Positions 1 through 64,000 of a stretch of 64,000 nucleotides of DNA are shown in pieces. The first letter of the stretch is position 1; every line of letters begins with the position of its first letter. Position numbers and translations under genes: made by a program. The notes under the pieces were generated by a model. It saw nothing but the letters and a program-made list of their open reading frames with translations. It had not been told where the DNA came from and made no database searches. Source of the stretch: Haplodiscus bocki (lineage: Eukaryota); assembly GCA_965655095.1 (NCBI GenBank), contig OZ296648.1, positions 106,206,001 to 106,270,000 of the forward strand, given 5' to 3'.

Positions 1-3000
1 GCCTATAGCAAGCGATATTGCCAAACAGTGGAGGACATTGGTTAGAAGTCAACTCCAAAGATTCGAAAGCAAAACCTAACCTTTGCTCTTGACACTACCA
101 CTATAAGAGAGAAAATATATAAGAATTGATAGCAATAATAGGGATATGACAACTATACGATTTGTATAGTCTTAGTAGCGGCCCTATTTACAAAAACAAA
201 TCACGCTTTTTTTGTGAGTCTGATGCCCTAATTTTTTTCATTTACCTCACCAACACCTGAAGGCATTTTAAGAAAGCGTAAGGCTTTCAAAAAGTCTTTC
301 ACATTTTATCTACCTTTATTTGTATATGTATGTGAAGTGAATTGATATATTTTTGGGGAGTTTGGTAGATTTGTATGTGTTGGAAGGTAAATGTGAAAAT
401 ATCATTCAACATCCTACGCTCTTTCCTAATGCCCCCAAGTGTTGGGGAGGTAAATGGAAAAATTTGAGAGCAGGCTCCGGTAATTGTTCTAGAGTCACAG
501 ATTTAACATGTCTTTGAAGAGTTGCTGCGACAGTTGCATGCTTAACTGGGACATCCACTTGGATCATATTGATACAATCGGCGGCCAGTCTGGTGCCGTT
601 TATTAGCCGTATTGTTGAATCTCAGATGAATTTTTTCATCAGTCTAACCATGTGCTCCAATGGTTGATTACTTCGCTCAGCTAATGAAAACTTGAGACAA
701 ACCTTTTTGGCATGCTTGACCCGTTTGCTCCTGTTTGATGCATGTTTTTGTCGGCAGTGTGTTATCTCGACAAAAAACACACAATATACCTTTCAATTAA
801 TAAATGGCTGTTTTTTAAATTTCTCGCTCAGTTTTCGCTATACACATTAACATTTCGTGGAGCTGCGCGACCAGGGAAACCAAAAAATGCAAATGAGCAG
901 GAACGTCAAATCATTCATATTGTTGATTGATGTGAAAACATTACCAGTTTGGTCATTCAAGATCGGGCAACATCGGATTGTATGTTTTTCTAGCATACAA
1001 CACTTTTCGTAGTGGGCGTTGATGACGAGTCGTTCATTTCTTACGGAATATATTATTGGATACATTTTTTAAAAGAGTAGCGAAATGTGTATTTGATTTT
1101 TTATGTCTTTGATATGCAGTTCTTTTAAAATGTCTACTGCACAAATATATCACGAATTTTAAATTTTGATTTGACTTCAATCAATCTGCAAAAAAATCAA
1201 CGGCATATATTTCAATTATCGCTGTTATTTACTCTTTTCTTTGTTAGAATATTAAAAAACTACTTCACTGGCCAACTCATCTGTTCAACTCTCTCAGGCT
1301 TTGTGACAGCATTCCTAGTGAAGTTCCCACTTCACAGAATCCTTTTCCGTCGATGAGATTCGTTTATAGTTCATCCTATAGAACGCGATTATGCCAAAGA
1401 TTGGGGCATATTGGTTATAGGTGAACTCCAAACACTTCGGCTGTAGCCATAACTTTTACCATTGACAGTACCATTATAGAAGTCGAAATTGAATAAGGAT
1501 AGAATGCATTTAAAAAAGAGAATTGACAAATATGCGATTTTTTATAATCTCAATAGTGGCCATGTTTACAGGACAAATCACCATTTTTGTGAGCCTGGTC
1601 GCGTAATCATCTTCATTTACCTTCGCAACACCTGGGGCAATATAGAAAAGCGTTAGACTTCCAATAAGTTTTTACTTTCTTGTACTTATATTCGTATATG
1701 TATGTGAAATGTATGGATATATATCTAGATACCTTGGTAGATTTTTCTGTTGGAAGGTGAAGGTGAAATTATAATTGAATGTTATACGCTTTTCCATAAT
1801 TTCCCCAGTTGTTGGAGATGTAATTGGAAAACTTTAGGAGCAGGCTCCGGTAATTGTTCTAGAGTCAGAGATTTAACATGTCTTTGAAGAGTTGCTGCGA
1901 CAGTTGCATGCTTAACTGGGACATCCACTTGGATCATATTGATACAATCGGCGGCCAGTCTGGTGCCGTTTATTAGCCGTATTGTTGAAGCTCAGATGAA
2001 TTTTTTCATCAGTCTAAACATGTGCTCCAATGGTTGATTACTTCGCTCAGATAATGAAAACTTGAGACAAACCTTTTTGGCATGCTTGACCCGTTTGCTC
2101 CTGTTTGATGCATGTTTTTGTCGGCAGTGTTTTATCTCGACAAAAAACACACAATATACCTTTCAATTAATAAATGGCTGTTTTTTAAATTTCTCGCTCA
2201 GTTTTCGCTATACACATTAACATTTCGTGGAGCTGCGCGACCAGGGAAACCAAAAAATGCAAATGAGCAGGAACGTCAAATCATTCATATTGTTGATTGA
2301 TGTGAAAACATTACCAGTTTGGTCATTCAAGATCGGGCAACATCGGATTGTATGTTTTTCTAGCATACAACACTTTTCGTAGTGGGCGTTGATGACGAGT
2401 CGTTCATTTGTTACGGAATATATTATTGGATACATTTTTTAAAAGAGTAGCGAAATGTGTATTTGATTTTTTATGTCTTTGATATGCAGTTCTTTTAAAA
2501 TGTCTACTGCACAAATATATCACGAATTTTAAATTTTGATTTGACTTCAATCAATCTGCAAAAAAATCAACGGCATAAATTTCAATTATCGCTGTTATTT
2601 ACTCTTTTCTTTGTTAGAATATTAAAAAACTACTTCACTGGCCAACTCATCTGTTCAACTCTCTCAGGCTTTGTGACAGCATTCCTAGTGAAGTTCCCAC
2701 TTCACAGAATCCTTTTCCGTCGATGAGATTGGTTTATAGTTCATCCTATAGAACGCGATTATGCCAAAGATTGGGGCATATTGGTTAGAGGTGAACTCCA
2801 AACACTTCGGCTGTAGCCATAACTTTTACCATTGACAGTACCATTATAGAAGTCGAAATTGAATAAGGATAGACAGGACAAATCACCATTTTTGTGAGCC
2901 TGGTCGCGTAATCATCTTCATTTACCTTCGCAACACCTGGGGCAATATAGAAAAGCGTTAGACTTCCAATAAGTTTTTACTTTCTTGTACTTATATTCGT

Positions 3001-5912
3001 ATATGTAAGTGAAATGTATGGATATTTATCTAGGTACCTTGGTAGATTTTTCTGTTGGAAGGTGAAGGTGAAATTATAATTGAATGTTATACGCTTTTCC
3101 ATAATTTCCCCAGTTGTTGATGTAATTGGAAAAATTTAGGAGCAGGCTCCGGTAATTGTTCTAAAGTCAGAGATTTAACATGTCTTTGAACAGTTGCTGC
3201 GACAGTTGCATGCTTAACTGGGACGTCAACTTGGATCATACTGATGCAATCGGCCGCCAGTCTGGTGCCGTTTAGTAGCCTTAGCTGTATTGTTGAAGCT
3301 CAGATGAATTTTTCCAGCAGTCTGAACATGTGCTCTAATGGCTGATTACTTGGCTCAGCTGATCAAAACTTGAGACAAACCCTTCCGGCATGCTTGACCA
3401 GTTTGCTTCTGTTTAATGCATGTTTTTTGTCGGCAGTGTGTTAACTTGACAAAAAACAAACATACCTTTCAATTGATAAATGGCTTTTTTTTAAATTTTC
3501 TCGCCCAGTTTTCTCTATACACATCAACATTTCGTGGCGCTGCGCTACCAGGGAACTAAAAAATGCAGTTCCACAGGAACATCAAATCATTCATAATATT
3601 GTTTGATGCAAACACATGTTACTAATTGCGCAAACACATGTTACTAATTGCGTCATTCAAGATCGGGCAATTTTGGATTGTATGTTTTTAAAGAATACAA
3701 CGCATTTCTTAGTAGTGGCCGTTGATGACGACTCGTTCATTTATTAGCGAATATGTTATTTGAAATATTTTTTTACGTGTTGCAAACTGTGTATTTGATT
3801 TTTTATGTCTATAATATGCACTTTTTTTTGAAATGTCTGACTCCTCTATCACAAAATTAAGTATTCGATTTGACTTCAACCTTTCTGAAAAAATGACCAG
3901 CATAAATTTCAACTGTTGCGGTCCCTTACTTTTTTTTGTTCAATTATCAAAACAAATTCAGTGGCCAGTTCATCATTTCAATTCTTTCAGGCTTTGCGAT
4001 TAAGAATCCTTAGTGAAGTTACCCCCTCCTTGAATCGTTTCTTTGGAACGGATTGGTTTAGACTTCCGCCTATAGCAAGCGATATTGCCAAACAGTGGAG
4101 GACATTGGTTAGAAGTCAACTCCAAAGATTCGAAAGCAAAACCTAACCTTTGCTCTTGACACTACCACTATAAGAGAGAAAATATATAAGAATTGATAGC
4201 AATAATAGGGATATGACAACTATACGATTTGTATAGTCTTAGTAGCGGCCCTATTTACAAAAACAAATCACGCTTTTTTTTGTGAGCCGGATGCCCTAAT
4301 TTTTTTCATTTACCTCACCAACACCTGAAGGCATTTTAAGAAAGCGTAAGGCTTTCAAAAAGTCTTTCACATTTTATCTACCTTTATTTGTATATGTATG
4401 TGAAGTGAATTGATATATTTTTGGGGAGTTTGGTAGATTTGTATGTGTTGGAAGGTAAATGTGAAAATATCATTCAACATCTTACGCTCTTTCCTAATGC
4501 CCCCAAGTGTTGGGGAGGTAAATGGAAAAATTTGAGAGCAGGCTCCGGTAATTGTTCTAGAGTCAGAGATTTAACATGTCTTTGAAGAGTTGCTGCGACA
4601 GCTGCTGCATGCTTAACTGGGACATCCACTTGGATCATATTGATACAATCGGCGGCCAGTCTGGTGCCGTTTATTAGCCGTATTGTTGAAGCTCAGATGA
4701 ATTTTTTCATCAGTCTAAACATGTGCTCCAATGGTTGATTACTTCGCTCAGCTAATGAAAACTTGAGACAAACCTTTTTGGCATGCTTGACCAGTTTGCT
4801 CCTGTTTGATGCATGTTTTTGTCGGCAGTGTGTTATCTCGACAAAAAACACACAATGAACCTTTCAATTATTAAATGGCTGTTTTTTAAATTTCTCGCTC
4901 AGTTTTCGCTATACACATTAACATTTCGTGGAGCTGCGCGACCAGGGAAACCAAAAAATGCAAATGAGCAGGAACGTCAAATCATTCATATTGTTGATTG
5001 ATGTGAAAACATTACCAATGGCGTCATTCAAGATTGGGCATCTTCGGATTGTACGTTTTTCTAGCATACAACACATTTCGTATTGGCCGTTGATGACGAG
5101 TCGTTCATTTGTTACGGAATATATTATTGGAAACATTTTTTAAAAGAGTAGCGAAATGTGTATTTGATTTTTTATGTCTTTGATATGCAGTTCTTTTAAA
5201 ATGTCTACTGCACAAATTTATCACGAATTTTAATTTTTGATTTGACTTCAATCAATCTGCAAAAAAATCAACGGCATAAATTTCAATTATCGCTGTTATT
5301 TACTGTTTTCTTTGTTAGAATATTAAAAAACTACTTCACTGGCCAACTCATCTGTTCAACTCTCTCAGGCTTTGTGACAGCATTCCTAGTGAAGTTCCCA
5401 CTTCACAGAATCCTTTTCCGTCGATGAGATTGGTTTATAGTTCATCCTATAGAACGCGATTATGCCAAAGATTGGGGCATATTGGTTAGAGGTGAACTCC
5501 AAACACTTCGGCTGTAGCCATAACTTTTACCATTGACAGTACCATTATAGAAGTCGAAATTGAATAAGGATAGAATGCATCTAAAAAAGAGAATTGACAA
5601 ATATGCGATTTTTTATAGTCTCAATAGTGGCCATGTTTACAGAACAAATCACGCATTTTTGTGAGCCTGGTCGCGTAATCATCTTCATTTACCTTCGCAA
5701 CACCTGGGGCAATATAGAAAAGCGTAAGACTTCCAATAAGTTTTTACTTTCTTGTACTTATATTCGTATATGTATGTAAAATGTATGGATATATATCTAG
5801 ATACCTTGGTAGATTTTTCTGTTGGAAGCTGAAGGTGAAATTATAATTGAATGTTATACGCTTTTCCATAATTTCCCCAGTTGTTGGAGATGTAATTGGA
5901 AAACTTTAGGAG
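1..5912. repeat. HOR domain 1: (B)-A-A(del65)-B-A, ~4.07 kb period
   Basis: 1-470 is near-identical to ~4068-4538, and anchors 471 and 4539 are 4068 apart. Monomers 471 and 1841 are near-identical A types; monomer 3143 is B type (22-bp duplication at 3608-3651). Confidence 0.8.
3608..3651. repeat. 22-bp tandem duplication (GCAAACACATGTTACTAATTGC x2), diagnostic of B monomers
   Basis: Perfect two-copy repeat here. It recurs, sometimes with small changes, in 18 B-type units (e.g. ~6378, 8338, 14239, 17048, 21130, 27978, 43015, 49167, 55344, 63674). Confidence 0.95.
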
Positions 5913-8900
5913 CAGGCTCCGGTATTTGTTCTAAAGCCAGAGATTTAACATGTCTTTGAAGAGTTGCTGCGACAGTTGCATGCTTAACTGGGACGTCAGC
6001 TTGGATCATACTGATGCAATCGGCCGCCAGTATGGTGCCGTTCATTAGCCTTAGCCGATTGTTGAAGCTCACATGAATTTTTCCATCAGTCTGAACATGT
6101 GCTCCAATGGCTGATTACTTGGCTCAGCTGATCAAAACTTGAGACAAACCCTTTTGGCATGCTTGACCAGTTTGCTTCTGTTTAATGCATGTTTTTTGTC
6201 GGCATTGTGCTAACTGGACAAAAAACAAACATACTTTTCAATTGATAAATGGCTGTTTTTTAAATATTCTCGCGCAGTTTTCGCTATACACATCAACATT
6301 TCGTGGCGCTGCGCTACCAGGGAACTAAAAAAATGCAGTTTCACAGGAACATCAAATCATTGATAATATTGCTTGATGCAAACACATGTTACTAATTGCG
6401 CAAACACATGTTACTAATTGCGTCATTCAAGATCGGGCATCTTCGGATTGTATGTTTTTAATGAATACAACGCATTTCTTAGTAGTGGCCGTTGATGACG
6501 ACTCGTTCATTTATTAGCGAATATGTTAATTGAAATATTTTTTTACGTGTTGCAAAATGTTTCTTTGATTTTTTATGTCTATAATATGCACTTTTTTTGA
6601 ATTGTCTGACGCCTGTATCACAAAATTAAGTATTCGATTTGATTGCTAAAGCTCAGATGAATTTTTCCATCAGTCTGAACATGTGCTCTAAAGGCTGATT
6701 ACTTCGCTCGGCTAATCAAAACTTGAGACAAACCTTTTTAGCATGCTTGACCAGTTTGCTCCTGTTTGATGCATGTTTTTTGTGGGCAGTGTGTTATCTG
6801 GACAAAAAACACAATATACCTTTCAATTAATAAATTGCTGTTTTTTTGATATTTCTCGCTCAGTTTTCGCCAAACACATCAACATTTCGTGGAGCTGCCG
6901 GACCAGGGAAACCGAAAAAAATGGCAAATGAGCCGAACGTCAAATCATTCATATTGTTGATTGATGTGAAAACATTACCAGTTTGGTCATTCAAGATCGG
7001 GCAGCATCGGATTGTATGTTTTTCTAGCATACAACACTTTTCGTAGTGGGCGTTGATGACGAGTCGTTCATTTGTTACGGAATATATTATTGGAAACATT
7101 TTTTAAAAGAGTAGCGAAATGTGTATTTGATTTTTTATGTCTATGATATGCAGTTCTTTTAAAATGTCTACTGCACAAATATATCACGAATTTTAAATTT
7201 TGATTTGACTTCAATCAATCTGCAAAAAAATCAACGGCATAAATTTCAATTATCGCTGTTATTTACTCTTTTCTTTGTTAGAATATTAAAAAACTACTTC
7301 ACTGGCCAACTCATCTGTTCAACTCTCTCAGGCTTTGTGACAGCATTCCTAGTGAAGTTCCCCTTCACAGAATCGTTTTTCGTCGATCAGATTGGTTTAT
7401 AGTTCCTCCTATAGAAAACGAATATGCCAAAGGTTGGGGATATTGGTTAGAGGTGATTTCCAAACACTTCGGCTGTAGCTATAACTTTTACCATTGACAC
7501 TACCACTAAAGGAGTCGAAATTGGACAAGGATTGATTGCATTTAAAAAAGATAATTGACAATTATGCGATTTTTTATGATCTCAATAGTGGCCATGTTTA
7601 CAGAACAAATCATGCATTTTTGTGAGCCTGGTCGCGTAATCATCTTCATATACCTTCGCAACACCTGGGGCAATATAGAAAAGCGTAAGACTTCCAATAA
7701 GTTTTTACTTTCTTGTGCTTATATTCGTATATGTATGTGAAATGTATGGATATATATCTAGATACCTTGGTAGATTTTTCTGTTGGAAGCTGAAGCTGAA
7801 ATTATAATTGAATGTTATCTCTTTTCCATTATTTCCCCAGTTGTTGGAGATGTAATTGGAAAACTTTAGGAGCAGGCTCCGGTATTTGTTCTAAAGCCAG
7901 AGATTTAACATGTCTTTGAAGAGTTGCTGCGACAGTTGCATGCTTAACTGGGACGTCAGCTTGGATCATACTGATGCAATCGGCCGCCAGTATGGTGACG
8001 TTCATTAGCCTTAGCCGATTGTTGAAGCTCACATGAATTTTTCCATCAGTCTGAACATGTGCTCCAATGGCTGATTACTTGGCTCAGCTGATCAAAACTT
8101 GAGACAAACCCTTTTGGCATGCTTGACCAGTTTGCTTCTGTTTAATGCATGTTTTTTGTCGGCATTGTGTTAACTGGACAAAAAACAAACATACCTTTCA
8201 ATTGATAAATGGCTGTTTTTTAAATATTCTCGCGCAGTTTTCGCTATACACATCAACATTTCGTGGCGCTGCGCTACCAGGGAACTAAAAAAATGCAGTT
8301 TCACAGGAACATCAAATCATTCATAATATTGCTTGATGCAAACACATGTTACTAATTGCGCAAACACATGTTACTAATTGCGTCATTCAAGATCGGGCAT
8401 CTTCGGATTGTATGTTTTTAAAGAATACAACGCATTTCTTAGTAGTGGCCGTTGATGACGATTCGTTCATTTATTAGCGAATATGTTAATTGAAATAATT
8501 TTTTACGTGATGCAAAATGTGTCTTTGATTTTTTATGTCTATAATATGCACTTTTTTTGAATTGTCTGACGCCTGTATCACAAAATTAAGTATTCGATTT
8601 GATTGCTAAAGCTCAGATGAATTTTTCCATCAGTCTGAACATGTGCTCTAATGGCTGATTACTTCGCTCGGCTAATCAAAACTTGAGACGAACCTTTTTG
8701 GCATGCTTGACCAGTTTGCTCCTGTTTGATGCATGTTTTTTGTGGGCAGTGTGTTATCTGGACAGAAAACACAATATACCTTTCAATTAATAAATTGCTG
8801 TTTTTTTGATATTTCTCGCTCAGTTTTCGCCAAACACATCAACATTTCGTGGAGCTGCGCGACCAGGGAAACCGAAAAAAAATGGCAAATGAGCCGAACG

Positions 8901-11900
8901 TCAAATCATTCATATTGTTGATTGATGTGAAAACATTACCAGTCTGGTCATTCAAGATCGGGCAGCATCGGATTGTATGTTTTTCTAGCATACAACACTT
9001 TTCGTAGTGGGCGTTGATGACGAGTCGTTCATTTGTTACGGAATATATTATTGGAAACATTTTTTAAAAGAGTAGCGAAATGTGTATTTGATTTTTTATG
9101 TCTATGATATGCAGTTCTTTTAAAATGTCTACTGCACAAATATATCACGAATTTTAAATTTTGATTTGACTTCAATCAATCTGCAAAAAAATCAACGGCA
9201 TAAATTTCAATTATCGCTGTTATTTACTGTTTTCTTTGTTAGAATATTAAAGAACTACTTCACTGGCCAACTCATCTGTTCAACTCTCTCAGGCTTTGTG
9301 ACAGCATTCCTAGTGAAGTTCCCACTTCACAGAATCCTTTTCCGTCGATGAGATTGGTTTATAGTTCATCCTATAGAACGCAAATATGCCAAAGATTGGG
9401 GCATATTGGTTAGAGGTGAACTCCAAACACTTCGGCTGTAGCCATAACTTTTACCATAACATTGACAGTACCATTATAGAAGTCGAAATTGAATAAGAAT
9501 AGAATGCATTTAAAAAAGAGAATTGACAAATATGCGATTTTTTAAGATCTCAATAGTGGCCATGTTTACAGAAGAAATCACGCATTTTTGTGAGCCTGGT
9601 CGCGTAATCATCTTCATATACCTTCGCAACACCTGGGGCAATATAGAAAAGCGTAAGACTTCCAATAAGTTTTTACTTTCTTGTGCTAATATTCGTATAT
9701 GTATGTGAAATGTATGGATATATATCTAGATACCTTGGTAGATTTTTCTGTTGGAAGCTGAAGCTGAAATTATAATTGAATGTTATCTCTTTTCCATTAT
9801 TTCCCCAGTTGTTGGAGATGTAATTGGAAAACTTTAGGAGCAGGCTCCGGTATTTGTTCTAAAGCCAGAGATTTAACATGTCTTTGAAGAGTTGCTGCGA
9901 CAGTTGCATGCTTAACTGGGACGTCAGCTTGGATCATACTGATGCAATCGGCCGCCAGTATGGTGCCGTTCATTAGCCTTAGCCGATTGTTGAAGCTCAC
10001 ATGAATTTTTCCATCAGTCTGAACATGTGCTCCAATGGCTGATTACTTGGCTCAGCTGATCAAAACTTGAGACAAACCCTTTTGGCATGCTTGACCAGTT
10101 TGCTTCTGTTTAATGCATGTTTTTTGTCGGCATTGTGTTAACTGGACAAAAAACAAACATACCTTTCAATTGATAAATGGCTGTTTTTTAAATATTCTCG
10201 CGCAGTTTTCGCTATACACATCAACATTTCGTGGCGCTGCGCTACCAGGGAACTAAAAAAATGCAGTTTCACAGGAACATCAAATCATTCATAATATTGC
10301 TTGATGCAAACACATGTTACTAATTGCGCAAACACATGTTACTAATTGCGTCATTCAAGATCGGGCATCTTCGGATTGTATGTTTTTAAAGAATACAACG
10401 CATTTCTTAGTATTGGCCGTTGATGACGACTCGTTCATTTATTAGCGAATATGTTAATTGAAATATTTTTTACGTGTTGCAAAATGTGTCTTTGATTTTT
10501 TATGTCTATAATATGCACTTTTTTTGAATTGTCTGACGCCTGTATCACAAAATTAAGTATTCGATTTGATTGCTAAAGCTCAGATGAATTTTTCCATCAG
10601 TCTGAACATGTGCTCTAATGGCTGATTACTTCGCTCGGCTAATCAAAACTTGAGACAAACCTTTTTGGCATGCTTGACCAGTTTGCTCCTGTTTGATGCA
10701 TGTTTTTTGTGGGCAGTGTGTTATCTGGACAAAAAACACAATATACCTTTCAATTAATAAATTGCTGTTTTTTTGATATTTCTCGCTCAGTTTTCGCCAA
10801 ACACATCAACATTTCGTGGAGCTGCGCGACCAGGGAAACCGAAAAAAAATGGCAAATGAGCCGAACGTCAAATCATTCATATTGTTGATTGATGTGAAAA
10901 CATTACCAGTTTGGTCATTCAAGATCGGGCAGCATCGGATTGTATGTTTTTCTAGCATACAACACTTTTCGTAGTGGGCGTTGATGACGAGTCGTTCATT
11001 TGTTACGGATTATATTATTGGAAACATTTTTTAAAAGAGTAGCGAAATGTGTATTTGATTCTTTATGTCTATGATATGCAGTTCTTTTAAAATGTCTACT
11101 GCACAAATATATCACGAATTTTAAATTTTGATTTGACTTCAATCAATCTGCAAAAAAATCAACGGCATAAATTTCAATTATCGCTGTTATTTACTGTTTT
11201 CTTTGTTAGAATATTAAAGAACTACTTCACTGGCCAACTCATCTGTTCAACTCTCTCAGGCTTTGTGACAGCATTCCTAGTGAAGTTCCCACTTCACAGA
11301 ATCCTTTTCCGTCGATGAGATTGGTTTATAGTTCATCCTATAGAACGCAAATATGCCAAAGATTGGGGCATATTGGTTAGAGGTGAACTCCAAACACTTC
11401 GGCTGTAGCCATAACTTTTACCATAACATTGACAGTACCATTATAGAAGTCGAAATTGAATAAGAATAGAATGCATTTAAAAAAGAGAATTGACAAATAT
11501 GCGATTTTTTATGATCTCAATAGTGGCCATGTTTACAGAAGAAATCACGCATTTTTGTGAGCCTGGTCGCGTAATCATCTTCATATACCTTCGCAACACC
11601 TGGGGCAATATAGAAAAGCGTAAGACTTCCAATAAGTTTTTACTTTCTTGTGCTTATATTCGTATATGTATGTGAAATGTATGGATATATATCTAGATAC
11701 CTTGGTAGATTTTTCTGTTGGAAGCTGAAGCTGAAATTATAATTGAATGTTATCTCTTTTCCATTATCTCCCCAGTTGTTGGAGATGTAATTGGAAAACT
11801 TTAGGAGCAGGCTCCGGTATTTGTTCTAAAGTCAGAGATTTAACATGTCTTTGAAGAGTTGCTGCGACAGTTGCATGCTTAACTGGGACACCCACTTGGA

Positions 11901-13772
11901 TCATATTGATGCAATCGGCGGCCAGTCTGGTGCCGTTCCTTAGCCGTATTGTTGGAGCTCAGATGAATTTGTCCATCAGTCTAAACATGTGCTCTAATGG
12001 TTGATTACTTCGCTCAGCTGATCAAAAGTTGAGACAAACCCTTTCGGCATACTTGACCAGTTTGCTTCTGTTTAATGCATGTTTTTTGTCGGCATTGTGT
12101 TAACTGGACAAAAAACAAACATACCCTTCAATTGATAAATGGCTGTTTTTTAAATATTCTCGCGCAGTTTTCGCTATACACATCAACATTTCGTGGCGCT
12201 GCGCTACCAGTGAAATAAAAAAATGCAGTTTCACAGGAACAACAAATCATTCATAATATTGCTTGATGCAAACACATGTTACTAATTGCGCAAACACATG
12301 TTACTAATTGCGTCATTCAAGATCGGGCATCTTCGGATTGTATGTTTTTAAAGAATACAACGCATTTCTTAGTAGTGGCCGTTGATGACGACTCGTTCAT
12401 TTATTAGCGAATATGTTAATTGAAATATTTTTTTACGTGTTGCAAAATGTGTATTTGATTTTTTATGTCTATAATTTGCACTTTTTTTGAAATGTCTGAC
12501 TCCTCTATCACAAAATTAAGTATTCGATTTGATTGTTGAAGCTCAGATGAATTTTTCCATCAGTCTGAACATGCGCTCTAATGGCTGATTACTTCGCTCG
12601 GCTAATCAAAACTTGAGACAAACCTTTTTGGCATGCTTGACCAGTTTGCTCCTGTTTGATGCATGTTTTTTGTGGGCAGTGTGTTATCTGGACAAAAAAC
12701 ACAATATACCTTTCAAAAAATAAATGGCTGTTTTTTTTGATATTTCTCGCTCAGTTTTCGCCAAACACATCAACATTTCGTGGAGCTGCGCGACCAGGGA
12801 AACCGAAAAAAAATGGCAAATGAGCCGAACGTCAAATCATTCATATTGTTGATTGATGTGAAAACATTACCAGTTTGGTCATTCAAGATCGGGCAGCATC
12901 GGATTGTATGTTTTTCAAGCATACAACACTTTTCGTAGTGGGCGTTGATGACGAGTCGTTCATTTGTTACGGAATATATTATTGGAAACATTTTTTAAAA
13001 GAGTAGCGAGATGTGTATTTGATTTTTTATGTCTATGATATGCAGTTCTTTTAAAATGTCTACTGCACAAATTTATCACGAATTTTAAATTTTGATTTGA
13101 CTTCAATCAATCTGCAAAAAAATCAACGGCATAAATTTCAATTATCGCTGTTATTTACTGTTTTCTTTGTTAGAATATTAAAGAACTACTTCACTGGCCA
13201 ACTCATCTGTTCAACTCTCTCAGGCTTTGTGACAGCATTCCTAGTGAAGTTCCCACTTCACAGAATCCTTTTCCGTCGATGAGATTGGTTTATAGTTCAT
13301 CCTATAGAACGCAATTATGCCAAAGATTGGGGCATATTGGTTAGAGGTGAACTCCAAACACTTCGGCTGTAGCCGTAACTTTTACCATAACATTGACAGT
13401 ACCATTATAGAAGTCGAAATTGAATAAGAATAGAATGCATTTAAAAAAGAGAATTGACAAATATGCGATTTTTTATGATCTCAATAGTGGCCATGTTTAC
13501 AGAAGAAATCACGCATTTTTGTGAGCCTGGTCGCGTAATCATCTTCATATACCTTCGCAACACCTGGGGCAATATAGAAAAGCGTAAGACTTCCAATAAG
13601 TTTTTACTTTCTTGTGCTTATATTCGTATATGTATGTGAAATGTATGGATATATATCTAGATACCTTGGTAGATTTTTCTGTTGGAAGCTGAAGCTGAAA
13701 TTATAATTGAATGTTATACTCTTTTCCATTATTTCCCCAGTTGTTGGAGATGTAATTGGAAAACTTTAGGAG
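5913..13772. repeat. HOR domain 2: four tandem ~1.96-1.97 kb units (3'-truncated B fused to 5'-truncated A)
   Basis: Anchor spacings are 1960, 1968, 1967 and 1965. The same novel junction TATTCGATTTGA|TTG(C/T)T(A/G)AAGCTCAGATG occurs at ~6642, ~8602, ~10569 and ~12532. Confidence 0.93.
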
Positions 13773-16595
13773 CAGGCTCCGGTATTTGTTCCAAAGTCAG
13801 AGATTTAACATGTCTTTGAAGAGTTGCTGCGACAGTTGCATGCTTAACTCGGACGTCAGCTTGGATCATACTGATGCAATCGGCCGCCAGTATGGTGCCG
13901 TTCATTAGCCTTAGCCGTATTGTTGAAGCTCAGATGAATTTTTCCATCAGTCTGAACATGTGCTCTAATGGCTGATTACTTGGCTCAGCTGATCAAAACT
14001 TGAGACAAACCCTTTCGGCATGCTTGACCAGTTTGCTTCTCTTTAATGCATGTTTTTTGTCGGCCGTGTGTTAACTGGACAAAAAACAAACATACCTTTC
14101 AATTGATAAATGGCTGTTTTTTAAATTTTCTCGCCCAGTTTTCGCTATACACATCAACATTTCGTGGCGCTGCGTTACCAGGGAACTAAAAAAATGCAGT
14201 TTCACAAGAACATCAAATCATTCATAATATTGCTTGATGCAAACACATGTTACTAATTGCGCAAACACATGTTACTAATTGCGTCATTCAAGATCGGGCA
14301 TCTTCGGATAGCATGTTTTTAAAGAATACAACGCATTTCTTAGTAGTGGCCGTTGATGACGACTCGTTCATTTATTAGCGAATATGTTATTTGAAATATT
14401 TTTTTACGTGTTACGAAATGTGTATTTGATTTTTTATGTCTATAACATCCAATTTTTTTGAATTGTCTGACGCCTATATCACAAAATTAAGTATTCGATT
14501 TGACTTCAACCTTTCTGAAAAAATGACCAGCATAAATTTCAACTGTTGCGGTCCCTTACTATTTTTTGTTCAATTATCAAAACAAATTCAGTGGCCAATT
14601 CATCATTTCAACTCTTTCAGGCTTTGCGAGTAAGAATCCTTGGTGAAGTTACCCCTTCCATGAATCGTTTCTTTCGAACGGATTGATTTAGATTTCGTCC
14701 TAAAGCAAGCGATATTGCCAAACAGTGGAGGACATTGGTTAGATGTCAACTCCAAAGATTCCAAAGCAAAGCCTAACCTTTGCTCTTGACACTACCACTA
14801 TGAGACGGGAAAATATATAAGAATTGATTGCAATAATAGGGATATGACAAATATACGATTTGTATAATCTCAGTAGCGGCCCTATTTACAAAACAAATCG
14901 CGCTATTTTTTTGTGAGCCTGATGCCCCAATTTTTTTCATTTACCTCTCCAACACCTGAAGGCATTTTAAGAAAGCGTAGGGCTTTCAAAAAGTTGTTCA
15001 CATTTTTTCTACCTTTATTTGTATATGTATGTGAAGTGTATTGATATATTTTTGAATAGTTTGGTAGATTTTTATGTGTTGGAAGGTAAATGTGAAAATA
15101 TTCAAAATCTTACGCTCTTCCCTAATGCCCCCAAGTGTTGGGGAGGTAAATGGAAAAATTTGAGAGCAGGCTCCGGTAATTGTTCTAGAGTCAGAGATTT
15201 AGCATGTCTTTGAAGAGTTGCTGCGACAGTTGCATGCTCAACTGTGACGTCAACTTGGATCATACTGATGCAATCGGCCGCCAGCCTGGTGCCGTTTATT
15301 AGCCTTAGCCGTATTGTTGAAGCTCAGATGAATTTTTCCATCAGTCTGAACATGTGCTCTAATTCCTGATTACTTCGCTCAGCTAATCAAAACTTGAGAC
15401 AAACCTTTTTGGCATGCTTGACCAGTTTGCTCCTGTTTGATGCATGTTTTTTTGTGGGCAGTGTGTTATCTGGACAAAAAACTATACCTTTCAATTAATA
15501 AATGGCTGTTTTTTTATATATTTCTCGCTCAGTTTTCGCCAAACACATCAACATTTCGTGGAGCTGCGCGACCAGGGAAACCGAAAAAAAATGGCAAATG
15601 AGCCGAACGTCAAATCATTCATATTGTTGATTGATGTGAAAACATTACCAGTTTGGTCATTCAAGATCGGGCAGCATCGGATTGTATGTTTTTCAAGCAT
15701 ACAACACTTTTCGTAGTGGGCGTTGATGACGAGTCGTTCATTTGTTACGGAATATATTATTGGAAACATTTTTTAAAAGAGTAGCGAGATGTGTATTTGA
15801 TTTTTTATGTCTATGATATGCAGTTCTTTTAAAATGTCTACTGCACAAATTTATCACGAATTTTAAATTTTGATTTGACTTCAATCAATCTGCAAAAAAA
15901 TCAACGGCATAAATTTCAATTATCGCTGTTATTTACTGTTTTCTTTGTTAGAATATTAAAAAACTACTTCACTGGCCCACTCATCTGTTCAAATCTCTCA
16001 GGCTGTGACAGCATTCCTAGTGAAGTTCCCACTTCACAGAATCCTTTTCCGTCGATGAGATTGGTTTATAGTTCATCCTATAGAACGCGATTATGCCAAA
16101 GATTGGGGCATATTGGTTAGAGGTGAACTCCAAACACTTCGGCTGTAGCCGTAACTTTTACCATAACATTGACAGTACCATTATAGAAGTCGAAATTGAA
16201 TAAGAATAGAATGCATTTAAAAAAGACAATTGACAAATATGCGATTTTTTATAATCTCAATAGTGGCCATGTTTACAGAAGAAATCACGCATTTTTGTGA
16301 GCCTGGTCGCGTAATCATCTTCATTTACCTTCGCAACACCTGGGGCAATATAGAAAAGCGTAAGACTTCCAATAAGTTTTTACTTTCTTGTGCTTATATT
16401 CGTATATGTATGTGAAATGTATGGATATATATCTAGATACCTTGGTAGATTTTTCTGTTGGAAGCTGAAGCTGAAATTATAATTGAATGTTATACTCTTT
16501 TCCATTATTTCCCCAGTCGTTGGAGATGTAATTTGAAAACTTTAGGAGCAGGCTCCGGTAATTGTTCTGAAGTCAGAGATTTAACATGTCTTTGA

Positions 16596-16628
16596 GAGAT
16601 TAAGAGATAGGAAAAGATTTGAGAGATA
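16596..16628. other. Private 33-bp purine-rich insertion in one monomer
   Basis: TTTGA|GAGATTAAGAGATAGGAAAAGATTTGAGAGATA|ACAGTTG, versus TTTGAA(G/C)AGTTG in sister copies. This monomer is 1428 bp versus ~1395. Confidence 0.95.
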
Positions 16629-17722
16629 ACAGTTGCTGCGACAGTTGCATGCTTAACTGGGACGTCAACTTGGATCATACTGATGCAATCGGCCGCCAGT
16701 CTGGTGGCGTTTATTAGCCTTAGCCGTATTGTTGAAGCTCAGATGAATTTTTCCATCAGTCTGAACATGTGCTCTAATGGCTGATTACTTGGCTCAGCTG
16801 ATCAAAACTTGAGACAAACCCTTTCGGCATGCTTGACCAGTTTGCTTCTGTTTAATGCATGTTTTTTGTCGGCAGTGTGTTAACTGGACAAAAGACAAAC
16901 ATACCTTTCAATTGATGAATGGCTGTTTTTTAAATTTTCTCGCGCAGTCTTCGCTATACACATCAACATTTCGTGGCGCTGCGCTACCAGGGAACTAAAA
17001 AAATGCAGTTTCACAGGAACATCAAATCATTCATAATATTGCTTGATGCAAACACATGTTACTAATTGCGCAAACACATGTTACTAATTGCGTCATTCAA
17101 GATCGGGCATCTTCGAATTGTATGTTTTTAATGAATACAACGCATTTCTTAGTAGTGGCCGTTGATGACGACTCGTTCATTTATTAGCGAATATGTTACT
17201 TGAAATATTTTTTTACGTGTTGCAAAATGTGTATTTGATTTTTTATGTCTATAATTTGCACTTTTTTTGAAATGTCTGACTCCTCTATCACAAAATTAAG
17301 TATTCGATTTGACTTCAACCTTTCTGAAAAAATGACCAGCATAAATTTCAACTGTTGCGGTCCCTTACTATTTTTTGTTCAATTATCAAAACAAATTCAG
17401 TGGCCAATTCATCATTTCAACTCTTTCAGGCTTTGCGAGTAAGAATCCTTGGTGAAGTTACCCCTTCCATGAATCGTTTCTTTCGAACGGATTGATTTAG
17501 ATTTCGTCCTAAAGCAAGCGATATTGCCAAACAGTGGAGGACATTGGTTAGATGTCAACTCCAAAGATTCCAAAGCAAAGCCTAACCTTTGCTCTTGACA
17601 CTACCACTATAAGACGGGAAAATATATAAGAATTGATTGCAATAATAGGGATATGACAAATATACGATTTGTAAAATCTCAGTAGCGCCCCTATTTACAA
17701 AACAAATCACGCTATTTTTTGT

Positions 17723-17983
17723 GAGCCTGATGCCCTAATTTTTTTCATTTACCTCTCCAACACCTGAAGGCATTTTAAGAAAGCGTAAGGCTTTCAAAAA
17801 GTTTTTCACATTTTTTCTACCTATATTTGTATATGTGTGTGAAGTGTATTGATATATTTTTGATAGTTTGGTAGATTTTTATGTGTTGGAAGGTAAATGT
17901 GAAAATATCATTCAAAATCTTACGCTCTTTCCTAATGCCCCGAGGTGTTGGGGAGGTAAATGGAAAAATTTGAGAGCAGGCTC
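17723..17983. repeat. Inverted-repeat module, representative B-family copy
   Basis: Left arm GAGCCTGATGCCCTAATTTTTTTCATTTACCTCTCCAACACCTGAAGGCATT...GCGTAAG...TTTTCACATTT is complementary, in register, to right arm AAATGTGAAAA...CTTACGC...AATGCCCCGAGGTGTTGGGGAGGTAAATGGAAAAATTTGAGAGCAGGCTC. Confidence 0.85.
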
Positions 17984-19106
17984 CGGTAATTGTTCTAGAG
18001 TCAGAGATTTAGCATGTCTTTGAAGAGTTGCTGCGACAGTTGCATGCTTAACTGGGACGTCAACTTGGATCATACTGATGCAATCGGCCGCCAGTCTGGT
18101 GCCGTTTATTAGCCTTAGCCGTATTGTTGAAGCTCAGATGAATTTTTCCATCAGTCTGAACATGTGCTCTAATGGCTGATTACTTCGCTCAGCTAATCAA
18201 AACTTGAGACAAACCTTTTTGGCATGCTTGACCAGTTTGCTCCTGTTTGATGCATGTTTTTTGTGGGCAGTGTGATATCTGGACAAAAAACAAACAATAT
18301 ACCTTTCAATTAATAAATGGCTGTTTTTTTTAAATTTCTCGCTCAGTTTTCGCCAAACACATTAACATTTCGAGGAGCTGCGCGACCACGGAAACCAAAA
18401 AATGCAAATGAGCAGGAACGTCAAATCATTCATATTGTTGATTGATGTTAAAACATTACCACCTGCGTTATTCAAGATTGGGCATCTTCGGATTGTACGT
18501 TTTTGTAGCATACAACACATTTCGTAGTGGCCGTTGATGACGAGTCGTTCATTTGTTACGGAATATATTATTGGAAACATTTTTTAAAAGAGTAGCGAAA
18601 TGTGTATTTGATTTTTTATGTCTATGATATGCAGTTCTTTTAAAATGTCTACTGCACAAATGTATCACGAATTTTAAATTTTGATTTGACTTCAATCAAT
18701 CTGCAAAAATCAACGGCATAAATTTCAATTATCGCTGTCATTTACTGTTTTTTTTGTTAGAATATTTAAAAACTACTTCACCGGTAAACTCATCGTTCAA
18801 CTCTCTCAGGCTTTGTGACAGAATTCCTAGTGAAGTTCCCACCTCAGAGAATCCTTTTCCGTCGATGAGATTGGTTTATAATAGTTCATCCTATAGAACG
18901 CGATTATGCCAAAGATTGGGGCATTTTGGTTAGAGGTGAACTCCAAACACTTCGGCTGTAGCCATAACTTTTACCATTGACACTACCATTATAGAAGTCG
19001 AGATTGGATAAGGATTGAATGCATTTAAAAAAGAGAAATGACAAATATGCGATTTTTTATAATCTCAATAGTGGCCATATTTACAGAACAAATCACGCGT
19101 TTTTGT

Positions 19107-19364
19107 GAGCCTGGTCGCGTAATCATCTTCATTTACCTTCCCAACACCTGGGGCATTATAGAAAAGCGTAAGACTTCCAATAAGTTTTTACTTTCTTGCA
19201 CTTATATTCGTATATGTATGTGAAATGTATGGATATATATATCTAGATACCTTGGTAGATTTTTCTGTTGGAAGGTAAAGGTGAAAGTTTAATTGAATGT
19301 TATACGCTTTTTCATAATGCCCCAGGTGTTGGAGGTGTAAATGGAAAAATTTGGAAGCAGGCTC
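19107..19364. mobile_element. MITE-like ~260 bp inverted-repeat module (representative A-family copy; present in every intact monomer)
   Basis: Begins GAGCCTG and ends CAGGCTC. CCAACACCTGGGGCATTAT (19141-19159) is the exact reverse complement of ATAATGCCCCAGGTGTTGG (19314-19332). Further pairings CATTTAC/GTAAATG and AAAAGCGTA/TACGCTTTT fall in register. No TSD or transposase is seen, so the MITE call is inference; the inverted repeat itself is certain. Confidence 0.55.
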
Positions 19365-22300
19365 CGGTAATTGTTCTAGAGTCAGAGATTTAACATGTCT
19401 ATGAATAGTTGCTGCGACAGTTGCATGCTTAACTGGGACGTCAACTTGGATCATACTGATGCAATCGGCCGCCAGTCTGGTGCCGTTTATTAGCCTTAGC
19501 CGTATTGTTGAAGCTCAGATGATTTTTTCCATCAGTCTAATTATGTGCTCTAATGGTTGATTACTTCGCTCTACTGATCAAAACTTGAGACAAACCCTTT
19601 CGGCATGCTTGACCAGTTTGCTTCTGTTTAATGCATGTTTTTTGTCGGCAGTGTGTTAACTGGACAAAAAACAAACAATATACCTTTCAATTGATAAATG
19701 GCTGTTTTTTAAAATTTCTCGCTCAGTTTTCGCCAAACACATTAACATTTCGAGGAGCTGCGCGACCAGGGAAACCAAAAAATGCAAATGAGCAGGAACG
19801 TCAACTCTTTCATATTGTTGATTGATGTGTAAACATTACCACCTGCGTCATTCAAGATTGGGCATCTTCGGATTGTACGTTTTTCTAGCATACAACACAT
19901 TTCGTAGTGGCCGTTGATGACGAGTAGTTCATTTGTTACGGAATATATTATTGGAAACATTTTTTAAAACCGTTGCGAAATGTGTCTTCGATTTTTTATC
20001 TCTATAATATGCAGTTCTATTACATTGTCTACTGCACAAATTTATCAGAGTTTTTAAATTTTGGTTTGACTTCAATCAATCTGCGTAAATCACTGGCATA
20101 AGTTTCAATTATCGCTATCTTTTACTGTTTATTTTTCGTTAGAATATCAAAAAAGAACTTCACTGGCCAACTCATCATTTCAACTCTTTCAGGCTGTAGA
20201 AAGCGAATATGCCAAAGATTGGGGGATATTGGTTAGAAGTGGACTCCAAACACTTCGGCTGTAGCCATAACTTTTACCATTGACACTACCACTATAGGAG
20301 GCGAAATTGGATAAGGATTCATTGCATTTTAAAAAGATAATTGACAATTTTGCGTTCTTTTTAATCTCAATAGTGGCCATATTTACAGAATAAATCACGC
20401 ATTTTTGTGAGCCTGGTGCCTTGATCTTTTTCATTCACCTCCCCAAAACCTGGGGGCAAAGTAAAAAAGCGTCAGACTTCCGATAAGTTTTTTACTTTCT
20501 TGTATTTATATTCGTATTTGTATGTGAAGTGTATGGATATATATCTAGATACCTTGGTAGATTTTTCTGTTGGGAGGTAAAGGTGAAAATATAATTAAAT
20601 GTTATACGCTTTTTCATAATGCGCCCAGGTGTTGGAGATGTAAATGGAAAAATTTGGAGGCAGGCTCCGGTAATCGTTCTAGAGTCAGAGATTTAACGTG
20701 TCTATGAAGAGTTGCTGCGACTGTTGCATGCTTAACTGGGACGTCAACTTGGATCATACTGATGCAATCGGCTGCCAGTCTGGTGCCGTTTAGTAGCCTT
20801 AGCCGTATTGTTGAAGCTCAGATGAATTTTTCCATCAGTCTAAACATGTGCTTTAATGGTTGATTACTTGGCTCAGCTGATCAAAACTTGAGACAAACAC
20901 TTTCGGCATGCTTGACCAGTTTGCTTCTGTTTAATGCATGTTTTTTGTCGGGAGTGTGTTAACTGGACAAAATACAAACAATATACCTTTCAAATATTAA
21001 ATGGCTGTTTTTTAAAATTTCTCGCGCAGTTTTCGCTATACACATCAACATTTCCTGGCGCTGCGCTACCAGGGAACTAAAAAAATGCAGTTTCACAGGA
21101 ACATCAAATCATTCATAATATTGCTTGATGCAAACACATGTTACTAATTGCGCAAACACATATTACTAATTGCGTCATTCAAGATCGGGCATCTTCGGTT
21201 TGTATGTTTTTAAAGAATACAACGCATTTCTTAGTAGTGGCCGTTGATGACGACTCGTTCATTTATTAGCGAATATGTTACTTGAAATATTTTTTTACGT
21301 GTTGCAAAATGTGTATTTGATTTTTTATGTCTATAATTTGCACTTTTTTTTGAAATGTCTGACTCCTCTATCACAAAATTAAGTATTCGATTTGACTTCA
21401 ACCTTTCTGAAAAAATGACCAGCATAAATTTCAACTGTTGCGGTCCCTTACTATTTTTTGTTCAATTATCAAAACAAATTCAGTGGCCAATTCATCATTT
21501 CAACTCTTTCAGGCTTTGCGAGTAAGAATCCTTGGTGAAGTTACCCCTTCCATGAATCGTTTCTTTCGAACGGATTGATTTAGATTTCGTCCTAAAGCAA
21601 GCGATATTGCCAAACAGTGGAGGACATTGGTTAGATGTCAACTCCAAAGATTCCAAAGCAAAGCCTAACCTTTGCTCTTGACACTACCACTATAAGACGG
21701 GAAAATATATAAGAATTGATTGCAATAATAGGCATATGACAAATATACGATTTGTAAAATCTCAGTAGCGCCCCTATTTACAAAACAAATCACGCTATTT
21801 TTTGTGAGCCTGATGCCCTAATTTTTTTCATTTACCTCTCCAACACCTGAAGGCATTTTAAGAAAGCGTAAGGCTTTCAAAAAGTTTTTCACATTTTTTC
21901 TACCTATATTTGTATATGTGTGTGAAGTGTATTGATATATTTTTGATAGTTTGGTAGATTTTTATGTGTTGGAAGGTAAATGTGAAAATATCATTCAAAA
22001 TCTTACGCTCTTTCCTAATGCCCCGAGGTGTTGGGGAGGTAAATGGAAAAATTTGAGAGCAGGCTCCGGTAATTGTTCTAGAGTCAGAGATTTAGCATGT
22101 CTTTGAAGAGTTGCTGCGACAGTTGCATGCTTAACTGGGACGTCAACTTGGATCATACTGATGCAATCGGCCGCCAGTCTGGTGCGGTTTATTAGCCTTA
22201 GCCGTATTGTTGAAGCTCAGATGAATTTTTCCATCAGTCTGAACATGTGCTCTAATGGCTGATTACTTCGCTCAGCTAATCAAAACTTGAGACAAACCTT

Positions 22301-25300
22301 TTTGGCATGCTTGACCAGTTTGCTCCTGTTTGATGCATGTTTTTTGCGGGCAGTGTGTTATCTGGACAAAAAACAAACAATATACCTTTCAATTAATAAA
22401 TGGCTGTTTTTTTTTAAATTTCTCGCTCAGTTTTCGCCAAACACATTAACATTTCGAGGAGCTGCGCGACCACGGAAACCAAAAAATGCAAATGAGCAGG
22501 AACGTCAAATCATTCATATTGTTGATTGATGTGAAAACATTACCACCTGCGTTATTCAAGATTGGGCATCTTCGGATTGTACGTTTTTGTAGCATACAAC
22601 ACATTTCGTAGTGGCCGTTGATGACGAGTCGTTCATTTGTTACGGAATATATTATTGGAAACATTTTTTAAAAGAGTAGCGAAATGTGTATTTGATTTTT
22701 TATGTCTATGATATGCAGTTCTTTTAAAATGTCTACTGCACAAATGTATCACGAATTTTAAATTTTGATTTGACTTCAATCAATCTGCAAAAATCAACGG
22801 CATAAATTTCAATTATCGCTGTCATTTACTGTTTTTTTTTGTTAGAATATTTAAAAACTACTTCACCGGTAAACTCATCGTTCAACTCTCTCAGGCTTTG
22901 TGACAGAATTCCTAGTGAAGTTCCCACCTCAGAGAATCCTTTTCCGTCGATGAGATTGGTTTATAATAGTTCATCCTATAGAACGCGATTATGCCAAAGA
23001 TTGGGGCATTTTGGTTAGAGGTGAACTCCAAACACTTCGGCTGTAGCCATAACTTTTACCATTGACACTACCATTATAGAAGTCGAGATTGGATAAGGAT
23101 TGAATGCATTTAAAAAAGAGAAATGACAAATATGCGATTTTTTATAATCTCAATAGTGGCCATATTTACAGAACAAATCACGCGTTTTTGTGAGCCTGGT
23201 CGCGTAATCATCTTCATTTACCTTCCCAACACCTGGGGCATTATAGAAAAGCGTAAGACTTCCAATAAGTTTTTACTTTCTTGCACTTATATTCGTATAT
23301 GTATGTGAAATGTATGGATATATATATCTAGATACCTTGGTAGATTTTTCTGTTGGAAGGTAAAGGTGAAAGTTTAATTGAATGTTATACGCTTTTTCAT
23401 AATGCCCCAGGTGTTGGAGGTGTAAATGGAAAAATTTGGAAGCAGGCTCCGGTAATTGTTCTAGAGTCAGAGATTTAACATGTCTATGAATAGTTGCTGC
23501 GACAGTTGCATGCTTAACTGGGACGTCAACTTGGATCATACTGATGCAATCGGCCGCCAGTCTGGTGCCGTTTATTAGCCTTAGCCGTATTGTTGAAGCT
23601 CAGATGATTTTTTCCATCAGTCTAAACATGTGCTCTAATGGTTGATTACTTCGCTCTACTGATCAAAACTTGAGACAAACCCTTTCGGCATGCTTGACCA
23701 GTTTGCTTCTGTTTAATGCATGTTTTTTGTCGGCAGTGTGTTAACTGGACAAAAAACAAACAATATACCTTTCAATTGATAAATGGCTGTTTTTTAAAAT
23801 TTCTCGCTCAGTTTTCGCCAAACACATTAACATTTCGAGGAGCTGCGCGACCAGGGAAACCAAAAAATGCAAATGAGCAGGAACGTCAAATCATTCATAT
23901 TGTTGATTGATGTGTAAACATTACCACCTGCGTCATTCAAGATTGGGCATCTTCGGATTGTACGTTTTTCTAGCATACAACACATTTCGTAGTGGCCGTT
24001 GATGACGAGTAGTTCATTTGTTACGGAATATATTATTGGAAACATTTTTTAAAACCGTTGCGAAATGTGTCTTCGATTTTTTATCTCTATAATATGCAGT
24101 TCTATTACATTGTGTACTGCACAAATTTATCAGAGTTTTTAAATTTTGGTTTGACTTCAATCAATCTGCGTAAATCACTGGCATAAGTTTCAATTATCGC
24201 TATCTTTTACTGTTTATTTTTCGTTAGAATATCAAAAAAGAACTTCACTGGCCAACTCATCATTTCAACTCTTTCAGGCTTTGCGAGTAAGAATCCTTGG
24301 TGAAGTTACCCCTTCCATGAATCGTTTCTTTCGAACGGATTGATTTAAATTTCGTCCTAAAGCAAGCGATATTGCCAAACAGTGGAGGACATTGGTTAGA
24401 TGTCAACTCCAAAGATTCCAAAGCAAAGCCTAACCTTTGCTCTTGACACTACCACTATAAGACGGGAAAATATATAAGAATTGATTGCAATAATAGGGAT
24501 ATGACAAATATACGATTTGTAAAATCTCAGTAGCGCCCCTATTTACAAAACAAATCACGCTATTTTTTGTGAGCCTGATGCCCTAATTTTTTTCATTTAC
24601 CTCTCCAACACCTGAAGGCATTTTAAGAAAGCGTAAGGCTTTCAAAAAGTTTATCACATTTTTTCTATCTATATTTGTATATGTGTGTGAAGTGTATTGA
24701 TATATTTTTGATAGTTTGGTAGATTTTTATGTGTTGGAAGGTAAATGTGAAAATATCATTCAAAATCTTACGCTCTTTCCTAATGCCCCCATGTGTTGGG
24801 GAGGTAAATGGAAAAATTTGAGAGCAGGCTCCGGTAATTGTTCTAGAGTCAGAGATTTAGCATGTCTTTGAAGAGTTGCTGCGACAGTTGCATGCTTAAC
24901 TGGGACGTCAACTTGGATCATACTGATGCAATCGGCCGCCAGTCTGGTGCCGTTTATTAGCCTTAGCCGTATTGTTGAAGCTCAGATGAATTTTTCCATC
25001 AGTCTGAACATGTGCTCTAATGGCTGATTACTTCGCTCAGCTAATCAAAACTTGAGACAAACCTTTTTGGCATGCTTGACCAGTTTGCTCCTGTTTGATG
25101 CATGTTTTTTGTGGGCAGTGTGTTATCTGGACAAAAAACAAACAATATACCTTTCAATTAATAAATGGCTGTTTTTTTTATATTTCTCGCTCAGTTTTCG
25201 CCAAACACATTAACATTTCGAGGAGCTGCGCGACCACGGAAACCAAAAAATGCAAATGAGCAGGAACGTCAAATCATTCATATTGTTGATTGATGTGAAA

Positions 25301-28300
25301 ACATTACCACCTGCGTTATTCAAGATTGGGCATCTTCGGATTGTACGTTTTTGTAGCATACAACACATTTCGTAGTGGCCGTTGATGACGAGTCGTTCAT
25401 TTGTTACGGAATTTATTATTGGAAACATTTTTTAAAAGAGTAGCGAAATGTGTATTTGATTTTTTATGTCTATGATATGCAGTTCTTTTAAAATGTCTAC
25501 TGCACAAATGTATCACGAATTTTAAATTTTGATTTGACTTCAATCAATCTGCAAAAATCAACGGCATAAATTTCAATTATCGCTGTCATTTACTGTTTTT
25601 TTTGTTAGAATATTTAAAAACTACTTCACCGGTCAACTCATCGTTCAACTCTCTCAGGCTTTGTGACAGAATTCCTAGTGAAGTTCCCACCTCAGAGAAT
25701 CCTTTTCCGTCGATGAGATTGGTTTATAATAGTTCATCCTATAGAACGCGATTATGCCAAAGATTGGGGCATTTTGGTTAGAGGTGAACTCCAAACACTT
25801 CGGCTGTAGCCATAACTTTTACCATTGACACTACCATTATAGAAGTCGAGATTGGATAAGGATTGAATGCATTTAAAAAAGAGAAATGACAAATATGCGA
25901 TTTTTTATAATCTCAATAGTGGCCATATTTACAGAACAAATCACGCGTTTTTGTGAGCCTGGTCGCGTAATCATCTTCATTTACCTTCCCAACACCTGGG
26001 GCATTATAGAAAAGCGTAAGACTTCCAATAAGTTTTTACTTTCTTGCACTTATATTCGTATATGTATGTGAAATGTATGGATATATATATCTAGATACCT
26101 TGGTAGATTTTTCTGTTGGAAGGTAAAGGTGAAAGTTTAATTGAATGTTATACGCTTTTTCATAACGCCCCAGGTGTTGGAGGTGTAAATGGAAAAATTT
26201 GGAAGCAGGCTCCGGTAATTGTTCTAGAGTCAGAGATTTAACATGTCTATGAATAGTTGCTGCGACAGTTGCATGCTTAACTGGGACGTCAACTTGGATC
26301 ATACTGATGCAATCGGCCGCCAGTCTGGTGCCGTTTATTAGCCTTAGCCGTATTGTTGAAGCTCAGATGATTTTTTCCATCAGTCTAATTATGTGCTCTA
26401 ATGGTTGATTACTTCGCTCTACTGATCAAAACTTGAGACAAACCCTTTCGGCATGCTTGACCAGTTTGCTTCTGTTTAATGCATGTTTTTTGTCGGCAGT
26501 GTGTTAACTGGACAAAAAACAAACAATATACCTTTCAATTGATAAATTGCTGTTTTTTAAAATTTCTCGCTCAGTTTTCGCCAAACACATTAACATTTCG
26601 AGGAGCTGCGCGACCAGGGAAACCAAAAAATGCAAATGAGCAGGAACGTCAAATCATTCATATTGTTGATTGATGTGTAAACATTACCACCTGCGTCATT
26701 CAAGATTGGGCATCTTCGGATTGTACGTTTTTCTAGCATACAACACATTTCGTAGTGGCCGTTGATGACGAGTAGTTCATTTGTTACGGAATATATTATT
26801 GGAAACATTTTTTAAAACCGTTGCGAAATGTGTCTTCGATTTTTTATCTCTATAATATGCAGTTCTATTACATTGTGTACTGCACAAATTTATCAGAGTT
26901 TTTAAATTTTGGTTTGACTTCAATCAATCGGCGTAAATCACTGGCATAAGTTTCAATTATCGCTATCTTTTACTGTTTATTTTTCGTTAGAATATCAAAA
27001 AAGAACTTCACTGGCCAACTCATCATTTCAACTCTTTCAGGCTGTAGAAAGCGAATATGCCAAAGATTGGGGGATATTGGTTAGAAGTGGACTCCAAACA
27101 CTTCGGCTGTAGCCATAACTTTTACCATTGACACTACCACTATAGGAGGCGAAATTGGATAAGGATTCATTGCATTTTAAAAAGATAATTGACAATTTTG
27201 CGTTCTTTTTAATCTCAATAGTGGCCATATTTACAGAATAAATCACGCATTTTTGTGAGCCTGGTGCCTTGATCTTTTTCATTCACCTCCCCAAAACCTG
27301 GGGGCAAAGTAAAAAAGCGTCAGACTTCCGATAAGTTTTTTACTTTCTTGTATTTATATTCGTATTTGTATGTGAAGTGTATGGATATATATCTAGATAC
27401 CTTGGTAGATTTTTCTGTTGGGAGGTAAAGGTGAAAATATAATTAAATGTTATACGCTTTTTCATAATGCGCCCAGGTGTTGGAGATGTAAATGGAAAAA
27501 TTTGGAAGCAGGCTCCGGTAATTGTTCTAGAGTCAGAGATTTAACGTGTCTATGAAGAGTTGCTGCGACTGTTGCATGCTTAACTGGGACGTCAACTTGG
27601 ATCATACTGATGCAATCGGCTGCCAGTCTGGTGCCGTTTATTAGCCTTAGCCGTATTGTTGAAGCTCAGATGAATTTTTCCATCAGTCTAAACATGTGCT
27701 TTAATGGTTGATTACTTGGCTCAGCTGATCAAAACTTGAGACAAACACTTTCGGCATGCTTGACCAGTTTTCTTCTGTTTAATGCATGTTTTTTGTCGGC
27801 AGTGTGTTAACTGGACATAAAACAAACAATATACCTTTCAATTAATAAATGGCTGTATTTTAAAATTTCTCGCGCAGTTTTCGCTATACACATCAAAATT
27901 TCGTGGCGCTGCGCTACCAGGGAACTAAAAAAATGCAGTTTAACAGGAACATCAAATCATTCATGTTATTGCTTGATGCAAACACATGTTACTAATTGCG
28001 CAAACACATCGCTATTAATTGCGTCAATCAAGATCGGGCATTTTCGGATTGTATGTTTTTAAAGAATACAACGCATTTCTTAGTAGTGGCCGTTGATGAC
28101 GACTCGTTCATTTATTAGCGAATATGTTATTTGAAATATTTTTTTACGTGTTGCAACATGTGTATTTGATTTTCTATGTCTATAATATGCACTTTTTTTG
28201 AAATGTCTGACGCCTATATCACAAAATCAAGTATTCGATTTGACTTCAACCTTTCTGAAAAAATGACCAGCATAAATTTCAACTGTTGCGGTCCCTTACT

Positions 28301-31300
28301 ATTTCTTTGTTCAATTATCAAGACAAATTCAGTGGCCAATTCATCATTTCAACTTTTTCAGTCTTTGCGAGTAAGAATCCTTAGTGAATTTACCCCCTCC
28401 TTGAATCGTTTCTTTCGAACGGATTGGTTTAGAGTTCCGCCTATAGCAAGCGATATTGCCAAGCAGTGGAGGAAATTGGTTAGAAGTCAACTCCAAAGAC
28501 TCTGGCCATAGACCTAACTTCTGCTCATGACACTAGCACTATAAGAGGCGAAAATAAATAAGGATTGATTGCAATAATACGGATATGACAATTATACGGT
28601 TTTTATAATCTGAGTAGTGGCCATATTTACAAAACAAATCACGCTGTTTTTTTGTGGGCCTGATGCCCTAATTTTCTTTTCATTTAATTCTCCAACACCA
28701 GAAGGCATTTTAAAAAAGTGTAAGGCTCTCAAAAAGGTTTTCACAATTTTTTCTAACTTTATTTGTATATGTATGTGAAGTGTAATGATATAATTTTAGA
28801 TAGTTTGGTAGATTTTTATGTGTTGGAAGGTAAATGTGAAATTATCATTCAACATCTTACGCTCTTTCCTAATGCCCCCAAGTGTTGGGGAGGTAAATGA
28901 AAATAATTATGGGAGCAGGCTCCGGGAATTGTTCTAGAATTGGGGTTTTAACATGTCTCCGACAAGTTGCTGCGACAGTTGCATGCTTAACTGGGACGTG
29001 GACTTGGATCATACTGATGCAATCGGCGGCCAGTCTGGTACCGTTCCTTAGCAGTATTGTTGGAGCTCAGCTGTTTTTTTCCATCAGTCTAAACATGTGC
29101 TCTATTGGTTGATTACTTCGCTCAGCTAATCAAAACTTGAGGCAAACCCTGTTGGCATGCTTGGCAAATTTCCTCCTGCTGAAAGCATGTTTTTTGTTGG
29201 CAGTGTGTTAACTGGACAAAAAACACATTATACCTTTCATTCATTAAATGGCTGTTTTTTAAAATTTCTCGCTCAGTTTTCGATAAACACATTAACATTT
29301 CGAGGAGCTGCGCGGCCAGGGAAACCAAAAAATGCAAATAAGCAGGAACGTCAAATCATTCATATTGTTGATTGATGTGAAAACATTACCAGTTTGGTCA
29401 TTCAAGGTCGGGCAACATCGGATTGTATGTTTTTCTAGCAAACAACACATTTCGTAGTGGCCGTTGATGACGAGTCGTTCATTTGTTACGGAATATATTA
29501 TTGGAAACATTTTTTAAAAGAGTAGCGAAATGTGTATTTGATTTTCTATGTCTATGATATGCAGTTCTTTTAAAATATCTACTGCCCAAGTATCTCACGA
29601 ATTTTAAATTTTGATTTGACTTCAATCAATCTGCAAAAATCAACGGCATAAATTTCAATTATCGCTGTCATTTACTGTTTTTTTGTTAGAATATTAAAAA
29701 ACTACTTCACCGGCCAACTCATTGTTCAACTCTCTCAGGCTTTGTGACAGAATTCCTAGTGAAGTTCCCACTTCAGAGAATCCTTTTCCGTCGATGAGAT
29801 TGGTTTATATTTCATCCTATAGAACGCGATTATGCCAAAGATTGGGGCATTTTGGTTAGAGGTGAACTCCAAACACTTCGGCTGTAGCCATAACTTTTAC
29901 CATTGACACTACCATTATAGAAGTCGAGATTGGATAAGGATTGAATGCATTTAGAAAAGAGAAATGACAAATATGCGATTTTTTATAATCTCAATAGTGG
30001 CCATATTTACAGAACAAATCACGCGTTTTTGTGAGCCTGGTCGCGTAATCATCTTCATTTACCTTCCCAACACCTGGGGCATTTTAGAAAAGCGTAAGAC
30101 TTCCAATAAGTTTTTACTTTCTTGTACTTATATTCGTATATGTATGTGAAATGTATGGATATATATATCTAGATACCTTGGCAGATTTTTCTGTTAGAAG
30201 CTAAAGGTGAAAATTTAATTGAATGTTATACGCTTTTTCATAATGCTTTGGTGTTGGAGGTGGAAATGGAAAAATTTGGAAGCAGGCTCCGGTAATTGTT
30301 CTAGAGTCAGAGATTTAACATGTCTATGAAGAGTTGCTGCGACAGTTGCATGCTTAACTGGGACGTCAACTTGGATCATACTGATGCAATCGGCCGCCAG
30401 TCTGGTGCCGTTTATTAGCCTTAGCCGTATTGTTGAAGCTCAGATGAATTTTTCCATCAGTCTAAACATGTGCTCTAATGGTTGATTACTTCGCTCTACT
30501 GATCAAAACTTGAGACAAACCCTTTCGGCATGCTTGACCAGTTTGCTTCTGTTTAATGCATGTTTTTTGTCGGCAGTGTGTTAACTGGACAAAAAACACA
30601 ATATACCTCTCAATTTTTAAATGGCTCTTTTGTAGAATTTCTCGCGCAGTTTTCTCTATACACATCAGTATTTCGTGGAGCTGCGCGACCAGGGAAAGCA
30701 AAAAGTGAAAATGAGCAGGAGCGTCAAATCATTCATATTGTTGATTGATGTGAAAACATTACCACTTGCGTCATTCAGGTTCGGGCATCTTCGGATTTTA
30801 TGATTTCTTAGCAAACAACACATTTCGTAGTGGCCGTTGATGACGAGTCGTTCATTTGTCACGGAATATATTATTGGAAACATTTTTTTAAACCTTTGCG
30901 AAATGTGCATTTGATTTTTTATGTCTATAAAATGAATTTCTTTTAAAATGTCTACTGCACAAATATATGGGAATTTTTAAATTTTGGTTGGACTTCAATC
31001 ATTCTGCGTAAATCACTGGCATAAGTTTCAATTATCGCTGTCATTTACTGTTTATTTTTCCTTAGAATAATAAAAAAACTTCACTGGCCAACTCATCATT
31101 TTAACTCTCAGGCTTTGTGACCGAGCATTCCTAGTGAAGTTCCCCCTTCACAGAATCGTTTTTCGTTGATCAGATTGGTTTATAGTTCCTCCTATACAAA
31201 GCGAATATGCCAAAGATTGGGGGATATTGGTTAGAGGTGATTTCCAAACGCTTCGGCTGTAGCTATATCTTTTACCATTGACACTACCACTAAAGGAGTC

Positions 31301-31656
31301 AAAATTGGATAAGGATTGATTGCATTTAAAAAAGATAATTCACAATTATTCGTTTTTTAAATCTCAATAGTGGCCATTTTTACAGAATAAAACACGCATT
31401 TTTGTGAGCCTGGTGCCCTGATCTTTTTCATTTACCTCCCGAACACCTCGGGACAAATTAAAAAAGCGTCAGACTTCCGATAAGTTTTTTACTTTCTTGT
31501 ACTTGTATTCGTATATGTATGTGAAGTGTATGGATATGTATCTAGATACCTTGGTAGATTTTTCTGTTGGAAGGTAAAGGTTAAAATATAATTAAATGTT
31601 TTACGCTTTTTCATAATGCCCCAGGTGTTGGAGATGTAAATGCAAAAATTTGTGAG

Positions 31657-34600
31657 CAGGCTCCGGTAATTGTTCTATAGTCAGAGATTTAACATGTCTT
31701 TGAAGATTTGCCGCAACAGTTGCATGCTTATTTGAGACATCCACTTGGATCATATTGATGCAATCAGCGGCCAGTCTGGTGCCGTTCCTTAGCTGTATTG
31801 TTGAAGCTCAGCTGAATTTTTCCATCAGTCTGAACATGTGCTCTAATGGTTGATTACTTCGCTCAGCTGATCAAAACTTGATACAAACCCTGTTGGCATG
31901 CTTGGCAAATTTCCTCCTGCTGAAAGCAAGTTTTTTGTTGGCAGTGTGTTAACTGGACAAAAAACACGTTATACCTCTCAATTTTTAAATGGCTGTTTTT
32001 TAGAATTTCTCGCGCAGTTTTTGCTATACACATCAGTATTTCGTGGAGCTGCGCGACCAGGGAAAGCAAAAAATGAAAATGAGCAGGAGCGTCAAATCAT
32101 TCATATTGTTGGTTGATGTGAAAACATTACCACTTGCGTCATTCAGGATCGGGCATCTTCGGATTGTATGATTTTTTAGCAAAAAACACATTTCGTAGTG
32201 GCCGTTGATGACGAGTCGTTCATTTGTCACGGAATATATTATTGGAAACCTTTAAACCGTTGCGAAATGTGCATTTGTTTTTTTCTCTATAATATGCATT
32301 TCTTTTAAAAGGTCTACTACACAAATATATGGGAATTTTTAAATTTTGGTTTGACTTCAATCATTCTGCGTAAATCACTGGCATAAGTTTCAATTATCGC
32401 TGTCATTTACTGTTTATTTTTCCTTAGAATAATAAAAAACTTCACTGGCCAATTCATCATTTCAACTCTCAGGCTTTGTGACTGAGCATTCCTAGTGAAG
32501 TTCCCCCTTCACAGAATCGTTTTTCGTTGATCAGATTGGTTTATAGTTCCTCCTATACAAAGCGAATATGCCAAAGATTGGGGGATATTGGTTAGAGGTG
32601 ATTTCCAAACGCTTCGGCTGTAGCTATATCTTTTACCATTGACACTACCACTAAAGGAGTCAAAATTGGATAAGGATTGATTGCATTTAAAAAAGATAAT
32701 TCACAATTATTCGTTTTTTAAATCTCAATAGTGGCCATTTTTACAGAATAAAACACGCATTTTTGTGAGCCTGGTGCCCTGATCTTTTTCATTTACCTCC
32801 CGAACACCTCGGGACAAATTAAAAAAGCGTCAGACTTCCGATAAGTTTTTTACTTTCTTGTACTTGTATTCGTATATGTATGTGAAGTGTATGGATATGT
32901 ATCTAGATACCTTGGTAGATTTTTCTGTTGGAAGGTAAAGGTTAAAATATAATTAAATGTTTTACGCTTTTTCATAATGCCCCAGGTGTTGGAGATGTAA
33001 ATGCAAAAATTTGTGAGCAGGCTCCGGTAATTGTTCTATAGTCAGAGATTTAACATGTCTTTGAAGATTTGCCGCAACAGTTGCATGCTTATTTGAGACA
33101 TCCACTTGGATCATATTGATGCAATCAGCGGCCAGTCTGGTGCCGTTCCTTAGCTGTATTGTTGAAGCTCAGCTGAATTTTTCCATCAGTCTGAACATGT
33201 GCTCTAATGGTTGATTACTTCGCTCAGCTGATCAAAACTTGATACAAACCCTGTTGGCATGCTTGGCAAATTTCCTCCTGCTGAAAGCAAGTTTTTTGTT
33301 GGCAGTGTGTTAACTGGACAAAAAACACGTTATACCTCTCAATTTTTAAATGGCTGTTTTTTAGAATTTCTCGCGCAGTTTTTGCTATACACATCAGTAT
33401 TTCGTGGAGCTGCGCGACCAGGGAAAGCAAAAAATGAAAATGAGCAGGAGCGTCAAATCATTCATATTGTTGGTTGATGTGAAAACATTACCACTTGCGT
33501 CATTCAGGGTCGGGCATCTTCGGATTGTATGATTTTTTAGCAAAAAACACATTTCGTAGTGGCCGTTGATGACGAGTCGTTCATTTGTCACGGAATATAT
33601 TATTGGAAACCTTTAAACCGTTGCGAAATGTGCATTTGTTTTTTTCTCTATAATATGCATTTCTTTTAAAATGTCTACTGCACAAATATATGGGAATTTT
33701 TAAATTTTGGTTGGACTTCAATCATTCTGCGTAAATCACTGGCATAAGTTTCAATTATCGCTGTCATTTACTGTTTATTTTTCCTTAGAATAATAAAAAA
33801 CTTCACTGGCCAATTCATCATTTCAACTCTCAGGCTTTGTGACTGAGCATTCCTAGTGAAGTTCCCCCTTCTAAGAATCGTTTTTCGTTGATCAGATTGG
33901 TTTATAGTTCCTCCTATGCAAAGCGAAAATGCCAAAGATTGGGGGATATTGGTTAGAGGTGATTTCCAAACGCTGCGGCTGTAGCTATATCTTTTACCAT
34001 TGACACTACCCACTAAAGGAGTCCAAATTGGATAAGGATTGATTGCATTTAAAAAAGATAATTCACAATTATTCGTTTTTTAAATCTCAATAGTGGCCAT
34101 TTTTACAGCATAAAACACGCATTTTTGTGAGCCTGGTGCCCTGATCTTTTTCATTTACCTCCCGAACACCTCGGGACAAATTAAAAAAGCGTCAGACTTC
34201 CGATAAGTTTTTTACTTTCTTGTACTTGTATTCGTATATGTATGTGAAGTGTATGGATATGTATCTAGATACCTTGGTAGATTTTTCTGTTGGAAGGTAA
34301 AGGTTAAAATATAATTAAATGTTTTACGCTTTTTCATAATGCCCCAGGTGTTGGAGATGTAAATGCAAAAATTTGTGAGCAGGCTCCGGTAATTGTTCTA
34401 TAGTCAGAGATTTAACATGTCTTTGAAGATTTGCCGCAACAGTTGCATGCTTATTTGAGACATCCACTTGGATCATATTGATGCAATCAGCGGCCAGTCT
34501 GGTGCCGTTCCTTAGCTGTATTGTTGAAGCTCAGCTGAATTTTTCCATCAGTCTGAACATGTGCTCTAATGGTTGATTACTTCGCTCAGCTGATCAAAAC

Positions 34601-37600
34601 TTGATACAAACCCTGTTGGCATGCTTGGCAAATTTCCTCCTGCTGAAAGCAAGTTTTTTGTTGGCAGTGTGTTAACTGGACAAAAAACACGTTATACCTC
34701 TCAATTTTTAAATGGCTGTTTTTTAGAATTTCTCGCGCAGTTTTTGCTATACACATCAGTATTTCGTGGAGCTGCGCGACCAGGGAAAGCAAAAAATGAA
34801 AATGAGCAGGAGCGTCAAATCATTCATATTGTTGGTTGATGTGAAAACATTACCACTTGCGTCATTCAGGATCGGGCATCTTCGGATTGTATGATTTTTT
34901 AGCAAAAAACACATTTCGTAGTGGCCGTTGATGACGAGTCGTTCATTTGTCACGGAATATATTATTGGAAACCTTTAAACCGTTGCGAAATGTGCATTTG
35001 TTTTTTTCTCTATAATATGCATTTCTTTTAAAAGGTCTACTACACAAATATATGGGAATTTTTAAATTTTGGTTTGACTTCAATCATTCTGCGTAAATCA
35101 CTGGCATAAGTTTCAATTATCGCTGTCATTTACTGTTTATTTTTCCTTAGAATAATAAAAAACTTCACTGGCCAATTCATCATTTCAACTCTCAGGCTTT
35201 GTGACTGAGCATTCCTAGTGAAGTTCCCCCTTCACAGAATCGTTTTTCGTTGATCAGATTGGTTTATAGTTCCTCCTATACAAAGCGAATATGCCAAAGA
35301 TTGGGGGATATTGGTTAGAGGTGATTTCCAAACGCTTCGGCTGTAGCTATATCTTTTACCATTGACACTACCACTAAAGGAGTCAAAATTGGATAAGGAT
35401 TGATTGCATTTAAAAAAGATAATTCACAATTATTCGTTTTTTAAATCTCAATAGTGGCCATTTTTACAGAATAAAACACGCATTTTTGTGAGCCTGGTGC
35501 CCTGATCTTTTTCATTTACCTCCCGAACACCTCGGGACAAATTAAAAAAGCGTCAGACTTCCGATAAGTTTTTTACTTTCTTGTACTTGTATTCGTATAT
35601 GTATGTGAAGTGTATGGATATGTATCTAGATACCTTGGTAGATTTTTCTGTTGGAAGGTAAAGGTTAAAATATAATTAAATGTTTTACGCTTTTTCATAA
35701 TGCCCCAGGTGTTGGAGATGTAAATGCAAAAATTTGTGAGCAGGCTCCGGTAATTGTTCTATAGTCAGAGATTTAACATGTCTTTGAAGATTTGCCGCAA
35801 CAGTTGCATGCTTATTTGAGACATCCACTTGGATCATATTGATGCAATCAGCGGCCAGTCTGGTGCCGTTCCTTAGCTGTATTGTTGAAGCTCAGCTGAA
35901 TTTTTCCATCAGTCTGAACATGTGCTCTAATGGTTGATTACTTCGCTCAGCTGATCAAAACTTGATACAAACCCTGTTGGCATGCTTGGCAAATTTCCTC
36001 CTGCTGAAAGCAAGTTTTTTGTTGGCAGTGTGTTAACTGGACAAAAAACACGTTATACCTCTCAATTTTTAAATGGCTGTTTTTTAGAATTTCTCGCGCA
36101 GTTTTTGCTATACACATCAGTATTTCGTGGAGCTGCGCGACCAGGGAAAGCAAAAAATGAAAATGAGCAGGAGCGTCAAATCATTCATATTGTTGGTTGA
36201 TGTGAAAACATTACCACTTGCGTCATTCAGGGTCGGGCATCTTCGGATTGTATGATTTTTTAGCAAAAAACACATTTCGTAGTGGCCGTTGATGACGAGT
36301 CGTTCATTTGTCACGGAATATATTATTGGAAACCTTTAAACCGTTGCGAAATGTGCATTTGTTTTTTTCTCTATAATATGCATTTCTTTTAAAAGGTCTA
36401 CTACACAAATATATGGGAATTTTTAAATTTTGGTTTGACTTCAATCATTCTGCGTAAATCACTGGCATAAGTTTCAATTATCGCTGTCATTTACTGTTTA
36501 TTTTTCCTTAGAATAATAAAAAACTTCACTGGCCAATTCATCATTTCAACTCTCAGGCTTTGTGACTGAGCATTCCTAGTGAAGTTCCCCCTTCTAAGAA
36601 TCGTTTTTCGTTGATCAGATTGGTTTATAGTTCCTCCTATGCAAAGCGAAAATGCCAAAGATTGGGGGATATTGGTTAGAGGTGATTTCCAAACGCTGCG
36701 GCTGTAGCTATATCTTTTACCATTGACACTACCCACTAAAGGAGTCCAAATTGGATAAGGATTGATTGCATTTAAAAAAGATAATTCACAATTATTCGTT
36801 TTTTAAATCTCAATAGTGGCCATTTTTACAGCATAAAACACGCATTTTTGTGAGCCTGGTGCCCTGATCTTTTTCATTTACCTCCCGAACACCTGGGGAC
36901 AAAATAAAAAAGCGTCAGACTTCCGATAAGTTTTTTACTTTCTTGTACTTGTATTGGTATATGTATGTGAAGTGTATGGATATGTATCTAGACACCTTGG
37001 TGGATTTTTCTGTTCGAAGGTAAAGGTGAAAGTATAATTAAATGTTATACGCTTTTTCATAATGCCCCCAGGTGTTGGAGATGTAAATGGAAAAATTTGG
37101 GAGCAGGCTCCGGTAATTGTTCTATAGTCAGAGATTTAACATGTCTTTGAAGATTTGCCCCAACAGTTGCATGCTTAACTGAGACATCCACTTGGATGAT
37201 ATTGATGCAATCGGCGGCCAGTCTGGTGGCGTTCCTTAGCCGTTTTGTTGGAGCTCAGATGAATTTTTCCATCAGTCTAAACATGTGCTCTAATGGTTGA
37301 TTACTTCGCTCAGCTGATCAAAACTTGATACAAACCCTGTTGGCATGCTTGGCAAATTTCCTCCTGCTGAAAGCAAGTTTTTTGTTGGCAGTGTGTTAAC
37401 TGGACAAAAAACACGTTATACCTCTCAATTTTTAAATGGCTGTTTTTTAGAATTTCTCGCGCAGTTTTTGCTATACACATCAGTATTTCGTGGAGCTGCG
37501 CGACCAGGGAAAGCAAAAAATGAAAATGAGCAGGAGCGTCAAATCATTCATATTGTTGATTGATGTGAAAACATTACCACTTGCGTCATTCAGGATCGGG

Positions 37601-40600
37601 CATCTTCGGATTGTATGATTTTTTAGCAAAAAACACATTTCGTAGTGGCCGTTGATGACGAGTCGTTCATTTGTCACGGAATATATTATTGGAAACATTT
37701 AAACCGTTGCGAAATGTGCATTTGTTTTTTTCTCTATAATATGCATTTCTTTTAAAATGTCTACTACACAAATATATGGGAATTTTTAAATTTTGGTTTG
37801 GCTTCAATCATTCTGCGTAAATCACTGGCATAAGTTTCAATTATCGCTGTCATTTACTGTTTATTTTTCCTTAAAATAATAAAAAACTTCACTGGCCAAT
37901 TCATCATTTCAACTCTCAGGCTTTGTGACTGAGCATTCCTAGTGAAGTTCCCCCTTCACAGAATCGTTTTTCGTTGATCAGATTGGTTTATAGTTCCTCC
38001 TATACAAAGCGAATATGCCAAAGATTGGGGGATATTGGTTAGAGGTGATTTCCAAACGCTTCGGCTGTAGCTATATCTTTTACCATTGACACTACCACTA
38101 AAGGAGTCAAAATTGGATAAGGATTGATTGCATTTAAAAAAGATAATTCACAATTATTCGTTTTTTAAATCTCAATAGTGGCCATTTTTACAGAATAAAA
38201 CACGCATTTTTGTGAGCCTGGTGCCCTGATCTTTTTCATTTACCTCCCGAACACCTCGGGACAAATTAAAAAAGCGTCAGACTTCCGATAAGTTTTTTAC
38301 TTTCTTGTACTTGTATTCGTATATGTATGTGAAGTGTATGGATATGTATCTAGATACCTTGGTAGATTTTTCTGTTGGAAGGTAAAGGTTAAAATATAAT
38401 TAAATGTTTTACGCTTTTTCATAATGCCCCAGGTGTTGGAGATGTAAATGCAAAAATTTGTGAGCAGGCTCCGGTAATTGTTCTATAGTCAGAGATTTAA
38501 CATGTCTTTGAAGATTTGCCGCAACAGTTGCATGCTTATTTGAGACATCCACTTGGATCATATTGATGCAATCAGCGGCCAGTCTGGTGCCGTTCCTTAG
38601 CTGTATTGTTGAAGCTCAGCTGAATTTTTCCATCAGTCTGAACATGTGCTCTAATGGTTGATTACTTCGCTCAGCTGATCAAAACTTGATACAAACCCTG
38701 TTGGCATGCTTGGCAAATTTCCTCCTGCTGAAAGCAAGTTTTTTGTTGGCAGTGTGTTAACTGGACAAAAAACACGTTATACCTCTCAATTTTTAAATGG
38801 CTGTTTTTTAGAATTTCTCGCGCAGTTTTTGCTATACACATCAGTATTTCGTGGAGCTGCGCGACCAGGGAAAGCAAAAAATGAAAATGAGCAGGAGCGT
38901 CAAATCATTCATATTGTTGGTTGATGTGAAAACATTACCACTTGCGTCATTCAGGATCGGGCATCTTCGGATTGTATGATTTTTTAGCAAAAAACACATT
39001 TCGTAGTGGCCGTTGATGACGAGTCGTTCATTTGTCACGGAATATATTATTGGAAACCTTTAAACCGTTGCGAAATGTGCATTTGTTTTTTTCTCTATAA
39101 TATGCATTTCTTTTAAAAGGTCTACTACACAAATATATGGGAATTTTTAAATTTTGGTTTGACTTCAATCATTCTGCGTAAATCACTGGCATAAGTTTCA
39201 ATTATCGCTGTCATTTACTGTTTATTTTTCCTTAGAATAATAAAAAACTTCACTGGCCAATTCATCATTTCAACTCTCAGGCTTTGTGACTGAGCATTCC
39301 TAGTGAAGTTCCCCCTTCACAGAATCGTTTTTCGTTGATCAGATTGGTTTATAGTTCCTCCTATACAAAGCGAATATGCCAAAGATTGGGGGATATTGGT
39401 TAGAGGTGATTTCCAAACGCTTCGGCTGTAGCTATATCTTTTACCATTGACACTACCACTAAAGGAGTCAAAATTGGATAAGGATTGATTGCATTTAAAA
39501 AAGATAATTCACAATTATTCGTTTTTTAAATCTCAATAGTGGCCATTTTTACAGAATAAAACACGCATTTTTGTGAGCCTGGTGCCCTGATCTTTTTCAT
39601 TTACCTCCCGAACACCTCGGGACAAATTAAAAAAGCGTCAGACTTCCGATAAGTTTTTTACTTTCTTGTACTTGTATTCGTATATGTATGTGAAGTGTAT
39701 GGATATGTATCTAGATACCTTGGTAGATTTTTCTGTTGGAAGGTAAAGGTTAAAATATAATTAAATGTTTTACGCTTTTTCATAATGCCCCAGGTGTTGG
39801 AGATGTAAATGCAAAAATTTGTGAGCAGGCTCCGGTAATTGTTCTATAGTCAGAGATTTAACATGTCTTTGAAGATTTGCCGCAACAGTTGCATGCTTAT
39901 TTGAGACATCCACTTGGATCATATTGATGCAATCAGCGGCCAGTCTGGTGCCGTTCCTTAGCTGTATTGTTGAAGCTCAGCTGAATTTTTCCATCAGTCT
40001 GAACATGTGCTCTAATGGTTGATTACTTCGCTCAGCTGATCAAAACTTGATACAAACCCTGTTGGCATGCTTGGCAAATTTCCTCCTGCTGAAAGCAAGT
40101 TTTTTGTTGGCAGTGTGTTAACTGGACAAAAAACACGTTATACCTCTCAATTTTTAAATGGCTGTTTTTTAGAATTTCTCGCGCAGTTTTTGCTATACAC
40201 ATCAGTATTTCGTGGAGCTGCGCGACCAGGGAAAGCAAAAAATGAAAATGAGCAGGAGCGTCAAATCATTCATATTGTTGGTTGATGTGAAAACATTACC
40301 ACTTGCGTCATTCAGGGTCGGGCATCTTCGGATTGTATGATTTTTTAGCAAAAAACACATTTCGTAGTGGCCGTTGATGACGAGTCGTTCATTTGTCACG
40401 GAATATATTATTGGAAACCTTTAAACCGTTGCGAAATGTGCATTTGTTTTTTTCTCTATAATATGCATTTCTTTTAAAAGGTCTACTACACAAATATATG
40501 GGAATTTTTAAATTTTGGTTTGACTTCAATCATTCTGCGTAAATCACTGGCATAAGTTTCAATTATCGCTGTCATTTACTGTTTATTTTTCCTTAGAATA

Positions 40601-42551
40601 ATAAAAAACTTCACTGGCCAATTCATCATTTCAACTCTCAGGCTTTGTGACTGAGCATTCCTAGTGAAGTTCCCCCTTCTAAGAATCGTTTTTCGTTGAT
40701 CAGATTGGTTTATAGTTCCTCCTATGCAAAGCGAAAATGCCAAAGATTGGGGGATATTGGTTAGAGGTGATTTCCAAACGCTGCGGCTGTAGCTATATCT
40801 TTTACCATTGACACTACCCACTAAAGGAGTCCAAATTGGATAAGGATTGATTGCATTTAAAAAAGATAATTCACAATTATTCGTTTTTTAAATCTCAATA
40901 GTGGCCATTTTTACAGCATAAAACACGCATTTTTGTGAGCCTGGTGCCCTGATCTTTTTCATTTACCTCCCGAACACCTGGGGACAAAATAAAAAAGCGT
41001 CAGACTTCCGATAAGTTTTTTACTTTCTTGTACTTGTATTGGTATATGTATGTGAAGTGTATGGATATGTATCTAGACACCTTGGTGGATTTTTCTGTTC
41101 GAAGGTAAAGGTGAAAGTATAATTAAATGTTATACGCTTTTTCATAATGCCCCCAGGTGTTGGAGATGTAAATGGAAAAATTTGGGAGCAGGCTCCGGTA
41201 ATTGTTCTATAGTCAGAGATTTAACATGTCTTTGAAGATTTGCCCCAACAGTTGCATGCTTAACTGAGACATCCACTTGGATGATATTGATGCAATCGTT
41301 GGCCAGTCTGGTGGCGTTCCTTAGCCGTTTTGTTGGAGCTCAGATGAATTTTTCCATCAGTCTAAACATGTGCTCTAATGGTTGATTACTTCGCTCAGCT
41401 GATCAAAACTTGATACAAACCCTGTTGGCATGCTTGGCAAATTTCCTCCTGCTGAAAGCAAGTTTTTTGTTGGCAGTGTGTTAACTGGACAAAAAACACG
41501 TTATACCTCTCAATTTTTAAATGGCTGTTTTTTAGAATTTCTCGCGCAGTTTTTGCTATACACATCAGTATTTCGTGGAGCTGCGCGACCAGGGAAAGCA
41601 AAAAATGAAAATGAGCAGGAGCGTCAAATCATTCATATTGTTGATTGATGTGAAAACATTACCACTTGCGTCATTCAGGATCGGGCATCTTCGGATTGTA
41701 TGATTTTTTAGCAAAAAACACATTTCGTAGTGGCCGTTGATGACGAGTCGTTCATTTGTCACGGAATATATTATTGGAAACATTTAAACCGTTGCGAAAT
41801 GTGCATTTGTTTTTTTCTCTATAATATGCATTTCTTTTAAAATGTCTACTACACAAATATATGGGAATTTTTAAATTTTGGTTTGGCTTCAATCATTCTG
41901 CGTAAATCACTGGCATAAGTTTCAATTATCGCTGTCATTTACTGTTTATTTTTCCTTAGAATAATAAAAAACTTCACTGGCCAATTCATCATTTCAACTC
42001 TCAGGCTTTGTGACTGAGCATTCCCAGTGAAGTTCCCCCTTCTAAGAATCGTTTTTCGTTGATCAGATTGGTTTATAGTTCCTCCTATACAAAGCGAAAA
42101 TGCCAAAGATTGAGGGATATTGGTTAGAGGTGATTTCCAAACGCTGCGGCTGTAGCTATATCTTTTACCATTGACACTACCCACTAAAGGAGTCCAAATT
42201 GGATAAGGATTGATTGCATTTTAAAAAGATAATTCACAATTATTCGTTTTTTAAGTCTCAATAGTGGCCATTTTTACAGAATAAAACACGCATTTTTGTG
42301 AGCCTGGTGCCCTGATCTTTTTCATTTACCTCCCGAACACCTGGGGACAAAATAAAAAAGCGTCAGACTTCCGATAAGTTTTTTACTTTCTTGTACTTGT
42401 ATTGGTATATGTATGTGAAGTGTATGGATATGTATCTAGACACCTTGGTGGATTTTTCTGTTCGAAGGTAAAGGTGAAAGTATAATTAAATGTTATACGC
42501 TTTTTCATAATGCCCCCAGGTGTTGGAGATGTAAATGGAAAAATTTGGGAG
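31657..42551. repeat. Domain 4: eight near-identical A-family (subtype D) monomers of 1361-1363 bp, with no B monomers
   Basis: Spacings 1361, 1362, 1361, 1363, 1361, 1361, 1363, 1363. The 68-aa and 72-aa ORF translations are identical or differ by one residue in all eight. Diagnostic sequence GATACAAACCCTGTTGGCATGCTTGGCAAATTTCC. Confidence 0.95.
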
Positions 42552-45500
42552 CAGGCTCCGTTAATTGTTCTATAGTCAGAGATTTAACATGTCTTTGAAG
42601 ATTTGCCCCAACAGTTGTATGCTTAACTGAGACATCCACTTGGATCATATTGATGCAATCGGCGGCCAGTCTGATGGCGTTCCTTAGCCGTTTTGTTGGA
42701 GCTCAGATGAATTTTTCCATCAGTCTAAACATGTGCTCTAATGGTTTATTACTTCGCTCCGCTGATCAAAACTTGAGACAAACCCTTTCGGCATGTTTGA
42801 CCAGTTTGCTTCTGTTTAATGCATGTTTTTTGTCGGGAGTGTGTTAACTGGACAAAATACAAACAATATACCTTTCAAATATTAAATGGCTGTTTTTTAA
42901 AATTTCTCGCGCAGTTTTCGCTATACACATCAACATTTCGTGGCGCTGCGCTACCAGGGAACTAAAAAAATGCAGTTTAACAGGAACATCAAATCATTCA
43001 TGTTATTGCTTGATGCAAACACATGTTACTAATTGCGCAAACACATCGCTACTAATTGCGTCATTCAAGATCGGGCATTTTCGGATTGTATGTTTTTAAA
43101 GAATACAACGCATTTCTTAGTAGTGGCCGTTGATGACGACTCGTTCATTTATTAGCGAATATGTTATTTGAAATATTTTTTTACGTGTTGCAAAATGTGT
43201 ATTTGATTTTTTATGTCTATAATATTCACTTTTTTTGAAATGTCTGACGCCTATATCACAAAATCAAGTATTCGATTTGACTTCAACCTTTCTGAAAAAA
43301 TGACCAGCATAAATTTCAACTGTTGCGGTCCCTTACTATTTCTTTGTTCAATTATCAAGACAAATTCAGTGGCCAATTCATCATTTCAACTTTTTCAGGC
43401 TTTGCGGGTAAGAATCCTTAGTGAATCTACCCCCTCCATGAATCGTTTCTTTCGAACTGATTTAACCCTTTTGGCATGCTTGGCCAATTTGCTCCTGCTG
43501 AAAGCATGTTTTTTGTCGGCAGTGTTAACTGGACAAAAAACACACAATATACCTCTCAATTTTTAAATGGGTGTTTTTAAAAATTTCTCGCGCAGTTTTC
43601 GCTTTACACATCAATATTTCGTGGAGCTGCGTGACCAGGGAAAGCAAAAAATGCAAATGAGCAGGAACGTCTAATCATACATATTGTTGATTGATGTGAA
43701 AACGTTACCAATTGCGTCATTCAAGATCGGGCAACTTCGGATTGTATGTTTTTCTAGCATACAATATTTTTCGTAGTGGCCGTTGATGACGAGTCGTTCA
43801 TTTGTCACGGAATATTTTATTGGAAACCTTTTTTTAAAACCGTTGCGAAATGTGTCTTCGATTTTTTATCTCTATAATATGCAGTTCTATTACATTGTCT
43901 ACTGCACAAATATATCAGAGTTTTTAAATTTTGATTTGACTTCAATCAATCTGCGTAAACACTGGCATAAAGTTCAATTGTCGCTGTCATTTGCTGTTTT
44001 TTTCGTTAGAATATTAAAAAAACCTCACTGGCCAACTCATCATTTCAACTCTCTCAGGCTTTGTGACTGAGCATTCCTAGTGAAGTTCCCCCTTCACAGA
44101 ATCGTTTTTCGTCGATCAGATTGGTTTATAGTTCCTCCTATAGAAAGCGAATATGCCAAAGATTGGGGGATATTGGTTAGAGGTGATTTCCAAACGCTGC
44201 GGCTGTAGCTATATCTTTTACCATTGACACTACCCACTAAAGGAGTCCAAATTGGATAAGGATTGATTGCATTTAAAAAAGATAATTCACAATTATTCGT
44301 TTTTTAAATCTCAATAGTGGCCATTTTTACAGCATAAAACACGCATTTTTGTGAGCCTGGTGCCCTGATCTTTTTCATTTACCTCCCGAACACCTGGGGA
44401 CAAAATAAAAAAGCGTCAGACGTCCGATAAGTTTTTTACTTTCTTGTACTTGTATTCGTATATGTATGTGAAGTGTATGGATATGTATCTAGACACCTTG
44501 GTGGATTTTTCTGTTCGAAGGTAAAGGTGAAAGTATAATTAAATGTTATACGCTTTTTCATAATGCCCCCAGGTGTTGGAGATGTAAATGGAAAAATTTG
44601 GGAGCCGGCTCCGGTAATTGTTCTAGAGTCAGAGATTTAACATGTCTTTGAAGAGTTGCCGTGACAGTTGCATGCTTAACTGAGACATCCACTTGGATGA
44701 TATTGATGCAATCGGCGGCCAGTCTGGTGCCGTTCCTTAGCCGTTTTGTTGGAGCTCAGATGAATTTTTCCATCAGTCTAAACATGTGCTCTAATGGTTT
44801 ATTACTTCGCTCAGCTGATCAGAACTTGAGACAAACCCTTTCGGCATACTTGACCAGTTTGCTTCTGTTTAATGCATGTTTTTTGTCGGGAGTGTGTTAA
44901 CTGGACAAAATACAAACAATATACCTTTCAAATATTAAATGGCTGTTTTTTAAAATTTCTCGCGCAGTTTTCGCTATACACATCAACATTTCGTGGCGCT
45001 GCGCTACCAGGGAATTAAAAAAATGCAGTTTAACAGGAACATCAAATCATTCATAATATTGCTTGATGCAAACACATATTACCAATTGCGCAAACACATG
45101 TTACTAATTGCGTCATTGAAGATCGGGCATTTTCGGATTGTATGTTTTTGAAGAATACAACGCATTTCTTAGTAGTGGCCGTTGATGACGACTCGTTCAT
45201 TTATTTGCGAATATGTTATTTGAAATATTTTTTTACGTGTTACGAAATGTGTATTTGATCTTTTATTTCTATAACATCCACTTTTTTTGAATTGTCTGAC
45301 GCCTATATCACAAAATTAAGTATTCGATTTGACTTCAACCTTTCTAAAAAAAATGACCAGCATAAATTTCAACTGTTGCGGTCCCCTACTATTTTTTTGT
45401 TCAATTATCAAAACAAATTCAGTGGCCAATTCATCATTTCAACTTTTTCAGGCTTTGCGAGTAAGAATCCTTAATGAATTTACCCCCTCCATGAATCGTT

Positions 45501-48500
45501 TCTTTCGAACTGATTTAACCCTTTTGGCATGCTTGGCCAATTTGCTCCTGCTGAAAGCATGTTTTTTGTCGGCAGTGTTAACTGGGCAAAAAACACACAA
45601 TATACCTCTCAATTTTTAAATGGGTGTTTTTAAAAATTTCTCGCGCAGTTTTCGCTTTACACATCAATATTTCGTGGAGCTGCGCGACCAGGGAAAGCAA
45701 AAAATGCAAATGAGCAGGAACGTCTAATCATTCATATTGTTGATTGTTGTGAAAACATTACCAATTGCGTCATTCAAGATCGGGCAACTTCGGATTGTAT
45801 GTTTTTCTAGCATACAACACTTTCCGTAGTGGCCGTTGATGACGAGTCGCTCATTTGTCACGGAATATTTTATTGAAAACATTTTTTAAAACCGTTGCGA
45901 AATGTGTCTTCGCTTTTTTATCTCTATAATATGCAGTTCTATTTCATTGTCTACTGCACAAATATATCAGAGTTTTTAAATTTTGATTTGACTTCAATCA
46001 ATCTGCGTAAATCACTGGCATAAGTTTCAATTATCGCTGTCATTCAGTGTTTATTTTTCTTTAGAATGTTTAAAAAACTTCACTGGCCAACTCATCATTT
46101 CAACTCTCAGGCTTTGTGACTGAGCATTCCTAGTGAAGTTCCCCCTTCACAGAATCATTTTCCTTCGATCACATTGGTTTCTAGTTCCTCCTTTAGAAAG
46201 CGAATATGCCAAAGATTGGGGGATATTGGTTAGAGGTGATTTCCAAACACTTCGGCGTAGCTATAACTTTTACCATTGACAATACCACTAAAGGAGTCGA
46301 AATTGGATAAGGATTGATTGCATTTAAAAAAGGTAATTGACAATTATGCGTTTTTAAATCTCAATAGTGGCCATATTTACAGAATAAATCACGAATTTTT
46401 GTGAGCCTGGTGACCTGATCTTTTTCATTTACCTCCCCAACACCTGGGGGCAAAATAAAAAAGCGTCAAACTTCCGATAAGTTTTTTACTTTCTTGTACT
46501 TATATTCGTATATGTATATGAAGTGTATGGATATATATCTAGATACCTTGGTAGATTTTTCTGTTGGAAGGTAAAGGTGAAAATATAATTAATTGTTATA
46601 CGCTTTTTCATAATGCCCTCAGGTGTTGGAGATGTAAATGGAAAATATTGGGAGCAGGCTCCGGTAATTGTTCTATAGTCAGAGATTTAACATGTCTTTG
46701 AAGATTTGCCGGGACAGTTGCATGCTGAACTGAGACACCCACTTGGATCATATTGATGCAATCGGCGGCCAGTCTGGTGCCGTTCCTTGGCCGTATTGTT
46801 GGAGCTCAGATGAATTTTTCCATCAGTCTAAACATGTGCTCTAATGGTTGATTACTTCGCTCAGCTGATCAAAAGTTGAGACAGACCCTTTCGGCATACT
46901 TGACCAGTTTGCTTCTGTTTAATGCATGTTTTTTGTCGCCAGTGTGTTAACTGGACGAAAAACAAACATTCCTTTCAATTAATAAATGGCTGTTTTTTAA
47001 AATATCTCGCGCAGTTTTCGCTATACACATCAACATTTCGTGGCGCTGCGCTACCAGGGAACTAAAAAAATGCAGTTTAACAGGAACATCAAATCATTCA
47101 TATTATTGCTTGAAGCAAACACATGTTACTAATTGCGCAAACACATCGTTACTAATTGCGTCATTGAAGATCGGGCATTTTCGGATTGTATGTTTTCAAA
47201 GAATACAACGCATTTGTTAGTAGTGGCCGTTGATGACGACTCCTTCATTTATTAGCGAATATGTTATTTGAAATATTTTTTTACGTGTTGCACAATGTGT
47301 ATTTGATTCTTTATGTCCATAATATGCACTTTTTTTTGAAATGTCTGACGCCTATATCACAAAATTAAGTATTCGATTTGACTTCAACCTTGCTGAAAAA
47401 ATGACCAGCATAAATTTCAACCGTTGCGGTCCCCTACTATTTTTTTGTTCAAATATCAAAACAAATTCAGTGGCCATTTCATCATTTCAACTTTTTAGGC
47501 TTTGCGAGTAAGAATCCTTAGTGAATTTACCCCCTCCATGAATCGCTTCTTTCGAACTGATTGAACCCTTTTGGCATGCTTGGCCAATTTGCTCCTGCTG
47601 AAAGCATGTTTTTTGTCGGCAGTGTTAACTGGACAAAAAACACACAATATACCTCTCAATTTTTAAATGGGTGTTTTTGAAAATTTCTCGCGCAGTTTTC
47701 GCTATACACATCAATATTTCGTGGAGCTGCGCGACCAGGGAAAGCAAAAAATGCAAATGAGCAGGAACGTCTAATCATTCATATTGTTGATTGATGTGAA
47801 AACATTTACCAATTGCGTCATTCAAGATCGGGCAACTTCGGACTGTATGTTTTTCTAGCATACAACACTTTCCGTAGTGGCCGTTGATGACGAGTCGCTC
47901 ATTTGTCACGGAATATTTTATTGGAAACATTTTTTAAAACCGTTGCGAAATGTGTTTCGGATTTTTTATCTCTATAATATGCAGTTCTATTACATTGTCT
48001 ACTGCACAAATATATCAGAATTTTTAAATTTTGGTTTGACTTCAATCAATTTGCGTAAATCACTGGCATAAGTTTCAGTTATCGCTGTCATTTACTGTTT
48101 ATTTTTCGTTAGAATATTAAAAAAAACTTCACTGGCCAACTCATCTTTTCAACTCTCAGGCTTTGTGGCTGAGCATTCCTAGTTAAGTTCCCCCTTCACA
48201 GAATCGTTTTTCGTCGATGAGATTGGTTTATAGTTCCTGCTATAGAAAGCGAATATACCAAAGATTGGGGGATATTTGTTAGAGGTGGACTCCAAACACT
48301 CCGGCTGTAGCCATAACTTTTATCATTGACAGTACAACTATGGGAGGCGAAATTGGATAAGGATTGAATGCATTTCAAAAAGATAATTGACAAATATGCG
48401 TTTTTTTATCTCAAAAGTGGCCATATTTCAGATTAAATCACGCTTTTTTGTAATCCTGGTGCCCTGATCTTTTTCATTTACCTCCCCAACACCTGGGGGC

Positions 48501-48703
48501 AAAATAAAAAAGCGTCAGACTTCCGATAAGTTTTTTACTTTCTTGTACTTATGGTCGTATATGTATGTGAAGTGTATGGATATATGTCTAGATACCTTGG
48601 TAGTTTTTTCTGTTGGAAGGTAAAGGTGAAAATATCATTGAATGTTATACGCTTTTTCCTAATGCCCCCAGGTGTTAGAGCTGTAAATGGGAAAATCTGG
48701 GAG
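42552..48703. repeat. HOR domain 5: three tandem ~2.05 kb units (second, independent B/A deletion fusion)
   Basis: Spacings 2053, 2050 and 2049. Junction TTTCGAACTGATT|(T/G)AACCCTTTTGGCATG at ~43462, ~45514 and ~47562, with a fourth copy at ~52369. Confidence 0.92.
46403..46661. repeat. Inverted-repeat module, representative right-hand A copy
   Basis: GAGCCTG...TTTTTCATTTACCTCCCCAACACCTGGGGGCAAAATAAAAAAGCGT pairs with ACGCTTTTTCATAATGCCCTCAGGTGTTGGAGATGTAAATGGAAAA...CAGGCTC. Confidence 0.85.
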
Positions 48704-51700
48704 CCGGCTCCGGTAGTTGTTCTAGAGTCAGAGATTTAACATGTCTTTGAAGAGTTGACGCGACAGTTGCATGCTTAACTGAGACATCCGCTTGGATCAT
48801 ATTGATGCAATCGGCGGCCAGTCTGGTGCCGTTCCTTAGCCGTTTTGTTGGAGCGCAGATGAATTTTTCCATCAGTCTAAACATGTGCTCTAATGGTTTA
48901 TTACTTCGCTCAGCTGATCAAAACTTGAGACAAACCCTTTCGGCATGTTTGATCAGTTTGCTTCTGTTTAATGCATGTTTTTTGTCGGGAGTGTGTTAAC
49001 TGGACAAAATACAAATAATATACCTTTTAAATATTAAATGGCTGTTTTTTAAAATTTCTGGCGCAGTTTTCGCTATACACATCAACATTTCGTGGCGCTG
49101 CGCTACCAGGGAACTAAAAAAATGCAGTTTAACAGGAACATAAAATCATTCATAATATTGCTTGATGCAAACACATGTTACTAATTGCGCAAACACATGT
49201 TACTAATTGCGTCATTGAAGATCGGGCATCTTCGGATTGTATGTTTTTGAAGAATACAACGCATTTCTTAGTAGTGGCCGTTGATGACGACTCGTTCCTT
49301 TATTAGCGAATAGGTTATTTGAAATGTTTTTACGTGTTGCAAAATGTGTATTTGATCTTTTATGTCTATAATATGCACTTTTTTTGAAATGTCTGACGCC
49401 TATATCACAAAATTAAGTATTCGATTTGACTTCAACCTTTCTGAAAAAATGATCAGCATAAATTTCAACTGTTGCGGTCCCTTACTATTTCTTTGTTCAA
49501 TTATCAAAACAAATTCAGTGGCCAATTCATTTCAACTCTTTCAGGCTTTCCGAGTAAGAATCCTTAGTGGAGTTACCCCCTCCATGAATCGTTTCTTTCG
49601 AACTGATTGGTTAGACTTCCTCCTATAGCAAGCGATAATGCCAAACAGTGGAGGACATTGGTTAGAAGTCAACTCCAAAGTCTCTGGCGATAGACCTAAC
49701 TTTTGCTCATGACGCTACCACTATGAGTCGAAAATATATGAGGATTGATTTCATTATTACGGATATGACAATTATGCGATTTTTATAATCTCAGTAGTGG
49801 CCATATTTACAAAACAAATCACGCTTTTTTTTGTCGGCCTGATGCCCTTATTTTTTTTATTTACCTCTCCGACACCTGAAGGCATTTTAAAAAAAAGCGT
49901 AAGGCTTTCAAAAAGGTTTTCACAATTTTTTCTACCTTTGTTTGTATATGTTTGTGAAGTGTGTTGATTTATTTTTAGATAGTTTGGTAGATTTTTATGT
50001 GTTGGAAGGTAAATGTGAAAATATCATTCAACATCTTACGCTCTTTCCTAATGCCCCCAAGTGTTCGGGAGGTAATTGAAAATAATTAGAGGAGTAGGCT
50101 CCGGGAATTGCTCTAGAATCGGGGTTTCAACATGTCTTCGGAAAGTTGCTGCGACAGTTGCATGCCTAAATGGGACGTCGACTTGGCTCATACTGATGCA
50201 ATCGGCGGCCAGTCTGGTGCCGTTCCTCAACCGTATTGTTGGAGCTCAGATGAATTTTTCCATCAGTCTAAACATGTGCTCTATTGGTTGATTACTTTGC
50301 TCAGCTAATCAAAACTTGAGACAAACCCTTTTGGAATGCTTGGCCAATTTGCTCCTGCCGAAAGCATGTTTTTTGTCGCCAGTGTTAACTGGACAAAAAA
50401 CACCCAATATACCTTTGAATTAGTAAATGGCTGTTTTTTAAATATTCTCGCTCAATTTCCGCTATACACATCAACATTTCGTGGAGCTGCGCGACCAGGG
50501 AAACCGAAAAAAATGGCAAATGAGCCGAACGTCAAATCATTCATATTGTTGATTGATGTGAAAACATTACCAGTTTGGTCATTCAAGATCGGGCAACATC
50601 GGATTGTATGTTTTTCTAGCATACAACACTTTTCGTAGTGGGCGTTGATGACGAGTCGTTCATTTGTCACGGAATATAATATTGGAAACATTTTTTAAAA
50701 CCGTTGCGAAATGTGTTTTTGATTTTTCATGTCTACAATTGGCACTTCTTTTGAAATCTCTACTGCACAAATATATCAGAATTTTTAACTTTTGGTTTGA
50801 CTTCAATCAATCTGCGTAAACACTGGCATAAAGTTCAATTATCGCTGTCATTTGCTGTTTTTTTCGTTAGAATATTAAAAAAACCTCACTGGCCAACTCA
50901 TCATTTCAACTCTCTCAGGCATTGTGACTGAGCATTCCTAGTGAAGTTCCCCCTTCACAGAATCATATTCCTTCGATCACATTGGTTTCTAGTTCCTCCT
51001 TTAGAAAGCGAATATGCCAAAGATTGGGGGATATTGGTTAGAGGTGATTCCCAAACACTTCGGCTGTAGCTATAACTTTTACCATTGACACTACCACTAT
51101 AGGAGGCGAAATTGGATAAGGATTGAATGCATTTAAAAATGATAATTGACAAATATGCGTTTTTTTATCTCAAAAGTGGCCATATTTCAGATTAAATCAC
51201 GCATTTTTGAAATCCTGGTGCCCTGATCTTTTTCATTTACCTCTCCAACACCTGTGGGCAATGTAGAAAAGCGTCAGACTTCCGATAAGGTTTTTACTTT
51301 CTTGTACTTATATTCGTATATGTATGTGAAGTGTATGGATATATGTCTAGATACCTTGGTAGTTTTTTCTGTTGGAAGGTAAAGGTGAAAATATAATTGA
51401 ATGTTTATACGCTTTTTCATAATGCCCCCAGGTGTTAGAGATGTAAATGGGAAAATTTGGGAGCCGGCTCCGGTAACTGTTCTAGAATCAGAGATTTAAC
51501 ATGTCTTTGAAGAGTTGCCGTGACAGTTGCATGCTTAACAGACATCCACTTGGATCATATTGATGCAATCGGCGGCCAGTCTGGTGCCGTTCTTTAGCCG
51601 TTTTGTTGGAGCTCAGATGAATTTTTCCATCAGTCTAAACACGTGCTCTAATGGTTGATTACTTCGCTCAGCTGATCAAAACTTGAGACAAACCCTTTCG

Positions 51701-54700
51701 GCATGCTTGACCAGTTTGCTTTTGTTTAATGCATGTTTTTTGTCGGGAGTGTGTTAACTGGACAAAATACACACAATATACCTTTGAAATAATAAATGGC
51801 TGTTTTTTAAATTTTCTCGCGCAGTTTTCGCTATACACATCAACGTTTCGTGGCGCTGCGCTACCAGGGAACTAAAAAAATGCAGTTTAACAGGAACATA
51901 AAATCATTCATAATATTGCTTGATGCAAACGCATGTTACTAATTGCGCAAACACATGTTACTAATTGCGTCATTGAAGATCGGGCATCTTCGGATTGTAT
52001 GTTTTTGAAGAATACAACGCATTTCTTAGTAGTGGCCGTTGATGACGACTCGTTCATTTATTAGCGAATAGGTTATTTGAAATGTTTTTACGTGTTGCAA
52101 AATGTGTATTTGATCTTTTTTGTCTATAATATGCACTTTTTTTGAAATGTCTGACGCCTATATCACAAAATTAAGTATTCGATTCGACTTCAACCTTTCT
52201 GAAAAAATGACCAGCATAAATTTCAACTGTTGCGGTCCCCTACTATTTTTTTGTTCAATTATCAAAACAAATTCAGTGGCCATTTCATCATTTCAACTCT
52301 TTCAGGCTTTCCGAGTAAGAATCCTTAGTGATTTTACCCCCTCCATGAATCGCTTCTTTCGAACTGATTGAACCCTTTTGGCATGCTTGGCCAATTTGCT
52401 CCTGCTGAAAGCATGTTTTTTGTCGGGAGTGTGTTAACTGGACAAAATACAAACAATATACCTTTTAAATATTAAATGGCTGTTTTTTAAATATTCTCGC
52501 GCAGTTTTCGCTATACACATCAACATTTCGTGGCGCTGCGCTACCAGGGAAAGCAAAAAATGCAAATGAGCAGGAACGTCTAATCATTCATATTGTTGAT
52601 TGATGTGAAAACATTACCAATTGCGTCATTCAAGATCGGGCAACTTCGGACTGTATGTTTTTCTAGCATACAACACTTTCCGTAGTGGCCGTTGATGACG
52701 AGTCGCTCATTTGTCACGGAATATTTTATTGGAAACATTTTTTAAAACTGTTGCGAAATGTGTCTTGGATTTTTTATCTCTATAATATGCAGTTCTATTA
52801 CATTGTCTACTGCACAAATATATCAGAATTTTTAATTTTTGGTTTGACTTCAATCAATCTGCGTAAATCACTGGCATAAGTTTCAGTTATCGCTGTCATT
52901 TACTGTTTATTTTTCGTTAGAATATTAAAAAAACTTCACTGGCCAACTCATCTTTTCAACTCTCAGGCTTTGTGGCTGAGCATTCCTAGTTAAGTTCCCC
53001 CTTCACAGAATCGTTTTTCGTCGATGAGATTGGTTTATAGTTCCTGCTATAGAAAGCGAATATGCCAAAGATTGGGGGATTTTTGTTAGAGGTGGACTCC
53101 AAACACTCCGGCTGTAGCCATAACTTTTATCATTGACAGTTCAACTATGGGAGGCGAAATTGGATAAGGATTGAATGCATTTAAAAAAGATAATTGACAA
53201 ATATGCGTTTTTTTATCTCAAAAGTGGCCATATTTCAGATTAAATCACGCATTTTTTGTAATCCTGGTGCCCTGATCTTTTTCATTTACCTCCCCAACAC
53301 CTGGGGGCAAAATAAAAAAGCGTCAGACTTCCGATAAGTTTTTTACTTTCTTGTACTTATAGTCGTATATGTATGTGAAGTGTATGGATATATGTCTAGA
53401 TACCTTGGTAGTTTTTTCTGTTGGAAGGGAAAGGTGAAAATATCATTGAATGTTATACGCTTTTTCCTAATGCCCCCAGGTGTTAGAGCTGTAAATGGGA
53501 AAATTTGGGAGCCGGCTCCGGTAGTTGTTCTAGAGTCAGAGATTTAACATGTCTTTGAAGAGTTGACGCGACAGTTGCATGCTTAACTGAGACATCCACT
53601 TGGATCATATTGATGCAATCGGCGACCAGTCTGGTGCCGTTCCTTAGCCGTTTTGTTGGAGCTCAGATGAATTTTTCTATCAGTCTAAACATGTGCTCTA
53701 ATGGTTTATTACTTCGCTCAGCTGATCAAAACTTGAGACAAACCCTTTCGGCATGTTTGACCTGTTTGCTTCTGTTTAATGCATGTTTTTTGTCGGGAGT
53801 GTGTTAACTGGACAAAATACAAACAATATACCTTTTAAATATTAAATGGCTGTTTTTTAAATATTCTCGCGCAGTTTTCGCTATACACATCAACATTTCG
53901 TGGCGCTGCGCTACCAGGGAAAGCAAAAAATGCAAATGAGCAGGAACGTCTAATCATTCATATTGTTGATTGATGTGAAAACATTACCAATTGCGTCATT
54001 CAAGATCGGGCAACTTCGGACTGTATGTTTTTCTAGCATACAACACTTTCCGTAGTGGCCGTTGATGACGAGTCGCTCATTTGTCACGGAATATTTTATT
54101 GGAAACATTTTTTAAAACTGTTGCGAAATGTGTCTTGGATTTTTTATCTCTATAATATGCAGTTCTATTACATTGTCTACTGCACAAATATATCAGAATT
54201 TTTAAATTTTGGTTTGACTTCAATCAATCTGCGTAAATCACTGGCATAAGTTTCAGTTATCGCTGTCATTTACTGTTTATTTTTCGTTAGAATATTAAAA
54301 AAACTTCACTGGCCAACTCATCTTTTCAACTCTCAGGCTTTGTGGCTGAGCATTCCTAGTTAAGTTCCCCCTTCACAGAATCGTTTTTCGTCGATGAGAT
54401 TGGTTTATAGTTCCTGCTATAGAAAGCGAATATGCCAAAGATTGGGGGATTTTTGTTAGAGGTGGACTGCAAACACTCAGGCTGTAGCCTTAACTTTTAT
54501 CATTGACAGTACAACTATGGGAGGCGAAATTGGATAAGGATTGAATGCATTTAAAAAAGATAATTGACAAATATGCGTTTTTTTATCTCAAAAGTGGCCA
54601 TATTTCAGATTAAATCACGCATCTTTGTAATCCTGGTGCCCTGATCTTTTTCATTTACCTCCCCAACACCTGGGGGCAAAATAAAAAAGCGTCAGACTTC

Positions 54701-57700
54701 CGATAAGTTTTTTACTTTCTTGTACTTATAGTCGTATATGTATGTGAAGTGTATGGATATATGTCTAGATACCTTGGTAGTTTTTTCTGTTGGAAGGTAA
54801 AGGTGAAAATATCATTGAATGTTATACGCTTTTTCCTAATGCCCCCAGGTGTTAGAGCTGTAAGTGGGAAAATTTGGGAGCCGGCTCCGGTAGTTGTTCT
54901 AGAGTCAGAGATTTAACATGTCTTTGAAGAGTTGACGCGACAGTTGCATGCTTAACTGAGACATCCACTTGGATCATATTGATGCAATCGGCGGCCAGTC
55001 TGGTGCCGTTCCTTAGCCGTTTTGTTGGAGCTCAGATGAATTTTTCCATCAGTCTAAACATGTGCTCGAATGGTTTATTACTTCGCTCAGCTGATCAAAA
55101 CTTGAGACAAACCCTTTCGGCATGTTTGACCAGTTTGCTGCTGTTTAATGCATGTTTCTTGTCGGGAGTGTGTTAACTGGACAAAATACAAACAATATAC
55201 CTTTCAAATAATAAATGGCTGTTTTTTAAAATTTCTCGCGCAGTTTTCGCTATACACATCAACATTTCGTGGCGCTGCGCTACCAGGGAACTAAAAAAAT
55301 GCAGTTCCACAGGAACATCAAATCATTCATAATATTGCTTGATGCAAACACATGTTACTAATTGCGCAAACACATGTTACTAATTGCGTCATTGAAGATC
55401 GGGCATCTTCGGATTGTATGTTTTTGAAGAATACAACGCATTTCTTAGTAGTGGCCGTTGATGACGACTCGTTCACTTATTAGCGAATAGGTTATTTGAA
55501 ATGTTTTTACGTGTTGCAAAATGTGTATTTGATCTTTTATGTCTATAATATGCACTTTTTTTGAAATGTCTGACGCCTATATCACAAAATTAAGTATTCG
55601 ATTTGACTTCAACCTTTCTGAAAAAATGACCAGCATAAATTTCAACTGTTGCGGTCCCTTACTATTTCTTTGTTCAATTATCAAAACAAATTCAGTGGCC
55701 AATTCATCATTTCAACTCTTTCAGGCTTTCCGAGTAAGAATCCTTAGTGGAGTTACCCCCTCCATGAATCGTTTCTTTCGAACTGATTGGTTTAGACTTC
55801 CTCCTATAGCAAGCGATAATGCCAAACAGTGGAGGACATTGGTTAGAAGTCAACTCCAAAGACTCTGGCGATAGACCTAACTTTTGCTCATGACGCTACC
55901 ACTATGAGTCGAAAATATATGAGGATTGATTTCAATATTACGGATATGACAATTATGCGATTTTTATAATCTCAGTTGTGGCCATATTTACAAAACAAAT
56001 CACGCTTTTTTTTGTGGGCCTGATGCCCTTATTTTTTTTATTTACCTCTCCGACACCTGAAGGCATTTTAAAAAAAAGCGTAAGGCTTTCAAAAAGGTTT
56101 TCACAATTTTTTCTACCTTTGTTTGTATATGTTTGTGAAGTGTGTTGATATATTTTTAGATAGTTTGGTAGATTTTTATGTGTTGGAAGGTAAATGTGAA
56201 AATATCATTCAACATCTTACGCTCTTTCCTAATGTCCCCAAGTGTTCGGGAGGTAATTGAAAATAATTAGAGGAGTAGGCTCCGGGAATTGCTCTAGAAT
56301 CGGGGTTTCAACATGTCTTCGGAAAGTTGCTGCGACAGTTGCATGCCTAAATGGGACGTCGACTTGGCTCATACTGATGCAATCGGCGGCCAGTCTGGTG
56401 CCGTTCCTCAACCGTATTGTTGGAGCTCAGATGAATTTTTCCATCAGTCTAAACATGTGCTCTATTGGTTGATTACTTTGCTCAGCTAATCAAAATTGAG
56501 ACAAACCCTTTTGGCATGCTTGGCCAATTTGCTCCTGCCGAAAGCATGTTTTTTGTCGGCAGTGTTAACTGGACAAAAAACACCCAATATACCTTTCAAT
56601 TAGTAAATGGCTGTTTTTTAAATATTCTCGCTCAATTTCCGCTATACACATCAACATTTCGTGGAGCTGCGCGACCAGGGAAACCGAAAAAAAATGGCAA
56701 ATGAGCCGAACGTCAACTCATTCATATTGTTGATTGATGTGAAAACATTACCAGTTTGGTCATTCAAGATCGGGCAACATCGGATCGTATGTTTTTCTAG
56801 CATACAACACTTTTCGTAGTGGGCGTTGATGACGAGTCGTTCATTTGTCACGGAATATATTATTGGAAACATTTTTTAAAACCGTTGCGAAATGTGTATT
56901 TGATTTTTTATGTCTACAATTGGCACTTCTTTTGAAATCTCTACTGCACAAATATATCAGAATTTTTAACTTTTGGCTTGACTTCAATCAATCTGCGTAA
57001 ACACTGGCATAAAGTTCAATTGTCGCTGTCATTTGCTGTTTTTTTCGTTAGAATATTAAAAAAACCCCACTGGCCAACTCATCATTTCAACTCTCTCAGG
57101 CTTTGTGACTGAGCATTCCTAGTGAAGTTCCCCCTTCACAGAATCATTTTCCTTCGATCACATTGGTTTCTAGTTCCTCCTTTAGAAAGCGAATATGCCA
57201 AAGATTGGGGGATATTGGTTAGAGGTGATTTCCAAACACTTCGGCTGTAGCTATAACTTTTACCATTGACACTACCACTATAGGAGGCGAAATTGGATAA
57301 GGATTGAATGCATTTAAAAATGATAATTGACAAATATGCGTTTTTTATCTCAAAAGTGGCCATATTTCAGAATAAATCATGCATTTTTGTAAGCCTGGTG
57401 CCCTGATCTTTCTCATATACCTCCCCAACACCTGTGGGCAATATAAAAAAGCGTCAGACTTCCGATAAGTTTTTTACTTTCTTGTACTTATATTCGTATA
57501 TGTATGTGAAGTGTATGGATATATGTCTAGATACCTTGGTAGTTTTTTCTGTTGGAAGGTAAAGGTGAGAATATAATTGAATGTTTATACGCTTTTTCAT
57601 AATGCCCCCAGGTGTTAGAGATGTAAATGGGAAAATTTGGGAGCCGGCTCCGGTAACTGTTCTAGAATCAGAGATTTAACATGTCTTTGAAGAGTTGCCG

Positions 57701-59576
57701 TGACAGTTGCATGCTTAACAGACATCCACTTGGATCATATTGATGCAATCGGCGGCCAGTCTGGTGCCGTTCCTTAGCCGTTTTGTTGGAGCTCAGATGA
57801 ATTTTTCCATCAGTCTAAACACGTGCTCTAATGGTTGATTACTTCGCTCAGCTGATCAAAACTTGAGACAAACCCTTTCGGCATGCTTGACCAGTTTGCT
57901 TTTGTTTAATGCATGTTTTTTGTCGGGAGTGTGTTAACTGGACAAAATACAAACAATATACCTTTCAAATAATAAATGGCTGTTTTTTAAAATTTCTCGC
58001 GCAGTTTTCGCTATACACATCAACGTTTCGTGGCGCTGCGCTACCAGGGAACTAAAAAAATGCAGTTTAACAGGAACATAAAATCATTCATAATATTGCT
58101 TGATGCAAACACATGTTACTAATTGCGCAAACACATGTTACTAATTGCGTCATTGAAGATCGGGCATCTTCGGATTGTATGTTTTTGAAGAATACAACGC
58201 ATTTCTTAGTAGTGGCCGTTGATGACGACTCGTTCATTTATTAGCGAATAGGTTATTTGAAATGTTTTTACGTGTTGCAAAATGTGTATTTGATCTTTTA
58301 TGTCTATAATATGCACTTTTTTTGAAATGTCTGACGCCTATATCACAAAATTAAGTATTCGATTTGACTTCAACCTTTCTGAAAGAATGACCAGCATAAA
58401 TTTCAACTGTTGCGGTCCCTTACTATTTCTTTGTTCAATTATCAAAACAAATTCAGTGGCCAATTCATCATTTCAACTCTTTCAGGCTTTCCGAGTAAGA
58501 ATCCTTAGTGGAGTTACCCCCTCCATGAATCGTTTCTTTCGAACTGATTGGTTTAGACTTCCTCCTATGGCAAGCGATAATGCCAAACAGTGGAGGACAT
58601 TGGTTAGAAGTCAACTCCAAAGTCTCTGGCGATAGACCTAACTTTTGCTCATGACGCTACCACTATGAGTCGAAAATATATGAGGATTGATTTCAATAAT
58701 ACGGATATGACAATTATGCGATTTTTATAATCTCAGTAGTGGCCATATTTACAAAACAAATCACGCTTTTTTTTGTGGGCCTGATGCCCTTATTCTTTTT
58801 ATTTACCTCTCCGACACCTTAAGGCATTTTAAAAAAAAGCGTAAGGCTTTCAAAAAGGTTTTCACAATTTTTTCTACCTTTGTTTGTATATGTTTGTGAA
58901 ATGTGTTGATATATTTTTAGGTAGTTTGGTAGATTTTTATGTGTTGGAAGGTACATGTGAAAATATCATTCAACATCTTACGCTCTTTCCTAATGCCCCC
59001 AAGTGTTCGGGAGGTAATTGAAAATAATTAGAGGAGTAGGCTCCGGGAATTGCTCTAGAATCGGGGTTTCAACATGTCTTCGGAAAGTTGCTGCGACAGT
59101 TGCATGCCTAAATGGGACGTCGACTTGGCTCATACTGATGCAATCGGCGGCCAGTCTGGTGCCGTTCCTCAACCGTATTGTTGGAGCTCAGATGAATTTT
59201 TCCATCAGTCTAAACATGTGCTCTAATGGTTGATTACTTTGCTCAGCTAATCAAAACTTGAGACAAACCCTTTTGGCATGCTTGGCCAATTTGCTCCTGC
59301 TGAAAGCATGTTTTTTGTCGGCAGTGTTAACTGCACAAAAAACACCCAATATACCTTTCAATTAGTAAATAGCTGTTTTTTAAATGTTCTCGCCCAGTTT
59401 CCGCTATACACATCAACATTTCGTGGAGCTGCGCGACCAGGGAAACCGAAAAAAATGGCAAATGAGCCGAACGTCAAATCATTCATATTGTTGATTGATG
59501 TGAAAACATTACCAGTTTGGTCATTCAAGATCGGGCAACATCGGATTGTATGTTTTTGTAGCATACAACACTTTTC

Positions 59577-59624
59577 GTAGTGGGCGTTGATGACGAGTCG
59601 GTAGTGGGCGTTGTTGACGAGTCG
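59577..59624. repeat. 24-bp tandem duplication GTAGTGGGCGTTGATGACGAGTCG (one mismatch in the second copy)
   Basis: Read directly; also visible as the duplicated RLV(N/I)NAHY peptide in ORF 59358-59657. Confidence 0.95.
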
Positions 59625-62354
59625 TTCATTTGTCACGGAATATATTATTGGAAACATTTTTTAAAACCGTTGCGAAATGTGTATTTGATTTTTTATGTCT
59701 ACAATTGGCACTTCTTTTGAAATCTCTACTGCACATATATATCAGAATTTTTGGTTTGACTTCAATCAATCTGCGTAAACACTGGCATAAAGTTCAATTG
59801 TCGCTGTCATTTGCTGTTTTTTTCGTTAGAATATTAAAAAAACCTCACTGGCCAACTCATCATTTCAACTCTCTCAGGCTTTGTGACTGAGCATTCCTAG
59901 TGAAGTTCCCCCTTCACAGAATCATTTTCCTTCGATCACATTGGTTTCTAGTTCCTCCTTTAGAAAGCGAATATGCCAAAGATTGGGGGATATTGGTTAG
60001 AGGTGATTTCCAAACACTTCGGCTGTAGCTATAACTTTTACCATTGACACTACCACTATAGGAGGTGAAATTGGATAAGGATTGAATGCATTTAAAAATG
60101 ATAATTGACAAATATGCGTTTTTTATCTCAAAAGTGGCCATATTTCAGAATAAATCATGCATTTTTGTAAGCCTGGTGCCCTGATCTTTCTCATATACCT
60201 CCCCAACACCTGTGGGCAATATAAAAAAGCGTCAGACTTCCGATAAGTTTTTTACTTTCTTGTACTTATATTCGTATATGTATGTGAAGTGTATGGATAT
60301 ATGTCTAGATACCTTGGTAGTTTTTTCTGTTGGAAGGTAAACGTGAGAATATAATTGAATGTTTATACGCTTTTTCATAATGCCCCCAGGTGTTAGAGAT
60401 GTAAATGGGAAAATTTGGGAGCCGGCTCCGGTAACTGTTCTAGAATCAGAGATTTAACATGTCTTTGAAGAGTTGCCGTGACAGTTGCATGCTTTACAGA
60501 CATCCACTTGGATCATATTGATGCAATCGGCGGCCAGTCTGGTGCCGTTCCTTAGCCGTTTTGTTGGAGCTCAGATGAATTTTTCCATCAGTCTAAACAC
60601 GTGCTCTAATGGTTGATTACTTCGCTCAGCTGATCAAAACTTGAGACAAACCCTTTCGGCATGCTTGAACAGTTTGCTTCTGTTTAATGCATGTTTTTTG
60701 TCGGGAGTGTGTTAACTGGACAAAATACAAACAATATACCTTTCAAATAATAAATGGCTGTTTTTTAAAATTTCTCGCGCAGTTTTCGCTATACACATCA
60801 ACATTTCGTGGCGCTGCGCTACCAGGGAATTAAAAAAATGCAGTTTAACAGGAACATCAAATCATTCATAATATTGCTTGATGCAAACACATGTTACTAA
60901 TTGCGCAAACACATGTTACTAATTGCGTCATTGAAGATCGGGCATCTTCGGATTGTATGTTTTTGAAGAATACAACGCATTTCTTAGTAGTGGCCGTTGA
61001 TGACGACTCGTTCATTTATTAGCGAATAGGTTATTTGAAATGTTTTTACGTGTTGCAAAATGTGTATTTGATCTTTTATGTCTATAATATGCACTTTTTT
61101 TGAAATGTCTGACGCCTATATCACAAAATTAAGTATTCGATTTGACTTCAACCTTTCTGAAAGAATGACCAGCATAAATTTCAACTGTTGCGTTCCCTTA
61201 CTATTTCTTTGTTCAATTATCAAAACAAATTCAGTGGCCAATTCATCATTTCAACTCTTTCAGGCTTTCCGAGTAGGAATCCTTAGTGGAGTTACCCCCT
61301 CCATGAATCGTTTCTTTCGAACTGATTGGTTTAGACTTCCTCCTATGGCAAGCGATAATGCCAAACAGTGGAGGACATTGGTTAGAAGTCAACTCCAAAG
61401 TCTCTGGCGATAGACCTAACTTTTGCTCATGACGCTACCACTATGAGTCGAAAATATATGAGGATTGATTTCAATAATACGGATATGACAATTATGCGAT
61501 TTTTATAATCTCAGTAGTGGCCATATTTACAAAACAAATCACGCTTTTTTTTGTGGGCCTGATGCCCTTATTCTTTTTATTTACCTCTCCGACACCTTAA
61601 GGCATTTTAAAAAAAAGCGTAAGGCTTTCAAAAAGGTTTTCACAATTTTTTCTACCTTTGTTTGTATATGTTTGTGAAGTGTGTTGATATATTTTTAGGT
61701 AGTTTGGTAGATTTTTATGTGTTGGAAGGTAAATGTGAAAATATCATTCAACATCTTACGCTCTTTCCTAATGCCCCCAAGTGTTCGGGAGGTAATTGAA
61801 AATAATTAGAGGAGTAGGCTCCGGGAATTGCTCTAGAATCGGGGTTTCAACATGTCTTCGGAAAGTTGCTGCGACAGTTGCATGCCTAAATGGGACGTCG
61901 ACTTGGCTCATACTGATGCAATCGGCGGCCAGTCTGGTGCCGTTCCTCAACCGTATTGTTGGAGCTCAGATGAATTTTTCCATCAGTCTAAACATGTGCT
62001 CTAATGGTTGATTACTTTGCTCAGCTAATCAAAACTTGAGACAAACCCTTTTGGCATGCTTGGCCAATTTGCTCCTGCTGAAAGCATGTTTTTTGTCGGC
62101 AGTGTTAACTGCACAAAAAACACCCAATATACCTTTCAATTAGTAAATAGCTGTTTTTTAAATGTTCTCGCCCAGTTTCCGCTATACACATCAACATTTC
62201 GTGGAGCTGCGCGACCAGGGAAACCGAAAAAAATGGCAAATGAGCCGAACGTCAAATCATTCATATTGTTGATTGATGTGAAAACATTACCAGTTTGGTC
62301 ATTCAAGATCGGGCAACATCGGATTGTATGTTTTTGTAGCATACAACACTTTTC

Positions 62355-62402
62355 GTAGTGGGCGTTGATGACGAGTCGGTAGTGGGCGTTGATGACGAGT
62401 CG
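62355..62402. repeat. Same 24-bp tandem duplication, perfect copy
   Basis: Lies 2778 bp (one dimer) downstream of the 59577 copy. Confidence 0.95.
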
Positions 62403-64000
62403 TTCATTTGTCACGGAATATATTATTGGAAACATTTTTTAAAACCGTTGCGAAATGTGTATTTGATTTTTTATGTCTTTAATTGGCACTTCTTTTGAAA
62501 TCTCTACTGCACAAATATATCAGAATTTTTAACTTTTGGTTTGACTTCAATCAATCTGCGTAAATCACTGGCATAAAGTTCAATTATCGCTGTCATTTGC
62601 TGTTTTTTCGTTAGAATATTAAAAAAACCTCACTGCCCAACTCATCATTTCAACTCTCTCAGGCTTTGTGACTGAGCATTCCTAGTGAAGTTCCCCCTTC
62701 ATAGAATCATTTTCCTTCGATCACATTGGTTTATAGTTCCTCCTTTAGAAAGCGAATATGCCAAAGATTGGGGGATATTGGTTAGAGGTGATTTCCAAAC
62801 ACTTCGGCTGTAGCAATAACTTTTACCATTGACACTACCACTATAGGAGGCGAAATTGGATAAGGATTGAATGCATTTAAAAATGATAATTGACAAATAT
62901 GCGTTTTTTTTAAATCTCAAAAGTGGCCATCTTTCAGAATAAATCATGCATTTTTGTAGGCCTGGTGCCCTGATCTTTTTCATATACCTCCCCAACACCT
63001 GTGGGCAATATAAAAAAGCGTCAGACTTCCGATAAGTTTTTTACTTTCTTGTACTTATGGTCGTATATGTATGTGAAGTGTATGGATATATGTCTAGATA
63101 CCTTGGTAGTTTTTTCTGTTGGAAGGTAAAGGTGAAAATATTATTGAATGTTATACGCTTTTTCATAATGCCCCCAGCTGTTAGAGCTGTAAATGGGAAA
63201 TTTTGGGAGCAGGCTCCGGTAGTTGTTCTAGAGTCAGAGATTTAACATGTCTTTGAAGAGTTGACGCGACAGTTGCATGCCTAAATGGGACGTCGACTTG
63301 GCTCATACTGATGCAATCGGCGGCCAGTCTGGTGCCGTTCCTCAACCGTATTGTTGGGGCTCAGATGAATTTTTCCATCAGTCTAAACATGTGCTCTAAT
63401 GGTTGATTACTTCGCTCAGCTGATCAAAACTTGAGACAAACCCTTTCTGAATGCTTGACCAGTTTGCTTCTGTTTAATGCATGTTTTTTGTCGGGAGTGT
63501 GTTAACTGGACAAAATACAAACAATATACCTTTCAAATAATAAACGGCTGTTTTTTTAAAATTTCTGGCGCAGTTTTCGCTATACACATCAACATTTCGT
63601 GGCGCTGCGCTACCAGGGAACTAAAAAAATGCAGTTTAACAGGAACATAAAATCATTCATAATATTGCTTGATGCAAACACATGTTACTAATTGCGCAAA
63701 CACATGTTACTAATTGCGTCATTGAAGATCGGGCATCTTCGGATTGTATGTTTTTGAAGAATACAACGAATTTCTTAGTAGTGGCCGTTGATGACGACTC
63801 GTTCATTTATTAGCGAATAGGTTATTTGAAATGTTTTTACGTGTTGCAAAATGTGTATTTGATCTTTTATGTCTATAATATGCACTTTTTTTGAAATGTC
63901 TGACGCCTATATCACAAAATTAAGTATTCGATTTGACTTCAACCTTTCTGAAAAAATGACCAGCATAAATTTCAACTGTTGCGGTCCCTTACTATTTCTT

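Follow-up and report, generated by a model that had tools for sequence, protein, structure and literature searches.

The fold-back carried by a tandem array in the genome of Haplodiscus bocki is very probably the palindromic outer tip of an old Maverick/Polinton terminal repeat, amplified head to tail within a larger unit from the right end of an element on C1, and its hairpin would be present by descent. The window, a stretch of 64,000 nucleotides corresponding to C1:106206001-106270000, lies within this array, and searches were extended to the 1.5 Gb of the genome. Comparisons were pairwise and multiple, and natural copies were used throughout.

Results

The fold-back module and pairing across its copies

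The focal module had been described, from its letters alone, as a long imperfect inverted repeat, and folding bore this out. As single-stranded DNA it reached -44.4 kcal/mol compared with -19.7 kcal/mol for shuffled sequences (z = -8.2), and as RNA -103.6 compared with -56.2 kcal/mol (z = -10.8). A repeat search located complementary arms of 52 nt at 19130-19181 and 19292-19343 (81% complementarity), and the perfect 19-bp stem reported in the preliminary description was recovered at 19141-19159 and 19314-19332, its 19-nt word occurring on both strands within the module. The words GAGCCTG and CAGGCTC, taken in that description as the termini, are present; they are not the true ends, as they sit 43 nt inside them, and in dispersed copies the palindrome continues over this distance on each side to AGTAGT... 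and ...ACTACT. The left-arm segment retained outside the focal module (Table 1) forms the inner boundary of the palindrome, where it adjoins the body of the terminal repeat, and the tip motif ending this segment is AATAGTGG in the focal copy and AGTAGTGG in B-type copies. No remnant of the right outer arm was found in the array, the alignment score being no better than that of 650 of 2000 shuffles.

BLAST of the module against the window returned exactly 43 full-length copies, all on the plus strand, in identity groups of ~87-100% and ~74-80%. The earlier estimate of about 43 copies and the retention of the fold-back in both the A and B families were thus upheld, as was the mutation of the termini in several right-hand copies, GAGCCTG/CAGGCTC being altered from 44353 rightwards. 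All 43 copies folded better than their own shuffles (mean -84.7 vs -55.8 kcal/mol), the weakest group comprising the copies at 7624-16555, with about -68 kcal/mol and z of -2 to -4. No tRNA genes were found in the window, and open reading frames at 16000-24000 were short, none of them credible. The stretch is covered by short contigs of DNA-like runs from two samples, at high depth.

Pairing was then compared across 49 distinct array copies. In the structure of the focal copy 84% of cells pair, a value that the choice of this structure biases upwards. Compensatory (two-sided) changes occurred at 5 pairs vs 3-8 when the partner was slid by 1-3 columns, and covariation in the stem was rejected because it did not surpass these slid controls. 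Column conservation was barely higher at paired than at unpaired positions (0.874 vs 0.849). In the dispersed copies, complementarity of the two arms within a copy averaged 0.83, and identity between copies was 0.81 whether an arm was compared with the same or with the opposite arm; from these values the ancestral arms appear to have been near-perfectly symmetric, and the present mismatches fit independent decay. Neither the compensatory changes in the array nor the arm comparison of the dispersed copies gave a sign of selection on pairing.

These data bear on the proposal that the array is a working battery of hairpin RNAs, in which transcribed monomers would supply a ~100-bp stem to be diced into endogenous small RNAs, for instance silencing the Maverick family. 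Each copy does have a predicted long RNA stem, between -68 and -104 kcal/mol, and since the stem is homologous to dispersed mobile tips such small RNAs would have targets. However, the 64-kb window gave no match to any Rfam family at gathering scores, the near-equal conservation of paired and unpaired columns came with no compensatory excess, much of the pairing has been lost in whole subfamilies, and descent would fully explain the structure, so that a hairpin-RNA battery is considered unlikely. With no compensatory excess and pairing badly decayed in some subfamilies, the hairpin looks like an inherited passenger with no maintained function, as far as this can be read from sequence.

Anatomy of the array and a second array on C5

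The whole array occupies C1:106188223-106273131, about 85 kb with 58 fold-back copies, and exceeds the window at both ends. Most copies are 1.30-1.42 kb apart, and in some blocks the spacing is 1.96-2.05 kb. A monomer of ~1.38 kb consists of ~870 bp of element terminal repeat lacking its outermost ~43 bp and ~510 bp of DNA confined to the array, here called the rest segment; the element sequence runs from right to left, with the tip at the right (Table 1). Every array copy lacks the outermost 43 nt of the tip, and for this reason the amplified unit is read as a truncated right terminal repeat together with adjacent DNA. A genome search with the rest segment gave 65 first-pass places and, among the matches listed, all 43 were in the array; no homology was found to either full element (C1, C7) or to dispersed DNA, and the segment may be old flanking DNA.

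Table 1 Positions of array features in the window.
Feature	Position	Strand	Basis or remark
Interior of the tandem array	1..64000	.	BLAST copies; genome-wide search
Array-only rest segment (~510 bp), not part of the element	17984..18493	.	Genome search; no match found in the two full elements
Body of the Maverick terminal inverted repeat within the monomer	18494..19066	-	65-70% identity over ~800-880 bp to dispersed element ends
Tip within the example monomer 17984-19364	19067-19364		Outer 43 nt missing
Outer part of the left arm, 40 nt, retained	19067..19106	.	Alignment with dispersed copies; junctions of all array copies
Fold-back module, focal copy (258 bp)	19107..19364	.	Inner portion of the Maverick-tip palindrome; fold z, arms, stem
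Starts of fold-back copies	216, 1591, 2896, 4284, 5663, 7624, 9592, 11559, 13523, 14915, 16299, 17723, 19107, 20409, 21806, 23192, 24571, 25955, 27257, 28658, 30033, 31406, 32767, 34129, 35490, 36852, 38214, 39575, 40937, 42300, 44353, 46403, 48452, 49835, 51211, 53260, 54629, 56016, 57391, 58777, 60169, 61555, 62958		BLAST

Monomer families differ by ~17% in the fold-back, nearly as much as separate dispersed copies do from one another, which argues that the array is old. BLAST gave no difference in the module between the copy at 19107 and that at 23192, which starts 4085 bp away, an example of re-copying in blocks of monomers. The long monomers (1.96-2.05 kb; window 7624-13779 and 42300-48455) contain, in addition, part of a further 510-bp segment (query 140-510). 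Two short duplicated units were also seen: a 22-bp unit present twice, GCAAACACATGTTACTAATTGC, marks a subset of monomers, and a 24-bp unit present twice, GTAGTGGGCGTTGATGACGAGTCG, was confined to 59577-59624 and 62355-62402, in two monomers towards the right end of the window.

A variant-spelled tip word occurs in at least 27 copies, all on one strand and spaced by ~2.34 kb, over at least 72 kb of C5 (C5:10403108-10475371), and in this series the Maverick tip of the C1 array has been amplified a second time, independently. That one tip has been amplified at two loci, with periods that differ, is what might be expected if the palindromes acted as DNA structures, cruciforms or fork barriers, that either drove amplification or served a chromosome function such as that of a centromere. 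Long palindromes are fragile, and this general property would also favour such a role. Nevertheless, the junction of the C1 unit lies between the rest segment and the inner end of the terminal repeat, away from the palindrome, and the 1.38-kb array is present at one place, the one other array, on C5, having a different period; a structural role seems quite improbable on these grounds.

Dispersed copies and the true ends of the fold-back

The stem word, with one mismatch allowed, also matched outside the array. When a diverged copy from C7 was used as query, 567 first-pass places were obtained on large contigs; among 40 scored candidates, many were ~350-bp matches on both strands, corresponding to solo fold-backs, and several were matches of 1-1.3 kb starting with the fold-back. 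A 29-nt tip word, searched with at most 3 mismatches, occurred at 189 places vs 0 for the reversed control.

Thirteen dispersed copies were aligned together with their flanks. The alignment defined a unit of 346-357 bp (~353 bp) made of 140-nt arms and a ~75-nt loop, which starts with AGTAGTGGCC and ends with GGCCACTACT. Most dispersed copies have the tip motifs AGTAGTGG...CCACTACT and 5'-AGTAGT...ACTACT-3' ends. The solo copies are flanked by 6-bp target duplications, matching at 6/6 positions in L045 and L049, 5/6 in L044 and 4/6 in L046, so that the dispersed solo copies with target-site duplications sought by the preliminary description do exist. Where a tip is joined to an element body, its inner boundary had a duplication score of 1-3/6, and the long copies have homologous right flanks and unrelated left flanks. 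In these joined copies the fold-back is thus the real end of a longer element and not a nested insertion.

There are two possible origins of the solo fold-backs: the tip may move alone, carrying two valid ends, or the two tips of an element may recombine as direct repeats and leave a solo tip, in the manner of a solo LTR. Either route is possible, since integrase-type end motifs stand on each side of the tip and since a palindrome, being its own reverse complement, serves both as a direct and as an inverted repeat when present at both ends.

Two solo fold-backs on C2 (C2:122983686-122984042 and C2:122668848-122669204), 315 kb apart, have the same flanks and the same target duplication, from which they are read as one insertion copied by segmental duplication. 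Elsewhere on C2 (C2:86260600-86265500, L031/L036) two weakly related copies, 4304 bp apart, have 66% identity over ~300 bp and a 29-nt stem match; this looks like a duplicated segment with a more distant relative of the fold-back.

The parent element

Homology of the C7 copy to other long copies continues for kilobases. Copies from left ends match those from right ends, in inverted orientation, over ~920-940 bp, beyond which they differ; this gives the length of the terminal inverted repeat. The parent is a decayed element of 12-18 kb, and the fold-back is the extreme tip of its ~0.9-kb terminal inverted repeats. On C7 it extends from C7:98391 to ~110637 (12.2 kb) and is flanked by the target duplication GATATC/GATGTC (5/6); the inverted right end, at C7:110201-110609, retains only one arm of the tip.

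Both the C7 and the C1 copy have, at 1.4-4.3 kb from the left end, a polymerase remnant that covers most of a 1228-aa polymerase. Indeed, tblastn with the intact 1228-aa open reading frame (L067) matched over most of its length at C7:99802-102701 (E 1e-39) and C1:106170971-106173612 (E 9e-53). In Pfam this frame itself gave only a weak Endonuclease_7 match; its relatives (72-87% identity) carry the protein-primed family-B polymerase domain PF03175, often together with PF02945, and a protein atlas gave a lead in the same direction. An open reading frame fragment 2.8 kb from the left end found 6655 first-pass places in the genome, many of them inside ~1200-aa frames, and of the 150 matches that were scored, many fall within 800-1350-aa open frames. 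The genome thus has very numerous related genes for protein-primed polymerases, some of which look intact.

Pfam gave nothing usable for 17 open reading frame fragments of the two element copies, and the relatives that a conserved 138-aa fragment recovered from the genome were all broken. In these fragments, from two decayed copies that are ~30% diverged and full of stops, no remnants of integrase, capsid, packaging ATPase or protease were recognised. The C7 copy also has a 176-aa open frame with no Pfam match (L065:3-530, minus strand). In its right terminal repeat (L065:4084-4425, minus strand; C7:110084-110425) there is a cysteine-rich 114-aa frame with a weak DUF7245 match below the cut-off (E 2.7e-4) and what may be a C2H2 zinc finger. 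A C2H2-like motif also opens the intact 1228-aa polymerase frame, so that the first part of the polymerase gene may fall within the terminal repeat.

Intact Mavericks have been defined by 6-bp target duplications, 5'-(AGT)2...(ACT)2-3' ends and terminal repeats (PMC8097293), and Maverick/Polinton elements have been reported to be abundant in stony corals (PMC11131425). The present element resembles them in its 6-bp duplications, its (AGT)2...(ACT)2 ends, terminal repeats of hundreds of base pairs, size of 12-18 kb and family-B polymerase near one end, and on these features the parent is, judged by its sequence, a Maverick/Polinton. That the fold-back is instead an ordinary cut-and-paste MITE or Foldback-like element, lying beside Maverick sequence and captured by the satellite, is very unlikely: it would account for short, non-coding solo copies with terminal inverted repeats and target duplications, but not for the flanks of the long copies, which make the tip a true element end, the lack of a duplication at the inner boundary, the same tip-body junction at both element ends, the match of the 6-bp duplication and the AGTAGT/ACTACT ends to Mavericks, or the arms devoid of tandem subrepeats. 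The preliminary description had proposed a satellite that captured, or derives from, an element with terminal inverted repeats; derivation is supported by the dispersed solo copies with their duplications, whereas capture of an ordinary MITE or Foldback element is not, the source being the tip of a Maverick terminal repeat.

Link between the C1 element and the array

The C1 element (C1:106170001-106188526) is colinear with C7:98391-110637 throughout, left tip and right terminal repeat included. An extra ~6.8 kb between them, at C1:106179112-106185892 (L038/L034), has no counterpart on C7 and probably represents nested insertions; a 212-aa open frame in this extra DNA had no Pfam match. The array starts exactly at the right terminal repeat of the C1 element, and its first copy extends leftwards by at least 1.8 kb into the interior of the right end, a sequence that later monomers lack.

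The fold-back at the left end of the C1 element is 0.80-0.84 identical to the array copies, no closer than other dispersed copies are. Terminal-repeat identity was consequently rejected as proof of a single C1 insertion, as it does not discriminate, and the target duplication on the right-hand side is unreadable because the outer 43 nt are missing. It is on the colinearity with C7 that both C1 ends would belong to one insertion.

Discussion

The derivation from a Maverick tip suggests the following course of events. A Maverick would have inserted at the C1 site by means of its integrase, with the 6-bp duplication expected from its family, and would then have decayed. A 1.38-kb segment comprising most of the right terminal repeat and neighbouring DNA would have been duplicated head to tail, some 58 times, probably by unequal exchange, with later re-copying in blocks of two or three monomers and the rise of the longer monomer variant with its second, partial 510-bp segment. 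The fold-back would have been carried along by descent while its arms decayed in a roughly neutral way.

With its 58 head-to-tail monomers, of which ~870 of 1380 bp match the terminal repeat of the element, the array is a transposon-derived satellite, which is a known kind, and it is the source, the palindromic tip and the recurrence that are unusual. Like other satellites of this kind it consists of a mobile-element fragment amplified head to tail with adjacent DNA and re-copied in higher-order blocks; unlike them it has a Maverick terminal repeat as its source, and amplification of the tip took place at two loci, whose units differ in length. Maverick/Polinton elements were not found described as a source of satellites in a literature search that covered titles and abstract openings incompletely.

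The parent differs from Maverick/Polinton elements as described in that the outermost ~353 bp of each terminal repeat are palindromic, giving two tip motifs per end. No description of palindromic Maverick tips or of Maverick-derived MITEs came up in the literature search, the coverage of which was incomplete. The solo 353-bp fold-backs are comparable to MITEs and solo LTRs, being short and non-coding, with inverted ends and target duplications. The fold-backs resemble Drosophila Foldback and Galileo elements in their long inverted arms, which can fold back, and in being associated with rearrangements. The arms of Foldback and Galileo consist of tandem subrepeats, and their duplications are of 9 or 7 bp. 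The present fold-backs, unlike these, have arms with no tandem repeat and duplications of 6 bp, not 9 bp, and membership among Foldback-like elements was rejected on this basis.

More tentatively, a Maverick lineage might be envisaged in which each end carries a self-contained, two-tipped palindromic mini-element, a 'mini-Maverick', that inserts alone as the 353-bp fold-back. Snap-back copying at the terminus, while the element undergoes protein-primed replication, might give rise to it, and it would predispose the ends of the element to form satellites with kilobase units, as would have happened at least twice (C1, C5). This wider proposal is a possibility to which we give limited credence.

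A strong hairpin may be merely inherited, and calls for caution when taken as evidence of function. An origin is given here for most of the ~85-kb satellite, a resident virus-like transposon having supplied, with its right terminal repeat, ~870 bp of each 1.38-kb unit. Maverick/Polinton ends can accordingly seed satellites and leave MITE-like solo fold-backs, and the palindromic tips amount to four integrase-type ends per element, which bears on how Mavericks are replicated and integrated.
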